This document shows, in pieces, positions 1 to 64,000 of a stretch of 64,000 nt of DNA (positions are counted from its first letter, which is position 1; each line of letters begins with the position of its first letter). Source of the stretch: a virus (taxonomy: Duplodnaviria > Caudoviricetes); the IMG/VR virus record IMGVR_UViG_3300006802_000002, positions 917-64,916 of that record, one strand, 5' to 3'. Both the position numbers and the translations under genes were made by a program. The notes below the pieces were generated by a model, which made no database searches, was not told where the DNA came from, and saw only the letters and a program-made list of their open reading frames with translations.

Positions 1-1797
1 ATCTATTCTGCCTTTAAGAGTGATAAGGGAACGCCTAGTATTACATGCTTGCATACAGAGAATACTAATCTCCCTAACGGTGTTGAGATTAATGTTCCTG
101 TTAAAATGGAAGATTTGCATACGTTTAATACTAATGCTACAAATTTCTTTAAGACGTTTACGCCTTCTCCCATTATTAACATTAGTATTAAGCCCCTGGA
201 TATAGTAGATCAGTTTGATAATATTACAGTCCTTAAATCTGCATATGGTGATACAGTAGACGTGGGTATTAAACAGGGCAATGTTGTGTATCCTGTTGAT
301 ATGAAAACTTTGATGGGTACAAATAATTATTATAAGTCAAGTGACTACTGCACTATTATTGAAGTGCCTATTGGTAGTGTCGAAGTAACCGCCGGCAGAG
401 AAGAAATTTCTTACACTAAAAACGTAATCGCGTATCTTAAGGACCTTTTAATTAACACTAAGAAGGCTTTTAAAGACCATATTGAAACTGATTTGGTTAA
501 GTGTAAGTCTTTGTATGAAGCTTTACAAAACTATAAAAGCTATTACACTTCCTCCTATTTTTATTTTGGTGATGCCTCTAATAAATTAACGTATAGGGGA
601 AAACCTTTAGTATATCCAAGTATAGAGTTAAATTTAGGCACAGATTTTACAGATATTGTTGGCTATAAATATAACGTGTCAAGATACACTAAGGACAATA
701 TTATATATAATTATCGTTATAATTATCATAGTATTAGTGAAATTTTGTTTGATAAATTTAACACTTCTTCTATTACCAGTGTTAAATTTAATACAGAAGA
801 AATATTAAAAGACGTTAACGGCCTATATCATAGTGTAAAGGACAGCATTGTAATAGTGGACGTACCAATTCTTTCCTCCATTTCAAACTTCTTAAAAAAT
901 AACAATATAGAAAAACGAGCTATTCTGTTATATGGTACTGATATTGAGAATACTCTGAATAAGAAATTGGAAGATGCTTTAGGGGAAAAGAATTTAGCGT
1001 GCAGGAGTATTTTTAAGGTTTCTGAGTTAATCAACACTCCTCCTGTACCCGTAGTCAAGGCAAAAAAGTCTACAGGAACACTTAAAGGATTTAAACTTGA
1101 CGAAGTAGAAGACTATTTTAAGGCCAACCCTAACAGAAATGCAATTTCTAACACGGATAGTGTATATCGACCTATTGAACTTAAGGCCGGGGGCTACTAT
1201 ATAACATCCGGAGTGTACCAACACAAATATGAACTTGCGCCAAATACTAGGTTATATGGCGCAAATGGTCTTAACTCTGCACTTAAAACGCTTAAAATTA
1301 TTGATGATAATACGCCCATTTATTTATTCCCAAAGCAAAATTATAAAACGCTTGATAAGTACGCCTCTATTTGGAAAGATTTAGAAGTAGAATTAAAGAC
1401 GCTAGTTGATACATATAAGTTGGATAAAGATTTACAAAACTATTTCTCGGGGCAGAATAGCATTGTGGAGGATAAAGATATTCTAGAAGTGTTTAAAAGA
1501 ACTAAGTCAATTAAATCCAAGTATGTAGAAGATATTATAAAAGAGTATAATGAGTTTGTAAAAGATAAATCAGTTGACCCTATTAAAGAGGCAAAATTAG
1601 TCTGCATGAAATTCCTGAGGGTTGATTTTGATACTTTACCAGCAGTACAAACGATCTTTACTAAGGGAAGGGACTTAAAAGAAAAGTTTCCTTTGTTTAA
1701 AGATAGGTATTGGTACTCTTATAGTTCGCTAGGTACAGAAGAAGTAAAGTATATCAACGCAATTTCGTATATTGAAGAAAACGACATTAAACTTTAG
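1..1797 (+). CDS. rIIA: rIIA-like protein (5' end truncated by the window edge)
   Basis: The frame is open from base 1 (IYSAFKSDKGTPSI...NGVEINVPV), resembling the end of the GHKL-like N-domain of rIIA proteins. It lies directly upstream of an rIIB-like gene. Confidence 0.75.
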   Translation: MYSAFKSDKGTPSITCLHTENTNLPNGVEINVPVKMEDLHTFNTNATNFFKTFTPSPIINISIKPLDIVDQFDNITVLKSAYGDTVDVGIKQGNVVYPVDMKTLMGTNNYYKSSDYCTIIEVPIGSVEVTAGREEISYTKNVIAYLKDLLINTKKAFKDHIETDLVKCKSLYEALQNYKSYYTSSYFYFGDASNKLTYRGKPLVYPSIELNLGTDFTDIVGYKYNVSRYTKDNIIYNYRYNYHSISEILFDKFNTSSITSVKFNTEEILKDVNGLYHSVKDSIVIVDVPILSSISNFLKNNNIEKRAILLYGTDIENTLNKKLEDALGEKNLACRSIFKVSELINTPPVPVVKAKKSTGTLKGFKLDEVEDYFKANPNRNAISNTDSVYRPIELKAGGYYITSGVYQHKYELAPNTRLYGANGLNSALKTLKIIDDNTPIYLFPKQNYKTLDKYASIWKDLEVELKTLVDTYKLDKDLQNYFSGQNSIVEDKDILEVFKRTKSIKSKYVEDIIKEYNEFVKDKSVDPIKEAKLVCMKFLRVDFDTLPAVQTIFTKGRDLKEKFPLFKDRYWYSYSSLGTEEVKYINAISYIEENDIKL

Positions 1798-1808
1798 AAA
1801 GGTATAAA

Positions 1809-2657
1809 ATGTCATATCCGTATGTTCTCACTACTGATGCTGTTACCGTCGTTGTTGATGGCAAGGCTCATGTTGTCTACAAGTCCAACCAGTATTATAG
1901 TGCGCTTATTGCTGCCATTAAGAGTTGCGACAAGACTACTATTCTTAATAGTATCTCACTTGCTGAACAGATTAATAAGTTTGGTAAGGGCAAGGTTTAC
2001 GTTAAGGATGGCCTAGTGTACTTTAATACTAAGCCTGTGAATAGTGCGGTTTCTGACCATATTATTCGTATGGTTAAGGAAGGTTTTAATGTAGAGCCTA
2101 TGCTGTTGTTCCTGCGTAATCTTATGAATAATCCTTCTGATACTTCTAGAGAAGAACTGTATCTGTTTATGCAGAAGGGTAAGATGCCCATTACTTCTGA
2201 TGGTCATTTCCTGGCGTATAAGCGTGTCCGTAATAATTACACGGATATTCACTCAGGTATTTTTGATAATACTCCTGGCAAGGTTGTCGAAATGCCTAGG
2301 GATCAGGTAGACACCAATCGAAATAACACCTGTTCTAAGGGCCTTCACTTCTGTTCTGAGGGATATCTTCCTCACTTCGGCAGTGGTTCAGGAAATAGAG
2401 TTGTTATGGTTAAGGTCAATCCTGCCGACGTTGTTAGCATTCCTTCTGATTACGATAATACCAAGGGCCGTACTTGGAGATATGAAGTCCTACGGGATGT
2501 TACGGATAAGGTAGGTACTTTTAATTCGGCTGTTTGGCAGGATGACACTGAGGATAGTGACAATGATCCTGTGGCTACTTCTAAGCCCACCTATCACAAT
2601 GTTCGTGATGCTAAGGGACATTTTGTGAAGGCAAATAGCAAGCGTCGAGTTAACTAA
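1809..2657 (+). CDS. rIIB: rIIB-like protein
   Basis: Motifs ITSDGHFLAYK, CSKGLHFCS and VKVNPADVVSIPSDY are typical of phage rIIB homologues. Confidence 0.85.
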   Translation: MSYPYVLTTDAVTVVVDGKAHVVYKSNQYYSALIAAIKSCDKTTILNSISLAEQINKFGKGKVYVKDGLVYFNTKPVNSAVSDHIIRMVKEGFNVEPMLLFLRNLMNNPSDTSREELYLFMQKGKMPITSDGHFLAYKRVRNNYTDIHSGIFDNTPGKVVEMPRDQVDTNRNNTCSKGLHFCSEGYLPHFGSGSGNRVVMVKVNPADVVSIPSDYDNTKGRTWRYEVLRDVTDKVGTFNSAVWQDDTEDSDNDPVATSKPTYHNVRDAKGHFVKANSKRRVN

Positions 2658-2740
2658 ATTAAAAGGGTACCTATTCCCCTGAATAGGCTAAGTGTAAGGG
2701 GGAGGCCCTTAAAGCCATTTTAATTATTAAAGGAAATATA

Positions 2741-3340
2741 ATGGAATATGTAATACATAGAGACTTCCCTGTAATTCCTCCTGTTAAAAATGTTGTAATA
2801 ACGCTAACTCCAGAAGAATTACATAGTTTGCGTATTAGCATGGAGAAGTGTAGTAATCTTGCTTATAAACTCTATGATACTCTTAAACGTATTGACATCG
2901 AGTGTGGAAATAAGGAATATTTATAATGCGTATTAAGCGATTTGATTATGTTGCTACTGGCACTGAAATTAATCTAACTAATGATGAAGTGACTATTCTT
3001 AGAGGCATCATTCAGGAACATACTGATAGTATTAAGGATGGTATAATGACCTCTAATCCTCTTGAATATGTTTTCTGCAAGAAGCTTCTTAAGCGTTTGC
3101 CGGTGACTTAGTATGGATATTATTATTAATGACGCTCCACAATACACTAAATTACACACTGTACCTGTTGGTTCTATTGTAACTTGGAGAGAAGCATGTA
3201 AAAGTTTTTACATGGTAATTCCTCAGGTTAATTCCGGAGTGGTTGATTATAATTTAGTAGATATGGCATCTGGTAAATTATTTTTTGGTGGTAAAGATGC
3301 TCTAGTAACTGTTGTGAAGGCTACATTGCATATTAACTAA
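2741..3340 (+). CDS. Three tightly packed small hypothetical proteins (2741-2926, 2926-3111, 3113-3340)
   Basis: Overlapping or abutting stop/start codons; AAGGA upstream of the first. Confidence 0.6.
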
Positions 3341-3348
3341 CTAAGTAT

Positions 3349-3422
3349 TCCCCGGTCGTCTAACGGTAGGACCCCTGACTTTGGATCAGGTAATGGAAGT
3401 TCGAGCCTTTCCTGGGGAACCA
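3349..3422 (+). tRNA. tRNA-Gln(TTG)
   Basis: Acceptor TCCCCGG/CTGGGGA, anticodon arm CCTGA-CTTTGGA-TCAGG, GTTCGAG T-loop, encoded CCA. Confidence 0.93.
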
Positions 3423-3433
3423 TTTAAATACAT

Positions 3434-4641
3434 TTGGAACTAATATATAACATGCTAAAGATTAAACAAGCCAATACATATCCAGCCGCAATTAAGTATC
3501 AAGTGTATTTTGACGACACAAATGGCACATACGGCTTGTATAATAATCTGGACGAGGCTATAATTGCCGTGTGCAAGCATGAACATGAAGATTTATCAGA
3601 TCCGCATATTCAGGATGTAGTGACGTTTCAGAATTTGTTAATGCGTGCTGGATTTTATTTAAATAATGATTTTAAGGCTACAGACTTCAATGGACCTAAT
3701 CCTATGAAAGTGTATAGGCAGGCCATGGAACTTAAGCAAAGGCTCATAGAGCATTTCCAGAATGATTTAAAGTATCCTCCTGCACGCATGGAGCAAGTTA
3801 AGACATTCTTAGAAAATATTCAACAATCAAGTATTAAGGTTCTTAAAAAGACTTAAGACAACATTTAGGATTGACTAAATGACGCAAGATAAGCATGGTA
3901 AGCATTTTAATGTTGTTGGTAAAGTAATTCATTTATATGAAGATGAAGGACTAACACAACAACAAATTGCTTTACAATTACGCATTTCCCTTAAACAAGT
4001 AGACAAAATTATTAGAGAGAACTGTAACTACTATGAAGATTGAAAAAATGTATCCTAATATTAAAGCTACAGGACTTAAAATTGAATTGAATAAAGATGA
4101 TGCTAAACATATTAGAAATTTTATTGACTATCAAGTCAAACATAGGGGCGCAATTATTGGCGCAGGAATGCCAATGAGTGATTTTTACAATTCATTAAAG
4201 GATTTTTGCAATGAAGATTAAGCATAACCATAAGGAAATCACTAAAAAGTTTAGACAAACTTCTAGTGTTACTATAACTTTTACTAGAGAAGATTTACTG
4301 GATATTTACTATAGCTCACATTGGCGCTGTGAAAGTGACAATGACGATAGTGTTGCCGTTACAAAGTTTGCCGAACTATTGGCGAGTATTTCTGTCGAAG
4401 AAGAATAATGATTAAATTAAAGCGCACAGGTGGACACGTTCAACTAGAAATAGGAGATAATATTGCCCACCTTACTTATAATGATGCAGTTACTTTAGGT
4501 AATCACCTTATTCAAATAGCAAAGCCATATATGGTGGAAATTACACTTGAACCAACAGAATATAAAGACGTATCTGAAAACGGTACAGTTGAAGAACCAT
4601 CAAAATATTCGATTGAATTGTCCCAATTGCCACGGGACTAA
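3434..4641 (+). CDS. Cluster of small hypothetical proteins (3434-3856, 4033-4221, 4211-4408, 4408-4641)
   Basis: ORF track; mostly overlapping stop/start packing. Confidence 0.55.
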
Positions 4642-5371
4642 CACATTTAGTGTGAGTAAAGAAAATGGAGAACTCGTTTATTATTGCTTTAGGGCTTCTT
4701 GTCATATTGCTGGCAGGATTAGTACTGGCCGTACTATTGATGATGTCAAAGCTATTGCGTTGGGTACAGTGGATTTCAGAGGACTTACACGGAATAAAGA
4801 CGGAATTCAAGACTGTAAACCTGCATTTGAAATTCCTTGGTACTTTCAAAGTATAGCCACTAATAAAGATGCTCACGAATACCTAAGAAAAAATAACTGC
4901 CTAGGGGCGTACTATGACCGTGCTTGTAACATTATGTTTGATCCTCGCCTTAATCGCGTTGTATTCACAATCAGACGACGATTGGACGGGGTTTGCGTAG
5001 ATGCAGCGGGAAGACTTTTAAAGTATGCTAAGGGACAGCCTAAATGGCTCCGTTATGCTTCTAGCGATATGCCTTTTATCGTGGGCAGTAGAGATAACGC
5101 CGTTATTGTTGAAGACTGTGCTAGCGCTTGTGCTGTGTATTCTAGTGGGTATAGTGGCGTATCCTTACTTGGTACAAACTTAAAGAAAGCTTTTATTAGC
5201 GAACTTAAGCATTTTAAGAAGTGTTTTGTATGCTTGGATTTAGATGCTTCTAAGAAAAGCATTGAAATGTATAAAGCATTATCTCCATACACAGACGCAC
5301 ACATTAGATTTATTCCACAAGATTTAAAGTACTGTTCTCCAGAACAAATAAAAAATATTATTGGTGAATAA
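4547..5371 (+). CDS. DNA primase (Zn finger + TOPRIM)
   Basis: CPNC...CFRASC zinc finger, VIVED and LDLDA TOPRIM motifs; abuts the helicase gene. TTG start is uncertain. Confidence 0.85.
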   Translation: MNQQNIKTYLKTVQLKNHQNIRLNCPNCHGTNTFSVSKENGELVYYCFRASCHIAGRISTGRTIDDVKAIALGTVDFRGLTRNKDGIQDCKPAFEIPWYFQSIATNKDAHEYLRKNNCLGAYYDRACNIMFDPRLNRVVFTIRRRLDGVCVDAAGRLLKYAKGQPKWLRYASSDMPFIVGSRDNAVIVEDCASACAVYSSGYSGVSLLGTNLKKAFISELKHFKKCFVCLDLDASKKSIEMYKALSPYTDAHIRFIPQDLKYCSPEQIKNIIGE

Positions 5372-6594
5372 TGAAAGCAGCATATATTAAATTATTACTA
5401 GATCATACTTATTACAACTCTATTAAACATAAGCTTGTTGATACTATGTTTGATGGGGAGGAAAGCTTTATTTGGGAAACTATTAAGTGGGGACATGCCG
5501 AATTTAAGCGTGACCTTAGTATTGATGAATTGTATGATTTAATCAAGGCTAAAAATCCAACATTAACAACGGTAGTTAAGACCAATATTGCATCTATCAT
5601 TGATGATATAAAGAACGCAGAAGATATTAAAGAAGACAGCGCTAAGTTTGTTCTTTCAAATCTATGGAAGAACCATGTGGCATTACACATTGCTAATTAC
5701 GGCATTGAACTATCAGAAGGTAAAAAGACAGACCTTCTGGAGCTACGCACAACCATTGAAAGGGTACAAGATGATTGGCTTCCTGTTGATTTCGTTAAGC
5801 CTATCCCTACTGATGTACGCTCTGTAGTACAGGCTTTAAAGGATAGAGCAGGTTGGAAACTTAATATTCCTGCGTTGGCGGATAAGGTGGGTCCAATGGC
5901 AGGGGGAGATTTCGTGTATCTCTTAGCCCGTCCAGAAGTAGGCAAATCGGGTTTCGTAGTTAATATGATTGCTGGTCCTAATGGATTTGCTGAACAGGGT
6001 GCAAATGTTCATGCAATCTTTAATGAAGAACCTGCAATTAGAACTATGATGCGTGCCATTTCCTCTAATACGGGCATGACTAAGGCCGAAATTGAGGAGG
6101 ATATCGACAAGGCTACTCTAGCGTTTGCTAAGGTGGTTAATAATATAACTTTCGTAGACGACGTTACCATGACCCTAGGCCGCCTGGATGCCTATTGCCG
6201 CCGTTTTAAGCCTGATGTATTGGTCCTAGATCAGTTAGATAGGGTAAGCGCCAGCGGGAACTTTGAAAGCTCCCACGAACGTCTAGGAGAGATTTACAGC
6301 AAGTTCAGAGAAATCTGTAAAAGTCATAATGTACTTGGTATTGGCGTTTCTCAAGCAAGTGCAGAGGCGGAAGGTAAGACGGTTGTTACATATTTCCATT
6401 CAGAAGGTTCTAGGACCTCTAAGGGAGCTACTGCGGACCTAGTACTAGGTATCGGTATGTCTCCTGTAACAGAGGAAAGTAGTTCTGGAGAGAATTTAAT
6501 AAGATACGTGACAGCCTCAAAAAACAAATTGTCTGGATGGCACGGAACAATAGCTTGTAAAATTGTACCATCTTTATCCAGATACGAGGATTGA
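5371..6594 (+). CDS. DnaB-like replicative helicase
   Basis: Walker A ARPEVGKS, NEE, LVLDQ (Walker B), SQ motif and KNK. Confidence 0.92.
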   Translation: MKAAYIKLLLDHTYYNSIKHKLVDTMFDGEESFIWETIKWGHAEFKRDLSIDELYDLIKAKNPTLTTVVKTNIASIIDDIKNAEDIKEDSAKFVLSNLWKNHVALHIANYGIELSEGKKTDLLELRTTIERVQDDWLPVDFVKPIPTDVRSVVQALKDRAGWKLNIPALADKVGPMAGGDFVYLLARPEVGKSGFVVNMIAGPNGFAEQGANVHAIFNEEPAIRTMMRAISSNTGMTKAEIEEDIDKATLAFAKVVNNITFVDDVTMTLGRLDAYCRRFKPDVLVLDQLDRVSASGNFESSHERLGEIYSKFREICKSHNVLGIGVSQASAEAEGKTVVTYFHSEGSRTSKGATADLVLGIGMSPVTEESSSGENLIRYVTASKNKLSGWHGTIACKIVPSLSRYED

Positions 6595-6619
6595 TTTTTA
6601 TATTTTGTTATATTATACT
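6591..6619 (+). promoter_or_regulatory. Sigma70-type promoter for the endonuclease gene
   Basis: TTGATT-N17-TATACT. Confidence 0.55.
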
Positions 6620-6645
6620 ATTTCCTGTAATTTAACAGGAAAAAT

Positions 6646-7179
6646 ATGAACATAGAAAAATCCATAGCTCAAGGCGTTATGTTTTATGGCAAGCCATGTA
6701 AAAAAGGGCATAACGGGCTTAGGTATATAAAAAATGATAAAGGGTGCGTGTTCTGTCAAATGGAGCGCTCTAAAAAGTACAAATACACCAGAGATAACTA
6801 TTTATTACGTAATAAAAATGATCCTTTGTTTAAAGCCAAGCAAAGAAAACATCAGAAAAATTGGAGAATTAATAACCCAAAAACATATTTAATACGACTA
6901 GCTAAAATTAGAGCAAAAGAAAATAATATTGATTTTGCAATAACAGAAGAAGATATCAAAATTCCAGAAATCTGTCCTGTGTTTGGATATGGTATAAAAC
7001 ATAACTCGGGAAGTAAACAAGATAATTCCATATCATTAGACAGAATAGATAATTCTAAAGGCTACACAAAAGATAATATAGCAGTAATTTCTTGGAAAGC
7101 TAACAGACTTAAGAACAATGCGACTATTGAAGATTTACGTAAATTATTAAAATATATGGAAAGTGTCAAAAATGGCTAG
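6646..7179 (+). CDS. Free-standing HNH-like (His-Me finger) homing endonuclease
   Basis: CPVFG...SLDRIDNSKGYTKDNIAVISWKANRLK; N-terminal CKKGH...CVFC; more AT-rich than its neighbours. Confidence 0.8.
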   Translation: MNIEKSIAQGVMFYGKPCKKGHNGLRYIKNDKGCVFCQMERSKKYKYTRDNYLLRNKNDPLFKAKQRKHQKNWRINNPKTYLIRLAKIRAKENNIDFAITEEDIKIPEICPVFGYGIKHNSGSKQDNSISLDRIDNSKGYTKDNIAVISWKANRLKNNATIEDLRKLLKYMESVKNG

Positions 7180-9240
7180 AGATATTATTTACCTTGACGA
7201 AGAAAAGACCATCATTGATTTTCCCAGGAAGATTGGTACGCCTAGGACTTTAGATGATCTCGTATCCAATGGTCGAGGAATTGATTGTGCTGCACTGATG
7301 TATATTGACAACAATGGTGCCATTAAGTTTCAATGCACTCCTTTAATGGATTGGGGAAATTTAATTAGGTCCTGTAGTTATATTATTCATGTTGGTAATG
7401 TTATTCAGGATAGATCGCAGACACCTAAAAATAGGTTAGCATAATGGGTAATCAATTGCGTGCGTTATTTGAAAGCCCTTTAACAGAAGAAGTTAAACAT
7501 CTTATTGATGGCTTTACTAGATATGAAATGTGCCGTCAATGGCGTTTCTCGGGCTTAGGTACTTTTGTATATGGGCCTGTGTACGAATATTGGAATAGTA
7601 GATTTAGAGAACTTGGGGGATTTTCTCCTGAAATCTCAAAATCCCTCGGCTGGCAATCTTGAAATACCAATAAAAAGGCTTATATTGGAACCATGATTAA
7701 TAAAGACCCGATTTCAAATCTCCAACATGAGATTGATGGTATTAATAATAAGATAGAACTTATTAGAATTTCCATTCAAAGATCACAACAAGAAATGGAA
7801 GGCTTTTATAGAATGAAAGCCGACTATGAAAGAGCACTTATAGAATTAAAGCTTGCTGGATTAAAACAAGTAAAAGAATACCCTGGACTAGAAAGATTGC
7901 AGGGAGACAAAGGTATTAATAAGGATACACTTCCTTTTGATCCTGATGAGAACATTAAAGGTAAATTAGTTGGCGATACAACACCATAACATAACAGCAG
8001 ATAATTTAGTATCTGTTTTATCTACACCATGGAACCATCACTTTATTACTTATTTTGATGGGAAAGAATGTAGAATAAGAATTTTATTTTGTTCAATAGA
8101 AAGAGTATGGGAGTTACTTAAATGAAGTATACATTAGATGTTTTGAACAAGGAATTAGCTTCACATGAGGCTAAGATGGCAGAACTACAATCGTCAATGA
8201 ATGACAAGAATGCGGAATTACAAAAGCTTGGGGCTATTACACAGGAGCTTAAGCTAGCCATTAGAGCTATTAAGACTATGGTGTAAATGGGACATAATAT
8301 TAAATTCCCGTATCATGTGAATACATATTTGTATTTAACTAATCCAAAAGATACTTTATTGACTATGTTAGAGATTAGCACATTCATTGAAGATCAAACT
8401 GAAAAATTTAAACAGAATTTATTAGCACATATGAAGGATCAAATTCATGCGTAATCGTATCACACTAAAGGGTTTTCGTAAGTGGCTTATGCGTCAAAAG
8501 AATGATAGAGATATGGAGTGTAAGGACGCAAAGAATTGCGCCGTAGCACAATATTTATCCAGTGTGTTTAAGACAAACAGTACTAGAGTGTATGGCTATA
8601 AGGACATGATTTATATGAAAGATGATAGGGTATTCGTTGTAAAATCTCCTAAGATTTTTGATGATTTTATTAAGCGCTTCGACGGTAATGAAGATTATAC
8701 AGCGTATGGTGCAAAGATTGCCCTTAAGCAAGTTATGCAAGAACATCAAATTGTGGACGTAAAACACTAATGGATATACACGATATTTTAATTTTTATGG
8801 GTATTTTATTTTTAGTTAGCATGGGTTTACATTTAATATAAGGAAATAATTATGACTATTGATAGCACTGTTTTATTAGTTACGAATAATGTTTGGACTG
8901 TTCTAAACGAAGGTAAGAAGCTGCACCCTAGACTTGATAGAGTTAAGATGAAGGAAGAAATCCTTAGCACTGTTGCTGCTGCTTTAAAGCCTTCTGATAC
9001 CAGCGTGGATGTTCAGGTATGACATTAGAATATCCTGTACAATTAGGTATTCCTCCGACAGCGTGTTATGTGCGAACGGACGAGCCTGAAATTCTATTAG
9101 CGTTTACTAAGTTTTTACTACAGATGAATGATACAACTGCGGCATTCTTTTTAAATATTGTAAATAAGGTTAATCCAGAATGGGTTGAACCAGCCAAGCA
9201 AGTTATACAAAATTGCTTAAGCCTTATTGGTGGGGCTTAA
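7163..9240 (+). CDS. Cluster of small hypothetical proteins (7163-7444, 7444-7662, 7693-7989, 8447-8770, 9019-9240 and shorter ORFs)
   Basis: ORF track; same-strand packing. Confidence 0.5.
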
Positions 9241-9434
9241 ATGGACGTACTATTTAGCATAGTGATTTGTGTAATTATACTTTTATTTGCTGTGGCTTAT
9301 CTCTAAGGTCGCTAATATAAATTCTTAGAGTACGGGGGTCCCTGATTGTGGTGGGATCGTATAGAATAGCGCGGGATGGGGGCTATCTATTTAATAGATA
9401 AAGAAATTATTATACTATGTTGAAAGTCATATAA

Positions 9435-11546
9435 ATGCGAGTAATTTGTGCTGACATTGAAACAACAATCACAATTCTAGATGCAAAGAAAAAGAAAAAA
9501 GACCTATCGCCATTTAATTCAAATAATAAATTAGTTTCTGTTGGTTGGAAATTTATCGAAAACGGAAATATATTGCCGGGAGGATATGTATTTTTTCATC
9601 ATAAAGATTTGCCAAATATAGATGTTGTGAAAAGCTCGAAAGAGTTTCAGACAGCTTTAAGTTCTGCTGATATTTTTGTAGGGCACAATGCTAAATTCGA
9701 CGCTATGTGGCTTGAGCAATGTGGCTTTGTAATCCCTAAAGATATACGTTGTACTATGGTGCGTGAATACGTGCTTAATAGGGGCGAAAAGGATAGTCTA
9801 TCTCTTGAGGATTGCTGCATTGCTAATAATGTAGCCCTAAAGAAAAAGGATTTAGTACAGCCCTACCTAGATACTGGAATAATGTTCGATGAAATTCCTT
9901 GGGAAATTGTAGAGGAATACGGCAAGGGTGACGTGCAATCCTGTGCTGAACTATATTTAAATCAAGAGAAATTATATAATTTAGATGTGAATAAAGGGTT
10001 AATTAAGACCCGTGATATGATGTGTCAATTTACAGATGTTCTGTCTGAAATGGAACAGGCAGGAATTAAAATTGACCAAGCTAGACTTAAGCAAGTTGAA
10101 AACGAATTCACTAAAGAAAAGACTAACCTAGAGATACGTATTAAAGAACTTATCTCCGAGACCATGGGGGATACTCCTGTTAATATCAATTCCCCAGAAC
10201 AGTTATCTAAGGTCATTTATTCTAGGTCTCCACGAGATAAAGCAAAGTGGATAAAGACTTTTAATATTGGTTTGAATGTTCAAAACAAGCCGCTTAAACG
10301 CCCCTATATGGAGCCCTATGAATTCAGAAATAATGTCAGCGCATTGTGTGAAACTGCTTATAAGACAACAGCTAGCCAATGTAATAGCTGCACAGGTATG
10401 GGATACTTTTTTAAACAGAAAAAGAACGGTGAAAACTTCAAGAAAAGCACTAAATGTCCAAATTGTGAAGGTTCCGGCCTTTCGTATATTAAAACCGACG
10501 AAGTGGCCGGGTTTAAATTAATGCCTACTGGTGTGGATGATTGTGCTACTGGTGGGTTTAGTACAGACAAAGAAACATTAGAAAAGCTTTTAGATAAATC
10601 TAGAGGTAAAAAGAATGATAAAGCTGTAGAATTTCTTACAGCAATTATCAGAGTATCAGCATTAGACACGTACATTAATAGTTTTGTTAAAGGTATTGAA
10701 AGAGGAACACAAGCAAATGGCGTCCTTCATGCAAAGTTTAACCAGACGATTACATCTACCGGAAGATTGTCTAGTACAGACCCTAACCTTCAAAACCAGC
10801 CAAGAGGGAATACCTTTCCTATCAGGGGTGTCTTTATTTCAAGATGGGCAGGAAGTGGTGGAACATTATGCGAAACAGACTTCTCCCAACTTGAGTTTAG
10901 ATGTGCTGGACATCTTGCAGAGTGCTCTACAGTACGAAATGACGTTCTCGCAGGATTAGACGTACACAGTCAAACAGCTAAAATTCTAACTGATGCTGGA
11001 CAAGAGACAAATAGACAAGATGCTAAACCTCACACATTTAAACCTTTATATGGGGGATTAAGTGGCACAGACGCAGAAGTTACGTATTATAAGGCGTTTC
11101 TTGATAAGTATACTGGCGTTAAAAATTGGCATGTAAAATTACAAGAAGAAGCCATTAAATATAAGAAAATTACTCTACCTACAGGAAGGGAATACAGCTT
11201 TCCTTGGGTCATTCGTAATAGATGGGGTGGGGCTACCCATAAAACGCAGATTGTAAATTATCCTGTACAGGGGTTTGCAACTGCCGACATTGTGCCTCTG
11301 TCAATGATTTATTTAAAGCGCGAATATAAAAGATTGGGACTGAAAAGCTTGATTTGCCTAACCGTACATGATAGCATTGTTACCGATGTTTTCCCTGGCG
11401 AACTGGAAATTGTTGTAAAACTTCATAAAAATCTACATGGAATTGCAGAGCAAGCCTTGAAAGATTATTACGGAATTACTATGTATGTCCCGTTAGACAG
11501 TGAAACAAAAGTCGGACCCAATCTAATTGAAATGAAGAAGGTCTAA
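9435..11546 (+). CDS. polA: DNA polymerase family A with 3'-5' exonuclease and DnaJ-like Zn-finger insertion
   Basis: ExoI DIET, ExoII HNAKFD, ExoIII YGKGD; TGRLSS, motif A DFSQLE, motif B KPHTFKPLYG, motif C VHDS; insert CNSCTGMG...CPNCEGSG. Confidence 0.96.
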   Translation: MRVICADIETTITILDAKKKKKDLSPFNSNNKLVSVGWKFIENGNILPGGYVFFHHKDLPNIDVVKSSKEFQTALSSADIFVGHNAKFDAMWLEQCGFVIPKDIRCTMVREYVLNRGEKDSLSLEDCCIANNVALKKKDLVQPYLDTGIMFDEIPWEIVEEYGKGDVQSCAELYLNQEKLYNLDVNKGLIKTRDMMCQFTDVLSEMEQAGIKIDQARLKQVENEFTKEKTNLEIRIKELISETMGDTPVNINSPEQLSKVIYSRSPRDKAKWIKTFNIGLNVQNKPLKRPYMEPYEFRNNVSALCETAYKTTASQCNSCTGMGYFFKQKKNGENFKKSTKCPNCEGSGLSYIKTDEVAGFKLMPTGVDDCATGGFSTDKETLEKLLDKSRGKKNDKAVEFLTAIIRVSALDTYINSFVKGIERGTQANGVLHAKFNQTITSTGRLSSTDPNLQNQPRGNTFPIRGVFISRWAGSGGTLCETDFSQLEFRCAGHLAECSTVRNDVLAGLDVHSQTAKILTDAGQETNRQDAKPHTFKPLYGGLSGTDAEVTYYKAFLDKYTGVKNWHVKLQEEAIKYKKITLPTGREYSFPWVIRNRWGGATHKTQIVNYPVQGFATADIVPLSMIYLKREYKRLGLKSLICLTVHDSIVTDVFPGELEIVVKLHKNLHGIAEQALKDYYGITMYVPLDSETKVGPNLIEMKKV

Positions 11547-11723
11547 ATGGAAAACTTAACTGTAAAATACTACATGGGTTATGATAGTGCTTCTCCCAAC
11601 AACTATGAAATGCTTAATGGTCCCACAATTATTCGTTGTGATATTTCTTTAACTAAGGTACGTAAAGAAGATATTAAAGCTATTATTAAACATTTAGAAA
11701 TTATTGAAGGAAAACTATAAAAT

Positions 11724-12599
11724 ATGACTGAGAATTTACCAGTAACTATTGATTTATCGGATGAAGAACTAAATAGACAATTAGGTATTACTCAAGAGAG
11801 TTCAGGTCCAATTGTCCCAAGACTTAAGATTAATTCTTTAGCAGAAGACGAAAATGACAAGCCACTACAAATGGGTACTTTTTATATTGATGAAAAGGAC
11901 CAACCAAGAGCGTATGCTAAAGAAGTTAAAATTCGTATTGTGACTAGAGTATTCCAATATCAGCATTTCTCGCAAGAAGAAAAGAAGATGTTGGACGAAA
12001 GCGTTATGCTTCCAAGTCTATTCGCTGAATTCCCTTCTTCCAGTGGCAAGATTAGATGTGGTAAGCTTTCAAAGAAACAGGCTGAGGGAGTTACTTTAAG
12101 CCCTGAACAAGCTAAAATTCAGAAGGAAGTCAAGTGCCGTATGTTCGTATTCTGCATGGTATCATTTACAGGTACTACAGTAGACGGACAAGAGGTTGTG
12201 TACACTGATAAGCCTGTTCTATGGGTTCCTAGTCAATCGGCTTTCGTTATTGTTGATGATGTTCTAAAGTCTTTCGATAAGCAAAAGAGAGCAGCTATTA
12301 AATATCCTGTGTCTCTAAAGCTTAAGAAAGAAAAGAATGGTAACGTGATTTATTTTAATCCCGTTCCAACCATCACCAGCGAACCCGCAACATTAACTAA
12401 GATTGATGAAGAAGCCATTAATTCGGCTAGAGACTTTATCGCAGAAACTAATAAGCGTGTTAAGGCTAACTATGCACGCTCATTAAACAAGGCTCCAAAT
12501 ACTGCTACAGATAGCGCGGACAATGCTACTGTAGTATCTGTTGGTGCTAAGGTTACTAAGACTACAGATAAAGACTTAGACGACGAAATTCCTTTCTAA
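11724..12599 (+). CDS. Single-stranded DNA-binding protein (putative)
   Basis: Acidic C-terminal tail DLDDEIPF; lies between the polymerase and exonuclease genes. Confidence 0.7.
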   Translation: MTENLPVTIDLSDEELNRQLGITQESSGPIVPRLKINSLAEDENDKPLQMGTFYIDEKDQPRAYAKEVKIRIVTRVFQYQHFSQEEKKMLDESVMLPSLFAEFPSSSGKIRCGKLSKKQAEGVTLSPEQAKIQKEVKCRMFVFCMVSFTGTTVDGQEVVYTDKPVLWVPSQSAFVIVDDVLKSFDKQKRAAIKYPVSLKLKKEKNGNVIYFNPVPTITSEPATLTKIDEEAINSARDFIAETNKRVKANYARSLNKAPNTATDSADNATVVSVGAKVTKTTDKDLDDEIPF

Positions 12600-12602
12600 A
12601 TT

Positions 12603-12726
12603 AATTTAGCAGCGCAACGACTTCAAGGCCCCACCATTGTCGCTGGAAGTAGGCGCCTTCCTGGAATACTGACGACACGTTGAAGAATGCGAAGGGAATG
12701 CTGTGGGCTGGACCCTTCGCTAATTT
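12603..12726 (+). ncRNA. Structured intergenic RNA (nested stems, possible pseudoknot)
   Basis: CTTCAA/TTGAAG, TGTCG/CGACA, GGAAG/CTTCC and GCGAAGGG/CCCTTCGC stems; GC-rich island in AT-rich DNA. Confidence 0.55.
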
Positions 12727-12909
12727 ATATGAGGATACACCATGGAAGTTTTAAATTCAAATACTGTCGATGTTCGTTTTACTGTGTCTGAAATGACTGA
12801 AATCTTTAATTATTTAATTACGTCTAATAAAAAGAATAAGCCTCAAACTGTCCTAGAATTTGAAGAACTATTAGAAAATGTTCTACTATTAGAAAATGTT
12901 CTGTAAATT

Positions 12910-13809
12910 ATGGCACATTATATTGAAGAAAAATTAAAGTTTTATTTGGATAAGGTTAATACTAATCCAGACATGCTTTCTAAAGAGTTAATGGACGAAA
13001 TCCAAAACGCTATTGGAAAAGCGTTGCATAAGCAATTTAATGAGGTACAGGGTAAATTTAGGTTCTCTATGTCTGCTATTGGTAGGCCCTTGTGTCAATT
13101 ACAGATGCACAAGAATAATCAGCCAAAGCTAGATAGAGAGTACAATGATACCATTAAAATGCTTTATGGTGACATCATTGAAGCGTTAATTGTGCCTATC
13201 ATGAAGGCTGCGGGTATCACAATTCAAAGTGCTCAGGAGCACGTTGTATTAAAGCTTAAGTGGTTGTCTGGGGAATTGGATATTCCAGGAACTTTAGACC
13301 TTGTTATTGATAATCTTGTATGGGATGTTAAGTCTGTATCAGGATGGGCATTTAAGAATAAATTCACCAGCTATGAAAGTGTAAAAGCGGACGACGCCTT
13401 TGGGTATGTGCCTCAATTATATCTTTATGGCAAAGCTAAAGGATTAAAAGTAGGCGGCTGGATACTTATTTGTAAAGAAACTGGTGAAATTAGAGTAGTT
13501 GAATTCCCACAAGACCAAGAAGAAGAACAGAAGCAAGTTCTAGTAGAAGTTACTAATAATGTTAAGGAGATTATAGAAGGGGCACCCTTTCGTAGATCAT
13601 TCCAAGACATTCAGGAAAAGTTTAGAAAGAATTTCACAGGAAGTAGGTACCTCTGCAAAACCTGCGAATTCTGTCCTTATAGATTTACCTGTTGGACCGA
13701 TCTCGTTCACTCTAAAGCCCTACGAAGTGAGGCAAAGGACCCCCCTTGGAGATACTACACTCACATTGAAGGAAACAAGAAAAATGAAGATAGCATCAGC
13801 CAAAGCTAA
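12910..13809 (+). CDS. PD-(D/E)xK exonuclease (Cas4/RecB-like)
   Basis: GTLDL...WDVKS, QLYLY, C-terminal C-x2-C-x2-C-x5-C cluster. Confidence 0.85.
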   Translation: MAHYIEEKLKFYLDKVNTNPDMLSKELMDEIQNAIGKALHKQFNEVQGKFRFSMSAIGRPLCQLQMHKNNQPKLDREYNDTIKMLYGDIIEALIVPIMKAAGITIQSAQEHVVLKLKWLSGELDIPGTLDLVIDNLVWDVKSVSGWAFKNKFTSYESVKADDAFGYVPQLYLYGKAKGLKVGGWILICKETGEIRVVEFPQDQEEEQKQVLVEVTNNVKEIIEGAPFRRSFQDIQEKFRKNFTGSRYLCKTCEFCPYRFTCWTDLVHSKALRSEAKDPPWRYYTHIEGNKKNEDSISQS

Positions 13810-14131
13810 AGGCCGTAAGCTACAACAATGGGTACGTGACAAGATTATTGGCATGTATCAAGACTTATCTACAAGAGACGTAATTAGCACAGGAATGGGG
13901 CAACAAGGGGAAGACGTTAGATTATCCGAGGCTGCATTTAAAAAGTTCCCCTTTAGCGTGGAATGTAAAAATCAAGCTAAAATGAAGCCTGTATATGATG
14001 CCCATTACCAAGCTAAGAAACAGGGTGCTGGAGAACCTTTATTAATTATTAAAATGAATGGTGAAAAGCCTCTAGCTATTATAGATGCTGATTATTTCTT
14101 TAAAATTTGGAAAGACATTAATGGAAAATAA
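13784..14131 (+). CDS. Holliday junction resolvase-like endonuclease
   Basis: SAKAKGRKLQQW, GEDV and SVECKN (PD-(D/E)xK). ATG at 13784 follows GAAGGA. Confidence 0.78.
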   Translation: MKIASAKAKGRKLQQWVRDKIIGMYQDLSTRDVISTGMGQQGEDVRLSEAAFKKFPFSVECKNQAKMKPVYDAHYQAKKQGAGEPLLIIKMNGEKPLAIIDADYFFKIWKDINGK

Positions 14132-14501
14132 TGAAGACCCAAACTTAGCACCATTACCGGACATTATTGATGATGGTCAAGAGACAGGTAAAGTTATTAT
14201 AGGTTTACCTAAAGGTTCTGTAGGATTAGTAATTACTCCAACTAGAAATAACGAAGGGTATGGAGTAAATGTTGTAGCTAATTTTAATCCTGATTTACCT
14301 GTAACTATTTCTCAGGCTATTTGGGGATTAATTAAAGGTTGTTTAGCTGCTATTAAATATAAGAAGGAAAGCCTATACCGATTAGCCATTATTGAAACAC
14401 GTAAAGAAAGAGCGACAGAAATTAATGCGGATGATGTTACTTGGAATAAAGATACTCCAAAACATTATCTAGCAGAAGCTGGCGTAAAAGGAAACGCATA
14501 A
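14121..14501 (+). CDS. Hypothetical protein
   Basis: ORF track; ATG at 14121 overlaps the resolvase end. Confidence 0.55.
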   Translation: MENNEDPNLAPLPDIIDDGQETGKVIIGLPKGSVGLVITPTRNNEGYGVNVVANFNPDLPVTISQAIWGLIKGCLAAIKYKKESLYRLAIIETRKERATEINADDVTWNKDTPKHYLAEAGVKGNA

Positions 14502-14568
14502 TGTCTGAAGACTTTTATTTTATTGTTGTTATGTTATCTATTTGTATGACTATTATGGTAGTGTTTTA

Positions 14569-15351
14569 ATGTATAAAAGATCACATTTAATTATCGGAGA
14601 CCCCCACAGAAAACCTGATGAAAATCCTAGACGATTTGAATGGTTAGGTAATGCTATCGTAGATTTAAAGCCAGATGTCGTTGTGTGTATGGGTGATTTT
14701 AATGATATGGGTTCCCTGTCCAGCTACGATAAAGGCAAAAAATCTTTTGAGGGCAAGCGTATTGAAGCCGATATTGAGGCTTCCTATATAGGTCTCAAGC
14801 TGATTAGAAGCCCTCTAGAAAGCTATTGGGCACGCCAAAAGAAGGCTAAGGATAGGCTCTATAATCCCGAATTTGAAATGCTTGGGGGAAATCACGATGA
14901 GGCTCGTATTGAGCGTGTGATTAACTCCAATCCAGAACTTGAGGGTTTAATTTCAATTGAAAAACTCGGTTATGAAAAGTATGGCTGGAATTATACGAGA
15001 TATACTCAACCTCGTATTATCGATGGCATTGCTTATTGCCATCATTTTGCTTCTGGCATTATGGGCAAGCCTATTGGTGGTAAAAACATGGCTAGAGCGC
15101 TTATTCAAACAAACCTACAATCCTCCACAGTCGGACACGATCATGGATTTCATTACGCATTCCAACCTAGGGCTGATGGGACAATGGTACACGGATTATC
15201 TGCTGGATGTTATACAGAAGATAACCCAAAGTATGCGGAAGGGGCTGATAAATTCTGGTGGAGAGGCTTAATTCTCAAAACTAACGTGCACGATGGTGAA
15301 TATTCTTTAAAACAGTTTAGTATGGATGAAGTGAAAGCTAATTGGGGTTAA
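14569..15351 (+). CDS. Calcineurin-like metallophosphoesterase
   Basis: GDPH, MGDFND, GGNHD, HH and GHDH motifs. Confidence 0.88.
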   Translation: MYKRSHLIIGDPHRKPDENPRRFEWLGNAIVDLKPDVVVCMGDFNDMGSLSSYDKGKKSFEGKRIEADIEASYIGLKLIRSPLESYWARQKKAKDRLYNPEFEMLGGNHDEARIERVINSNPELEGLISIEKLGYEKYGWNYTRYTQPRIIDGIAYCHHFASGIMGKPIGGKNMARALIQTNLQSSTVGHDHGFHYAFQPRADGTMVHGLSAGCYTEDNPKYAEGADKFWWRGLILKTNVHDGEYSLKQFSMDEVKANWG

Positions 15352-15352
15352 T

Positions 15353-15757
15353 ATGAATTACTATGAAAATGAATTACATAGTTTGGCAGAAATGTATAAT
15401 CACTTAAGGGGTGCTGGATTTAATAATCCTTTTATGTTTTTAAATCTTAATCTAGGGTATTCTCATACAGAAGAAGAAGTTATGCTAAGGGCAGCTAATA
15501 TTAGAAAACTTAAAGAAGACCCTAAAATTTGTAAAGATGATCCTGTTGTAGATGCCGTTATTCATAAGTTCTTAGATCGTTCTAAGCAAGGTATGAAGAA
15601 ATATAATTCATCCATGCATGATAATAATAAGCCAACATTAGATTGGATTAATGATGCCCAGGAAGAACTTATGGATGGTATCTTATATTTGCAGAAATTA
15701 AAAGATAAAATTAAAGATATTAAAGAACAAACTAATTTTATGTGGGGTAAGTTATAA
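15353..15757 (+). CDS. Conserved phage protein, possibly an all-alpha nucleotide-processing domain
   Basis: GMKKY...AQEELMDGILY motif; sits among nucleotide-metabolism genes. Confidence 0.5.
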   Translation: MNYYENELHSLAEMYNHLRGAGFNNPFMFLNLNLGYSHTEEEVMLRAANIRKLKEDPKICKDDPVVDAVIHKFLDRSKQGMKKYNSSMHDNNKPTLDWINDAQEELMDGILYLQKLKDKIKDIKEQTNFMWGKL

Positions 15758-16254
15758 TGACTTTAATTGTACCAAATCAGTATAATAAATCTGAGAACAA
15801 GTCTCAGGATGATTTAGCTGTGTTAGCAAGTCAGGGCTTGGTTAATTGGGATACCATGGGCTATTTTGGAGCCCTGTACGAATTTCATAAGGCGCTACAG
15901 GACAAACTAGAAGCCTCTGGGAAGGCCGTACATGGGCGCCACCAGCGGCTAGGGCAGGATTACGTACCTGGGTCTCCTACTGCCGCCCTACGAGCAAATT
16001 TGATTAAAGAAGAAGCTAATGAGTGTATTGAAGCCCTTGCTTCCAAGCCAGCACATTATTGTTTAAAGGAAATCTGTGATTTAATTTATGTGGCTGTAGG
16101 TACCGCTGTAACATACGGCTGGAAGCTTGATGGAGCCTTTGAGGCTGTACATAAGAACAATATGGAAAAGATTGATAAAGGCACTATTCGAGAAGATGGT
16201 AAATTACAAAAGCCAGCGAATTGGCCTAATGCTAATGTAAAGGAATTTGTGTAA
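15757..16254 (+). CDS. MazG/HisE-like NTP pyrophosphohydrolase
   Basis: LIKEEANE...LKEICDLIYV, VHKNNMEK and DGKLQKP motifs. Confidence 0.8.
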   Translation: MTLIVPNQYNKSENKSQDDLAVLASQGLVNWDTMGYFGALYEFHKALQDKLEASGKAVHGRHQRLGQDYVPGSPTAALRANLIKEEANECIEALASKPAHYCLKEICDLIYVAVGTAVTYGWKLDGAFEAVHKNNMEKIDKGTIREDGKLQKPANWPNANVKEFV

Positions 16255-16725
16255 TGTATCTTGTTTGGTGGGACCCATACGTAGTTGATAACTTCAATAA
16301 AATAGGATTTTACGGAATATTTCATACGCTTAAAGAGGCGACCTTGTACAAGGAAGAAAAGGAAGAACAAGAGAAATTATTATACAATAAAGATAATGGC
16401 AATATAGAAATTACTAAAGTTGATATTTTTGTAATGAAATCCGCAGTATTTGAAAAGGTTAAAAATGACAACTAATAAGTACACAGCAAAGATTAGCATT
16501 GAAATTGATTTAGATGAATACCCAATTCCTTCTGATGGCAAAATTAAGGACCAATTAAAACAAGATATTTACGATGCTTTGTATGAGTTAGATACTATTA
16601 AAGTTAAGAAGATTGAAATTTCTGGCAGAGATTTAAATGAATAATGAATTGCCAAAGGGGTACGGCACATTTAATGGCGCAATGGATACAATAACCCCCA
16701 AAAAGGATAATAAAAAGGATACAGA

Positions 16726-18630
16726 ATGCTTAAAGGACCATATGAAGAATTCATCTACAAATCAAGATACTCTAGATGGATTGAGGAAGAAAATAGACGT
16801 GAAGATTGGCCTGAAACAGTAAAGCGCTATTTTGATTATTTTGAGAAGCATTTAAAAGAAAAGCACAATTACGACATAGGCCCAGACAGATCATGGATTG
16901 AGCCTATGGTTCTTAATCTTGATGTGCTTCCTTCCATGCGCGCTTTAATGACTGCTGGTGATGCTTTAGAGAGAGACGCTATCTGCGGATATAATTGCGC
17001 CTATTTAGCAGTTGATAACCAAAGAGCGTTTGATGAAATTCTAGTTATTCTTATGTCTGGTACAGGCGTAGGATTTAGTGTAGAGGATGCTAATGTCTCT
17101 AAATTGCCTATTGTGTCAGAACACTTTGAGCGGAGTGACACAACCATTAATGTACAAGATAGTAAGGCAGGATGGGGGAGAGCCCTCAAAGAACTTATTA
17201 GCCTCCTATACGCAGGTCAAATTCCTACCTGGAATTTGTCCAGATTGCGTCCAGCAGGTGCAAGGCTCAAAGTTATGGGAGGACGTTCAAGCGGCCCTGA
17301 ACCGCTTAATGACTTATTTAATTACGCAGTCAACTTATTTAAAGGGGCTAAAGGAAGAAGGCTCACAGCCTTAGAATGCCATGACTTTATCTGTAAAATC
17401 GCTGAAATCGTGGTTGTTGGCGGGGTGCGCCGTAGTGCCCTTATCAGTTTATCAGACTTATCCGACACAAGATTGCAAACTGCTAAGTCAGGAACTTGGT
17501 ATACTACTCACGGTCATAGACAGCTTGCCAACAACAGTGCGGTTTACTTTGATGATACCCCTATGGATTTATTCATGGAAGAATTCAAAGCCCTTTACCT
17601 TTCGGGATCGGGCGAAAGGGGTATCTTTAATAGGGATGCTGCTAGACGCATTGTGGGATGGAACGGAAGAAGGAAAACAGATTTCAACTTCGGTACTAAT
17701 CCATGCAGCGAAATCATACTTAGACCCAATCAGTTTTGCAACCTTACTAGTGTCATTGCAAGAGAAACGGATAACTTAGAGAAGCTTAAAATAAAAGTAA
17801 AAGCTGCCACTATTATGGGGACATGGCAAAGTACTCTTACCCATTTTAAATATTTACGTAAAGTGTGGCAGGAGAACACAGAAGAAGAAAGATTACTAGG
17901 GGTATCGCTTAATGGAATTATGGACAATGAGCTACTTTATGGCGAGTATCGTGAGGCTATTTATTCAGAGTTACGACTGGTTGCGCTACAGACTAATGAA
18001 GTATTTGCGAATGCTATTGGTATACCTAAATCTACAGCAATCACCTGTATCAAGCCCGAGGGCACAACAAGTCAACTCGCTGACTGTGCTAGTGGATTGC
18101 ATAAAAGATACGCCCCGTATTACATTAGACGAGTCCGGCAAGATAATAAAGACCCATTAACAGATTTTATGATTGCTCAAGGTGTGCCTAATGAGCCTGC
18201 TATTGGTAATCCTAATGTAACTATCTTTAGCTTCCCTCAGAGAGCACCTAATAACGCATTAACAGCAGAAAAGGGAGCTATCTGGAACCTTGAACTATGG
18301 AAGGATATTCAAAAGAATTATACAGAGCATAAGCCAAGTATTACGCTAACTGTCAATAAAAACGAATGGTTACACGTACAAGCTTGGCTTTGGGATAATA
18401 TGAATATCATGTCTGGTATCAGTATTCTTCCTAATATTGCCGATGGAGTTACTTATAAACAAATGCCTTATGAAGAAATTTCTGAAACAGAGTACTTGAA
18501 ATTGGCTGCCCAAATGCCTAAATCCTTAGATTGGGACAAACTAAAGGACTTTGAAAAAGAGGATGGAACTACGGGGTCAAGGGAATTTGCATGTGTGGGC
18601 AATGTTTGTGAAGTTATTGGGAGTGCCTAA
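16726..18630 (+). CDS. nrdJ: Class II (adenosylcobalamin-dependent) ribonucleotide reductase
   Basis: YNCAY, GGVRRSA, TNPCSEI, TCIKPEGT, C-terminal CVGNVC; no NrdB-type small subunit seen. Confidence 0.92.
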   Translation: MLKGPYEEFIYKSRYSRWIEEENRREDWPETVKRYFDYFEKHLKEKHNYDIGPDRSWIEPMVLNLDVLPSMRALMTAGDALERDAICGYNCAYLAVDNQRAFDEILVILMSGTGVGFSVEDANVSKLPIVSEHFERSDTTINVQDSKAGWGRALKELISLLYAGQIPTWNLSRLRPAGARLKVMGGRSSGPEPLNDLFNYAVNLFKGAKGRRLTALECHDFICKIAEIVVVGGVRRSALISLSDLSDTRLQTAKSGTWYTTHGHRQLANNSAVYFDDTPMDLFMEEFKALYLSGSGERGIFNRDAARRIVGWNGRRKTDFNFGTNPCSEIILRPNQFCNLTSVIARETDNLEKLKIKVKAATIMGTWQSTLTHFKYLRKVWQENTEEERLLGVSLNGIMDNELLYGEYREAIYSELRLVALQTNEVFANAIGIPKSTAITCIKPEGTTSQLADCASGLHKRYAPYYIRRVRQDNKDPLTDFMIAQGVPNEPAIGNPNVTIFSFPQRAPNNALTAEKGAIWNLELWKDIQKNYTEHKPSITLTVNKNEWLHVQAWLWDNMNIMSGISILPNIADGVTYKQMPYEEISETEYLKLAAQMPKSLDWDKLKDFEKEDGTTGSREFACVGNVCEVIGSA

Positions 18631-18778
18631 TGGATACATGGGAAATCACTAAAGCCGATAATGGGGGTTATATACTTGTTGTTAAAGTATTAAACTCTGT
18701 AGGAAAGTCCAAAGAATATACATTCGTGTTTCAGGATAAATCTAAACTCCTGAACCATTTAGCAAAGAGTGATTTAAA

Positions 18779-20035
18779 TTGAAAATTGAATTAAGTGCAA
18801 CGGATATTCTTCATCATTTAATGGATTATTACCAAGAACAATTTGGCACTAAATTAGGTGCAACTGTTAGAGGTAAACTTTTAAACGATCCCTTAAGATG
18901 TGTTCTAGAAGTTGATCCTATTATTGAAGATGATGAACCTAAAGAAGAAAAGCCAGAGGACGTAGATTTATAATGTGGGTAGAATTAACTTTTGTGGACA
19001 CTTCTAGTAATGAAACTGTCCCTAAGCCTAGTAAGCCAGCCAAACGCTTGTTCAATATGGACAGAGTAGAAGAAATATATGACACAGAAACTAACGCAAA
19101 AGCTACTACAGTCCTATCTTTAATTGGTGGTAAAATTAAATACGTGAAGGAAAGTTACGCAGATATAAAAAAGCTACTTAAATCATAATGAAATATTATT
19201 TTACATACAAAAAATTCAAACAGGCAGAGGCTAAAGTACAAACTTTTGATACTAGAGAAGAAGCCAATGCTAAATGGAAAGAGTTAACTATATACCCAGG
19301 GATTGAGGTTTATAGTCCTGTAGACTATGCAGTTGATGATAATCATTGTGTATCCAAAGCCATTATGTTTTGGAACCAAATGGGATTTTATAAACCAGAA
19401 ACAACTTTTCAAGCTAACCCTAAAAAGACTATTTATTTGCCCACAAGGAAAGCGTAAATGTATTTAGTTTCATATGAAAAAGAGTCCAACACGCTAACAA
19501 CTTGGAATACTGATAATCTTATTAATTGGTCTAAGGATTGGGCAAGAGATAAGAAGGGTAATACCTATGAATTTGATGATAGTATGTTGTGTTTAGATAT
19601 GTATGCCATTAGCTGTGCTATGGAAGAAATTGTAGCTAGAAATAAGGATTATTCGTAATGTCTATGTTAGGACCCTTTGATGAATTAGAAAGAGATATTA
19701 AGGCCGCTCAGAGAAAATCAGAAGTGGCCTTAACTGATTTACCCCACCCTTTTCTAAAGAGAATTACGCAAATTACGTTTGGGGAAGACGAACCAACAGA
19801 AGAACAATTAAATCAGGTTAGACAGGTTTTAACTTGTTTAGCACATTTTGATTGGCCCGGGGATATGAACAGAGAAGTAACTAAGATGAAACCTTTATTA
19901 GATTTTAGTTATTCTGTTGATAAGCAAGCGTTACAAGCAGGGATAGATTATATTTGTACTCCTATTCCAGCAGGTTCTCCGATTACTCCTCCAACGTTAC
20001 GACAGGGTGTAATTCCCACAACTCCTAGATCATAA
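18779..20035 (+). CDS. Five small hypothetical proteins (18779-18973, 18973-19188, 19188-19457, 19458-19658, 19658-20035)
   Basis: Coupled stop/start codons. Confidence 0.6.
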
Positions 20036-20044
20036 AGGTTACAC

Positions 20045-21004
20045 ATGAACATTCCAAGTTGGCATAAGATTTTTACATACGGGGATCGCTTTACCAAAGG
20101 CATTCTTGATGGGGAAGTAGAAATTACTGAAAAGATTGATGGTAGTCAATTTACATTTGGTAGAACAGATAAGGCCACAGTATTAATGCGCTCTAAGGGT
20201 GCTGAAATTTTCTTTGGCGATGGTAATAAGATGTTTAATAAAGCCAAAGAATATGTTATGTCTATTCAAGCCAAATTGCCCACGGGCGTATTCTTTCATG
20301 GTGAATATCTACAAAAGCCAAAGCATAACACTTTAGAGTACGCTAGAGTGCCTAAGAATAATTTTATGCTATTTGGTGTTACAGTAAGAGATACCTTAAT
20401 AGCTAAAGATACTTATAGCTTAGACTATTGGGCACATTATCTTGATTGTGAAGCTGTTCCTATAATTTATAAGGGAAATATGATGGATGATTTCCTTATG
20501 GACTATGATACTTTACTTAAGCTTATTCCAGAGATTAGCATATTAGGTAATTGCAAGGCAGAAGGTATTGTAATTAAAAACTACGCTAAATCCCTTATGG
20601 TGGGGGATGTAGCTGTTCCTATTATGCAAGCTAAGATTGTCTGTAATGAATTCAAGGAAAAGCATGGTGTTTCTTGGGGCAAGGAAAATCCTACTAATAT
20701 GCAAAAGATTGGGGAAAGCCTAAATTCGGAAGCAAGATGGCTTAAGGCTGTACAATATAAGCGTGATAATAATGAACTTACAGAAACAGTTAAAGATATT
20801 GGCCCATTAATTGGTAGAATTAAGCAGGATATTCTTGAAGAAGAAAAAGAGAATATCAAGGAAATGCTTTATAAGTTATTCAAGGAAGATATCCTTAGAA
20901 TGGCGATTAATGGTTTCCCAGAATGGTATAAGAAGAAGCTTGCAGATGATTTATCTGCAAAGCAAGATTTAGTTTATCATCATGGTATTGGGAGTGAAAT
21001 TTGA
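20045..21004 (+). CDS. ATP-dependent RNA ligase (Rnl2-like)
   Basis: Motif I TEKIDGSQ, FHGEY, AEGIVIK and AKIV. Confidence 0.82.
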   Translation: MNIPSWHKIFTYGDRFTKGILDGEVEITEKIDGSQFTFGRTDKATVLMRSKGAEIFFGDGNKMFNKAKEYVMSIQAKLPTGVFFHGEYLQKPKHNTLEYARVPKNNFMLFGVTVRDTLIAKDTYSLDYWAHYLDCEAVPIIYKGNMMDDFLMDYDTLLKLIPEISILGNCKAEGIVIKNYAKSLMVGDVAVPIMQAKIVCNEFKEKHGVSWGKENPTNMQKIGESLNSEARWLKAVQYKRDNNELTETVKDIGPLIGRIKQDILEEEKENIKEMLYKLFKEDILRMAINGFPEWYKKKLADDLSAKQDLVYHHGIGSEI

Positions 21005-21639
21005 AAATAGAATATCTTAATCACTTTGGTAATGACCTTATGGTCGCTAATGTTGCAAGGGTCTCGTTTGGTAAATGGAAAGCTACACAAGATGCAAAAG
21101 ATGAAAAGTTAATTAATTATCTTGCAGAGCATAAACATAAATCTCCATTTTTTCATCCTCAATTGCAAGTTAGGGTTTCTTGTCCTATCTTTGTGGCAAA
21201 TCAATTAAAGCGGCACCAAATAGGATTTGCCATTAATGAAGTATCCAGAAGATATGTGGATTATGAACCATCTGTGTATGTTCCTGCACAATTTAGAAAT
21301 AGACCACAGGATAAAAAACAAGGAAGTGATGGAGATTTTTCATGGGTAGAAAATGCTGATGCCGAGGAAATTTATCAGACGGCCATGCATTTATCCTTGA
21401 ATTTCTACGGAGAGCTAATAAATAAAGGCGTAGCGCCCGAACAAGCACGTTCAATACTTCCTATGGCAGCTTATACTGAATTTGTTTGGACAGGTTCTTT
21501 ATACGCATATTTTAATATGTTTAAAATGAGAACTGCGCCGGATGCTCAAAAAGAAACTTGTGAATTAGTTAAGCAACTTGATCCCATTATGAATGAATAT
21601 TTTCCCGTCTCTTGGGGAGCACTTAAAAAATATGCGTAA
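21001..21639 (+). CDS. thyX: Flavin-dependent thymidylate synthase
   Basis: ARVS, QLKRHQ...NEVSRRY and PEQARSILP motifs; TTG start after GGGAG. Confidence 0.93.
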   Translation: MKIEYLNHFGNDLMVANVARVSFGKWKATQDAKDEKLINYLAEHKHKSPFFHPQLQVRVSCPIFVANQLKRHQIGFAINEVSRRYVDYEPSVYVPAQFRNRPQDKKQGSDGDFSWVENADAEEIYQTAMHLSLNFYGELINKGVAPEQARSILPMAAYTEFVWTGSLYAYFNMFKMRTAPDAQKETCELVKQLDPIMNEYFPVSWGALKKYA

Positions 21640-21800
21640 ACCTAAAAGATATAATGATGATCCATATGATGATATAGATTTATCATTTGATATTGGTAAG
21701 GGGGATTGTATTCAACTTACCGATCATAAGTATAAACCCATTAAAGTGCGTCCCATTGGATTTCTAGCGGATATAGATAAGAAGGTTCCGTATAACAATT

Positions 21801-22190
21801 ATGGTAGAGACTAAGTATTTAAATCTTATTAGAGCACAGGCAGAGGTAAGCCAATTCAAACGCTTTCCTATGGCTGCTTGTATTGTCTGTAAAGGTGAGG
21901 TTATTAGTTGTGAGAGCAATCATTTAAAGACACACCCATTACAAGCTAAATACGCCTCTAAGCCAGATAGAATTCACTTACATGCTGAGATAGCCTGTCT
22001 AGTACGTGCTAGATGGCCTAAAATTAATGCTGTTAATGGTGCTGATATGTATGTGGGTAGATTACTTAAGAATGGGGATTGGGGTTGCTCTAAACCCTGC
22101 CCAGGCTGTTTTGCAGCACTAGAGCATTCTGGCATAGGATCAGTAACGTATTATTCATTAGATAATAAATGGGAAAAGATAGAGCTATGA
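21801..22190 (+). CDS. Zn-dependent cytidine/dCMP/nucleoside deaminase family protein
   Basis: HAE...PCPGC motif. Confidence 0.85.
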   Translation: MVETKYLNLIRAQAEVSQFKRFPMAACIVCKGEVISCESNHLKTHPLQAKYASKPDRIHLHAEIACLVRARWPKINAVNGADMYVGRLLKNGDWGCSKPCPGCFAALEHSGIGSVTYYSLDNKWEKIEL

Positions 22191-22825
22191 TTGAAATAGA
22201 ATGGCACCCTAGTACTCAAATAGCAGAATTACATTATAGACCAGACTATAATTCTCCTGTATTTCCAGGAAATAGGACCATTATAACTAGAACAATTTGT
22301 AAAAAAGATTTAAAAGCACTTATCAGTAAATTACAAAGAGAATTAGATATGTGGGAAGAACACTCATGAAAGTAACAGAAGAAGAAGCTAGAGAATATTT
22401 ATATCAATTAGAATATGAACGTATTGTGCATCACCAAAGATGGAAGCTGTATTGTGAAGGTGTATTTAAGTACACAGATGGAAAACATTATATGTTTCAT
22501 TTTAATAAACCAAATACAGAATACCAGGATTGTGATCCTTTTAATTGTAACCCTGTAGAATGTTATGAAGTTGAATTAAGAGACGTTACTGAAAAGAAAT
22601 GGTGCTTGGTTGAGAAGCCAGTATAGTTATGTTGGATTATGTCCGCATTGCGGCACTTCCTGGAAAGCTAGCTTAATTCCAAAAAGGATTAGGTACAATT
22701 ACGGCCATAGCAAATACTTTTCCAAGATTATAGCTGTGTATGATATGATTGGAGATAGGACAGCACATTATCAGTGTCCAGAATGTCATAGCGTATTTCA
22801 AAGGAATGAAATAATATATGGATAA
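22187..22825 (+). CDS. Small hypothetical proteins, including a CxxC...CxxC Zn-ribbon protein (22610-22825)
   Basis: ORF track; CPHC and CPEC motifs. Confidence 0.55.
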
Positions 22826-23136
22826 AACATTAAATTGGGGCGGATGTTCCACATGCTATAATAAAGGTTACTATTATGCCTTTGAAAACGATAATGAAGA
22901 TTATCCATTAGCCCATGCAGCAAAAAAGCACTACTGCGAGTGCTATGTAGGCGTAATCCGTAAACAAGATGAAGAAAGACCAATAGAGATTTAAATGTTA
23001 AAAGTACACTCGATAACTAACACAAAAACTAACATAGATCAAAAAGTAAATGAATGGCTAAAAGAAAATCAAGGTAGAGTAATTAAAAATATTCAATACT
23101 TACCTGAAAATCATAAAGATTTATATAGAGTAATTA

Positions 23137-23370
23137 TTACTTATCAAGCTTAATCTCTTTGTGACATATATTTTCTACTGTGTTATTGTGCACCAGTAAT
23201 TGCCTAGCGGTTACTGGTGTAAATTTATCAGCAGGGTCTAGTACAATATACTCTACAATGTCGCAATAATTATTTGCGGGTATACTTTTGCAACTCACTA
23301 AAAACGGACTTGTCATCAATAGTCCCAATATGGTGAGAAGTCTCAAGTGCTTTCTTATTTTGTTCAGCAT
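23137..23370 (-). CDS. o-spanin (Rz1-like lipoprotein)
   Basis: Basic N-terminus, hydrophobic stretch, lipobox LVSC; overlaps the i-spanin gene in another frame. Confidence 0.7.
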   Translation of the reverse strand: MLNKIRKHLRLLTILGLLMTSPFLVSCKSIPANNYCDIVEYIVLDPADKFTPVTARQLLVHNNTVENICHKEIKLDK

Positions 23371-23512
23371 TTTGTTTATATACCTCATTTTTAACTTCGT
23401 TCTTGCCCTCTGACTTAGCTTTAAAATAAAACCCAATTAAAGCTGTAATAATAGCTAAAGCGCCTAAAATAAAGGCACTAAATTTGTTCCACAAGCTAGT
23501 TAATAGGAGCAT
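23270..23512 (-). CDS. i-spanin (Rz-like)
   Basis: N-terminal TM helix followed by a charged helical region; overlapped by the lipoprotein gene. Confidence 0.65.
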   Translation of the reverse strand: MLLLTSLWNKFSAFILGALAIITALIGFYFKAKSEGKNEVKNEVYKQNAEQNKKALETSHHIGTIDDKSVFSELQKYTRK

Positions 23513-23693
23513 ATATTTCCCAATCTTGATCTAGAATATCTTCTTGTAAAGGTCTCCACATAACTGCCCAATCGTTAGGTTCATATTTATGTATTATACC
23601 TTTTATGTAATAAAGATGGTAACCAGTAGGCCATTTCCATCTACGTACTTTTTCGCCTTCTTTCATTAAATCTAAGGCAGTTTCAAATTTCAT
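23496..23693 (-). CDS. DUF2829 / Tad2-like anti-defence sponge protein
   Basis: MKFETALDLMKEGEKVRRWKW...WRPLQEDILDQDWEI fits the F..AL..LK.G..V.R..W / W.P.Q.D.LA.DW pattern. Confidence 0.75.
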   Translation of the reverse strand: MKFETALDLMKEGEKVRRWKWPTGYHLYYIKGIIHKYEPNDWAVMWRPLQEDILDQDWEIYAPIN

Positions 23694-23696
23694 GTA

Positions 23697-24194
23697 TTAT
23701 CCTATTGCTAGTATAAATGTAATATATAATACAATACCGTAAGTAATTTCAACTACACTTAAAGGCCCATCAATAAACTTACTCTTTAATATAGTAACGT
23801 CTGGTACATTTTGCAAGTATTTAGTGCATAAATAATGTAATGGGCCAAACATAGCCCCACCCAATACTGCAATAAACCATAAAGAATATCCAAAATAGGC
23901 CAATGGAAGGCCAACTATTAACCCTTGTACCGAGCCTCTAGTAGTTAGTACTAGGGACTTTTTAACGTTTACATCTTCGCTAAAGGCGTCCCACCACCCC
24001 ATTAGCATTAAAGCTGGCATATGAAGCATGGCTATAAGGGCTGGAATAAGACCCCCTATAGAAAGGGCTAGGAAGGCCAAGGGAAGGGTTCCTAGTAATC
24101 TGGCTACCTGAGTCCCAAAAGGATTCCAATGCCCTAAAAAGCCCCCTCTAATGCGCCAGAATAAGCCCCCTAGAAAGGCACTTAGGGCCAGCAC
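23697..24194 (-). CDS. Multi-pass membrane protein in the lysis module
   Basis: Several hydrophobic helices; WRIRGG motif near the N-terminus. Confidence 0.6.
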   Translation of the reverse strand: MLALSAFLGGLFWRIRGGFLGHWNPFGTQVARLLGTLPLAFLALSIGGLIPALIAMLHMPALMLMGWWDAFSEDVNVKKSLVLTTRGSVQGLIVGLPLAYFGYSLWFIAVLGGAMFGPLHYLCTKYLQNVPDVTILKSKFIDGPLSVVEITYGIVLYITFILAIG

Positions 24195-24829
24195 TATACA
24201 GCGCCATCCTTAATGGGCTTAATCTTCTGCCAAATTATGTACCCCACAATTAAGGCAACAATGCCTAAAACTGCCCAGGGAGCGAAGTTAAACATTTGAA
24301 TTAAAAGGTCATTTACAGGGGCAATTGTATTAGCCACCTGGGATACAACTGCAACTGTAGTTAATTGGGCTACAGGGTCCTTAGAAACTTCCTTAACGAC
24401 GGATTTATTAGGTGTGTCATGTACACCAGCCATCTTTAAGGCATCCCTAACAGTGTCCTCAGAATAAGGCATTTCGCCCCTATTTTCAAACTTGATAATT
24501 GCCTTAATAATTTGCTGCATAGTATTATAATTATCTACATCAATTTCTGCATCAGGAGATATATTTAAATACCTAGCAACATATTCGGCGTATTTATCAG
24601 TAGGATTTTCACTACCGGGGGCAAATCTATTAATAAGTAATCTAACAGTATTTAATTGATAATGTACAGAATAGGTAATTAATAACTTAGCACCGGCCCT
24701 AATACCATATTCAGGACTTTTAAATTGTTCAAAAGTACCATCAGTATTAGGTGTAACTTTACCTTCCCATTTATTAGGACTAATCCTAATATTCATAGGG
24801 TTGTTATTACGAATACCTCTTGAAGTCAT
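24194..24829 (-). CDS. Putative endolysin (lysozyme-like fold) with C-terminal membrane anchor
   Basis: RGIRNNNPMNIR, FAPGSENPT and ENRG motifs; hydrophobic C-terminus; upstream of the spanins. Confidence 0.7.
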   Translation of the reverse strand: MTSRGIRNNNPMNIRISPNKWEGKVTPNTDGTFEQFKSPEYGIRAGAKLLITYSVHYQLNTVRLLINRFAPGSENPTDKYAEYVARYLNISPDAEIDVDNYNTMQQIIKAIIKFENRGEMPYSEDTVRDALKMAGVHDTPNKSVVKEVSKDPVAQLTTVAVVSQVANTIAPVNDLLIQMFNFAPWAVLGIVALIVGYIIWQKIKPIKDGAV

Positions 24830-25078
24830 TTATTTATCCTTTATAACGTTATCAATTCTTCTATTGAGATTTTCTAAAGCATTCTTAGTATCTCTTAGAC
24901 CTTCTGTTATTAAAGACACAATACCATTGAACTCATCGCGTTGTATACATTTAATTTCAAGAATATCTACGCGCCTATGAATTGGTTTTAAACATAGTTG
25001 TAGTATAGTCCAACATCCTGCACATAGCAAGCCAGTCGCAGTTAAAATGACACCAACAGCCACCCAATCCCATACCAT
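24830..25078 (-). CDS. Small TM + coiled-coil protein (holin/antiholin-like)
   Basis: N-terminal TM helix; directly before the endolysin. Confidence 0.45.
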   Translation of the reverse strand: MVWDWVAVGVILTATGLLCAGCWTILQLCLKPIHRRVDILEIKCIQRDEFNGIVSLITEGLRDTKNALENLNRRIDNVIKDK

Positions 25079-25089
25079 CTTATTATTCC

Positions 25090-27267
25090 TTATTTTCTGA
25101 ATATAGGTTCACTATATGGTTGTTTTTGTTTACCGAGGTTTTCGATGTATTTCTGAGCCTGTGAAGTATACAGGTCAGGGTATTGTGCTAATAATAGATT
25201 TTTAGCTTGCTGTGAAGCTGTTCCTACTATAGACGACAATATTTTCTTTTGAATTTCTGTGGCTAGTCCATTCCAATTAGGTACATTTTCTAGCATACGG
25301 TTTCCAAGTACGCTTAGAATTTGGCCTTTAGTTTTTGCATAATAGGCGTATTGATCCTCGGTTAAATCTTGTTTAACGTCTGGGAATAGGCTTAATTCTT
25401 CTGATACCTTCTTTGTAGGCATACCTAAATCAGCCATGGTACGCATTACAGGGTTTTTAGATAAGTCTGTGCCTCTATATGGGCTTACCATACGTACAGC
25501 GAAGTCATAGATTTGACCGCCAATGTCATCAGGTTCTACATTACCTAATGGCCCCATGGGCTGCCCAATACGCTTAGGATCGCCTGTAATATTTACAGCT
25601 TGAGGCAATTCACTTCTTCCAATACCAGCACGGTTCTTTAATTGATCCATAATGGTAAGCATTTGACGTTGTTCTGGGTCAATAGCATCATTAAAATGCT
25701 TTACGATAGCTGGAATAGGCATACCTGCTAATTGCCCTAGGAAACGCTTACCATATCTTTCTGGATCAGTAGCAGCTTGTAAAGCTAGCCCAAGATTACT
25801 CATCCATGTTTTTTCAACAAGGTTATAGCCAATCATTAAACCCGCAGCGTGCATGGCATCAATTACGTTCTTATTAAAGTCTTCATCTTGGTTTTGTGCT
25901 GCTCTTAATAATCTATTAAAGTCTGCTCCAAGACCCATTAATAAGCCCATAGCATCAGGACGAGTATACTTATAAACCCTGTCCCCATCACGGAATGAAT
26001 AAGGTTCATAGCCTGCTTCCAATTGTGTGGTACGTTTTTCTGGATCAATTGCAGGGCCAGCACTAATATAGCCATTGGCTTCTAAATACATTGCAGCTAA
26101 AAGCACAGAAGAGCCAAATGTCTGTCTAGCTACAACATTATCGAAATCCATTTTAGTGTATTCTTTAATCTTGGATAATTCATTTTCAGGAGTACGCTTA
26201 AGTACTTCGGCAAAGGTTTTGCCTCCTGTTAATTCTCTTTGTGTATCTTTATAGAGCAATCCCATACCTGGAACACGTTCAAATACCCACCTAAAGATAT
26301 TGGCAGGAGTATTAATGAATGGTACAAGCACACGACCGAATGGGACTTTATCAATGAAATTAATAACGGCTTTAGTTGTTTCGCTAGGAGGGCTTGTGAA
26401 GTTGGCTTTTTTACCTTCTAGTTCGGCTCTATACATGGATAACTTTTTACCAAAGTCATTAAGGAATTCCATTTCAGGACGATCAGCTAATCCCATTTGC
26501 TCATAGCGTCTATAAAGTTCTTTAGCCTGTAGAATTTGGTTTTGATCCATGGCGTATTTATTAGGATTGCTAACGAAATCAGCTAGAAACTCAGAGCGAG
26601 TGCCTGTCTTTTCTCCATTGGCTTGTGCTCTTTTATAGGCAATAGAGGCTTGTTCCCATAAAGATGCGCGCTTTCCTACTTCTTGCATCATGGCATCTGT
26701 ACCAGCAATTAAAGAAGAAGGTACACGAATAATTCTACCAAGAATACGTTCTACATTACTTGCATCTTCTGCTGTACCGATAGTGCTTCTCACAGGATGG
26801 CTTGGGCTTAATTCGTGCCCTGCCTCATTTGCTAATCTAAATGATTTCCACCAAATACCGGCCAATTCTTGTGCGGAAGCTATTAAACCTAAATCCTTGT
26901 CTTTAATAGAATAGCCCATGCCTTTAGCTCGGGATAATACATCCCCTGCTGTGTAGCGTTCAGCTTCATTTAAAGACCCTGTAAGGCCCTGTCTAATTAA
27001 ACCTACACCAGAGGCTAGACCACGTTCCATAGTGGTTGTAACGTTCATTAGCGTGGTTTCTAGACCAATGGCAACCTGTGTGGGTAAACCTGCAAGCATG
27101 GCGTTATAAAGTACTTCCATGCCCTTTTTACCTAAAGTTGGTTTAGCTTTTGCAGCTTCTTCTTGACCAGCAAAAAACCTACTAATTGATCCAGTATCAT
27201 TTGGATCAATCATGGCAAGTTGTTGTGCTTCTCTGATTAGCTTATCCACACAAGAGAGTCGCGCCAT
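25090..27267 (-). CDS. Large internal virion (ejection) protein, C-terminal part
   Basis: Helical protein with VPFINTPANI, GYEPYS and EKTWMS motifs seen in large podovirus internal proteins; position in the module. Confidence 0.6.
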   Translation of the reverse strand: MARLSCVDKLIREAQQLAMIDPNDTGSISRFFAGQEEAAKAKPTLGKKGMEVLYNAMLAGLPTQVAIGLETTLMNVTTTMERGLASGVGLIRQGLTGSLNEAERYTAGDVLSRAKGMGYSIKDKDLGLIASAQELAGIWWKSFRLANEAGHELSPSHPVRSTIGTAEDASNVERILGRIIRVPSSLIAGTDAMMQEVGKRASLWEQASIAYKRAQANGEKTGTRSEFLADFVSNPNKYAMDQNQILQAKELYRRYEQMGLADRPEMEFLNDFGKKLSMYRAELEGKKANFTSPPSETTKAVINFIDKVPFGRVLVPFINTPANIFRWVFERVPGMGLLYKDTQRELTGGKTFAEVLKRTPENELSKIKEYTKMDFDNVVARQTFGSSVLLAAMYLEANGYISAGPAIDPEKRTTQLEAGYEPYSFRDGDRVYKYTRPDAMGLLMGLGADFNRLLRAAQNQDEDFNKNVIDAMHAAGLMIGYNLVEKTWMSNLGLALQAATDPERYGKRFLGQLAGMPIPAIVKHFNDAIDPEQRQMLTIMDQLKNRAGIGRSELPQAVNITGDPKRIGQPMGPLGNVEPDDIGGQIYDFAVRMVSPYRGTDLSKNPVMRTMADLGMPTKKVSEELSLFPDVKQDLTEDQYAYYAKTKGQILSVLGNRMLENVPNWNGLATEIQKKILSSIVGTASQQAKNLLLAQYPDLYTSQAQKYIENLGKQKQPYSEPIFRK

Positions 27268-29422
27268 CGCCTTGTAATCCTTCTGGGCCGTTCATATCTT
27301 TAATAATACGCATTAAATATTCTTCTGGAGACTCATTATAATTAGGCTTTAGCATAGCCAAGCTTCTACCAATTTCACTCTTGGAGCCATAAAAGCTTTT
27401 CATAACATCAGTAAATTTAAGCCTAAATTGAGCGTAAGCCACTAAAGACTTTAATGTTTCTGGATTATCTTTGCCTAATTTCCATAATTTTTCATTAAAA
27501 TCTGAGGCTAAAGTGTGTAATTGTACACCTTCTTTATTGTATTGGTAAAGGGCTCCTGATACAACAGTGCTTAACCTATCACCAGATACTCCAAGTTTAT
27601 TCTCAAGAGTTTTAAAGATATTTAAACTAGGATCGCCTAATAATTCCTTAGCAGAAGCTAGTGAAGCTTCTTTAGAAATATGGGGACGTTCGGTATTAAA
27701 TCCTTCATTTGCCTCAGATAACCTAATAATTTCTGACCACATTTCAGCAGGAGAATTCATATAGGTCATTTTATCCACTTTACCAGTAAGCTTTTCTAAT
27801 CGCTCTACGTGTAAAGGAGTAGGTCCTTCTGGTTTAATTGGTGGTATTTCGTCTATTCCAGGAGGCTTAGGAGGCACAGTAGGAGGCGCAGATAAATCAA
27901 TATCACCATTATCTAATAGTTTAATTTCTTTAGGAATGGGTTTAGGTTCATCAGCGTTATCTAAAGCCTGAGCAATAATTGGATTTTGCTCTTTAAATGG
28001 TGTTTTAGGAGGTTCTGGTTTATTTTGTCCTTTTAGAATTTCATGGGCTTCTTTAGGCGTCATGTTTCTAATTTGATTTAAAGTATACCCTCTATCGGCC
28101 AAATCTTGTTTCATTTGGCGTGTTACCATAAATGGTATACCCTCGTCTTTGGGAGTCTCTTCTACAGGATTAATAAAGTCTACTTTATATGGATCATCTG
28201 CTACGAATGGCTCTTTCTTAATTCTCTTAGAGACTTTAGCAGGATTTTCTTTAACTACAGGCACAGGTTCTGCATTAGGAGTAGCATCTGCATCCATATT
28301 ATAATCAAAAGGCTTATATTCGGATGGTTTAATTAAAGGTTGATTTTCTTTAATGGGTTCTGGAATGCTGCTTTGGCCTTCCATTGGACTTAAACCACTG
28401 AAATTAGTTTCCCCATATCCTAATTCTTGTTCAGTTCTTTGAAGGGGTGTGGGTTCAGTAATTGTTTCAATGGGTCTAGTAGTTTCCATTTCTGGAAATT
28501 TATTAGCATTGGCAGGTTCAGGAATGGCTTCCCTACGAGTTAACACACTCATAGCATTAGATTGATCTTCTACAGGAGTAGCTTTATCTAATTGGTATTG
28601 GTATGGGGCATTATCTTGTTTAAATACATTAGTGTTTGGTTCAAGAGCATCAGGGCGCTTTAATATACTAAATCCCTTCTTAATTGCTCCTGCACCACCT
28701 CTAATGACACCACCAAATAGACCCATAGCACCTGCGGCTTCAGCAGTTTCTAGGGGAGAATATTCATCTCTAGTACCAATAGATTTTTGTAATACCTGTT
28801 GAGAAACATCAGATACAGCACCAGCAGCAGCATCTGATACAGCAGCACCAGCACTTCTAGCTAGAATACCTGCACCTTCACCAATAAACTTGGAAGCTAC
28901 TTTACCTCCTACAGCGCCACCGGCCCATGTAATAGGATCAACAACACCACGCCAAATGTTAGCCCATAGACGACTAGCACGCTCCCCTAAAGGTCTATTT
29001 TCACCTTCCCAGAATGCAGGAAGATTATCAAATTGTTCTCCAAGGAAAGACATTTGTTTAGCTTTAATAGGGTCTACTGTCTGTGCCTTTACAGCGTCTA
29101 TTAAAGCCATAGCAGAGTTTGCGCTATTCCAGGTTTGATCTGCTACCCAAGAGCTTAATGCTTCATTAGGATCGGTCTTACCATAGTATTCCTGAGCCAC
29201 CCTAACAAGCATAGGGTGTGCCTTTTGTCCTGCAAACCCTGGAATTTCTATTTCTTGCGGTTGTTGCACAGGACTTACGGCTTGCTCAATTGCGTCTAAA
29301 GAATTAGGAATAGGTTTTGCAGCAGGAACTTGCCCCGCTACATTGGCCTCAATTTGGTCTAATGAAGTAAACGACTTTGTTTGAGGAGCGCTTACTTTTT
29401 TTTCAATATCTGCTAAGTTCAT
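27242..29422 (-). CDS. Large internal virion protein, N-terminal part
   Basis: DPITW...G/A-rich amphipathic segment and Pro-rich linker; position in the module. Confidence 0.55.
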   Translation of the reverse strand: MNLADIEKKVSAPQTKSFTSLDQIEANVAGQVPAAKPIPNSLDAIEQAVSPVQQPQEIEIPGFAGQKAHPMLVRVAQEYYGKTDPNEALSSWVADQTWNSANSAMALIDAVKAQTVDPIKAKQMSFLGEQFDNLPAFWEGENRPLGERASRLWANIWRGVVDPITWAGGAVGGKVASKFIGEGAGILARSAGAAVSDAAAGAVSDVSQQVLQKSIGTRDEYSPLETAEAAGAMGLFGGVIRGGAGAIKKGFSILKRPDALEPNTNVFKQDNAPYQYQLDKATPVEDQSNAMSVLTRREAIPEPANANKFPEMETTRPIETITEPTPLQRTEQELGYGETNFSGLSPMEGQSSIPEPIKENQPLIKPSEYKPFDYNMDADATPNAEPVPVVKENPAKVSKRIKKEPFVADDPYKVDFINPVEETPKDEGIPFMVTRQMKQDLADRGYTLNQIRNMTPKEAHEILKGQNKPEPPKTPFKEQNPIIAQALDNADEPKPIPKEIKLLDNGDIDLSAPPTVPPKPPGIDEIPPIKPEGPTPLHVERLEKLTGKVDKMTYMNSPAEMWSEIIRLSEANEGFNTERPHISKEASLASAKELLGDPSLNIFKTLENKLGVSGDRLSTVVSGALYQYNKEGVQLHTLASDFNEKLWKLGKDNPETLKSLVAYAQFRLKFTDVMKSFYGSKSEIGRSLAMLKPNYNESPEEYLMRIIKDMNGPEGLQGDGATLLCG

Positions 29423-31150
29423 TTATTTCTTTAATGCTTTTCTAACTTCATCTTCTGAAACATTACGCTTTTCTTTTTTAGCGTTAGACATAGCTTCTTT
29501 TACAGCTTTTTCAAATTCAATACCACTGTCTATTAAGGATTGTGCGTCACTGACAGTAGAATTTAATTCTTTTGACTGTCTAAGTTGGGCCTTAGTAGGT
29601 TTAACGTCTCCAAATGCAGATTTAACAGACTTATCTTCCCCCGTCGATGGTTTATTAGGTTCTTCAATAGGCTTAGGACCTAATCCATACTTCTTAGCCT
29701 TCTTATCTCCGTATTTAGTATTAAATTCGGCAATAACTTTATCTTTATCGGCACCTTCTGGCATATTTTTAATAGCGTCAGATACTGCCTTTAATCTAGT
29801 ATTCTCGTCTTTTGGTACATCTTTACCAGCATACGGATCAGTCTTAGAACCGCCCTTGCCAGGGTCATTGGCACCCGCCTTATATCCTGGAGGAGTTGAT
29901 GCTGTTCTTGGATCAAGGGCAGTGTTAACACCTTGTGGAGGTTTATTATTAGGCCCTGCTATAACACGACTATACGCTTCTGTGTCTGTCTTTTTAAGAA
30001 CTTGTAGTGCAATCCACTCTTCTGTTTGTGGATTAGACATATCAATCCCGGGGAATTGTTTAGCAAATTCTGCAATCATAGAAGGATCAGCTTTAATTGC
30101 TTCTTTAGTTGCGTCTAGTTTTGCAGCAGCATCCGCGTATCTTTGTGCTGGACTTCCGGCAATAGTGGCATCACGAGTAGCTTTAGCTGCCCTTTCGTGG
30201 ATTTCAGCAGCTTGTACGGTTGCACCAGCACTGATTTTATGTCCCTCAAGAGTAGCAGCAGCTTGAATTTTAGCAGCATCAATATGCCATTGATTTTGCT
30301 GTTGAGCATTGGCGATATATTTACCAGCTTCTTCATAATTACCTGAACCTACAGCTTGCCAGAATTTAGCAGGATCGGTTAATTTACCAGGATCAGCAGC
30401 AAGCTTCATAGCATTAGAAATAAGCATAGCTTTACCTGCATCCATAGGAGCACCTGTGGAGCTAGGATTAAAGTCGGTCTTACCTGTGTCTTGTCCTGAA
30501 CGAATGGCTTGTACTTGTTCTGGGGTCATGCCGGTACGAGCAGAGATATTCTCAATAGATTTTTGTTGGTATTGTTCAGGAGTGCTTTTACCAGTAAATA
30601 GATTACTTGCGGTAACATCCTTCTTGAATAGACCATTGCCAAGTCCAGGAGCTTGTGCAGGTTGTTGGGGTTGTCCTTGTACATTAGCAGAAGGAACATT
30701 TCCAGCCATGGGAGCGGCTTGTGCTTGTGGTGTAGTTCCTTGTGTAGGAGTACCTGCTTGTGCTTGTGGATTATCTCCATTAGGAGCAGCTTGAGCAGAT
30801 GCAGTGGCTTGTGCTTGGGATTGTGTTTCTTTTAATTTCATATCTGCGTATTGTTGTTGTGCAGACTTAAGAGTAATAGGATCAGAAATATTATACCCAC
30901 CAGAAATAAAAGTTCTAGCAACATCTAGTGCTTTAGTGTCCCTAGGATCACCAGAAATTTGTAATGCAAATCCTCTAGCTTGGTTATCCAGCTTTTGCTG
31001 TTCAGCTTTATTGGCTCTATATACTTTTAAGCCTTCGTTAAACGATTTAAGGTCTTCAAGCATAAATTCATTTTCTTGCTTTCTATTCTCATCTTGAATA
31101 GAAGACATTTTCTTGAAGAAGCCAGTACCGATACCACCTAAACCTGCCAT
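29423..31150 (-). CDS. Putative internal virion protein (Q/A/P-rich)
   Basis: Low-complexity helical protein in the ejection-protein cluster. Confidence 0.5.
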   Translation of the reverse strand: MAGLGGIGTGFFKKMSSIQDENRKQENEFMLEDLKSFNEGLKVYRANKAEQQKLDNQARGFALQISGDPRDTKALDVARTFISGGYNISDPITLKSAQQQYADMKLKETQSQAQATASAQAAPNGDNPQAQAGTPTQGTTPQAQAAPMAGNVPSANVQGQPQQPAQAPGLGNGLFKKDVTASNLFTGKSTPEQYQQKSIENISARTGMTPEQVQAIRSGQDTGKTDFNPSSTGAPMDAGKAMLISNAMKLAADPGKLTDPAKFWQAVGSGNYEEAGKYIANAQQQNQWHIDAAKIQAAATLEGHKISAGATVQAAEIHERAAKATRDATIAGSPAQRYADAAAKLDATKEAIKADPSMIAEFAKQFPGIDMSNPQTEEWIALQVLKKTDTEAYSRVIAGPNNKPPQGVNTALDPRTASTPPGYKAGANDPGKGGSKTDPYAGKDVPKDENTRLKAVSDAIKNMPEGADKDKVIAEFNTKYGDKKAKKYGLGPKPIEEPNKPSTGEDKSVKSAFGDVKPTKAQLRQSKELNSTVSDAQSLIDSGIEFEKAVKEAMSNAKKEKRNVSEDEVRKALKK

Positions 31151-31162
31151 ATTAGTATTCCT

Positions 31163-32037
31163 TTATTGTCCTGGGGGAGTAAATAAACCATTTCCTTGGG
31201 GTGCTAATGCAGCAGCAGGATCAGGAGGAGCACTTTGACCCATTCCGGGCATTACATTGCCACCTTGTTCAGCATCGTCAAATGCAGCAGCTACATCGTC
31301 AGGAGTACCACCCATCTTAGCTTTAATTAGATTGGTGTTTAATTCTTGCATGAAAGTATCAACACCAGAAGGACCACCATCAGGAATTAACTTGTATTTA
31401 ATGCCTGCCTTTTCAGCTAACGTAGCAACCATAAGAAATACATTTTGGTCAATGAGCATCATAACATCAATAGACCAAAGACCTTGTTGAAATCCTGATA
31501 CAAGAGTACCTTTAGTAATATCTGCTACTGTAGCACCACTTTCTAATAGCGCAAGCATTTTAGGAAGTCTATCAGGTTTAACTAAAGTCTTCCAAATAAA
31601 ATTGACAGCTTCTTGTGGGTCCACATATTGAGGAGGTCTTTCCCAAGGAAATGATCCAGGAGGATGGGCTAAACCTTCACCAGGAACAGGGGCACTAAAT
31701 TGTGATGGCATTATTTCATACCCTTTTCTTCATCTTTAGCTTCATACTCATCTAGAAAATCCTTTAATTGACTATTGAAAGGTTTTCCATTCCACATAAA
31801 ATTACTATCAAAGCCGCCCTTTTGCGATTGCATAGCATTGCCTTGATTATATTGAGAAGTACCCTCTACAATACCTGTAGGTTGTGCTTTTCCAGGAGTA
31901 GCTTTATTAGAACTAGATTGACCAGCGTTAAAAGAACTATTATCCGTAATGGATTTGCCTTTTAAGCCACCGCCCCCTAGGAAAGCACTAACGCCCCCAG
32001 ATATCATATTTTTTGCGAGACTCCAAAACTCAAACAT
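31163..32037 (-). CDS. Two hypothetical virion-module proteins (31163-31711, 31711-32037)
   Basis: APVPGEGL...PWERPPQY motif in the 31163-31711 protein; coupled stop/start. Confidence 0.55.
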
Positions 32038-33551
32038 TATTTTAAGGCTCCTTGGAACATGCCAGCTAGGAAGTTACCGAATGCGTTCATGAATGCTGCA
32101 TCCTGCTCCTGATTAAACAATTCTTTCTTGCCTTGTGTATACAAAGCAATCTGTGCAAGTTTATTAAATCTATCTTCTTTATTTTCATTTGCGGTAAACG
32201 CCCATGCACTTTCGTCTCTATATTGCTGCCATTGTTTATCATACGCAGAATTAGAAATTTGCAGTTTATTAAGTGCGTTTAATCTATTTTCTTCATTTTG
32301 TGCAGCAGTATTAGTAGTATTAATTTGTCTGCGCCATTGTGTGTTAGCTTGCTGAACAACTAAATCATTTTGTGTGTTAAACTTATCTCTGCTATCTTGC
32401 ATGGTTTTATCAAACTTTTCCATAGAGTTTTCTTCACCAGCATTATATTGACTGATAGCAGTTCTTTGTGCAGCATTAAAGGTTGATACATTGGTTGCAA
32501 GATTGGCGTAGAATTCATTTGCTTGGTTCATATTGGAAGCATTAAAATTCTTCGCAGCATTATCCGCAGCTTGATTACTTAGTAAGAATTGGGACTTCTG
32601 TTGTGAATTTACAAGGGCTGCCTGTTGTTTATTATTAAGATTTTGTAAATCCATAGCCACAAGAGCATCGCTATCACCTTTGGCAATAGGTACAGCAGCA
32701 TCAATAATAGCTGCCATAATAGCTTGTCCTGCCATTGAGGAATTATCAATACCTCTAGCAGCAAGGATTTGTTGAGCCTTTCTAGCAGCACCAGAAGCCC
32801 ATGTTGGGAATTGTCCATCACTTCCAGGCTGTAATAGTTCATTTAATCTGCCACTAACTAAGTGAGAACTATCTATAGCAGCAGTAGCAGCTTCCATTAA
32901 AGCAGCATCTTGTTGCTGTTTATCTATTTGAGTGGCTTGATAAGTATTTACGCCTGTGTTTTGAGATGCCTCTGCCTGTCCTGCTTGTGCTTTGGATGTT
33001 GTAGAAGTACCCAAAGAACCAAGACTATTAGACTGCATAAATTCATTGGAATTTGCAGAAATATCATTAAAGTTTACTTCTGTACCAGGAGGCAATACAG
33101 GATTAGTAGCTCTAGTATTTGTGCTGTTTATAATAGCACTATTGCGGCTATCTACAGGCTGTTGATATGTTGGTGTAGTAGATGTTGTAGAGGCTGTAGT
33201 AGTTCCGGTGGACTCAGTGCTTCCTGTAGAACCGCCCCCACCACCTTCGTTACCTCCACCTGAACCATTTCCACCATTACCTGTTTCACCACCATTTCCA
33301 CCATTACCTGTTTCACCACCATTTCCACCATTATCTACGCCACCATTATCTACGCCACCATTATCTACGCCACCATTATCAGCAGTCATGGTAGGATTAT
33401 TGGCAGGGGCTCCCCCAGGCATTGTAGCTAATACTGGATCGGTACCATTAACCCCATTAACCCCTACGGACTGTGATAGCCCAGGATTAGGGGATTGCGT
33501 AGCTAATACTGGATCGGTACTAATAGTACCTAAACCTGCTTCTGTTGCCAT
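32037..33551 (-). CDS. Internal virion / DNA-pilot-like protein with Gly-Asn repeats
   Basis: Q/N/A-rich coiled region; DNGGV x3 and GNGGNGGET repeats. Likely start is MATEAG, coupled to the upstream stop. Confidence 0.55.
   Translation of the reverse strand: MATEAGLGTISTDPVLATQSPNPGLSQSVGVNGVNGTDPVLATMPGGAPANNPTMTADNGGVDNGGVDNGGVDNGGNGGETGNGGNGGETGNGGNGSGGGNEGGGGGSTGSTESTGTTTASTTSTTPTYQQPVDSRNSAIINSTNTRATNPVLPPGTEVNFNDISANSNEFMQSNSLGSLGTSTTSKAQAGQAEASQNTGVNTYQATQIDKQQQDAALMEAATAAIDSSHLVSGRLNELLQPGSDGQFPTWASGAARKAQQILAARGIDNSSMAGQAIMAAIIDAAVPIAKGDSDALVAMDLQNLNNKQQAALVNSQQKSQFLLSNQAADNAAKNFNASNMNQANEFYANLATNVSTFNAAQRTAISQYNAGEENSMEKFDKTMQDSRDKFNTQNDLVVQQANTQWRRQINTTNTAAQNEENRLNALNKLQISNSAYDKQWQQYRDESAWAFTANENKEDRFNKLAQIALYTQGKKELFNQEQDAAFMNAFGNFLAGMFQGALK
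33262..33380. repeat. In-frame tandem repeats (15-bp unit x3; 27-bp unit x2)
   Basis: CCACCATTATCTACG three times; CCATTTCCACCATTACCTGTTTCACCA twice. Confidence 0.85.
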
Positions 33552-34006
33552 TATATAAAGTTCTCCCAACCATAAACAGTATTGGTAGCATCGGTAGTGA
33601 TAGAACCTACGTTAGTTAATTGTGAACCGTCTACAGCAGGCAATTTACCGCTACTATCTAGTTGAACAATCTGGTTAGCTCCTGTACCTGCGTTAACATT
33701 TAATACAGGATTACCACCAACACCATTAGGAAATCCAATAGTTATTGTACCATTAGTGCAGGTTAATTGTACAGCAGCAAAAGCTCCCCCAGAGCTAGAC
33801 ACAACTAATCCTGTAGCTCCAGATAGACCATTTAAGCCCATATTAGTGATAGGAGAACCACCACCAGGAGTGCTATCATGGTTGTGCCCAGAACCAGCGT
33901 CCATAGCTGCTTGAAGCTTATTAAACTCCAGATTAAAGGAGTTACTTAGAATAGTTAAGTTAGGGGCTATTTGTGCGGATGCTTGTCTAGTATATCCAGT
34001 AGCCAT
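33551..34006 (-). CDS. Short tail-fibre adaptor protein
   Basis: MATGYTRQ...EFNKL...GHNHD N-terminal anchor; LDSSGKLPAVDGSQLT fibre motif. Confidence 0.7.
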   Translation of the reverse strand: MATGYTRQASAQIAPNLTILSNSFNLEFNKLQAAMDAGSGHNHDSTPGGGSPITNMGLNGLSGATGLVVSSSGGAFAAVQLTCTNGTITIGFPNGVGGNPVLNVNAGTGANQIVQLDSSGKLPAVDGSQLTNVGSITTDATNTVYGWENFI

Positions 34007-35604
34007 TATCGTCTCCCATTAAGCGCATATTCAATAGAAAGAGACCTTACAGTAAAAGGTGCTCCCCCTGTACCATAAAGTACAAAGCTTGAGGATAGCG
34101 CTGACCCTTCTAATTGAACACAGAAACGTACATCTGTGAAGGCATTCGAGTCAAATATAAATCCATTATCATATGTTATAGCAGGGTCATCATAAGTAGC
34201 CGCATTAACAATTCTACCTAATTCTCTATCAACAGGTTGTGTTACAGAACTATCATTAAAATCATATATAGAACCTGTATAGATAGTTGTGTTACCTTCT
34301 GCATAAATATAAGCACAAAGTCTGTAGAAGGTCTTACGCATACGGGCATCTTCAAATGCCATGTGAGGGCTTTGAAGATACCAAGACATAGTTACTGTGG
34401 TAGAGGCAGTGCTAGCAGTACTAAAGCCTGTAAAATTACTGCCACTCTCCTGTTTATATACATAATTATCAGCAGTATCATTATGTGCGTGTACTACTAA
34501 TTCTGTTTCAGAAGATAAGTATCTACTATCGCAACAATAAATAGAAGCACCTAGGAAATCAAACCATTCCCAATTAACTCCACCATCAGAAGATTGACGT
34601 AATCCACCGATTAAGCCCCCTTGAGACGATCTGTCCATACTTGATCTAGAAGAAAATATCCTATACTGAGACTTACTTCTAATAACTACAGCAGAGGTAG
34701 AACCATCCGCATAGTTTTCTATAGAAACTAAATCAATAGCTTTCTTTTGTATTGGTCTACTTAAGTTGGAAATATCTACGTCACCAATACGCATGGTACC
34801 GGCAACAGTTCTTAGACCATCAGAAGATAGGAATACTAAGTCACCACCAAGTTCTTTAATGCTATCTGGAGCAACACAACCTATATTCATGGTTACAGGA
34901 CTTAATACCCAATCGGATGCACTTGTGCCTGTGATTTTAGAAATATTATGGCGTCCAAAAATAAATAATTCATCACGCCAAACGCCATGTCCATGTACCG
35001 CAAAACCAACATTAATTGATCCTGCACCAGCGGTAGCATCATAATTATTATCGTCACCAGGAGCACTAAAAGTTAATGTTTGAGAATTAGCCCCAGATAG
35101 CCATAAGTGACGTTTAAATTCTGTAGCAAAAGTTTGTCCCGAGGGAGCATTATTTAAGTCTGAATATACTCCATTAGAATATTTAGCAGGAGTATTTACA
35201 CCATCAACAAATGTAGTAGTTGGATATACCCAATTGTATGCTGTACCTCTATATTTACCTGCACCTGTTCTAGCTACTGTTGCTGTACTAGTTAATTCTG
35301 TCCAGGCTGTAGCACTTGTAGATGCAAAAAATACTTTAGTAGAGCGCATGGCAACTACGCCAGTTTCATGTACGAATGTACCTAGAATTTGCCCAGTCCC
35401 AGGTACAGCAGCTTCATTATAGCGAGTGTAGCCTGAAATACGTCTATAACCACCAATTAAAGCGGTTTCAAAGTTAATTCCTCTAGTAAGAGAGCCGGGA
35501 CGATTTTCACCTTGCCAAATAAGGTCTTCGTTATTTACAGTCCCGCCCTCAAGCAGAATTTGCTTTGTGCCCCACCTATCTTTACTTTTATTCTCTAAAG
35601 GCAT
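34006..35604 (-). CDS. Tail tubular protein B / nozzle (beta-propeller)
   Basis: GGYRRISGY, NIGCVAPDSI, GGDLVFLSSDGLR; follows the adaptor gene. Confidence 0.75.
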   Translation of the reverse strand: MPLENKSKDRWGTKQILLEGGTVNNEDLIWQGENRPGSLTRGINFETALIGGYRRISGYTRYNEAAVPGTGQILGTFVHETGVVAMRSTKVFFASTSATAWTELTSTATVARTGAGKYRGTAYNWVYPTTTFVDGVNTPAKYSNGVYSDLNNAPSGQTFATEFKRHLWLSGANSQTLTFSAPGDDNNYDATAGAGSINVGFAVHGHGVWRDELFIFGRHNISKITGTSASDWVLSPVTMNIGCVAPDSIKELGGDLVFLSSDGLRTVAGTMRIGDVDISNLSRPIQKKAIDLVSIENYADGSTSAVVIRSKSQYRIFSSRSSMDRSSQGGLIGGLRQSSDGGVNWEWFDFLGASIYCCDSRYLSSETELVVHAHNDTADNYVYKQESGSNFTGFSTASTASTTVTMSWYLQSPHMAFEDARMRKTFYRLCAYIYAEGNTTIYTGSIYDFNDSSVTQPVDRELGRIVNAATYDDPAITYDNGFIFDSNAFTDVRFCVQLEGSALSSSFVLYGTGGAPFTVRSLSIEYALNGRR

Positions 35605-36335
35605 TAGAAGAACCTACTAGGACCTGTTAAAGCTCTTGGTCTAACTACTCTTGGGTCTTTTGCATCTGTAAATCCAGGAACAATTTGACGAAGCATTTGA
35701 TTAATTCCTTGCTTACTTTCGTCTTTAATTCCTGATGCAGACTCAATATTTTCACGGAACATATAAGCGTAATACATTGCTCTATTAATTAACACATCAA
35801 TAAATTGATCTGGAATGACTGTAGTATCATTATAATTAACTAACTCAGCAGGAACTTCGTAAATAAAATAGTCGATAGTATACACTCTATCAGGCCATGG
35901 ACTTACTATAATAGTGCTACCCGAAGTAGGTCTAGTAACCCATTGTGGCTGAGAATATTGTGTACTATCCGCTTGAGCATCTACAGGAAATCTGTAGCGC
36001 ATATATAAATTATAATCCATATAAGTTAATACAGACTGAACTACAGGAGGAGTAGCTGTATTATCTTTACGAATTTGCATTGTATAAAAATCAACGGGAG
36101 CTAATGATTGGCTAATAGAATATTCATTAGTGCTGGAGCTTGTAGTAATAGTTTGTGCAACTCTTAAAAAGGGCCAGAATTGATAAAGGTGAATAATATC
36201 TTTAATGGCTGCATTAACAGCATCTTTAGCCTGTTGATTAAAACCTGTTGCAGAAGCAAAATTAGACTGCGTTAAAGCAGTCTCATTAAGCCTAGTTAAT
36301 ACTTTATTGGTTAACTGTAAAAAGGTATAGGCCAT
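35604..36335 (-). CDS. Tail tubular protein A / head-tail adaptor
   Basis: TFLQLTNKVLTRLNE, WPFL, PWPD and IPDQF motifs; synteny. Confidence 0.75.
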   Translation of the reverse strand: MAYTFLQLTNKVLTRLNETALTQSNFASATGFNQQAKDAVNAAIKDIIHLYQFWPFLRVAQTITTSSSTNEYSISQSLAPVDFYTMQIRKDNTATPPVVQSVLTYMDYNLYMRYRFPVDAQADSTQYSQPQWVTRPTSGSTIIVSPWPDRVYTIDYFIYEVPAELVNYNDTTVIPDQFIDVLINRAMYYAYMFRENIESASGIKDESKQGINQMLRQIVPGFTDAKDPRVVRPRALTGPSRFF

Positions 36336-36350
36336 TAATTAACCTTCAAG

Positions 36351-36384
36351 AAAAAAGGCCGAGGCCAAAAACTGACCCCGGCCT
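36351..36384 (-). terminator. Rho-independent terminator after the capsid genes
   Basis: Minus strand AGGCCGGGGTCA-gtttt-TGGCCTCGGCCT followed by a U-tract. Confidence 0.85.
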
Positions 36385-36412
36385 ATAACTAAGGTATTTG
36401 TTTTTGTTATTC

Positions 36413-36946
36413 TTAGTTTACGCGAGTTGTGATAGCAGACACGTCCATAAGAACAGCAAATACACGAAGCTTTGCGTCAGGAACAGCAGTACCTACAGTG
36501 ACACGTACAGTAGTACCGTTTGTACTCGAAACAATATAGCCAATAGCACCAGAAGCAGTAGACGAGGCAGTATTTACGGTCCATGTTGGAGAGCTTAAGA
36601 GAATGCCGGTAGCACTTACGCTTGTAGCTGCAATCATAGTAGTAGCTGGAGCCACTAGAGCGACTGCAATTGTGCCGTTAGTGTTTGCGGTAGCTGCACG
36701 TTGCTTATCTAGACCCGCAAGCAGGACTAAAGTATTTGTAGGAACAGGTAGAACGTCGATAGTATCACCTGAAACTACAGAAGTTAGTGCAGTGTAGTAG
36801 TTGTTTTGATAAGTAGATGCGACTACAGCGGTTGAGCTAAGGTCGAAAATCTTATCAACATTGTACATGACTGGCACATCGCGTGTGGTCTCATGTAATG
36901 GGCTTGAGGTTGAGTTATAACCTAGTGCGACAACAAAGTTAGCCAT
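36413..36946 (-). CDS. Putative capsid decoration protein (very Ser/Thr-rich)
   Basis: Follows the MCP, precedes the terminator; beta-rich composition. Confidence 0.6.
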   Translation of the reverse strand: MANFVVALGYNSTSSPLHETTRDVPVMYNVDKIFDLSSTAVVASTYQNNYYTALTSVVSGDTIDVLPVPTNTLVLLAGLDKQRAATANTNGTIAVALVAPATTMIAATSVSATGILLSSPTWTVNTASSTASGAIGYIVSSTNGTTVRVTVGTAVPDAKLRVFAVLMDVSAITTRVN

Positions 36947-36965
36947 TTTCTATATTCCTTTCCTA

Positions 36966-37907
36966 TTAAGCACCACGGTTATAGTAAACTACAGCGAGAG
37001 CATCTTGACGTAGTGTCTTACGACCATATAGGTGTAGTCCACGAACAACGTCGGCAAAGCTATCTGGGTCACGGAATGTTTCAGTCTTAGCAATCTGTGA
37101 AACAGTTGCAGTTGAAGACATATGACCAGCTAATAGAATACCATAGTCGGTTGAAGCAGAGCTATCAGGACCGATACCGCCGGTAGTTAATGAGTTAGAC
37201 ATATAGCAGCTAAAGCCACGAATATCGCCTTCAATAACCTTACCGTTCCACATACCAGTACGTAGTTGAGACTTTGCATCACCAGTTTGGTTAACCTGCA
37301 TTAAGCGGCTTTCCTCTTGTTGCATTTGTTCCCAGAAGAATGGGCCAGCAACAAACCAACGGCCATCTGTAGGAACGTTTAGTTCGTCAAGCTTACGATT
37401 GATACGAGCTAGAATGTTCAATGGAGAATAGCCACCTGTTGGAGGGCTAACTCTTACAGCGGTTGGTGAAGAACTTGAACCGATAATTGTGGTTGCTTGA
37501 CCTGCCATATAAGTTAAGATTTCAGAGTCAAAAGCATCCTTAAGCTTGAATGCGGCACGTTCTTGAGCAAGTGACTCCCAATTTACGTGTGAGTGCTTTG
37601 CTTCAATATCGTCAACCTTGAATGCAAACTTATTGGCCTTATCAACAACCATAGTGATATCGTTGTCGATTAGATCAACTGGAATGACTTGTTGACCTCT
37701 TACATATGGAGAAACGGTAACGTCTGGTTCTAGTACGATACGTACTGAGTCACCATAGTTAGCGATTTCACCTGCATAGTCAGTATTGGTGATTGCTTCG
37801 ATAACCGAAACTCTACGAAATGTTTTTAATACCTTCTGGCTGAAAATTACTGGCGAGAAGGCGCCGTTAGGAAGGTTTCCATAACCGGCCGCGACTGGGA
37901 AAGCCAT
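36966..37907 (-). CDS. Major capsid protein
   Basis: FSPVIFSQKV, TNTDYAGEIANYGDSVRI, VPTDGRW, FADVVRGLHLYG; strong AAGGAG RBS. Confidence 0.92.
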   Translation of the reverse strand: MAFPVAAGYGNLPNGAFSPVIFSQKVLKTFRRVSVIEAITNTDYAGEIANYGDSVRIVLEPDVTVSPYVRGQQVIPVDLIDNDITMVVDKANKFAFKVDDIEAKHSHVNWESLAQERAAFKLKDAFDSEILTYMAGQATTIIGSSSSPTAVRVSPPTGGYSPLNILARINRKLDELNVPTDGRWFVAGPFFWEQMQQEESRLMQVNQTGDAKSQLRTGMWNGKVIEGDIRGFSCYMSNSLTTGGIGPDSSASTDYGILLAGHMSSTATVSQIAKTETFRDPDSFADVVRGLHLYGRKTLRQDALAVVYYNRGA

Positions 37908-38010
37908 TTAAAATCTCCTTAAAAATCAAATTGTTAATTAAAACTATTTCACTTTTAGGGCTGATTTATTTAGGTGTCCCAGATTGGAGGCTAAATAACA
38001 AACAGGTATT

Positions 38011-38508
38011 CTAAAGTGCTTTGGCTGCGTGTCTTATTAGGTCCTTAAATTCATTTTCTGAATAATCAGACTTCATTTGATTAATAAACCAACACACCCA
38101 TCTAACATTATCTTTTGTGTATCCTTTAGAGCTGTCTATTCTATCTAGAGAACCCTGATAAGGATTTTTAATACCTGGGACTTTAGAATATTCTAAAGGT
38201 AATCCAGTAAACGTGCATAAACCATTTTGCTTATTCCATAAATCAGTGAGAAATTGGTAATCTATGGAAAATTCATATTTATTTCTATGTCTAGCCTGTC
38301 CTAAGCTATACATAACAAAGCCTTCAAAAGAATTTCTATACTTATTTTTTAAATCTTTTATAAAGGCTTTATTATTTTTTCTATATTCTTTTGAGCTAAG
38401 TGCTTGACATTGCTTACAAATTGATCGTTTTCCGTACTTCCCGCCCTTATGTTTATCAAATTCTTCTAAGTCTTTGATTTCGTGACAGGAAGTACATTCT
38501 TTATTCAT
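38011..38508 (-). CDS. Free-standing HNH-like homing endonuclease
   Basis: CTSC...CKQC, CTFTG and SLDRIDSSKGYTKDNVRWVC; own promoter TTGACT-N17-TAAACT at about 38517-38545. Confidence 0.8.
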   Translation of the reverse strand: MNKECTSCHEIKDLEEFDKHKGGKYGKRSICKQCQALSSKEYRKNNKAFIKDLKNKYRNSFEGFVMYSLGQARHRNKYEFSIDYQFLTDLWNKQNGLCTFTGLPLEYSKVPGIKNPYQGSLDRIDSSKGYTKDNVRWVCWFINQMKSDYSENEFKDLIRHAAKAL

Positions 38509-38549
38509 TCAATAATAGTTTACATAATATTTATAGTAAAGTCAACTAC

Positions 38550-39425
38550 TTATTGTGCTTTACCACTTAAATCATAAACAAATCTACCTTCTCTACGAGC
38601 TTGGTCAATAACATCTTCAAACTTTTCAAAGTCTTTTCTTGAAAGTTTTGCTACTTCACTTTCGCGAATAATAGTTTTCTCTTGATTATTGCCTAATTCT
38701 ACAGATGGAGGTGTTTGTACTGCTAATGCTGCATTCACGTTATTAACTTCTTTCTTTGGCTCTGTCTTAAGTGGGGTAGTCTTCCCTGTGACAGCCATAT
38801 ACATCTTTAATACTTCTGCAATCTTATATGGATCAACACTATCATATACGATTGACTTAAATTCAGAACGTACAGGGTCCATAATCCACTTAATAAACTG
38901 TGGGTCTTCATTAAAAGACTTCCAATTTGGGACTAGTGTAGTTAGAATAGCAGCAGCTTTTTCTTGTTCTGTTTCTTCATTGGTAGTTTTTAGGCTATCA
39001 ATTTGATTTTGTAATGCTTGCATTTGAGACTGTAGGCTTGACGTAGCAACAGTTACGATAATATCGTAAGAGTCTTTGTACTGTTCTTTCCAAGCAGCAA
39101 CTTCTTCGGCTGTCTTTGGTAAACCTTCCATAGACTTTGCTACAGTAAGTTTATTAATTTGATCCTGTAATTCTCTTACAGTCTTCTCAGTCTCTTTTTC
39201 TTTTTGCTGACTAAAGCGTCTTAGGTCCCCATATCGCTTCTTCCAAGTATCTTCATTATCTCCTGGATTAAGCTTTGGTTGTTCCTCTTGCATAGGCTGA
39301 CCAATTTGTGGTCTACGCTCTTTTACAGCAACTTTAGGAAGCTCGTCATCATTTTCAACTCTATGATAAGGCTTTGCAATAACTGTTGGTGGGGTATTAT
39401 TAGTAGCCACCGATGTAATACTCAT
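38550..39425 (-). CDS. Capsid scaffolding protein
   Basis: WKKRYGDLRR, coiled coil, C-terminal ARREGRFVYD; upstream of the MCP. Confidence 0.8.
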   Translation of the reverse strand: MSITSVATNNTPPTVIAKPYHRVENDDELPKVAVKERRPQIGQPMQEEQPKLNPGDNEDTWKKRYGDLRRFSQQKEKETEKTVRELQDQINKLTVAKSMEGLPKTAEEVAAWKEQYKDSYDIIVTVATSSLQSQMQALQNQIDSLKTTNEETEQEKAAAILTTLVPNWKSFNEDPQFIKWIMDPVRSEFKSIVYDSVDPYKIAEVLKMYMAVTGKTTPLKTEPKKEVNNVNAALAVQTPPSVELGNNQEKTIIRESEVAKLSRKDFEKFEDVIDQARREGRFVYDLSGKAQ

Positions 39426-39454
39426 AAATAGTTCTCCTTAGTGTTAATAGCACT

Positions 39455-39483
39455 ATTCTATAATATAATTAAATTGATGTCAA
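39455..39483 (-). promoter_or_regulatory. Sigma70-type promoter for scaffold/capsid genes
   Basis: TTGACA-N17-TAGAAT. Confidence 0.75.
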
Positions 39484-41313
39484 TTATTGATCTGTACCTA
39501 TATCTATTTGAGGACCACCTTCAAGACCTGCATTTCTATCTCCAGCATTCTTTTCATTATCTGCTTGAATAGCGTCTCTTTCTTCTTGTGATGCAGCATT
39601 CTTTTCTAGAGTATTAGCTAATTCATCACTACCTAAACCTGCCCTACGTTCTGCTACAGTAACGTACGCAGGGTCTTCTTTAGCAAAGAAACCACGTCCT
39701 GTAATAGCATCTATAACAGACCCTACTCCAAAATTAGGAGTACGTCCCATTGCATCAGTCCAATCTCTAACGCTTTCATAATCTGGTAAAGTATCTCTTT
39801 GGGTTTCTTTATCCATGTCTAAATCATTAAGATACTTACCTGCTTGTTCAGCAGCTACTTCACCACCAGCAGCCATCTTACGATTGTCTAATTGACCCTT
39901 ACCAGTCAAAGAAGACTGGTCTTTAGACCTACCTAAAGGGCTTTTTCCTAGGTTCCTCCCAATATATCTTGGACCCATACTTTTAGAGTCTCTATAGGCT
40001 GATGGCATGGGATCAATACCTGTGGTATTATCTGGGGGTAATGTACCACCTGACTTTAAACCAACAGGACCGCCCCCAGGCTGGCTTTGAGATAGATTAT
40101 TAGGCTTACCTTGACTTTGGTATCCGTATCCCTTTTTATGCTTTAAGTGTGCAACTTTCATGGCTAAAGATGAACCTTCTGGAGCATTGGATAAGTCTCC
40201 ACCAGATTTCATAAATAAATCGTCTTCATCTTCTTCGCCATGTTCTAGTTCTTCTACTTCTTCTAGAAGTTCTGCATGTTCTTCAATTTCTTCAATAGCA
40301 TGATGTTCTAAGAGTTCTATGGCGGGAGTTTCTTTAATAAGTTGTTTAGTAGTTTTACCTCCAAGAATAGCTTGTGGTTCTACTTCACCTTCTTCTCCTG
40401 GATTTTTACCATCCCCAGGACGTCTAATTTGACCAGCAGCTTCCATAGCAGCTAATCCCTTAAGTGCTTTATCACGAAGGGCAATAATAGTTTCTAAACC
40501 AAGATAACGGACAACATTAGCAGGTAATACGAATTCACCCTTAGAAAGCATTACAGGTTGGTCATCAGCTACTTCTTCTGGCAAAGCACCTGGAGGAGGT
40601 TCATTAGAGCCACCTTTATTCATTTCAACAGAATTATTGAAATTCTGCATACCTGCTAACCCGCCATCCATCATACCGGGGCGATGCTTACCCATTAAAT
40701 CAATCTCGCCCATATCACCGCCATCCTGTAGACCAATTCTAGATTGATCTGCGGCAGGATCAGCACCACCACTTACAGAACCCCCATATTCCATTTTAGC
40801 TTCATCTTCTAGACCACCTTCTTTTTGGGTTGGTTTAGTTAATAGTCCGCCCTTTTTCATGGCAGGAGTGTTGGTTTGCTGTTGATTAGCAACATTTAAA
40901 GCCTGTCCAGGAGACATTCCTTTAGATTGATTAGCAGCGGCAGCAGCTTGCATTTGCTGTGGAGGTTGCATATTAGGCATTTCCCCATTTAATCCTGGGG
41001 CGTTTTGTGGTTGCATTGGGCTCTCCTGTTGAACTGGCCCATTAGGGTTATCTTTAGCTTGATTTATACTACCGGATACACCCTTTACAGGTGCAGTAGC
41101 AGCAGCAACAATTTCTCTTGTAATAGTTTCTGTAGGAATTCCTGTCTTCTTATGCACTTCACTAATAAAGGCTTCATCAGACCCAAATTTCTTTACAATT
41201 TGTTCTACTACAGTGTCATATACAATAGGCTTGCCCGCAGAACTTAAAAGCTTTTCATAAAGCTGTTTCGCATTAAGCTCTGTGGTGTTTTCTTTATTTT
41301 GTTGCTTTTGCAT
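39484..41313 (-). CDS. Head-associated protein with repeated (M/L)xxGG motifs
   Basis: MKKGG, MEYGG, LQDGG, MMDGG, MNKGG, MKSGG, LKSGG, MAAGG; ADDQPVMLSKGEFVLPANVV domain. Confidence 0.55.
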   Translation of the reverse strand: MQKQQNKENTTELNAKQLYEKLLSSAGKPIVYDTVVEQIVKKFGSDEAFISEVHKKTGIPTETITREIVAAATAPVKGVSGSINQAKDNPNGPVQQESPMQPQNAPGLNGEMPNMQPPQQMQAAAAANQSKGMSPGQALNVANQQQTNTPAMKKGGLLTKPTQKEGGLEDEAKMEYGGSVSGGADPAADQSRIGLQDGGDMGEIDLMGKHRPGMMDGGLAGMQNFNNSVEMNKGGSNEPPPGALPEEVADDQPVMLSKGEFVLPANVVRYLGLETIIALRDKALKGLAAMEAAGQIRRPGDGKNPGEEGEVEPQAILGGKTTKQLIKETPAIELLEHHAIEEIEEHAELLEEVEELEHGEEDEDDLFMKSGGDLSNAPEGSSLAMKVAHLKHKKGYGYQSQGKPNNLSQSQPGGGPVGLKSGGTLPPDNTTGIDPMPSAYRDSKSMGPRYIGRNLGKSPLGRSKDQSSLTGKGQLDNRKMAAGGEVAAEQAGKYLNDLDMDKETQRDTLPDYESVRDWTDAMGRTPNFGVGSVIDAITGRGFFAKEDPAYVTVAERRAGLGSDELANTLEKNAASQEERDAIQADNEKNAGDRNAGLEGGPQIDIGTDQ

Positions 41314-41518
41314 GTTCGGCCCTCAGTGCTTCTCTGGCTCTTTTAAGCTCTTTTAATTCAGCTATTGCCCCTTGTTGTTTTAATAAAGTATCTCCAGAAG
41401 CGTTATCATTAAGTTCTCTTAATTTATTAATTCTATAATTTATATAAGCCTCAATACTAATCCACATTTCAGGATTATTAAACACCCATAAAATTTCTTC
41501 TTTAAGCTTATGATCCAT
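41294..41518 (-). CDS. Small conserved protein after the portal
   Basis: QQGAIAEL motif; synteny. Confidence 0.6.
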   Translation of the reverse strand: MDHKLKEEILWVFNNPEMWISIEAYINYRINKLRELNDNASGDTLLKQQGAIAELKELKRAREALRAEHAKATK

Positions 41519-43659
41519 TATTGGCCTTGGCCTTTTTCTTGATCTGGTGTGGAATGCCCTTGTTCTCCTGGACCTGGGGCACTTCCGGTACCAATAGTAC
41601 CATCACCATTTCCATTGGCCCCTTGGTCATTACCACTTGGAGCAGGATTACCAGTTTGTTGCATTGCCATCATTTGCTTTAGAATTTGAGCCTGTTCCAT
41701 AGCCTCAAGAGAAGTATTAGTAGTCTTATCAGGATCAAGGTCCATACTTCTAGAAATCTCTCTAAGAAGATATGGGAACTTAGCGTATGGGGCAAGTGTT
41801 GGATTACTTACAACTTGTAGGAAGTTAGTAAGTCTCTGGCTCCTTACTTCGTTACGCATTAAGCTATCAGTACCACGAGCGATTACTTCAAGATCACCTT
41901 TAATCTCTTTGTCAAAGTCAAATTGCATATTGAAGGCAAACATGCTTTCCCCGAGAGGTTGAAGCAAGTAGTCATCAACGTTTTTAATAACAGTCCTAGT
42001 ATTGCCAGCAGCAGCGCCCATAACCATACTAATACCACTAGAGGTACGGCCAAGGTTAGGACCAATACTCGCGTTACCATGAGTAATCGAGGGAATACCT
42101 GTAGCTTCATCTGCTAATTCTCTAGCCTTATCAAACATACTAAGGTTGTCTTTAACAACATTAGGAAATGTGTGAGAGTAAATGCTTTGTCCTGGTTGAC
42201 CACCATTCTTTTTAAAGATTTTACCAGGATACAATGTCATGTCTTGTCCTGGAACAAGCATAGTTTCATCAATTTCAAAGATTAATGAACCACTTAGTAC
42301 GCCGTTATCTACAGCCATTCTCATAAAGCCATTCATGAGAAGTTGTGTATCTGACATATTCTCTGCTAGACCAACTCCCCAAATTAGATATGGTTGTAGT
42401 TCATAGGGAACCATATAATAGGGAATACGTTGTGGAGTAAATGGATTAATTACTAAACGTAATACTTCACTGCCGCAAATCCAGCAGTTTACTGAGATTT
42501 CATCTTGATCTGAATATTCAGGAGGAATTTCGATACCTTGAGCAGCAGCAATCTGCCTATCCATCATTCCCCAATATTCAAATACTTCATAACGCTCAAC
42601 AGCGGGCACCATTGGCATGTCCGAAATGACAGGTTCCCACCAAAGTCTATTATAGTTATACCCACTTAAAATACATCTTTCGATGTTATCGGAAATAAAA
42701 TATGGACGCTTTTTAAGCGCTCTCATTTGAGTGCGATTAAGTCTATGACGCTCAATCATGTAACTTAATTGTGTGGTATTAAAAGCATCTGGATCAGGAT
42801 ATAAATTCCAAATAGAGGTAGCTTCTACAATTGGAATTAATTTCTTTACTGGTTTATACGCGCCAGTATCATCGTCCCATTTTGGATATTCTTTATAAAG
42901 TGCTAATGGGCCTTTCATAGCACCAGTGCCAAATAGCACCATTTCAAACATAGTCATACGAAGATGCTTAGAACCAGAAGACGAGTCTAGTTGGTCACTA
43001 ATCTTCTTTTCCATCTTCTTAGCAGCTTTTAATGCTGGTTCAATAGTTACAGAAGAAGGAGTAGGTCCCGGACCTGGACGTACATTTTTACCTTGGGTCT
43101 CTCTTTTAGTGTCTTCATCTAGAAGATCATTAATAGTAGCTCCAGGCTTTAATCCTTTACCATCCCCAGGATACCCGAATGGGCTTCCAGGGCCGTTGTA
43201 CATTTGAGAAGTAGCTGCTTCGATACTTGGATCAGTCTCGACGTGTACAACTTCTGCAATGCCTTCTGGCAGCTTTTTAGGCTCAATACCAATGGGGAAA
43301 GAGTTATTGGCTAATAGTACGTCAATAGTCTGACTAAATGCAGCTAGTACTTTAGTCTTTGTAATTTTAATAAATGCACGGCTTTTTTCGTTCTCTGTGA
43401 AAGCTACTTCTGGCCCGTATAAACCTCTGTAGTTTCTCCATGCGTCTAACCACCTATTTTCTGTAGGTCTACGTGCAGTTAAAGAACGCTGATAGCGATC
43501 CTTAATATATGCTACAACGCCACTTAATGCCTGCGTTTCGGCAGCACTAATTGGTGAAGCAGCAGCATCTAAAGCTACTGTACTTGTAGGAGTTGGAGGA
43601 TTTTGAGCAGGAGGTTGAACTACCTGCGGATTGTTAGGTAGCGAGAGTAAACCGCGCAT
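41518..43659 (-). CDS. Portal protein
   Basis: NYRGLY, FIKITKTKVLAA, GTGAMKGP, NLYPDPDA, YPGKIF; follows TerL. Confidence 0.9.
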   Translation of the reverse strand: MRGLLSLPNNPQVVQPPAQNPPTPTSTVALDAAASPISAAETQALSGVVAYIKDRYQRSLTARRPTENRWLDAWRNYRGLYGPEVAFTENEKSRAFIKITKTKVLAAFSQTIDVLLANNSFPIGIEPKKLPEGIAEVVHVETDPSIEAATSQMYNGPGSPFGYPGDGKGLKPGATINDLLDEDTKRETQGKNVRPGPGPTPSSVTIEPALKAAKKMEKKISDQLDSSSGSKHLRMTMFEMVLFGTGAMKGPLALYKEYPKWDDDTGAYKPVKKLIPIVEATSIWNLYPDPDAFNTTQLSYMIERHRLNRTQMRALKKRPYFISDNIERCILSGYNYNRLWWEPVISDMPMVPAVERYEVFEYWGMMDRQIAAAQGIEIPPEYSDQDEISVNCWICGSEVLRLVINPFTPQRIPYYMVPYELQPYLIWGVGLAENMSDTQLLMNGFMRMAVDNGVLSGSLIFEIDETMLVPGQDMTLYPGKIFKKNGGQPGQSIYSHTFPNVVKDNLSMFDKARELADEATGIPSITHGNASIGPNLGRTSSGISMVMGAAAGNTRTVIKNVDDYLLQPLGESMFAFNMQFDFDKEIKGDLEVIARGTDSLMRNEVRSQRLTNFLQVVSNPTLAPYAKFPYLLREISRSMDLDPDKTTNTSLEAMEQAQILKQMMAMQQTGNPAPSGNDQGANGNGDGTIGTGSAPGPGEQGHSTPDQEKGQGQ

Positions 43660-43682
43660 AATAACTCCTAATTAAGCTGGAG

Positions 43683-43973
43683 TTATTTACCAGCGTTTGC
43701 AGCCTTGCCAGTATCGTTATAAAGTTCGCGAATATCGGCCTTTTCAAAGATACTCTTATCAACACCACCACCAGCACCAGCCTTTTTAGCTTCTGAAACG
43801 CCATTTACAGGCACATCAGAGAGGTTAACACCAACTAGCGCCAAACCTCTACCTTCTAGACCTGCACCCTTTTCCTTGGCTTCCTTAGCGTCTGAAAGGT
43901 CACCCTGGGAAGTCTTTGCATACATATCGCCATTAGACTTTTTTTCAAACTTTAGGTCAATATCGTCTTTCAT
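43683..43973 (-). CDS. Hypothetical protein
   Basis: ORF with AAGGA RBS between TerL and portal. Confidence 0.55.
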   Translation of the reverse strand: MKDDIDLKFEKKSNGDMYAKTSQGDLSDAKEAKEKGAGLEGRGLALVGVNLSDVPVNGVSEAKKAGAGGGVDKSIFEKADIRELYNDTGKAANAGK

Positions 43974-43984
43974 TTTATTTCCTT

Positions 43985-45634
43985 TTAATATCCAAACTGT
44001 TTATCGGCAGGAACAAATTTAGGACTCCTAGTGGGGTTGTTCCTGTCTACCATTAACCCACCAATAGTTATAGGACGTGACATTAAAGCGTATCTGAGAG
44101 CATCATAAGCATGATCTTCGGCGTCAGTATCAACATCTTCTACGTCATTTTCGTCTAGAGGAAGTCTAGGTAAAGTCCTAATAAGGTTAACACAATTATC
44201 AAAAATTGTCAAATAAGGCTTTCCAGTCCTTGGATTTATTGCCAATCTTCTATGTAACTCTGCTTTACCAGAAATACGGGAATTTCTAGCCCCTTGTACA
44301 GCCACACGTCCAGAAGGCTTCCAGCGGCATCCCATTTCATTCATAGTTTGACCAATACTTGGCCCCATTTCACCCCTACGAGACCATGCAGAAATGTCTA
44401 AAATACCGTATGACACATTTTCACCCGACTCTAGCTCTAATAGTTTTAAAGCTACGTCTGGGGCTGTCATGTTCTTAAAGTACATTTCTCTATAAACTAC
44501 AATCTCTTTATCTGGGGTTACAGCCAACCAAAGGATACAGCCAGGACTAGTATAGCCCCAATCTCCACCCCTAAAGCGAGGCCAACTAGAAGGAATAGGA
44601 TAAGATTTAGTAACGTGGATATCTTTATTAAACTCAGGAAATGCTGCACCCTCGAATACATCCCAATCTCCATCTAAGAATTGTTTACGCTTAGTTTCAG
44701 GTAGATTAGCTAGCATTGCTGCGTAGCTTAAGTCATATGTAAGATAAGGATTATCCCACACTTTGGCAGGAATAAATCTACGAGTAATTACTTCTTCTTT
44801 TTCTCCAAGAGGAGTTTTAATATTTACTTTAACTTGGAAGGGAATACCTGGAGGAGCAGGATCAATAAACTGTTCTCTTACCCATGTTGATCCAATATTG
44901 CCTGGGTTTCCTGTAGCTCTAAGCATAATTGGTACATTAGGATCAGTAGAACGTAAGCTTGAACGTAGCATGTCCAATACTTCCGCACTATCGTATTGTG
45001 GAAGCTCGTCTACACCAATCCAAGAATAAGATTGACCCTGATAACGTAAAACGTCTTTAAGTGTTTCAGCGTATCCGAATTCCATACGGGCGCCAGAAGG
45101 AAAGTAGAATGTGCTGTCTTGTGCTTTCCATTTAGTGTCTGGGTATGCTTTTAAATAAAGCCCATGAGCCTTGAAAATAAGGTCTCTTAATTCAGGCATT
45201 GTACGACGAATGAGCACGCCTCTAAATGCTCCATGTCCACAATAACGTAATGGATCGATAAGCATTGCGTAGCTTTTACCGCCTCCTCTAGCACCGCCAT
45301 AGAATACTTCTCTTTCAGAAGCAGCTAGAAATGCAGTTTGGGGACCTTCATTAGGGCGGAAAATGACATTTTCATCAGGAATAGCTACTTTAGTAGCAAG
45401 TACATCTGCAACTTCTTTAGTAGTTACAGCAACTCCAGTAGATAATAAATCTTTCTCTTTTTGAGCTAACTCATACTCTAATTTAGCTTGAGCTAATGCT
45501 TCTTCTTTAGCTTTTAATTCTTCTTTAGCACGTTTAACAGAAGGTTTAGCAAATGCTTTTGGCTTCTTTAATCCATTTCTATTTCCTTTAGAAGTTAATT
45601 TGACTACTGGAGGAGGTACGTCTTTAAGCGTCAT
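43985..45634 (-). CDS. terL: Terminase large subunit
   Basis: YGGARGGGKS Walker A, IGVDE Walker B, ATGNPG, nuclease DWG and DHAYDALRY. Confidence 0.95.
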   Translation of the reverse strand: MTLKDVPPPVVKLTSKGNRNGLKKPKAFAKPSVKRAKEELKAKEEALAQAKLEYELAQKEKDLLSTGVAVTTKEVADVLATKVAIPDENVIFRPNEGPQTAFLAASEREVFYGGARGGGKSYAMLIDPLRYCGHGAFRGVLIRRTMPELRDLIFKAHGLYLKAYPDTKWKAQDSTFYFPSGARMEFGYAETLKDVLRYQGQSYSWIGVDELPQYDSAEVLDMLRSSLRSTDPNVPIMLRATGNPGNIGSTWVREQFIDPAPPGIPFQVKVNIKTPLGEKEEVITRRFIPAKVWDNPYLTYDLSYAAMLANLPETKRKQFLDGDWDVFEGAAFPEFNKDIHVTKSYPIPSSWPRFRGGDWGYTSPGCILWLAVTPDKEIVVYREMYFKNMTAPDVALKLLELESGENVSYGILDISAWSRRGEMGPSIGQTMNEMGCRWKPSGRVAVQGARNSRISGKAELHRRLAINPRTGKPYLTIFDNCVNLIRTLPRLPLDENDVEDVDTDAEDHAYDALRYALMSRPITIGGLMVDRNNPTRSPKFVPADKQFGY

Positions 45635-46028
45635 TAATTAGTGCTCTTTGCTTTTCTTTGCGTAATTTTTTTGAAGTGATGCCTTTTTTAGCTTTTAAAT
45701 ACTTAAGTGTTTCTTTTTTCTTAGTTAAATATAAATGCACATGGGAAACGTACTCGCCTGTGGTTTGTCGCAACCATTCCGCAGCATCACGATAACTTAC
45801 ACCTTCATCCAAATATTCTAAAGCCTTTTCTAAAGCATAAAGCTTTTCATAATCTGCCTGAAATAGATTTTTATCCTTTGGATTTCGTGTGTATCCATAA
45901 GGAGGTCTATATTCTTTACGCCCTTTATTGTGGGCTCTTACAAAGTGCTCAGGATACTTCTGTTTTATCTTTGGGAGGTAGGATAAATATTCCGATTGGT
46001 TTGTCACTTTGTACCTGTACTCTATCAA
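45624..46028 (-). CDS. Hypothetical HTH-like DNA-binding protein
   Basis: PPYGY, SYRDAAEWL...YVSHVHL; basic C-terminus. Confidence 0.55.
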   Translation of the reverse strand: MIEYRYKVTNQSEYLSYLPKIKQKYPEHFVRAHNKGRKEYRPPYGYTRNPKDKNLFQADYEKLYALEKALEYLDEGVSYRDAAEWLRQTTGEYVSHVHLYLTKKKETLKYLKAKKGITSKKLRKEKQRALINDA

Positions 46029-46326
46029 TTTTACCTAGACCGCCACGGTCTAAGATTTCTTTAGCAGCAGCTAGCTTACGATCTTGTCCTGGAAGTTCTG
46101 GAGTTTCCATTACTTCAATCATATTAGTTACAGCTTTAGGGGCATGTAGAGCTAAATAATTAGCTGCGCGCTTGATAATCTCATCCTTAAGCTTGTCTGT
46201 TAGCCAGCTTGAAGTTGTAACACCTACGTAGCCAGCTAAATTTCTGGCTTTAGTTACGTCTCCATTAGCCTCATCAAACAAAACATCTAGGAATTTAAGC
46301 TGTTTTTCAGTAAATTCAGCAGTCAT
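45949..46326 (-). CDS. Putative terminase small subunit
   Basis: TEKQLKFLD...A...AGY, AAKEILDRGG, FILPPK; upstream of TerL. Confidence 0.65.
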   Translation of the reverse strand: MTAEFTEKQLKFLDVLFDEANGDVTKARNLAGYVGVTTSSWLTDKLKDEIIKRAANYLALHAPKAVTNMIEVMETPELPGQDRKLAAAKEILDRGGLGKIDRVQVQSDKPIGIFILPPKDKTEVS

Positions 46327-46327
46327 T

Positions 46328-46459
46328 TTACTTCTTTCTGGATTTACCCGCCTTAGACATAGCAATAGCTACGGCTTGTTTCTGTGGTTTGCCCGCTTTC
46401 ATTTCAGTTTTAATGTTTTGCGAGACAACTTCCTTGGATTTACCTTTTAAAAGAGGCAT
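46328..46459 (-). CDS. Small basic protein [16 protein letters not shown]...QAVAIA (below the ORF-track cutoff)
   Basis: Hand translation, 43 aa; the QAVAIA motif is common in small phage proteins. Confidence 0.7.
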
Positions 46460-46623
46460 TAGCCGAATTGAGCCTTAAAATCTTGCCCTTTTATCTTAGG
46501 TCCAGGCTTAGTTTTACGCATTGGGGGCATTTTAGCAGTATCTTGAAACTTTTTAGTCATTACATCACCACCAGTCTTTAGTTTTTGTACTGGATGGGCC
46601 TTTTTACCATTAATTCCTGACAT
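46459..46623 (-). CDS. Small basic protein [19 protein letters not shown]... (54 aa)
   Basis: Hand translation; AAGGAG RBS; stop coupled to the next start. Confidence 0.55.
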
Positions 46624-48397
46624 TTTCGTTCTCCTTACAGTATTTACGCCACAAAGTCTTTAAAATTCTAACAAAAAAGTATGGTTTAACCATAGATAAG
46701 TATTCTTTTACATTCTTTTCTCTAATATTTTTACGATATTCTACTAATTTATTATAATCGTTTGCAAATGAAACTGCAAGATTAATATATTCTTCTTTAG
46801 TTTTAGTAATAAATTCTTCTAATTTACATTGAGTAAGAATTCCTGCACCATAACATCCCATAATTGTGTCACCACGTAAAGTAATTACAGGGACGCCCAT
46901 AGTTAAGGACTCAAAAGTTGTAGTAGAACCATTAAAAGCAAAGGTATCTAACTGTAAATCTACTTTATTATAACAAGATAAGTGATTTCCGAAGTTATTA
47001 TCACCTACATCAAAGATACATTTATCTTTTGGAATGTATTTTAATACTTTATTTTGGAATTCTGGGTTCTTCCAAAGCCCTTTATACTTGAAATAAAACT
47101 TACAATTACATTTGCTAGATATTTGGTGCCAAGTTTCTAGCACTTTTTCGTTTAGTTTAGCTGGATTATTGAATACGCCAAAGGTAATATGCCCATTTGT
47201 AAGCGCTGGTAAAGCATTTGGCTCAGGCGCTTCTGCAAAATAGGGATGCTGATAGAACCTAGGCATGCCTATAATGCGCTCTACACCGATATCTTTAATA
47301 TGTCTTGGCGCAAAATGCCTTCCAATTATAAGATAATCCATATTTGGAATAATAGTACGACCTGCGTCAAGATAAGAAATTTGTATAGGGGCGGCCCTGT
47401 ATGCAGCGATAAGAGGGCGATTACTATCAAACAGAGGACATAAATAGACCACAACATCACATTGATCTTCCCTAATCATTCTGGCAACTTGATCGTCAGA
47501 TACACCATGAATACTAACGTATTTTACAGAACCTTGTCTATAAGCTTGTGTAATTTCATCTTCTTTTGGAGTATTGGCGTAACACACAAACTCTACAAAG
47601 TTTCTATCTGTGTTAGTGAATACCGAGATAAAGTTACGACCTACAGGATGGGCGTATAAGTCGCTAGATACAATACCAACCCTAAGCTTTCTGTTGGGAT
47701 TTAAATTATTCTTTAATTCACCAAACTTAATGTCTTGCTTTACGAATTTTCTAATCCATTCTTTTTGGGCTTCTTCTACAGCTTTTACATCTACTTCTGG
47801 GCAGTAAAGATAGCAAGTTAATAAGTTCTTAAATACGTCTGGAGAGTTTTCATTATATTTAGCCATTAATTTAGCGTACTTAATAGCTTGTGTGTAATCC
47901 CCTAGAGCCTTATAAGCCAATCCCATATTGTTTACTGTGTATTCTTGTTCGGGGGCAATGGCTAGGCTAATATTATAATATCTGATAGCCGCATTAAAAT
48001 TATACTTTTTAAATTCTAACACTCCAAGAGTATTAAAACATACAGAGTCATATGGGCACATAGCATTATAGACTTTAGCCCATCTAATGCCCTCATCGTA
48101 TCTAGAGCATCTATTACCTGCATCAGCACCATATGATGCAAACATAGCCATAGGGTCTTTGGCTACAGCATAGTAGTTTTTACAATGCTCTAAGCAAGCT
48201 GGAAAATCAAATAATTGATATGTGACTAATACAAGATTGCACAAAGCTTCTTCTGAATATGGATCATGCTTTAATGCGCTCTCTAGCTGCTTTCTACATA
48301 ATTCTTTTAGGCCCTGCTCAAAAGACTTTACAGCAAGGTTAATATCAGCAATTGCTTTTTGCCTATGCTTAAAACTGACTTTGGCTTTAATCTTCAA
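46610..48397 (-). CDS. TPR-repeat GT41 protein O-glycosyltransferase (SPINDLY/OGT-like)
   Basis: N-terminal TPRs, then RKLRVGIVSSDLYAHPV, ARMIRED, RAAPIQ, ITFGVFNNPAK and DLQLDTFAFNGSTTTFESLTMGVPVITL. Confidence 0.9.
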   Translation of the reverse strand: MKIKAKVSFKHRQKAIADINLAVKSFEQGLKELCRKQLESALKHDPYSEEALCNLVLVTYQLFDFPACLEHCKNYYAVAKDPMAMFASYGADAGNRCSRYDEGIRWAKVYNAMCPYDSVCFNTLGVLEFKKYNFNAAIRYYNISLAIAPEQEYTVNNMGLAYKALGDYTQAIKYAKLMAKYNENSPDVFKNLLTCYLYCPEVDVKAVEEAQKEWIRKFVKQDIKFGELKNNLNPNRKLRVGIVSSDLYAHPVGRNFISVFTNTDRNFVEFVCYANTPKEDEITQAYRQGSVKYVSIHGVSDDQVARMIREDQCDVVVYLCPLFDSNRPLIAAYRAAPIQISYLDAGRTIIPNMDYLIIGRHFAPRHIKDIGVERIIGMPRFYQHPYFAEAPEPNALPALTNGHITFGVFNNPAKLNEKVLETWHQISSKCNCKFYFKYKGLWKNPEFQNKVLKYIPKDKCIFDVGDNNFGNHLSCYNKVDLQLDTFAFNGSTTTFESLTMGVPVITLRGDTIMGCYGAGILTQCKLEEFITKTKEEYINLAVSFANDYNKLVEYRKNIREKNVKEYLSMVKPYFFVRILKTLWRKYCKENENVRN

Positions 48398-48450
48398 GTA
48401 TAACTCCTATATTGCAAAGAGATTATACTTGAAGATGTGTTAATAGTCAA
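48390..48450 (-). promoter_or_regulatory. Near-consensus sigma70 promoter overlapped by a 14-bp inverted repeat that covers the GT41 start codon
   Basis: TTGACT-N17-TATAAT (48450-48422); arms at 48390-48403 and 48423-48436. Confidence 0.8.
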
Positions 48451-49278
48451 TTATAGAATGGTTAAGCGAACTAAACCTTTACCACCTACACCGGCTATAC
48501 CTGCGGAACCTTTACCACCGCCACCCCCGCCACCATCACCACCGTTACCACCATCACTGGCATTGCTATTTCCACCAGCATTACTAAATGTGGATACCCC
48601 GATGGTTGGGGTAATTTGTCCTCGCACAATTCCTCCAGGACCTAACCAGCCTCCTCCTCCTCCACCACCACCATTACCTATTACGTTATTTCCACCACCG
48701 CCACCAGGAGAGACACCATTACCACCATTAGCTCCACCATTTCCCCCAGCTTCGTCGTAGTTTCCTGCTCCACCACCACCACCACCAACAGAGGAGCCGT
48801 TTCCATTGCCCCCAACACCACCAAGCCTATTTACACTTCCTCCTGTGGATATGGTACCACTAGTTCCACCAGTAGAGCCGGAAGCAGAAGCACCAGGAGG
48901 ACATACAATAGATACATAGCGCCCTGCTACAATGCCTGTAACTGTGGTACTTGCAGTACTGCCAGAACTTGCTACATAAATATTAAGCTGTCCATCCATA
49001 CCAAAAAGAGGTATTTTTAAATATGAAAATGATCCAGCTTGACCACCACCACTATAATTAGTGCTACTTCCGCCGTTACCACCACAACCAACTGCCTCAA
49101 TAACTAAAAACGATTTATTAATTGGAATAGCTACTGAAACAATAGTATTTGTTGTAGTGTAATTTGTTATAGTTGGAGCATCATCCGCAGTAGAGCCGCC
49201 AGAAGGCCAACCCTTAAAGTTGGAGAATTCTGATAAAGCTCCCCTAGGAAAGCTATAGAACTCAGAGCCAGTTGCCAT
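48451..49278 (-). CDS. Glycine-rich tail-fibre/receptor-binding domain protein
   Basis: IEAVGCGGNGG...GGQAG, poly-Gly runs, terminal GGKGLVRL. Confidence 0.7.
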   Translation of the reverse strand: MATGSEFYSFPRGALSEFSNFKGWPSGGSTADDAPTITNYTTTNTIVSVAIPINKSFLVIEAVGCGGNGGSSTNYSGGGQAGSFSYLKIPLFGMDGQLNIYVASSGSTASTTVTGIVAGRYVSIVCPPGASASGSTGGTSGTISTGGSVNRLGGVGGNGNGSSVGGGGGGAGNYDEAGGNGGANGGNGVSPGGGGGNNVIGNGGGGGGGGWLGPGGIVRGQITPTIGVSTFSNAGGNSNASDGGNGGDGGGGGGGKGSAGIAGVGGKGLVRLTIL

Positions 49279-49700
49279 TAGAGTTGCCCTGACTCACAAA
49301 CAATGTGCACGCCGGTATTGGTTGTAGAAGTTGCTTTAAGTTTATTGGTAGAGCCACCAGTACCACCAGGAAGAACTAGACCAACCAAGGCAGGAACAGT
49401 TGTGTTAAACATAATAGAAGTAGAAGTACCAGTTACAGCAGTTACCGCAGTCTCAGCAATAAGCCTATTTGTAGTGCCATTATCTGCGCTTACATACCAT
49501 CTAATAAGACCTACAGAAGATGTGCCTGGAATACTTACAGAAACTCTTGAAATACGCTTACCTACGCCAGAACCAGCAGTAGTAGCAGGACCAGAAGCTA
49601 CGTCAGCCATTGCTGTAGCAGCAGTAGCAGAAGTATCCGCAGTACCAATAACTGCATACTCTAGAATTGGAGTAGCTACGAATTGTGATTGATTAGCCAT
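49278..49700 (-). CDS. Fibre-associated Ser/Thr-rich protein
   Basis: Between the fibre and Gly-rich genes; beta-rich composition. Confidence 0.55.
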   Translation of the reverse strand: MANQSQFVATPILEYAVIGTADTSATAATAMADVASGPATTAGSGVGKRISRVSVSIPGTSSVGLIRWYVSADNGTTNRLIAETAVTAVTGTSTSIMFNTTVPALVGLVLPGGTGGSTNKLKATSTTNTGVHIVCESGQL

Positions 49701-49772
49701 TTATATGTCTCCTAGTTTTATCTTTGGACAAATCCTATATTAATGTTTATACTTAAATACTATAGGGAATGT

Positions 49773-51095
49773 TTAAGTATATTGAAGCCAGCCGAATAAA
49801 GGATCACTACCACCGTTTGCGACAGGAAGCGCACCCGTAACGTCAGTAGTTAAATCTACCTTACCAAAAGCGTTTGTGATACCATCAGAGGATCTTAAAA
49901 CAGTACCAGAAGCAGAAGCTGTTAAGCTAGGTACTCCAGAGCTATTAGTAACTAATGCAGCAGAGTTTACAACAGTAACCTGTGCAGCAGTTCCTGTAGC
50001 ACTAGCATATAAAATACCATTAATAGTTAGGGCAGCAGGTAGAGTATATGCAGAAGCTACTACGTTAGTGCCGTCACTTTGTAAGAAAGTACTTAAAGTG
50101 CCTATTGCTGTGGGAATAGTATACGACGAAGTTACTATATCTGTACCATTAGAAGCTAGGAAAGTACCAATAGCACCAATGGCAGTAGGAACAGTATATG
50201 AAGATGTTACTATATTTGTACCATTGCTTCTTAAAAACGTACCTAGTGCACCTATGGCAGTTGGAACTGTATAGCTTGATATTACTACGTTAGTGCCGTC
50301 AGAGGTTAAAAATGTACCCTGTGTAGCTGCTACGCTAGGATATGTAGCTGTAGTCCATGTAGGAGCAGCAGTACCTTGAGATTGTAAATGCTGCCCTGTA
50401 GTACCGGCAGCGGTTATTCCCAGGTTTGTAGCAGTACCATATACAACACCACCAGAAGAAGCGCTTAAACCATGTCTAGCTAAAGCTAATGTACCAGCAG
50501 TAATAGCTGTAGCATCTAGCGTAATATTTAAATTAGCCGCTGTAACTAATTGACCTTGTGCGTTTACTTGGAAAGTAGCTACAGCATCTGTTGTACCATA
50601 TGTACCAGCAGTAACTGTAGTGTTCTTTAAGTAAATAGTTCCAGTAGTTGTGATAGAAGCTGTAGAACCTGTGGAAGAAGTAGCTAAACCTGTTCCAACG
50701 TCTATTTGGGTTACTGTACCAGAACCACCAGCAGGTAAGCTAAAGAAGCCTTTAATACCTCCTGCATCAGTACCATAATATTTACTATTACCTGGGGCAG
50801 CGCTATCGTTTACAAGTGTAATAGTTCTATCAGAAGTTAAATCGCCACCACCTGTTATAGAACTTGAAGTATTAATAGCTCTAGTATTTACCACAATGGT
50901 ACTGGAAACGCTTAATGAAATAGCACCAGTAGTATTGTCTAGAGTTATTAAAGAAGAACCTGATATTAGAGATAGTACACCAGCATTTGCAACAGTTACA
51001 GACCCTACTCCAGAAGTAGGGGTTACTGTAATTCCTGTACCAGCTACTATTCTAGTTACTGCTGCACTTCCACCGGCTACTGCTCTTAAGCCCAT
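49773..51095 (-). CDS. Tail/head fibre protein with four 25-aa repeats
   Basis: GGGDLTSDRTI, VTAGTYG, VNAQGQLV and VTGALPVANGG fibre motifs; GTFLxSxGTxxVxSSYTVPTAI repeats. Confidence 0.75.
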   Translation of the reverse strand: MGLRAVAGGSAAVTRIVAGTGITVTPTSGVGSVTVANAGVLSLISGSSLITLDNTTGAISLSVSSTIVVNTRAINTSSSITGGGDLTSDRTITLVNDSAAPGNSKYYGTDAGGIKGFFSLPAGGSGTVTQIDVGTGLATSSTGSTASITTTGTIYLKNTTVTAGTYGTTDAVATFQVNAQGQLVTAANLNITLDATAITAGTLALARHGLSASSGGVVYGTATNLGITAAGTTGQHLQSQGTAAPTWTTATYPSVAATQGTFLTSDGTNVVISSYTVPTAIGALGTFLRSNGTNIVTSSYTVPTAIGAIGTFLASNGTDIVTSSYTIPTAIGTLSTFLQSDGTNVVASAYTLPAALTINGILYASATGTAAQVTVVNSAALVTNSSGVPSLTASASGTVLRSSDGITNAFGKVDLTTDVTGALPVANGGSDPLFGWLQYT

Positions 51096-51359
51096 TATTG
51101 AGGTCCTTTATATAAACCTAATTTATACATTATCCAAATTAGAGGAATGAGCAAATATCTCATTACTTACCTTCGACGTTGGGTAATTCTAACTGAGAGC
51201 CTGTGTTTTCTACTAATTTGAGTTCTTTAACTCGCTTAATTACTTCCATGGCAGGACTAGCCATAACCCAAGGAAGATTACCAATATGATTAACTAGCTC
51301 CTGCATATCTGCATGAGTGAATTGATATACTACATTATCCATATTTTACCTTTTAAAAT

Positions 51360-51436
51360 TGGTGCGGGCATTAGGATTTGAACCTAAAACATTATGCTCC
51401 CAAAGCATATGCTCTACCAAATTGAGCTACACCCAC
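51360..51436 (-). tRNA. tRNA-Pro(TGG)
   Basis: Reverse complement GTGGGTGTAGCTCAATTTGGTAGAGC...TATGC-TTTGGGA-GCATA...GGTTCAAATCC...CACCA. Confidence 0.88.
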
Positions 51437-51537
51437 TAAATTACTCGTTTTATAAGTTTAACTATTTCTTGTCCAATAGTGTATATCACTACGAAAGGAT
51501 ATAAAATAGTCAGTAATAAATATTTTAAATATTTCAT

Positions 51538-52336
51538 TTAAGTACCAGGACCAAATGTCATTGAAATTGTACTAGCTTCTCCTGCTTTGCATCTTATTGC
51601 AAATGCACTACCAGGAATATTAAAGATTTCTATAGCTCCAGATTTAAGTCTAGTAGCTCCAGGATTAGCTGGTGTACCTCCACCAGTGTTTAATGTTGGA
51701 ACAGTACAAGTTAATCCTGCTGTACTAGTACCCCATACAATAAAAGCATCGTTAGCACCTTCACAAGTTATACGAACTTGAGGACCATCTGTAGGTACCG
51801 TATAGGCTTCACTTGCAGAACTTGAGCAAGTGAATTCGTATGACCTACTTCCAATTACAGAGAATATTTGAGTCTGGATCATGTTTTTCCTTATATGCCT
51901 CTAGAAGCTCATTAGAAGGCCGTACAGAGGCTTTGGCGTGTTTGGGCTAGGGTGTATAGGGGAAAGGGTTTAGACTTTATTAAAATCTTATTTAAACGAG
52001 AACTAGAGTGGCTGCAACTGTATCGGTAGAGGGAGCAATGAACCTACCACGTACATAGGGAACTGCTACAGTGACTAGAGTTGCTCCAGCAGTAGTAGGA
52101 GAACTTGATGCAGTGATTGTGGTAGAAATTGTTTGGAAAGGTCCAGCAGAACTATACGAACCTTCTAAGCGAGCAGTAGGTGCAGTACCTGATGTAATGA
52201 ATGCCATAAGGTATCTTTGAATATTTCCAGTGACATTGCGAGGTACAGCAAATACAGTACCTACGATATCAGCAGTACTAGTTCCGTTTGTAGAGTCGAT
52301 TAGAGAAATAGTTTTTAGAGGTACAGATACAGACAT
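51538..52336 (-). CDS. Two 114-aa Ser/Thr-rich putative virion proteins (51538-51882, 51992-52336)
   Basis: RBS present; beta-rich; first genes of the leftward arm. Confidence 0.6.
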
Positions 52337-52386
52337 AAATTTTTAACTCCAGATATAAGAATTCTTTAGTACAGAATACAGAATAG

Positions 52387-52395
52387 ATTATAGCA
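52387..52395 (-). promoter_or_regulatory. Extended -10 promoter for the leftward structural arm
   Basis: TGcTATAAT on the minus strand, about 50 nt upstream of the first gene. Confidence 0.6.
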
Positions 52396-52439
52396 CAAAT
52401 TAATTAGAACATAAATATTTAAAAATGCAAGATATTTTC

Positions 52440-52930
52440 TAATTTTTTATGCTTTTCTCCAGGACACATTAATGAACATTAGAATGTCATATATAGGTTC
52501 ATTTATAATTATTATGTATTTTATAATAGAATTTGTATATTAAGAATATTATGAATTGTTTATTATATTTAAGATATATGTATTATATTAAGTATTTTCA
52601 TATATAACTTCATATAAGAAAGGATTTAAAATATATAATAATATCAATAGATTATATTATAATATTATGTATATATTAGTATTATAAGATATTATATATA
52701 ATATATAATATATATTATCTTATTCTTATACGTAGGAAGAAATTCTAGATTTCAAGGGGTAGTATGAAAAATATTTTATCCTTATCTGTAGGTTCATTAA
52801 TAAAAGGGTTTAAGTGCTATTAACACTTCTGTAGTTTTATTTTTTCTGGGTAAATTCGAGCTAGGGAAGTTATAGGAAATTTGAATTTGTTTATATGTGT
52901 ACTATTAACACTTCTGTATTTAGGTATTTT
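52440..52930. other. Extremely AT-rich non-coding element (origin-like), copy 1, with 17-bp direct repeats
   Basis: TATA-rich run; CTATTAACACTTCTGTA at 52817-52833 and 52902-52918. Confidence 0.55.
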
Positions 52931-53547
52931 ATAGGGGTATGGTATAACGCACCGTGGCCCGACCGATGGACCAAGCCCCCCAGTGTATACGCTCATTTAT
53001 ATTTATTAATGGCCCATGCACTCGCGTTAATTACTATAAATGTTTGTTTAAGTATATCGTGAGGCTAGCTTAGAATGTACATAAATTAGTTGTAGAATGT
53101 ATTGATAAGTACATAAAATTCTTGTGGGAAAGCCGGTCAAGGGAGCTGCAATGTATGCAAATATATTAACAACCTATGCAAATATATCATACCTTACATA
53201 TACAAATCTTTATTAGTTAATAAATCCAACCCATTAATAATTAAAAGTTAATATTCAGCTAATAATATATCACGCTAACCCATTGTTATCATTCAAACAC
53301 ATATTTCGCGTGTATAAGAAAAAATGGCCGTGTCAAAAAGTGTGCCAATGCACTTGACCGGGTATCCTAGGCGTTTCCCTTAGTTCAGGGTCAAACCCTC
53401 TAGAAAACGCTCTAATGAGTTTTTAAAGGCATATATCAATCCGATATAGCCTTGAAATATTCTTTCAAATACACTAAGGCATATACTAGTTAGCATTTGA
53501 TCCAATTTAATTCTTTCTCGCCTCATTGGGCGCCATATATAGAGACG

Positions 53548-53576
53548 TTGCAAACCGCCCTTAGCCGTGCTACATA
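53548..53576 (+). promoter_or_regulatory. Early host-type promoter
   Basis: TTGCAA-N17-TACATA (GCTACATA). Confidence 0.6.
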
Positions 53577-53740
53577 ATGGGCACCGGGCGACGCTATGCC
53601 CTGCCAAAACCCAAAGGGGTACACATGAATATCTTCAATTTCCGTATGCAAAAGGTCGGAGGGATTATGTTCCTTCGGCTTGGCAAGCTTTGCGTATCGT
53701 TCTGTATCTCTTCTAAACCTTTCTCAAGGGAGAGCTAATC

Positions 53741-54028
53741 ATGCGTCATATCGAAACCATCGAATTGCAGGGCCATATCTGCAAAATCATGTACGACCCG
53801 CGTCACGGGGAATATGTGGCACGCCTTAATGGCAACAGTGCTACGGACTATTTCACCGATGACAGAGACGACGCTATCGGTACCGCTAGGCACATGCTCG
53901 CGCGTTATGTGTTTACCATCGATTTTAACCTGGGGCGATGCAAGGTTAGTGATCTGCCAAAGTACACTTGGGAAAGCCTGAATAAGCTACAGGCTATGCC
54001 CGGTCACTTTTCCAAGCTTGGCGCTTAA
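53741..54028 (+). CDS. Early hypothetical protein
   Basis: GGGGAG RBS; DYFTDDRDDAIGTA motif. Confidence 0.65.
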   Translation: MRHIETIELQGHICKIMYDPRHGEYVARLNGNSATDYFTDDRDDAIGTARHMLARYVFTIDFNLGRCKVSDLPKYTWESLNKLQAMPGHFSKLGA

Positions 54029-54059
54029 TATCTCAACAATCCCAAAGGGGTAACAGAAA

Positions 54060-55538
54060 ATGCATACTTACTTTCCGAAGGCTAACAAGTTTCCGGGCCT
54101 TTGCGCTTTCTGCAATACGGCTGTAGATGCTTATGCAGGGACATATATCTATGTGAAGAAAGAGGGAGGTGGATTTAATCGCAAGGGTCGCCCGGAAGGC
54201 AGTTCACATATCTTTTGCTTCGCTCATTTCGAGGAGGCAAAACATGGGGAAATTCGCTTTGATCGCAAGGGTCAACCTATCTCTAAGGATAATCAGGATA
54301 ATTTGAGCGATGAAACCATAGAACAATGGTTTACCAATAATCAGAATTTAATCTCTAAGCATATGAGCATGGTTAGGCAGCTAACGCTTAACGGGTATTC
54401 TAAAGAAACTATTAAAGAACATATTTTAAAGGCTGAAAAAGCCTTAGATGAAATCGACGCCAAACCTATCGAGGAAACTAAAGATGATGATATGGGCAAC
54501 CTTGGGGGAATCCTTAAGCGTGCCCTAGAAAGCCATGAGAACGTCGAGGAAGGCAATCAAGACAATTCCGAGGGTTTCCCCTCGGATGACGCTCAAACTC
54601 TCGCAAAGATGATCCAAAAGCTTGCGGGAAAGGCTAGCGTGGATGAAAGGCAGGTAGCGAATATCGTTCGCAATGAAATTGAGGGGCTTACTCAATTGCT
54701 TGTGGACGTTGAAACCCGCATGGATAGCAAGATTGCAGCTATCCAAACCACTCCCCCGACCAAGCTTGAAATTAAACAGGGCAATGATATCAAGCTTATC
54801 GACACGGGTTTGCAACATGAAATCCTGCCCGATGTTCTCGTGCCTATCTCGCAAGGCTTGCACGTCTTTCTTGTGGGGCCGGCTGGTTCAGGCAAAACCA
54901 CTATTGGGGAGCAAATCGCTAAGGCTGTTGATAAGCCCTTTTATTCAACGGGGGCCGTTGATAGCAAATATGCCTTGATTGGCTTCAAGGATGGACATGG
55001 CAACTATCAAAGCACGGTATTCCGTAAGTGTTTTGAAGAGGGTGGCGTATTCCTCTTTGACGAAATGGACGCTAGCAGCGCCAATGCCTTGCTATCGTTC
55101 AATGCTGCCCTAGCTAACGGTCACTGTGATTTCCCCGACGGTATCGTTACGCGCCACCCTGACTTTGTGGCAATCGCAGCGGCAAACACTTTCGGGCATG
55201 GCGCAGACCGTATCTATGTGGGTCGCAATCAGCTTGATGCCGCTACCTTGGATCGATTTGTAACGGTCGAAATGGGATATGACGCCAAGCTAGAGCGTGC
55301 AATGTGTGGCAATGATCCGCTTGCCGTTCGTTGGGTTGATTATGTGCAGCGTACCCGCAAGGCAGTTACGGACCTGCAAATGAGGTACGTGGTTAGCCCT
55401 AGGGCTTCGCTACAAGGCTCCAAGCTTCTTTCCGCTGGCATGGATAGCGGCAAGGTGGCGAAGGCTACCCTCTATCGCGCTATGAAGTCGGAGGACATTG
55501 CCAAGGTACAGGCACACACTGGAACGTTTAACGTCTAA
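54060..55538 (+). CDS. MoxR/CbbQ/CobS-like AAA+ ATPase with N-terminal Cys/His domain
   Basis: GPAGSGKT, FLFDEMD, AAANTFG, RNQLDAATLDRF and SPRA motifs. Confidence 0.88.
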   Translation: MHTYFPKANKFPGLCAFCNTAVDAYAGTYIYVKKEGGGFNRKGRPEGSSHIFCFAHFEEAKHGEIRFDRKGQPISKDNQDNLSDETIEQWFTNNQNLISKHMSMVRQLTLNGYSKETIKEHILKAEKALDEIDAKPIEETKDDDMGNLGGILKRALESHENVEEGNQDNSEGFPSDDAQTLAKMIQKLAGKASVDERQVANIVRNEIEGLTQLLVDVETRMDSKIAAIQTTPPTKLEIKQGNDIKLIDTGLQHEILPDVLVPISQGLHVFLVGPAGSGKTTIGEQIAKAVDKPFYSTGAVDSKYALIGFKDGHGNYQSTVFRKCFEEGGVFLFDEMDASSANALLSFNAALANGHCDFPDGIVTRHPDFVAIAAANTFGHGADRIYVGRNQLDAATLDRFVTVEMGYDAKLERAMCGNDPLAVRWVDYVQRTRKAVTDLQMRYVVSPRASLQGSKLLSAGMDSGKVAKATLYRAMKSEDIAKVQAHTGTFNV

Positions 55539-55613
55539 GGCTTTGGCTTGAGGAAGCTAGAAAGGCTTCCTCTTTCTTAAGCTTTCGACCACTAACCAAA
55601 GGGAATTAGGAAC

Positions 55614-56438
55614 ATGGTGCACAAGGTAGAATTCGACAGTCTGGAAAGCCTCTTAAGGTATGTAGAGACTGCGCCACATATTCCGGGTCGTTTGCGAGTC
55701 TCTGAAAAAAACGATCACGAAAGTCTTACTTGGACTGGGGGCTTAACGCTACCCGAAGCTATCCGTTCGGCGCGGTATGGCTGGAAAGAGGGTTATGACA
55801 AGCTAGCGCAATCTATGTCAGCAATTCCTACCGCTATTTCCTTCGCCAAAATTCCTAGCATGGGCTTAGACGTAGCCGGATCATTCCCCTTCATTCCGGC
55901 CGCAGTAGCCGGTGACCCTCTGAATATGTGGTCTCTTAACGAGGATAGCTCTAAAACAAAGCCAGTTATTCGTATTTATCAGCGTCTTAGTTATACCGCC
56001 AATGTTAACGCTTCAAACATTATGAATTTTGGCGCGGCCGTTCTTAGCCTTGTCGATGGTCTAGAAGATGCTGGTTATAGGACGGAAATATTCGGGTATC
56101 GGTCTAGCGAAACTCTCTATAAAGAGATTAATTTCCAAACAATCAAGCTTAAAGAAGCCTCTGAACCATTGGATGTTAGCCGATTGTCTTTTCCGTTTGC
56201 TAATCCTGCCATGCTGAGACGCGTTCTGTTTAAACTTTCTGAGGTGCATCCGAACGTTGCCTTTTGCCGCGTGTATGGGAAATCATGTGCGGCGGACCCT
56301 AAACTATTTGAGCCGAATAGCATCGTCATACCTACCGCTCCCGGGGTAATCCCATGCGGCACTCTTAAGGATGCAGTCGAATACGTGAAAGGCTTTGTTA
56401 AAGCTTCCCCTTGGGCGGACGCTATCGAATTTGAGTAG
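55614..56438 (+). CDS. vWA-like partner of the AAA+ ATPase (putative)
   Basis: Directly downstream; G..A.....D.LE..G..TEI and HP-like NPAMLRR pattern of phage AAA partner proteins; canonical MIDAS DxSxS not seen. Confidence 0.55.
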   Translation: MVHKVEFDSLESLLRYVETAPHIPGRLRVSEKNDHESLTWTGGLTLPEAIRSARYGWKEGYDKLAQSMSAIPTAISFAKIPSMGLDVAGSFPFIPAAVAGDPLNMWSLNEDSSKTKPVIRIYQRLSYTANVNASNIMNFGAAVLSLVDGLEDAGYRTEIFGYRSSETLYKEINFQTIKLKEASEPLDVSRLSFPFANPAMLRRVLFKLSEVHPNVAFCRVYGKSCAADPKLFEPNSIVIPTAPGVIPCGTLKDAVEYVKGFVKASPWADAIEFE

Positions 56439-56685
56439 CCGCTAGCCTCATTAGGAAGCCTAGAAAGGGCTTCTTAGGCTTTACCCTATGCACTCTAGCC
56501 AAAAGTATCTAATGCGTTCCTAGCCTCTTTAATGGGGTTTTAGCGCTATATCTAGTTGATATATGCTGACTTGATATAGCTTTGCATGTGGTTTAAGTTT
56601 AGTTAAAGTTTTACGTATTTGTTTATTAAATGCTTATGTTTGATGTGAGTCACATATCAATAAAATTTAATCTAAATAAATTAGT

Positions 56686-56714
56686 TTGTCCTTATTCAAT
56701 GGTCGAGCTACATC
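56686..56714 (+). promoter_or_regulatory. Early promoter (alphaproteobacterial type)
   Basis: TTGTCC-N17-TACATC (GCTACATC), A/T tracts upstream, AGGAG RBS downstream. Confidence 0.55.
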
Positions 56715-56742
56715 TAATCCTCACACTCAGGAGTTTTGAAAC

Positions 56743-58067
56743 ATGGAAAGATACCTCGTATTCGCTGGCGTGGATTACCCTGGCCGAAATTTGGCTAAGG
56801 GAGGCTTTAGAGACTTCCAAATGGCCTTTGCCAGCCTAGACCATGCTAAGACATACGCTAGGGCTTTTGGAGAGCAGCGGTTTAGCTGGTCACACGTTGT
56901 AGACACTCGCACTAACTCAATGGTCGCGGAGTTTCGAGGGAAGTACGAATAAGAAATAAAATTACAAACTTTTTCGCTTGCAATGTTCGATGAGGTAGCT
57001 TAAGTTTCTAGTCAGCCAAGGGACAAACCCTCAATACCGAGGGAGCCCAATAGGCAACTAACTAGGAGTGTATATCATGAATAAGTCTCTTTTCCTCGCT
57101 TGTGTCACTACCGCTAATGATGTCTTCTACCGTGTGCCGACCGCTGATGGTCGCGTGTCCACCCTCAAGGGGAACAAGCGTGACATTCTTAAGCAGGCTA
57201 AGGAATGGGCTCCCGAAGCCCCTGTGATTGCCAGCATGGACGACAAGGGTAATCTGATGATCGGTTAACCCGTTATGCTTAATTTTGGGGGATGATTATT
57301 AAATTAATTGTCCCCCTTAATTAAGCATAACAAAAGGTGAGTACAATGTCTAAAAAAGATTTTATTGTAGTTGCAAATATGCTCATAGGCATCCGATGGG
57401 CATATGTCGGAGCTAGCAGAGCGGGTACTTTTTATTCTGCTAATGCAGACATTTTAAAAAATAAGTATACAAAATTTAACAAAGAAAAATTTGTTGCTTT
57501 TTGTCTTAAGCAAGATGGAGAAGGCGTTTAATAATCTAATAGGACAATTCCGTCCTATTAAATAGCAGGGGAATTAAAATGCTCATTACCTATGAATACA
57601 AGATGAACGGCGTTTGGTACTCTGTGCAGAACGAAAAGGAACTGAACAATGTTCTGGCTAACCATCACATCCCTCTTAGGGTTACTATCATCACTGATTT
57701 TGGTGTTGTGATTATGGAGTGTTAATTATGGACCCATGTGGTTGATGGTTTGAATAACTAATTAAATGTTCGCAACACTAGGGGGATTAATTTCCCCCCT
57801 TTTTCTTTTAATAATGGAGAAATAAATGCAAGGTCAATGGCAGTATTATAGTGACACTTATCATGAATGGGTTACTGTAAAGCATCCCAACGCTAAATGG
57901 TATGCAGGTATTCTTAAAAGAGATTATGGATATCTTATTAGGCAAGTGTATACAGGATGACACAAGATTGCTGGGCGTATTGGTGGGTTAAACGTACTGT
58001 AGCTAACCACTATAAAAAGCATAACTATATTATCATAGAGTTCTATAAGAAACATTTTCAAGTATAA
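56743..58067 (+). CDS. Small early hypothetical proteins (56743-56952, 57068-57268, 57337-57531, 57579-57725, 57826-57960, 57957-58067)
   Basis: Most have a clear RBS; several are separated by hairpins; the three shortest were translated by hand. Confidence 0.6.
56978..57006 (+). promoter_or_regulatory. Early promoter
   Basis: TTGCAA-N17-TAAGTT with upstream A-tracts. Confidence 0.6.
57781..57809 (+). terminator. Rho-independent terminator
   Basis: GGGGGA-ttaatt-TCCCCC followed by CTTTTTCTTTT. Confidence 0.75.
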
Positions 58068-58100
58068 ACAAAAATTTACGAAAAAGACTGAAAATACCGC

Positions 58101-58129
58101 TTGCAACGGCCGATAGTTTCGATTATGTT
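58101..58129 (+). promoter_or_regulatory. Promoter at the head of the ncRNA locus
   Basis: TTGCAA-N17-TATGTT with phased A-tracts (UP-element-like) upstream; no RBS or ORF follows. Confidence 0.65.
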
Positions 58130-58133
58130 TGGT

Positions 58134-59480
58134 TTGTCAGACGGCGGAACCTAGAAAGTAGCGAAGCGACACAAGAGCCTTCCAAGCTTTCTAGGTACTG
58201 CCAGAGACAACGGCCGATGCGACGGGTAACTTAAATCACGCATCAAGAGACGGGCTAGGTACTCTTTAAATTCTCTAGCTAATATCCCGAGTAAGGTGGG
58301 CGAATACCTTAAGGGGCCTTTCCTGTAGCAGTACAGGCATCTAGTCCGGTAATAGGCTAGGTTTAAAATAGGTGGGTTGGCTAGAGATAGCCGTTGCCTG
58401 GATCAGCAAAAACAAATTCGATTTGTTTATTAGGGAATTAATAAGCATTGGGTACGGATTGAGCTACCCGATAAAGAAGTTCCTGTTACAATTATCCAAT
58501 GCTTATTAACCCTTAATGAAGCCTATCACGATATGAATTATCCTTAGCCACATCACATAGCATACTACTAAGATGATAGAAATGTTTTGGTAGGCTTCAT
58601 TAAGGGTTAATTAATAAATTACTTAAAAGGCATGCCTCCTCCGTCCTAATTAAGTATGTAACAATTAATTAACCCTTACATTACCCCTTGAGGACTACAT
58701 TATACATGTGGTTTCACGCCTAAAAGACTGTTGTGCTATTTAAGAATGTCTAGATAGCAAAGGGCGACAGGAATAGGGAGATTATTGTCCCCATATTTGG
58801 GGGATAAACAGCGGTAAAGGCATTGAAGCGAGGGTTTAGTCACTCTCGGGGAGCCTTTCGACAGGGCTTAGCTAACCCTGGAAGTCACTCCTAAAGACTA
58901 TGGGAGTGGAGCCGCATATTAGATTGGGAAGTCCCTGTGGAAACTATGGGATAGCAGATAATGGTAATACGAGCCCTCGAAAGCGGCGTTACCTTCCCTC
59001 TGTTATTGCCGTGCGGCGGGTGGTTTTAATGTTACAGGATTACGTATTTAGAAATAAATACAGACAACATATGGCATTCAATACCCCATATGGAAACGTT
59101 AAAAATATTCTGCGGGGTTAAAAGCCCTTATGTATAGGTGGGAGGATACAATGCCCATAATACATAATAGTAGAGCCTGGGACGGCAACCTTATTTACCC
59201 CTTAATAGGAAACTTAAGAAGCCCTATTAATTCCCCAAGTTTTCGGTTATCTTGCGGGTAGCAAAACCGTCAATATAGCGCGCTTATGTTTATAGATCAG
59301 GGGTGAGCCTGTAGACATAAGACAAACCATGATGAATGGGTTTAATAGGATATGCGTATTCCTCCAATCCGCTCTCTATCCCGCGCTATTATTTTATGGG
59401 CCTTCTTTAATGCTAAGATTACTTGTGTACATCCCAAGTAAGCTAAAGGTAAATCCCTTTACAGGCCCTTTAATTATCGC
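58134..59480 (+). ncRNA. Large structured non-coding RNA locus (one long RNA or a polycistronic sRNA cluster)
   Basis: About 1.35 kb with no convincing ORF; continuous series of stems and multi-way junctions; the mismatches in the long stems are G-U compatible on the + strand. Confidence 0.7.
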
Positions 59481-59807
59481 CAGGGTAGTGATACCCTTCA
59501 AATAACATAGGCTTATGGCAAGCTTAAACAATACATTTATTTGGGCGGTATTCATGATTACTTTAGCATTTCTTCTATGTATTCGTATGCACTACCTAGA
59601 AGATAACTCTTGTTATGTGCATGAACTTTATTCTCCTAAAGAATATTTAATAGAGAATAAACAAGCTATCATGGATTACGCTAGAAATAACTTTATGACT
59701 GTTGCAATGTTTACTGTGAGATTTTAATGCCTAATATTATAGAGATCAGCGCAGCACTTGTTATGTTAGGTATTGCATTCTTTGTTGCTGCCCCAATGTT
59801 ACATTAA

Positions 59808-60134
59808 ATGACCCTACAAATAACTCCCGATAATCTTTGGAATTCTTTTAAAAATAGGTGGCAAATGCGTATGACCGATCTAGAGACTACTCCCGACATT
59901 CAGAAGCGCATGGACGATACCCTAGCTTCTGAGAAGCCTTATAAGGGTCGCATTACGAATTGGGAAAAGGTCCAGCATAGTGGCGCTAAGGGGCTTGGGT
60001 ATATCATTACTGGAGTTTACGTAGACCATCCTAGTTTCCGTGGTGAAACGGGCTATACGTCCTACGTCACTAAGCATGACGAAAAGACTGGTGAAATTGA
60101 AACTAAGAATTCTAGATATACGCTAGTTCTTTAG
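59808..60134 (+). CDS. Hypothetical protein
   Basis: Ends TSYV...IETKNSRYTL, a motif common in small phage proteins. Confidence 0.65.
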   Translation: MTLQITPDNLWNSFKNRWQMRMTDLETTPDIQKRMDDTLASEKPYKGRITNWEKVQHSGAKGLGYIITGVYVDHPSFRGETGYTSYVTKHDEKTGEIETKNSRYTLVL

Positions 60135-60147
60135 ATTTGTTTTTAGT

Positions 60148-60232
60148 GCCCGCATGGCGGAATTGGGAGACGCGCCTCGCTTAAGACGAGGTATCGTAAG
60201 GTGTGGGGGTTCAAGTCCCTCTGCGGGCACCA
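60148..60232 (+). tRNA. tRNA-Leu(TAA)
   Basis: GCCCGCA/TGCGGGC acceptor, CCTCG-CTTAAGA-CGAGG anticodon arm, long variable arm, CCA. Confidence 0.93.
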
Positions 60233-60248
60233 ATTTAAAGGCTTGCAC

Positions 60249-60707
60249 ATGAATATATTTTATCTTGATGACGATATTAATAAATCTGTGCAATATCTTG
60301 TGGATAAGCACGTTGTTAAAATGCCGTTAGAGACAGCACAATTGTTGTCTTCTGCTATTTATCTTAATGGTGGGCAAGGCCCATATAAACCAACACATTT
60401 AAAGCATCCGTGTACTTTGTGGGTTGCTTCTGATGAATGCAATTACATTTGGTTGTCTAACTACGGTCTAGCTTTATGTAAAGAATATACTTTCAGATAT
60501 CACAAGCAACATGCTTGTGAGAGAGTTATTCTTGACATGCCTGCTGTTCCTGTGTTTAAAACTATAAATAAGTTTACCCTTCCCCCACAATGTATGCCTG
60601 ATGAATATAAACAAAGCAACACTGTAGAGGCTTACAGGGCCTATTACAGAGGCGCTAAGAAGCATATACATAAGTGGACAGGTAGACCTGTTCCTGATTG
60701 GATTTAA
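60249..60707 (+). CDS. Pyrimidine-dimer DNA glycosylase / endonuclease V-like protein
   Basis: MNIFYLD...DKHVVKMPLETAQLLS, HPCTLW, EYTFRY, PQCMPDEYK and AYRAYY. Confidence 0.75.
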   Translation: MNIFYLDDDINKSVQYLVDKHVVKMPLETAQLLSSAIYLNGGQGPYKPTHLKHPCTLWVASDECNYIWLSNYGLALCKEYTFRYHKQHACERVILDMPAVPVFKTINKFTLPPQCMPDEYKQSNTVEAYRAYYRGAKKHIHKWTGRPVPDWI

Positions 60708-61006
60708 CATATTGCGCGTATTATTCAGTTACGTATAGCAATTTCGCTATAGGATAATAACAAATAAACAATAGTGTGACATTCATGCACTCACGCCGCG
60801 CTGTAATTTAGGAGATATTAAAATGGTCACTCCATTTACAAGAGGCTGGCAAGATTTTTGGAAGTTTTATCATTTTGAAAAAGATAATCTTGCTAGCCCT
60901 TATAACGCGAATAGTGAAAAGGACTTAGATTGGGTATCGGGTATGCTGGACGCTCAACGTACTTGTATACGTTTATACTTTAAGCCCATTAACTTGTATT
61001 AAATAA

Positions 61007-61084
61007 GGCCCCTTAGCTCAGTTGGATTAGAGCAGTGAATTTCTACTTCACGGGTCACAGGTTCAAGTCCTGTAGGGGTCACCA
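61007..61084 (+). tRNA. tRNA-Arg(TCT)
   Basis: GGCCCCT/AGGGGTC acceptor, GTGAA-TTTCTAC-TTCAC anticodon arm, GGTTCAAGTCC, CCA. Confidence 0.92.
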
Positions 61085-61102
61085 CTTCTTTAACTTTAAA
61101 CA

Positions 61103-63162
61103 ATGGTCGAAACAATGAATACTATGGTAGGGCGTGTTATTCAGACTAATATTGTGTCTAATCCTGATTTTAGTAATGCTATTCAGCTTAAGTCAGGTAT
61201 TCCACAAGTGTTACTTGGTGGTAATAAGTCAGGCTTTCTAAAGGTCAAGAAGTACGGCAATGGAGCGCAGGGCGATAAGAATGCCCGTTGGCGCCGCAAG
61301 CCTATGCTTAAGATGCTGTATGCAGCTTGGAAGTCTAAGGGCGGGGGTAAGAAGGATGGTTGAAGATATTATTGATCTTATCACTGTGATTACAGGGTGT
61401 ATTGTATTTCTGTATACGACTTATCAAATTTGGAGAGATTAATGTTTAACACTCGCCTTAAGGAAATTCTTGATCGTAATGGCTATCCACATGCTAGGGA
61501 TGGTCTAGATAAACTTACTACGTACCATGAGAATATCGCCATTACCGCATGGAACAATTGGGGACGTAATAGTAAGATTACTTCTCTTATTCAGGTAGAT
61601 TTGGAACGATAAATATGCATTACGATGTTATTGGTACAGCTTTAGCATTTGCTCTGTACCCTACTTTCTTCTATTTATATATTAAATTCCATGACTTAAA
61701 GTGAAAGGAAACTAATCATGGGCTTTTTTCATATGGCTTTTGAGTACACGATTGCATTGTCAGCCCTGCTCACTCACGGAATTGTGACCAAGCTTCCAAT
61801 TAAAAAGCTTGAGCATGGGCTTGCGGTCCTGGCATTATTGGGCGCTGTCATTACCTCTAGCATGATGTCAGCCGAGCATATCACTAACTCAGGAATGATT
61901 GTGTAATGAAAATCTGTCCTAGGCGTCCTTTAAAGGTTCCCAAGGATTTCGGTACTAGATTAGCTCCTATTGATCCAACGTTTACCTTACCTGCGTATGG
62001 TATAAATAGAAATGCAAAAGAGATTACAGAATTTTTTTACAGAACAAAGTACAGATTTTGGGATAAACCAGAAGCTAAGTACGCTAGAGGCAGAGACCCG
62101 TGCTATTACAAGAATGATCCTACTTACAACCTATAGAAAGATTTAAAATGCGTAAGTCACATACTCTTGAAAACGGGCATAAGATCAATATTGCCGACGC
62201 TAAGTTTTTTATTCTAAAGAACACTGATACTGGTGCTAGCGTTCTACTGCTTGCAAATGATAGGGAGCAGCTTGACAAATATCTTGCATCCGTAAATCGT
62301 CGTGCGGAAGCTACTAATAAGCCGTTTATTACTGTCGGCGTTGAGTTTGATGAGTGTACTACTGATGATCTTGCGGAAATGCTTTCCATGGGGAATTTAA
62401 TTGCTTCTGGTAAGTATCAAGACATTCGTATGTTTACTGACGAAATTCTTAACTCTATTTAACATAAAAGATTTTTAAAATGGCTAAGGCTTATATCGTT
62501 TATAATGCTAAGAATAATACGCCGTTTATGTGTCTTATGGTTAATGATCGTAGTCAGGCCGACACTTTCCTTGATGTACAGGCAGCAACGGCTGCTGATG
62601 CTGGTTTCCCTGAACTTGCCAAGGAAAATGCTAAGTATTATGCAGATAATAATCTCATTAAGGAAATTGATGAGACTACGGAAGATACGAATTTGCAGCT
62701 TGCTTTCCTCCATCTTGTTTCTAAGAATAGTTTTATGGACTTGCGCGGCAAGTCCTTTGATGTCGTTTAACAGGAGTATTTAAAATGAACGCCGTTAATG
62801 CTAATAAGTCTGACGCTATGCGTAAGCTTGGTTGGTCTATGTTCCTTGTGCATGATCCCCTGCTTAATGAGAACGATGTTCTTCCTCAGAATACCAAGGA
62901 CTATCTTGTGATTAAGAGTGATAGCATTGACAAGATTAAGTTTATTAATACTAATCTTGTTACTTACGCTGAACTTAATAAGAACGGATTTCATGACAAG
63001 CTCCAGAATACTGTTAGGGAACTTGATCCTTCCAATCCGAAGGATGTTTTGTTTAGTGTTATGTCTTCGATTAATAGGCGTGTGCTTGATCTTACCAAGT
63101 GGTCGGACGAGGATATCGTCGCCAAGTCTAAGACTGTCTGTGGAGTGACCTCTACGCCTTAA
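61103..63162 (+). CDS. Cluster of small hypothetical proteins (61103-61363, 61718-61906, 61906-62136, 62148-62462, 62480-62770, 62785-63162 and others)
   Basis: ORF track; RBS motifs; same-strand packing. Confidence 0.55.
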
Positions 63163-63264
63163 TAGGAATATCCTAGAATATCGCTAAAGGGTCCGGGTTA
63201 GTCAGAGTACCTGGACCTACCTAGCGTCTCTGTACGGGCTCCTAATGCGATTTGGCGCTACATT

Positions 63265-63495
63265 AATGTATTATTAAAGAAGTATTATAATAACCTTTAA
63301 GTAAAATATAATCTAAACATATTCTAGAAGATATTAGAGAACATTATAATACATATATAATATCTTAAAATTATAAGATATCTAATAATATATAAAATAC
63401 TATAAATATATTATATATTCTTAAATATCTTACGTAAGTAGAAAATTTTAATTTCAAGGGGCTTGAACAAAAATATTTTAACCCTATCTGTACCC
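63265..63495. other. Extremely AT-rich non-coding element (origin-like), copy 2
   Basis: Shares TACGTA, ATTTCAAGGGG, AAAAATATTTTA and TATCTGTA with copy 1 at identical spacing. Confidence 0.55.
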
Positions 63496-64000
63496 CAGAA
63501 TTTTTGTTTTTGAAATCAATTTTTTATGTGGAGTTTGTAAATTATGTCCGATACTAAAGACCCTGTTGGATTTTTTGTTGGACCTTCTAAAATTCGCCGT
63601 CTTAACAAGTGGCGTAATCGTCATAAGAAGGCTGCACAACATCGAATGAACCATGTTGAGCGTGCTAATAAGAATAGAGGTAATCTTAAGCGTGGGGGTA
63701 AGTAATGGATAGTTATATTATCGTTCATGGTGCTGGATTAACTGCATTAGTATTTTGTGTTATTGTTATTTGTGTAGCTTCCATTTGGAATGTGTGGAAT
63801 ATTATGAGGCTTAAGTAATGGATATTACATATATTCCTAAGAAAGAAGATGTTAAGCATCAAACTAAATGCTTTGAAGTGTTCAATAATCTTTATCCTAG
63901 TATTAAAGAAGAAGATGTAGTTGTCTTAACTATGTCTAAGAAAGATGCGAGTGTTCTTGCACTTCTTTTGCAGGAATTTTCAAGTAAAGAAGATGGTTCA

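Follow-up and report, generated by a model that had tools for sequence, protein, structure and literature searches.

The uncultured relative of Pelagibacter phages whose DNA was analysed here (record IMGVR_UViG_3300006802_000002; the window is the whole stretch of 64,000 nucleotides studied) encodes, on the minus strand at 46610-48397, a TPR-containing protein glycosyltransferase of family GT41 that is apparently an active SPINDLY (SPY)-type enzyme, judging from its intact catalytic residues. It is a real and undescribed variant. The reading we favour, with a probability of about 0.45, is that it acts in the cytoplasm as an O-glycosyltransferase that modifies the proteins of an adjacent fibre module with a small host-derived sugar; the case for this target is positional. 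The record represents a complete 64.9-kb podovirus, HMO-2011/HTVC033P-like, and its completeness and direct terminal repeats bear out the phage origin assumed in the first-pass annotation of this DNA.

The gene opens with a TTG codon and specifies 595 amino acids, with a TPR region at roughly residues 20-200 and a GT-B catalytic region at roughly residues 229-590. A full-length enzyme of this type, flanked by the terminase genes on one side and by five Ser/Thr-rich genes on the other, had been proposed before, together with an HMM search by which it could be checked, and the proposal holds: the Pfam model PF13844 (Glyco_transf_41) matches the product with an E-value of 6.3e-28 and 97.8 bits (cut-off 25 bits), TPR models match too, and PHROGs matches identify TerS (45949-46365) and TerL (43985-45634) downstream of the gene. 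Full-length Arabidopsis SPINDLY (7y4i) matches residues 147-589, including both catalytic lobes (E 2e-58), and TtOGT (5djs) matches at E 1e-45. In line with the first-pass annotation, no characterised phage GT41 was found in the published literature, and two queries of 50,697 GenBank phage records did not recover the GT41 catalytic domain.

SPINDLY (PDB 7Y4I, 8DTF), a nucleocytoplasmic protein O-fucosyltransferase, is the best solved relative of the phage enzyme. Both proteins have a bilobal GT-B domain behind their TPRs and lack the intervening domain of metazoan enzymes, although the phage-borne enzyme has far fewer TPRs (595 versus 914 amino acids). The pairs K665/K414, H495/H250, D491/D246, N661/N410, A664/A413 and H728/H472 (SPY/phage) are kept, the T747-T749 motif of SPY corresponds to S491-T493, with T748 equivalent to T492, and S496 is replaced by P251. 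According to PMC9715652, mutations of K665, H495 and T748 kill or cripple SPY activity, and H728 stacks on the base. The phage counterparts of these four residues (K414, H250, T492 and H472) are invariant across 23 GT41 homologues, as are D246, N410, F488 and S491, while T493 is nearly so; the HPV segment and the FNNPAK lysine, read earlier as kept, are found at residue 250 and in the segment starting at 409 (K414), respectively. Two other segments, YLCPLF (residue 318) and YLDAG (residue 342), had been called odd and taken as a hint at a new donor or acceptor. They do not represent phage-specific decay, because bacterial SPY-like homologues share both segments, reading xLAGRFDxNR and SxHDPATSG; D324, N326, R327 and S341 are invariant in the 23 homologues, and the SPY spy-allele sites E567, G570, T572 and G593 correspond to Y318, P321, F323 and D344, a reading shared with bacterial relatives. 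The segments are family-wide and define no phage-specific pocket, so that only the part of the proposal concerning the donor stands, by way of a different residue. The aromatic gate, Tyr (Y744) in SPY, is Phe (F488) in the phage enzyme, and PMC9715652 gives the gate residue as C917 in human OGT and as F517 in the UDP-glucose enzyme ApHMW1C. The Phe gate speaks against UDP-GlcNAc and favours a smaller sugar, and the predicted donor is likely other than GlcNAc. A Pfam scan of 42 window proteins yielded no sugar-nucleotide synthesis genes, so the donor must be host-supplied.

Relative to the syntenic locus L004, GT41 is under purifying selection (dN/dS 0.13). This value pertains to the whole gene, including the catalytic lobes, and is unexpected for a dead enzyme; like the invariance of all tested nucleotide- and phosphate-binding residues, it makes it highly improbable that the protein is a TPR-based assembly factor or chaperone for fibre or Gly-rich proteins, with glycosyl transfer secondary or lost. 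Such a role would be compatible with the nature of TPR domains as protein-binding scaffolds, with the fact that dedicated assembly factors are often encoded directly downstream in fibre modules, and with the Gly-rich gene that adjoins GT41 in two lineages.

The five Ser/Thr-rich genes reported to adjoin GT41 are indeed present, upstream of it and on the same (minus) strand, and their products contain 6-11% charged residues. The first is a glycine-rich protein of 275 amino acids (48451-49278; 30.5% Gly, 19.3% Ser+Thr) without a Pfam match of its own, whose nearest ESM-Atlas clusters (score 0.96) are viral, with 40-44% of their members bearing PF21722 (Gly_rich_2); it is a candidate fibre-tip or adhesin-type protein. 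Next to it lies a small jelly-roll protein of 140 amino acids (49278-49700; 27.1% Ser+Thr), the AlphaFold2 model of which (pLDDT 92.1) has as best solved match the trimeric capsid cement protein of KHP40 (Z 9.7, rmsd 3.0, 108 residues aligned) and as top BFVD matches Caudovirales proteins that are uncharacterised, with the name virion structural protein given to a few. Its family comprises 57 cluster representatives at E<=1e-3, every one of 96-167 amino acids. The fibre-like protein of 440 amino acids (49773-51095; 29.8% Ser+Thr, 5.9% charged residues, internal repeats) has neither a Pfam nor a PHROG match of its own; full-length relatives are 54-66% identical, and partial relatives bear PF12789, PF07484, PF19264 or PF21722. 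Two proteins of 114 amino acids complete the set, one at 51538-51882 (24.6% Ser+Thr; 83% identical in L004) and one at 51992-52336 (29.8% Ser+Thr; 94% identical in L004), which opens the minus-strand arm; neither has a family match in Pfam or PHROGs. Four of the five proteins are within the top five Ser+Thr values of the 52 ORFs tabulated and the Gly-rich one ranks eighth. The dN/dS values relative to L004 indicate that the cassette genes, like GT41, are real: they amount to 0.07-0.22 for four genes (0.17 for the 440-aa gene, 0.22 and 0.07 for the 114-aa genes, in the above order) and to 0.51 for the fast-evolving Gly-rich gene. Fold and family resemblance suggest that the cassette proteins may be part of the virion. 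The GC content is 34.4% for GT41, 41.2% for the cassette and 38.3% for the window. The cassette also holds two features that the first-pass annotation missed, a tRNA-Pro (TGG; 51360-51436, minus strand, ARAGORN and Rfam), which was not found in L004, and a small conserved ORF of 59 amino acids (51163-51342, minus strand), which is not Ser/Thr-rich and shares 43 matched residues with the positional ORF of L004 (58 amino acids) in a simple global alignment.

The cassette constitutes an accessory copy, upstream of TerS, of a module that is common in phages and consists of a fibre, a small jelly-roll and a Gly-rich protein; it exists besides the canonical fibre site at 32037-34006. The module also occurs on 50 other viral contigs; the 140-aa family gene was recovered in 40 of the loci, and 34 of these have a Gly-rich ORF directly after it. 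These modules of uncultured Caudovirales are alike in make-up, but GT41 was found within 7 kb of the module in 0/50 viral loci and in 0/25 module-bearing whole records (four of these at least 90% complete), and the enzyme is thus dispensable for the module. Pelagibacter phage HTVC033P has the same module type (gp66-gp65-gp64), but without GT41; its gp65 weakly matches the 140-aa family (E 4.6e-5, from a search of 7 proteins), and both gp64 and gp62 are rich in Gly. In the GT41-less loci the mean Ser+Thr content of the 140-aa family is 24.1% (27.1% here), that of the upstream fibre 23.3% (29.8% here) and that of the Gly-rich protein 17.6% (19.3% here), and the presence of GT41 is thus not accompanied by a clearly higher content. 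Because GT41-less module proteins are about as rich, Ser/Thr-richness is no evidence of glycosylation; the first-pass annotation had relied on it, and the similar richness of the modules on the 50 contigs comes close to what it had itself named as refuting evidence.

The phage enzyme belongs to a clade of 21 sequences (FastTree, SH-like support 100) that has no named bacterial member, and in all three clade lineages with readable context (two podoviruses and one siphovirus provirus) GT41 directly follows fibre-like genes. In the 78%-identical relative (L004/L064), as here, it shares the strand of the fibre module and follows it directly. A different podovirus (L065), the GT41 of which is 38% identical, has the gene order tail-tubular-B-like, 469-aa Ser/Thr-rich fibre-like, 257-aa Gly-rich, GT41, peptidase and internal-virion-size genes; the Gly-rich protein of our cassette is 48% identical to the one directly upstream of GT41 there. 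In the siphovirus provirus (L006; GT41 34% identical) a tape measure gene is followed by four genes (594, 306, 331 and 416 amino acids), a 134-aa gene and GT41, behind which come a 105-aa gene and an endolysin. In addition, L018 has a PHROG tail-fibre protein three genes upstream of GT41. A Ser/Thr-rich, low-charge gene occurs within two genes of GT41 in 7 of 20 distinct viral GT41 loci; the background, taken from unrelated phage loci, is 44/564 focal genes, and for TerL the count is 0/23. The earlier proposal of a target on the virion surface gains from the recurrent adjacency and loses its Ser/Thr argument, and it counts against a fibre target that only three independent lineages back the adjacency.

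It is also conceivable, though somewhat unlikely, that GT41 glycosylates a host protein (pilin, flagellin or some other protein with a surface or regulatory role) and not a virion protein, for superinfection block, receptor masking or takeover of host physiology. The adjacency would then mark merely a common insertion site, and the end of the tail-fibre module is a frequent site for accessory genes. Cyanobacterial Ogt is linked to pilin, and a host target would suit both the 50 module loci without GT41 and the 13/20 viral GT41 loci that lack a Ser/Thr-rich, low-charge neighbour. It would also suit the near-consensus, sigma-70-like site at 48422-48450 (minus strand; TTGACT, 17 nt, TATAAT; 11/12 matches in a consensus scan), which sits between the stop of the Gly-rich gene and the start of GT41 and is followed by an AGGAG ribosome-binding site. 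L004 and L064 have the same two hexamers, the same AGGAG and the same TTG start, with a single spacer base changed; if this conserved site functions as a promoter, as its sequence suggests, expression of GT41 apart from the fibre genes is possible. In L065 (13-nt gap to the 257-aa Gly-rich gene) and L006 (overlapping ORFs), however, GT41 is embedded so tightly in the late structural operon that a promoter of its own would not fit, the three readable clade contexts all place it directly behind fibre-like genes, and no host protein candidate can be named. In favour of a host target, characterised bacterial TPR-GT enzymes act on cell-appendage subunits. One of them, Caulobacter FlmG, is a 596-residue TPR + GT-B flagellin O-glycosyltransferase (pseudaminic acid) that uses its TPR domain to bind the flagellins (PMC7591256). 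By description, FlmG resembles the phage enzyme in size and layout, and because its TPR domain captures the subunit in the cytoplasm ahead of export (PMC7591256), it provides a working model for the choice of a fibre-like substrate by a TPR-GT. Its substrate is a cellular flagellin, a Ser/Thr-modified filament subunit, and it relies on a pseudaminic-acid pathway, whereas sugar-synthesis genes are lacking among the window proteins scanned.

Very unlikely, in our view, is the broad virion glycosylation of the first-pass annotation, in which a 177-aa capsid-associated protein (36413-36946, after the capsid gene), the tail proteins and the fibres would all be modified, resulting in a mycobacteriophage-like glycan shield. 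Mycobacteriophage enzymes of this kind are not known to belong to GT41 or to have TPRs. For mycobacteriophage virion glycosylation (Freeman et al. 2023, Cell Host Microbe), PMC12619734 describes phage-encoded glycosyltransferases that modify the phages' own virion proteins, with glycans on the C-termini of capsid and tail-tube subunits. Compared with HTVC033P, the single, GT41-less comparator genome, the 177-aa protein is indeed richer in Ser+Thr (26.0 versus 16.6% in gp72), and the STSATAWT and STASTASTT patches were found, both in the 532-aa tail-tubular-B-like protein. The other capsid and tail proteins are not richer (coat 15.0 versus 15.1%, tail-tubular A 16.9 versus 23.2%, B 20.1 versus 17.4%), and the coat (313 versus 311 amino acids) has no C-terminal extension; unlike in the mycobacteriophages, the proteins that come into question as targets here belong to the fibre module of a Pelagibacter-phage-related podovirus.

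Fibre-module glycosylation, the preferred reading, has a distant parallel in HMW1C, which is encoded beside its own adhesin substrate. This GT41 enzyme acts on the large fibre-like adhesin HMW1, and in ApHMW1C the gate is Phe (F517) and the donor UDP-glucose (PMC9715652). It differs in being an N-glycosyltransferase on Asn sequons without a TPR domain and is only distantly related, and its structure (3q3e) gives a weak direct match (E 7.5e-6). In the infected cell, the short TPR superhelix of the phage enzyme would bind extended Ser/Thr-rich stretches of the 440-aa fibre, the 140-aa jelly-roll and the 275-aa Gly-rich protein, and possibly of both 114-aa proteins. The GT-B domain would then move a single small sugar, more likely a hexose or deoxyhexose than GlcNAc, from a host nucleotide-sugar to Ser/Thr before the fibre is mounted on the virion, and receptor binding, stability or shielding of the accessory fibre set might be altered as a result. 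With an intact GT41 directly behind a spare fibre set, the idea of a phage sugar-coating its own host-recognition fibres becomes testable.

The ORF at 46610-48397 (minus strand) encodes a protein of 595 aa that the first-pass annotation had read as a full-length TPR plus GT41 enzyme, and the searches bear this reading out. PF13844 was matched with 97.8 bits (cut-off 25) in two stretches, the cut-off was also passed in a six-frame search of the record, and matches to TPR_2, TPR_1 and TPR_14 were located within residues 27-184. The protein aligned continuously to residues 392-847 of Arabidopsis SPINDLY (SPY), which span both catalytic lobes. Residues 147-589 matched the SPINDLY entry 7y4i with an E-value of 2e-58 and Thermobaculum OGT (5djs) was matched at 1e-45; the alignment to human OGT (~1e-25 to 1e-20) was broken into two stretches.

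Residues were mapped using the HMMER alignment to SPY, in combination with the residue roles described in the accessible text of PMC9715652. The donor-phosphate lysine of SPY, K665 (K842 in human OGT), corresponds to K414 within the sequence FNNPAK, which is invariant in 23 out of 23 aligned proteins. H495 (H558 in human OGT) corresponds to H250, and D491, the Asp partner of the active-site His (D554 in human OGT), to D246. Further equivalents are N410 for N661, H472 for the base-stacking residue H728, S491-T493 for the phosphate loop T747-T749, A413 for A664 (Y841 in human OGT), T194 for L439 (H498 in human OGT) and F488 for the gate residue Y744. Within the alignment of 23 sequences D246, H250, N410, K414, H472, F488, S491 and T492 are invariant and T493 nearly so. 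The SPY variants K665A, H495A and H495F are all dead, according to the part of PMC9715652 consulted. In the comparison with the syntenic relative L004, dN/dS was 0.13 for the GT41 gene, 0.10 for TerL and 0.07 for the portal gene; for the cassette of five ORFs upstream of GT41 it was 0.07-0.22 in four genes and 0.51 in the gene of the Gly-rich protein, so that these ORFs are taken as genuine genes. The dN/dS value and the invariant catalytic residues rule out a pseudogene or spurious ORF. Judged from its sequence, the protein is a genuine SPY-like GT41 on a phage, and probably active; a mainly non-catalytic role is hardly plausible. DNA glycosylation was rejected as a function, since GT41 enzymes act on proteins and the Pfam scan revealed no pathway for hypermodified bases.

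The position of SPY Y744 has been proposed to set the size of the sugar pocket, the gate residue being C917 in human OGT, Y419 in Thermobaculum OGT and F517 in the UDP-glucose enzyme ApHMW1C (PMC9715652, accessible text). The phenylalanine at position 488 thus argues against UDP-GlcNAc and for a donor with a smaller sugar. The features of metazoan O-GlcNAc transferases, among them the intervening domain, are absent, with F488, A413 and T194 in place of C917, Y841 and H498 (equivalences from the same partial text). Those of SPY orthologues are missing too, apart from A664 (A413): F488, P251, Y318/P321/F323 and D344 are found where SPY has Y744, S496, E567/G570/T572 and G593. Since the SPY gate, S496 and the loop residues are not matched, the phage protein is SPY-like and not an orthologue of SPY, which is a GDP-fucose enzyme. 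Two segments had been flagged as deviating from the usual motifs, but they are no sign of a new pocket specific to the phage. The segments correspond to VELTGHTANNK (with the alleles E567, G570 and T572) and TWIGYP (G593) of SPY, and bacterial homologues from Burkholderiales, Alphaproteobacteria and Magnetospirillum carry xLAGRFDxNR and SxHDPATSG at these sites, with D324, N326, R327 and S341 invariant in the alignment of 23 sequences. What sets these segments apart from the plant and animal enzymes is thus characteristic of a large SPY-like subfamily of bacteria and phages, and represents neither decay nor a novelty of this phage alone. Genes for sugar-nucleotide synthesis were absent from the 42 window proteins that were scanned against Pfam.

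A word-indexed search with GT41 recovered 298 proteins at E<=1e-3. Six relatives (P0002-P0007), on contigs of up to 64,942 bp, were 62-79% identical and eight others (P0008-P0015) 34-39%, with bacterial proteins at around 28-36%. In a FastTree phylogeny of 58 rows, P0001-P0015, P0026, P0031 and P0036, together with the homologues from a different podovirus (L065) and a siphovirus provirus (L006, equal to P0046), formed a clade of 21 with an SH-like support of 100. No organism-named sequence was found inside this clade and the remaining GT41s of viral contigs were scattered among bacterial ones. As the tree was built quickly and gave composition warnings, the clade is likely real, though short of proven. 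Two alignment scans of IMG/VR recovered it on no more than two contigs apart from the record that contains the window, and the scan of species-representative genomes yielded nothing above 33% identity. Among 50,697 GenBank phage records there was no match to the whole protein (E<=1e-5) or to its catalytic half (E<=1); a second, distant viral GT41 matched three of these records, through its TPR part alone. A single-sequence scan of viral contigs detected no relative, whereas the alignment-based scans did. On each of three contigs (59.8, 98.9 and 22.2 kb; P0011/P0031, P0012/P0036 and P0013/P0026), two diverged GT41 paralogues of the phage clade seem to be encoded, as judged by equal longest-contig sizes.

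The parent record, of which the window covers bases 917-64916, comprises 64,916 bp with direct terminal repeats and was rated 100% complete. According to PHROGs, the minus-strand arm carries TerS, TerL, portal, a scaffold-like gene and the major head protein, as well as genes resembling tail tubular A and B and internal virion proteins, and a transglycosylase. The plus-strand arms encode a DnaB-like helicase, a family-A DNA polymerase, ribonucleotide reductase, ThyX, dCMP deaminase and RNA ligase. TerL shares 54.5% identity with its counterpart in Pelagibacter phage HTVC033P, with HMO-2011-type phages ranking next, and from TerS to the fibre N-terminus the genes are arranged in synteny with those of HTVC033P. 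Several other features deserve mention. The canonical tail-fibre site at 32037-34006 (minus strand) holds a 151-aa ORF, of which residues 4-53 match the N-terminus of HTVC033P gp66 (643 aa), and a 510-aa ORF in a different frame that overlaps it by 19 nt; the pair may represent a split or frameshifted fibre gene, or alternatively an anchor protein and a fibre encoded separately. Between the scaffold-like and major head genes, at 38011-38508 (minus strand), a gene for a 165-aa endonuclease VII / HNH-like protein (phrog_1035, E 4e-33) looks like a homing-endonuclease insertion; in HTVC033P the counterparts gp74 and gp73 are adjacent, with no such gene between them. The divergent arms are separated by ~1.4 kb devoid of a convincing ORF (52337-53740), possibly a regulatory or origin region. 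At 54060-56438 (plus strand) an AAA ATPase (phrog_249 'porphyrin biosynthesis'; Pfam AAA_5) and a DUF7192 protein are encoded at a GC content of 47-48%, against 38% for the window. Genes for tRNA-Gln-TTG, tRNA-Leu-TAA and tRNA-Arg-TCT are located at 3349-3422, 60148-60232 and 61007-61084, respectively.

Upstream of GT41 and on the same strand lie cassette ORFs of 275, 140, 440, 114 and 114 aa, with 19.3-29.8% Ser+Thr and 6-11% charged residues; four of these rank among the top five Ser+Thr values of the 52 ORFs tabulated. The cassette also contains a conserved 59-aa ORF and tRNA-Pro-TGG (51360-51436), the latter absent from the close relative L004. The Ser/Thr-rich gene group and all motif strings quoted in the first-pass annotation are present where it had placed them. 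The 440-aa protein has full-length relatives that are 54-66% identical, and shares segments with proteins of PF12789 (phage tail repeat-like), PF07484 (tail collar), PF19264 and PF21722. For the 140-aa protein, whose family comprises 57 cluster representatives, a confident jelly roll was predicted (pLDDT 92.1). The best solved match of the model was the trimeric capsid cement protein of phage KHP40 (Z 9.7, rmsd 3.0, 108 aligned residues), followed by the HFTV1 turret protein (Z 8.7). Matches in BFVD were uncharacterised Caudovirales proteins, a few of them named virion structural protein; Foldseek against the PDB gave nothing at E<=0.001 and none of the 51 members of the family alignment was matched by PHROGs. 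The nearest Atlas clusters of the 275-aa Gly-rich protein are viral, with PF21722 on 40-44% of their members, and the protein itself has no Pfam match even at E<=5. It resembles the Gly-rich ORFs of other modules in BLAST without composition correction, and none in composition-corrected HMMER. Its single-sequence AlphaFold2 model was unusable (pLDDT 35), the word-indexed search, with a candidate list flooded by glycine words, returned only the protein itself, and a viral scan with a 3-sequence alignment gave 603 pattern matches of which none was confirmed. Searches of GenBank phages with the 440-, 275- and 140-aa proteins (tblastn, with a low-complexity filter that may hide some matches) were negative, and a 10-protein search for paralogy among the cassette and other small virion proteins gave nothing significant (best E 0.007).

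Using an alignment of 12 sequences of the 140-aa family, 50 viral loci (L119-L168) were found, in 40 of which the gene was recovered by the ORF filter. A Gly-rich ORF (>=20% Gly) directly 3' of it was present in 34 of the 40, often as two or three in tandem; three loci had an ORF of 219-224 aa in that position and three end at the 140-aa gene. Upstream of the 140-aa gene, a large Ser/Thr-rich ORF is present in most of the 40. In HTVC033P, the fibre gp66 at the canonical fibre site is followed by gp65, which weakly matches the 140-aa family, and then by the Gly-rich gp64. Given this recurring order, the cassette is an additional copy of a fibre module that is widespread, positioned upstream of TerS, with other genes filling the canonical site at 32037-34006; its proteins are presumably part of the virion. 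The module itself is unnamed. Its fibre is Ser/Thr-rich, its jelly-roll protein has a size of ~140 aa, and its Gly-rich proteins of ~310-350 aa, of which there are one to three in tandem, have an FGFP-type N-terminal start and a GGxGGNGYVxI-type C-terminal end in common (L119-L168; HTVC033P gp66-gp62; locus L001, 15000-21415).

It had been proposed that the Ser/Thr-richness of the neighbours points to glycosylation, and that GT41 might co-occur with the module or with raised Ser/Thr content across related phages. As a rule it does not: the GT41 profile matched none of the ORFs of the 50 module loci, and PF13844 was absent from all 25 whole records that carry the module (four of them at least 90% complete). 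In GT41-less modules the mean Ser+Thr content was 24.1% for the 140-aa family (range 15.3-29.8; here 27.1%), 23.3% for the upstream fibre (17.1-30.9; here 29.8%) and 17.6% for the Gly-rich protein (13.1-24.4; here 19.3%). The three proteins of the window thus lie in the upper part of these ranges, yet inside them. The coat and tail-tube proteins of HTVC033P, which lacks GT41, match those of the window in Ser/Thr richness, a 177-aa protein alone being different. Equally Ser/Thr-rich virion proteins in relatives lacking the gene, which the annotation had itself named as speaking against its proposal, are therefore nearly what was found. As Ser/Thr-rich fibre proteins are common without a nearby glycosyltransferase, composition alone is no sign of glycosylation. 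Broad glycosylation of the virion is very unlikely, considering that the coat protein (313 aa, 15.0% Ser+Thr) hardly differs from that of HTVC033P (311 aa, 15.1%).

Gene position is the evidence that speaks for a fibre target. In L004/L064, with a GT41 that is 78% identical, the entire cassette is syntenic. In L065 (GT41 38% identical), a tail-tubular-B-like gene is followed by genes for a 469-aa Ser/Thr-rich fibre-like protein, a 257-aa Gly-rich protein (48% identical to that of the window) and, after a gap of 13 nt, GT41, beyond which a peptidase and large genes of internal-protein size are found. In L006 (34%), the order is tape measure, five tail genes, GT41, a 105-aa gene and endolysin. 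GT41 thus comes after fibre-like genes in all three clade contexts read. When near-identical loci were merged (L010-L012 as one, L015/L017/L024 as one, L004 standing for L064), seven of the 20 distinct GT41-bearing viral loci had, no more than two genes away, a gene for a Ser/Thr-rich protein of low charge and at least 140 aa. Among focal genes of unrelated phage loci the background was 44 of 564, and for TerL it was 0 of 23. A PHROG tail-fibre gene lies three genes upstream of GT41 in the viral locus L018. In the 56 metagenome/genome loci L063-L118, many of them short, a flagged ORF (Ser/Thr-rich plus low-charge, or Gly-rich) was seen in only four, two being phage loci. The GT41 clade is rare and tied by position to tail-fibre modules. 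The predicted complex of GT41 (15-row alignment) and the Gly-rich protein (47-row) scored 0.00 against a mark of 0.32, had no controls and counts neither way. Two further observations concern other viral loci. The fibre-like protein upstream of GT41 in L065 (6987-8396) shows a sub-threshold CBM_5_12 match in two stretches (E 4.4e-5, 23.8 bits, cut-off 26.2). On the viral contig L026 (958-19937), GT41 is flanked on both sides by proteins of 2,723 and 2,856 aa with 29-30% Ser+Thr, which resembles an adhesin-plus-GT41 arrangement.

That GT41 glycosylates the adjacent fibre-module proteins is tentatively put slightly below an even chance. Action on a host protein is rather improbable and still a serious rival, because the module works elsewhere without GT41, because the fibre link comes from only three lineages, and because a near-consensus promoter-like site, of which both hexamers are conserved in L004/L064, lies just ahead of the gene in the window lineage. 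Moreover, accessory genes are known to settle at the ends of fibre modules, which counts against the fibre target. The most far-reaching reading, with a probability of around 40%, is that a small, phage-restricted SPINDLY-like GT41 clade was recruited into tail-fibre modules on three or more occasions, by two lineages of podoviruses and by one siphovirus, where it would O-glycosylate receptor-binding fibre or adhesin proteins, the sugar tuning host range or protecting the fibre.

GT41 enzymes are cellular regulators or appendage modifiers, and most of the bacterial-type SPY-like ones have, to our knowledge, no known substrate. The roles described for phage glycosyltransferases are DNA glucosylation, serotype conversion and mycobacteriophage virion glycosylation, and glycosylation of phage-particle proteins has so far come from actinobacteriophages, with other enzyme families (PMC12619734, excerpts). 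In the mycobacteriophage type, capsid and tail-tube subunits bear Ser/Thr-rich C-terminal extensions beside glycosyltransferase genes (same excerpts), whereas the coat protein of the window has no extension and GT41 lies away from the capsid gene. FlmG shows that TPR-GT enzymes act on subunits of cell appendages (PMC7591256, excerpts). The window differs from the FlmG class of flagellin glycosyltransferases, as judged on gene linkage, in lacking linkage to flagellin and nonulosonic-acid genes: no flagellin or NeuB-type gene was present among the 42 window proteins scanned against Pfam. In the portions of the literature covered, no characterised phage GT41 or OGT-like enzyme was found, the matches for GT41 plus phage being CAZyme tallies, phage display and bacterial work; the main text of PMC9038755, on HMO-2011-type phages, contains no word starting with 'glycosyl'. 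If the recruitment of GT41 into fibre modules is true, it would be the first case of virion glycosylation by a GT41 enzyme; among relatives of the phages that infect aquatic Gram-negative bacteria, it would also be the first in which proteins of host-recognition organelles are glycosylated. A phage GT41 wired to fibre genes would provide an SPY-like enzyme of the bacterial type with concrete candidate substrates encoded alongside it, and would put a post-translational layer on phage host recognition.

What the first reader, a model, noticed from the sequence alone, without database searches (positions are those of the whole stretch)
58101..59480. About 1.35-kb promoter-driven, densely structured non-coding RNA locus in the early region
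Seen: in an otherwise gene-packed genome, a clear promoter (58101-58129) is followed directly by back-to-back folded domains. These include ACCTAGAAAG/CTTTCTAGGT (58149-58196); a ~190-nt multibranch domain closed by CAACGGC/GCCGTTG (58208-58396) with inner TCTCTAGCTAAT/GTTGGCTAGAGA; three long hairpins (58438-58678); a 4-way junction (58811-58915); a junction closed by ATAGCGCG/CGCGCTAT (59275-59389); and one closed by GGGCCT/AGGCCC (59398-59468). tRNA genes follow within 1-2 kb. Known: large phage ncRNAs (GOLLD, ROOL) occur near tRNAs, but I could not match this locus to them by eye. Inference: an undescribed long RNA, or a polycistronic cluster of small RNAs made at the start of infection (decoys, anti-defence or host silencing).
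Basis: partly seen in the sequence, partly recalled or inferred. Interest (0 to 1): 0.85.

Follow-up and report, generated by a model that had tools for sequence, protein, structure and literature searches.

The report
Orphan folded noncoding stretch, aquatic phage
A 1.4-kb stretch of an uncultured water phage carries no believable genes and folds into hairpins more than chance would give, so it probably makes non-coding RNA early in infection, but nothing related was found elsewhere and its job is unknown.

Summary
The stretch 58068-59514 is non-coding by three tests: no ORF over 73 aa, non-coding composition, and no protein relatives. It lies in a 64.9-kb phage with terminal repeats, distantly of the HMO-2011 type.

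Folding beats shuffles for 58136-58920 and 59270-59475 (segment z -2.8 to -9.0). It does not for 58920-59270 (z about -1.4). The plus strand folds somewhat better than the minus strand.

The "clear promoter" matches sigma-70 at only 8 of 12 positions. The same GCTTGCAA-N17-TAxGTT form recurs before another early gene.

No Rfam family matches. I found no homologue in phage records, IMG/VR, one metagenome scan, six whole related phages or species genomes, so covariation could not be tested. No RNA run was listed.

Best reading (about 0.45): an untranslated, modular early RNA on the plus strand, with three long hairpins as RNase III-type processing or stability sites. Decoy or anti-defence roles are pure speculation. 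A functionless spacer or scar remains a serious rival.

The scan has noted gene-free folded early-region RNAs in other phages, but none resembles this sequence.

The parts
58068..59514 (+). Whole non-coding stretch between the stop of the 36-aa ORF (58067) and the start of the 70-aa ORF (59515)
   Evidence: Longest ORF is 73 aa. It is one of only two stretches of at least 400 nt in the window without a 50-aa ORF. Coding-model scores are non-coding in all six frames. GC is 0.419 against 0.383 for the window.
58101..58129 (+). Promoter-like site TTGCAA-N17-TATGTT (inferred start near 58136)
   Evidence: It matches sigma-70 at 8 of 12 positions and is not in the generic scan. The same GCTTGCAA-N17-TAAGTT lies at 56976-57006 before gene 57068. 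The pattern gives 3 matches against 0.62 expected. A third TTGCAA-N17 site lies at 53548 before the first early gene.
58143..58202 (+). M1: 5' hairpin, 16-nt arms
   Evidence: Inverted repeat I5. Fold z is -5.09, with 0 of 200 shuffles as good.
58205..58400 (+). M2: about 190-nt multibranch domain closed by CAACGGC/GCCGTTG
   Evidence: Minimum energy -67.8 kcal/mol, z -2.79, 1 of 200 shuffles as good. The minus strand gives z -4.20, so the strand is not settled by this domain.
58438..58509 (+). Hairpin A, 17-bp arms
   Evidence: I2, 94% complementary. The single mismatch is G.T on the plus strand (my reading).
58505..58611 (+). Hairpin B, 24-bp arms
   Evidence: I1, 96% complementary. The single mismatch is T.G on the plus strand. 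It shares 5 nt with hairpin A and 11 nt with hairpin C.
58601..58678 (+). Hairpin C, 15-bp perfect arms
   Evidence: I3. Hairpins A to C folded together give z -9.03, with 0 of 200 shuffles as good. ATTAACCCTTA occurs exactly three times in the window, all in these hairpins.
58684..58803 (+). M3: three-hairpin segment
   Evidence: z -2.91 on the plus strand. A second run gave -3.28 on plus against -0.83 on minus.
58811..58915 (+). M4: four-way junction, cloverleaf-shaped, 105 nt
   Evidence: Minimum energy -42.0 kcal/mol, z -3.23. Weak, non-significant match to the drum RNA model: 17.4 bits against a 43-bit threshold, E 3.4. Not a tRNA.
58920..59270 (+). Weakly structured segment, including a 36-aa micro-ORF at 59151-59261 with GGAGG 5 nt before its ATG
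   Evidence: z -1.50 and -1.27. It is the only ORF in the stretch with a good ribosome-binding site. Its coding score is -0.105 bits/nt. Its only library matches are two long proteins, each matched in 5-6 separate stretches.
59275..59389 (+). M5: four-way junction closed by ATAGCGCG/CGCGCTAT
   Evidence: Minimum-energy fold of 59270-59475, z -3.21, 0 of 200 shuffles as good. The inner 13-bp hairpin I11 has two T.G pairs on the plus strand.
59398..59468 (+). M6: 71-nt cloverleaf closed by GGGCCT/AGGCCC
   Evidence: It is tRNA-sized, but ARAGORN does not call it even at a relaxed threshold, nor does the Rfam tRNA model.
59515..61084 (+). Context downstream on the same strand: small ORFs 59515-59727, 59727-59807 and 59868-60134, tRNA-Leu 60148-60232, gene 60249-60707, tRNA-Arg 61007-61084
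   Evidence: No terminator-like site on the plus strand lies between 59030 and 60330.

Best explanation
The stretch is an untranslated, modular piece of early RNA read rightward on the plus strand.

Inferred steps:
1. Host sigma-70 polymerase starts at the TTGCAA-N17-TATGTT site, near 58136.
2. It transcribes about 1.35 kb without any translated gene.
3. It runs on into the small ORFs and the two tRNA genes downstream.

The RNA folds into separate modules. These are a 5' hairpin (M1), a 190-nt multibranch domain (M2), three back-to-back hairpins of 15-24 bp (A-C), and four smaller multi-stem modules (M3-M6).

The long hairpins are of the length that bacterial RNase III cuts. A hairpin of the same build lies between two early genes upstream. 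I therefore read A-C as processing or stability sites. They would cut the primary transcript into a roughly 300-nt 5' RNA and a 3' part that leads the downstream messages and tRNAs.

Shown: the stretch is non-coding, folds above background, leans to the plus strand, and has a recurring promoter-like motif.

Inferred: transcription, processing, and any function. Dense folding would also shield a long untranslated RNA from Rho and nucleases.
For: Non-coding:
- The longest ORF is 73 aa.
- The 9 candidate ORFs score -0.193 to +0.009 bits/nt in frame with little contrast between frames. The 19 flanking small genes score -0.026 to +0.111 with strong contrast.
- The 73-aa ORF finds only itself among 5.8 billion clusters, and the 58-aa ORF finds nothing.
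- Five ORFs inside the stretch had no Pfam match up to E 1. In PHROGs one had a single weak match, E 0.28.

Structure:
- Six of seven consecutive segments have z of -2.79 or lower.
- Fixed windows average -1.83, against a background of -0.63 with sd 1.22.

Strand:
- Minimum energy is lower on plus in 7 of 7 segments, and z is lower on plus in 5 of 7.
- Over the whole stretch the energy is -434.5 on plus against -396.1 kcal/mol on minus.
- I took the five inverted repeats with arms of at least 13 nt, at least 85% complementarity and arms at most 59 nt apart. Their mismatches are 5 G.T, 1 A.A and 0 A.C as read on plus.
- The intercistronic hairpin 57272-57330 has two more G.U pairs on plus.

Promoter:
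- GCTTGCAA-N17-TA(A/T)GTT lies at 56976 and 58099, both in plus-strand non-coding spots. The pattern gives 3 matches against 0.62 expected, and 2 of 100 shuffles reach 3.

Hairpin length:
- An idealised E. coli RNase III substrate is a 22-bp helix, and the minimum is about 11 bp (passages of PMC3867540).

Assembly:
- Contigs of other runs bridge both borders. X3 covers 57800-58302 and X11 covers 59307-59560.
Against: - No homologue was found anywhere, so there is no covariation and no sign of purifying selection.
- The segment 58920-59270 folds no better than shuffles.
- M2 folds relatively better on the minus strand, z -4.20 against -2.79.
- An unselected count over all 15 stems of at least 10 bp gives G.T 12 against A.C 8, which is not significant.
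- The promoter matches sigma-70 at only 8 of 12 positions. The looser TTGCAA-N16-18 pattern is not enriched: 15 against 10.25 expected.
- No canonical terminator ends the RNA.
- z near -3 occurs in 3-4% of ordinary windows.
Confidence: 0.45

Rival explanations
1. It is a spacer without a job of its own. It would be the scar of early genes that were lost or scrambled, still punctuated by the hairpins this phage places between its early cistrons. It may be transcribed passively.
For: - It is an orphan: no relative turned up in any collection searched.
- Relatives that carry the neighbouring 89-aa gene have no such gap. None of 16 viral loci has a gap of 400 nt or more. Of 20 metagenome loci, only 2 have a gap of 300 nt or more, both at contig ends.
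- Similar long hairpins stand between ordinary early genes, such as 57272-57330 with z -7.73.
- A quarter of the stretch is not structured.
Against: - No frame shows a decayed long gene: the longest stop-to-stop frame is 83 aa, and no six-frame coding signal is left.
- Folding is above background in six of seven segments, with a lean to the plus strand.
- GC is higher than in the neighbouring small genes, 0.419 against 0.352 and 0.381.
- By general knowledge, phage genomes rarely keep 1.4 kb of useless DNA.
Confidence: 0.27
2. It is a cluster of very small genes, micro-proteins of about 30-70 aa, rather than RNA genes.
For: - Plus-strand ORFs of 73, 43 and 58 aa tile 58900-59505.
- The ORF 59151-59261 has GGAGG 5 nt before its ATG.
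Against: - In-frame coding scores are -0.058 to -0.114 bits/nt with no frame contrast.
- No homologues were found.
- The 43-aa ORF matches only two long proteins, each in 5-6 separate stretches.
- The other ORFs have no ribosome-binding site scoring 4 or more.
- 58107-58899 has no ORF of 50 aa at all.
- A diverged contig in run X3 aligns over 59131-59231 with eight 1-2-nt deletions around the micro-ORF start. It is a single contig at depth 3.7, so this is weak.
Confidence: 0.08
3. It is a DNA-level element, such as a replication origin, a recombination site or a protein-binding site. The inverted repeats would then act as DNA.
For: - The three long, nearly perfect inverted repeats share ATTAACCCTTA three times.
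- The scan's first-reader notes suggest paired origin-like elements elsewhere in this genome (untested).
Against: - There are no iterons. The direct repeats are two-copy families of 10-22 nt.
- The stretch is not AT-rich, GC 0.42. The clearly AT-rich part lies at 52337-52730, GC 0.15.
- Cumulative GC skew rises through 54000-64000 with only small local dips and no turning point; its turns are near 23 kb and 50-52 kb.
- The imperfect positions in the repeats are G.T on one strand only, which points to RNA.
Confidence: 0.07
4. The RNA is made from the minus strand. It would be a transcript of about 1.4 kb starting near 59470 and ending at a weak hairpin with a T-run at 58110-58096.
For: - A minus-strand promoter-like site TTGAAG-17-GATAAT lies at 59501-59473.
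- A terminator-like site lies at 58110-58096.
- M2 has the better z on minus.
Against: - Five of seven segments have the better z on plus, and all seven have the lower energy on plus.
- G.T mismatches favour plus.
- The 'terminator' stem has 6 pairs, two of them G.T by my reading. It overlaps the plus-strand -35 box.
- All neighbouring genes are on plus.
Confidence: 0.05

Closest known systems
GOLLD and ROOL large non-coding RNAs
   Same: They are large, gene-free, multi-domain folds that often lie near tRNA genes and in phage DNA (passages of PMC5737381). Here tRNA genes lie 0.7 and 1.5 kb downstream.
   Different: No match to any Rfam model, even at E up to 10 over 57700-59900. That Rfam holds both families is my recollection. 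The stretch is about twice their size. The folds here are unsupported by covariation, and the stretch looks like a chain of modules rather than one closed fold.
Long non-coding early RNAs of the crAss-like Cellulophaga phage phi14:2
   Same: They are intergenic regions of a phage transcribed from the earliest time point at high level, with function unknown (passages of bioRxiv 10.1101/2020.03.07.982082).
   Different: Those RNAs were seen by RNA sequencing, and the early genes of that phage are read by its own virion polymerase. Here nothing is known about transcription, and the site in front is sigma-70-like. No sequence comparison was made.
RNase III processing hairpins of phage T7 early transcripts (recalled, no call) and RNase III substrates in general
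   Same: They are long hairpins between parts of an early polycistronic transcript. Helix lengths of 15-24 bp lie within the substrate range, with about 11 bp as minimum and 22 bp as ideal (passages of PMC3867540).
   Different: T7 sites sit between translated genes, and by my recollection they carry an internal loop. Here three stand in tandem inside a gene-free stretch and share arms. Cleavage is untested and the host is unknown.
Stable small RNAs encoded beside the tRNA genes of phage T4 (species 1 and 2 RNAs; recalled, no call)
   Same: They are phage non-coding RNAs of unknown role, co-located with tRNA genes and, as I recall, matured from a shared precursor.
   Different: There is no sequence or model to compare with. 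The stretch here is far larger, and small ORFs separate it from the tRNAs.

Membership tests
GOLLD / ROOL (Rfam) | Match to the family covariance model | tested here: not met
   The window gave only 4 tRNA matches at gathering scores. Over 57700-59900 there were 9 matches up to E 10, none of them GOLLD or ROOL and the best at E 3.4. That both families are in the library is recalled.
GOLLD / ROOL (Rfam) | Location near tRNA genes or in phage DNA | tested here: met
   tRNA-Leu lies at 60148 and tRNA-Arg at 61007. The record is a phage with terminal repeats.
drum RNA (RF02958) | Score at or above the gathering threshold of 43 bits | tested here: not met
   17.4 bits, E 3.4, at 58818-58917.
tRNA or tRNA-like gene | Cloverleaf accepted by ARAGORN or by Rfam RF00005 | tested here: not met
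   No call inside 58068-59514 at default settings. At the relaxed 80% threshold there was one weak call at 58787-58855, and none at M4, M5 or M6. By my reading, the M6 loops lack the usual T-loop and D-loop letters.
RNase III processing site | Double-stranded helix of about 11-22 bp or more within a transcript | tested here: met
   Arms of 17, 24 and 15 bp, fold z -9.03. Length criteria come from PMC3867540.
RNase III processing site | Cleavage by RNase III | not testable with these tools
   Needs an enzyme assay or RNA-end mapping.
rRNA-type antitermination leader (boxA) | A boxA sequence downstream of the promoter | tested here: inconclusive
   The 8-letter core occurs at 58262 and at 56525, both in plus-strand non-coding spots. 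The window as a whole has 6 matches against 4.98 expected. The full 12-letter consensus, recalled from memory, has no match within 3 mismatches at 58262.
Replication origin | Iterons, an AT-rich unwinding part, and a turn in the skew | tested here: not met
   No repeat family with more than 2 copies, GC 0.42, and no turn in the skew at this place.
Intrinsic-terminator-bounded small RNA | GC-rich hairpin followed by a U-run at the 3' end | tested here: not met
   The only plus-strand site inside the stretch is a weak one at 59006-59019, with 5 pairs. None follows M6.

The most novel reading that the evidence does not exclude
The stretch encodes a new family of phage non-coding RNA. One form would be a single large multi-domain RNA of about 1.3 kb, in the league of GOLLD and ROOL. 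The other would be an operon of stable RNAs whose tRNA-sized cloverleaf modules (M4-M6) are matured together with the downstream tRNAs and act as decoys against host RNA-targeting defences.
Probability: 0.13. Interest if true: 0.75.

Novelty: new variant of a known kind. Interest (0 to 1): 0.35.

Why it matters
HMO-2011-type phages are described as a dominant, widespread marine group (abstract of PMC9038755). In the library searched, no paper holds both 'HMO-2011' and 'noncoding RNA'. That paper's main text has no occurrence of 'non-coding' or 'noncoding'.

A promoter-led 1.35-kb untranslated RNA in such a phage would add to the growing list of large phage RNAs with unknown roles. As it stands, the locus is a single orphan sequence from an uncultured phage. 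It is a candidate worth a look in metatranscriptomes, not yet a discovery.

Tried and rejected
Homologue hunt, all negative:
- blastn (distant mode) of 58000-59600 against 50,697 phage records: no match.
- nhmmer of 58068-59514 against 80 IMG/VR loci carrying the phrog_624 gene: none.
- The neighbouring 108-aa and 274-aa genes have no relative in IMG/VR.
- A profile of the 89-aa neighbour gene (A1, 7 sequences) found 16 viral loci and 20 metagenome loci. None gave an nhmmer hit. blastn gave only pieces of 13-20 nt at E 0.67 or above.
- Six whole related phages were fetched (G003, G006-G010; capsid 44-51% identical). nhmmer found none.
- Exact words from the stretch gave only unrelated hits. 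In IMG/VR an 18-mer gave 8 loci, one 16-mer 37 and another 1. In species genomes a 21-mer gave 0 and an 18-mer gave 1, a Glutamicibacter chromosome sharing 23 nt.
- Single-sequence covariance models of M4 and M6, searched over 55 sources (631,133 bases), found only themselves. R2 also gave an E 0.034 match on its own reverse strand and an E 4.2 match in L182.
- The scan's own index holds no look-alike stretch in another genome.

Runs:
- The look-up of sequencing runs listed 18 DNA-type rows from 14 studies. No RNA holder was listed.
- I laid 4 runs. X7 and X8 gave identical figures and are probably one data set filed twice.
- All hold short, low-depth contigs that are 99-100% like the stretch, so they give no useful variation.
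- X11 holds 58191-58388 at depth 16.1 and 59307-59560 at depth 6.1, with no cover over 57000-58127. This could mean that these modules also sit in another genome there.
- In X7/X8 a depth-4.6 contig over about 57957-58083 has 13 changes and skips 57804-57956. Whether it belongs to the same strain as the 99% pieces cannot be told.

Other ideas dropped:
- Pseudo-tRNAs.
- drum RNA (passages of PMC5737381).
- Enrichment of CCTCC anti-Shine-Dalgarno motifs. There are 3 overlapping-counted hits at 2 places, too few to judge.
- A boxA leader.
- A repeat elsewhere in the genome.
- A decayed gene.
- An origin.

Full report
WHERE IT LIES

The window is bases 917-64916 of a 64,916-bp IMG/VR virus record with direct terminal repeats, rated 100% complete. 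PHROG matches name a portal/adaptor, a major head protein, a DNA polymerase and a ribonucleotide reductase. The head protein is 44-46% identical to those of Roseobacter CRP phages, Puniceispirillum phage HMO-2011 and Pelagibacter phage HTVC033P. The phage is therefore a distant member of the HMO-2011-type podoviruses.

The layout is as follows:
- Genes at 1-22.6 kb run rightward.
- The structural genes at 23-52.3 kb run leftward.
- From 53.7 kb a block of mostly small rightward genes runs to the right end.

The finding lies inside that last block. I take the block to be early by its position and its small genes; this is an inference.

Between the stop of a 36-aa ORF (58067) and the start of a 70-aa ORF (59515), no ORF exceeds 73 aa. 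No stop-to-stop frame exceeds 83 aa. In the whole window only two stretches of 400 nt or more lack any 50-aa ORF: 52337-52819 and 58107-58899.

I trained a three-periodic second-order Markov model on 39 long genes of the window (mean 0.103 bits/nt, sd 0.044). It gives these in-frame scores:
- 19 flanking small genes: -0.026 to +0.111 bits/nt, with other frames at -0.02 to -0.38.
- 9 candidate ORFs inside the stretch: -0.193 to +0.009 bits/nt, with hardly any contrast between frames.

Protein searches agree:
- The 73-aa ORF finds only itself in 5.8 billion clusters.
- The 58-aa ORF finds nothing.
- Five ORFs inside the stretch have no Pfam match up to E 1, and only one PHROG match, at E 0.28.
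- The 43-aa ORF matches only two long proteins, each in 5-6 separate stretches.

I conclude that the stretch is non-coding. One possible exception is a 36-aa micro-ORF at 59151-59261, which has GGAGG five bases before its ATG.

The stretch is not an assembly artefact. Contigs from other sequencing runs bridge both borders:
- X3 covers 57800-58302 with 0 differences.
- X11 covers 59307-59560 with 0 differences.

IS IT FOLDED MORE THAN CHANCE?

I cut the stretch into seven consecutive segments. Their plus-strand z-scores against dinucleotide shuffles are as follows:

| Segment | z |
|---|---|
| M1 | -5.09 |
| M2 | -2.79 |
| Hairpins A-C | -9.03 |
| M3 | -2.91 |
| M4 | -3.23 |
| 58920-59270 | -1.50 |
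| M5+M6 | -3.21 |

A second run gave similar values. The borders were placed at stems, which flatters these numbers.

With fixed 150-nt windows at 50-nt steps, the 27 windows starting at 58100-59400 average -1.83 on plus (my arithmetic). Five of them are at or below -3. The background is 107 windows spread over 1-32000: mean -0.63, sd 1.22, with 3.7% at or below -3.

The stretch is therefore more folded than ordinary sequence of this genome. The excess sits in 58136-58920 and 59270-59475. The three long hairpins carry much of it. About a quarter of the locus is unremarkable.

WHICH STRAND?

Evidence for plus:
- The minimum energy is lower on plus in 7 of 7 segments, and z is lower on plus in 5 of 7.
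- The whole stretch gives -434.5 kcal/mol on plus against -396.1 on minus.
- Fixed windows average -1.83 on plus against -1.07 on minus.
- I took the five inverted repeats with arms of 13 nt or more, at least 85% complementarity and arms at most 59 nt apart (I1, I2, I3, I5, I11). By my reading their imperfect positions are G.T five times, A.A once and A.C never on plus. On the minus strand the G.T positions would be A.C mismatches. Five of five has a one-sided chance of 0.03.

Evidence against or neutral:
- Domain M2 has the better z on minus, -4.20 against -2.79.
- An unselected count over all 15 stems of 10 bp or more gives G.T 12 against A.C 8.

The lean to plus is real but modest.

SIGNALS AROUND IT

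It matches sigma-70 at 8 of 12 positions by my count, below the 9 needed by the generic scan, which did not list it.

The same extended form does recur:
- GCTTGCAA-N17-TAAGTT lies at 56976-57006, in front of the gene starting at 57068.
- The pattern CTTGCAA-N15-19-TANNTT has 3 matches in the window against 0.62 expected, and 2 of 100 shuffles reach 3.
- A third TTGCAA-N17 site lies at 53548, before the first gene of the block. That looser pattern is not enriched overall: 15 against 10.25 expected.

So the promoter is plausible, not clear.

The early block is punctuated by hairpins:
- A 25-pair hairpin lies at 57272-57330 between two genes. Its z is -7.73 and it has two G.U pairs on plus.
- A strong terminator lies at 57781-57798.

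Hairpins A-C (17, 24 and 15 bp) are of the same build. They share arms with one another: A and B share 5 nt, and B and C share 11 nt. The word ATTAACCCTTA occurs exactly three times in the window, all in these hairpins.

No canonical terminator closes the stretch. The next plus-strand terminator-like site after a weak one at 59006 is at 60330. A transcript would therefore run on into the small ORFs and the tRNA-Leu and tRNA-Arg genes.

WHAT IT IS NOT

- Not a known RNA family. No Rfam family matches at gathering scores. With permissive filters over 57700-59900 the best of 9 matches has E 3.4. That match is drum RNA, at 17.4 bits against a 43-bit threshold.
- Not a tRNA. ARAGORN calls none inside at default settings, and only one weak call at 58787-58855 at 80% threshold.
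- Not an origin. There are no iterons and the GC is 0.42. The truly AT-rich part lies at 52337-52730, GC 0.15. The skew rises through the block without a turning point here.
- Not shown to be an antitermination leader. The 8-letter boxA core occurs at 58262, but the motif is not enriched in the window: 6 against 4.98 expected.

RELATIVES

None could be found.
- Sequence searches against phage records, IMG/VR loci, metagenome loci and six complete related phages gave nothing.
- Exact-word scans in IMG/VR and in species genomes gave only unrelated hits.
- Two single-sequence covariance models found only themselves.
- Phages that carry the neighbouring 89-aa gene have no comparable gap next to it.
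- The laid runs hold only 99-100% identical pieces.

Covariation, the test that would settle the matter, could therefore not be run.

HOW IT MOST LIKELY WORKS

My best reading (0.45) is an untranslated, modular early RNA on the plus strand.
- It starts at the TTGCAA-type promoter and continues into the downstream small genes and tRNA genes.
- Hairpins A-C act as RNase III-type processing or stability sites. Their helix lengths fit the enzyme's known range, about 11 bp minimum and 22 bp ideal (passages of PMC3867540).
- Dense folding would also protect a long untranslated RNA from Rho and nucleases (general knowledge).

Whether the released pieces act in trans or merely form a processed leader cannot be told. 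Decoy and anti-defence roles have no evidence.

The main rival (0.27) is a functionless spacer or gene-loss scar that keeps the phage's usual hairpin punctuation. Smaller rivals are a micro-ORF cluster (0.08), a DNA-level element (0.07) and a minus-strand RNA (0.05).

COMPARISON AND NOVELTY

It resembles GOLLD and ROOL in being a large gene-free fold near tRNA genes in phage DNA (passages of PMC5737381), but it fails their models.

It also resembles the abundant early long non-coding RNAs of the crAss-like phage phi14:2 (passages of bioRxiv 10.1101/2020.03.07.982082), but transcription is unknown here.

The scan's notes list many gene-free folded early-region stretches in other phages: 134 notes hold the search words. 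None looks like this sequence.

I class it as a new variant of a known kind: an orphan phage early non-coding region. Interest is moderate to low until expression or covariation is shown.

Noticed in passing
window 52337-53740: A second ORF-poor stretch of about 1.4 kb lies between the leftward structural genes and the first rightward gene. It has an extremely AT-rich part (52337-52730, GC 0.15) and then about 1 kb at GC 0.37 with only short ORFs of 75 aa or less. The only Rfam hint is Yfr13, 23.7 bits against a 39-bit threshold, E 0.49.
   Followed up: partly
window 57272-57330: A 25-pair hairpin (13 bp, a small internal loop, then 12 bp) lies between two small early genes. Its z is -7.73. 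It carries TTAATTAAGCAT, close to the arm of hairpin A. It is a likely intercistronic processing or stability site.
   Followed up: partly
window 53548-53576, 56978-57006, 58101-58129: Three plus-strand TTGCAA-N17-TAxxxx sites lie in non-coding spots of the rightward small-gene block. They may be this phage's early promoter type. Two of them share the longer GCTTGCAA.
   Followed up: partly
window 59151-59261: A 36-aa micro-ORF with GGAGG 5 nt before its ATG. It is the only ORF with a good ribosome-binding site inside the non-coding stretch. Its composition is non-coding.
   Followed up: partly
window 59808-60134: The 108-aa ORF is probably an 89-aa gene starting at 59868. The database cluster P0001 has 89 aa, and the relatives of 70-141 aa align only from there.
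   Followed up: yes
L222 about 4798-4865 (G008:44798-44865) and L228 about 10300-10365 (G010:50300-50365): Two related phages share a conserved non-coding motif (GCAGGGTGGCG ... ATAACCC ... ACTATCCAG) inside their own ORF-free gaps. G008 also has a textbook TTGACA-N17-TATAAT promoter there.
   Followed up: no
window 57000-61200: Pieces 99-100% like this phage were laid from a freshwater run (X3), a marine pair that looks like one data set filed twice (X7/X8), and a second freshwater run (X11). These come from three or four studies, all at low depth.
   Followed up: partly
window 56525-56532 and 58262-58269: The 8-letter boxA-like core CTCTTTAA occurs twice on the plus strand of the small-gene block, both times in non-coding spots. 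The window-wide count is not above chance.
   Followed up: partly
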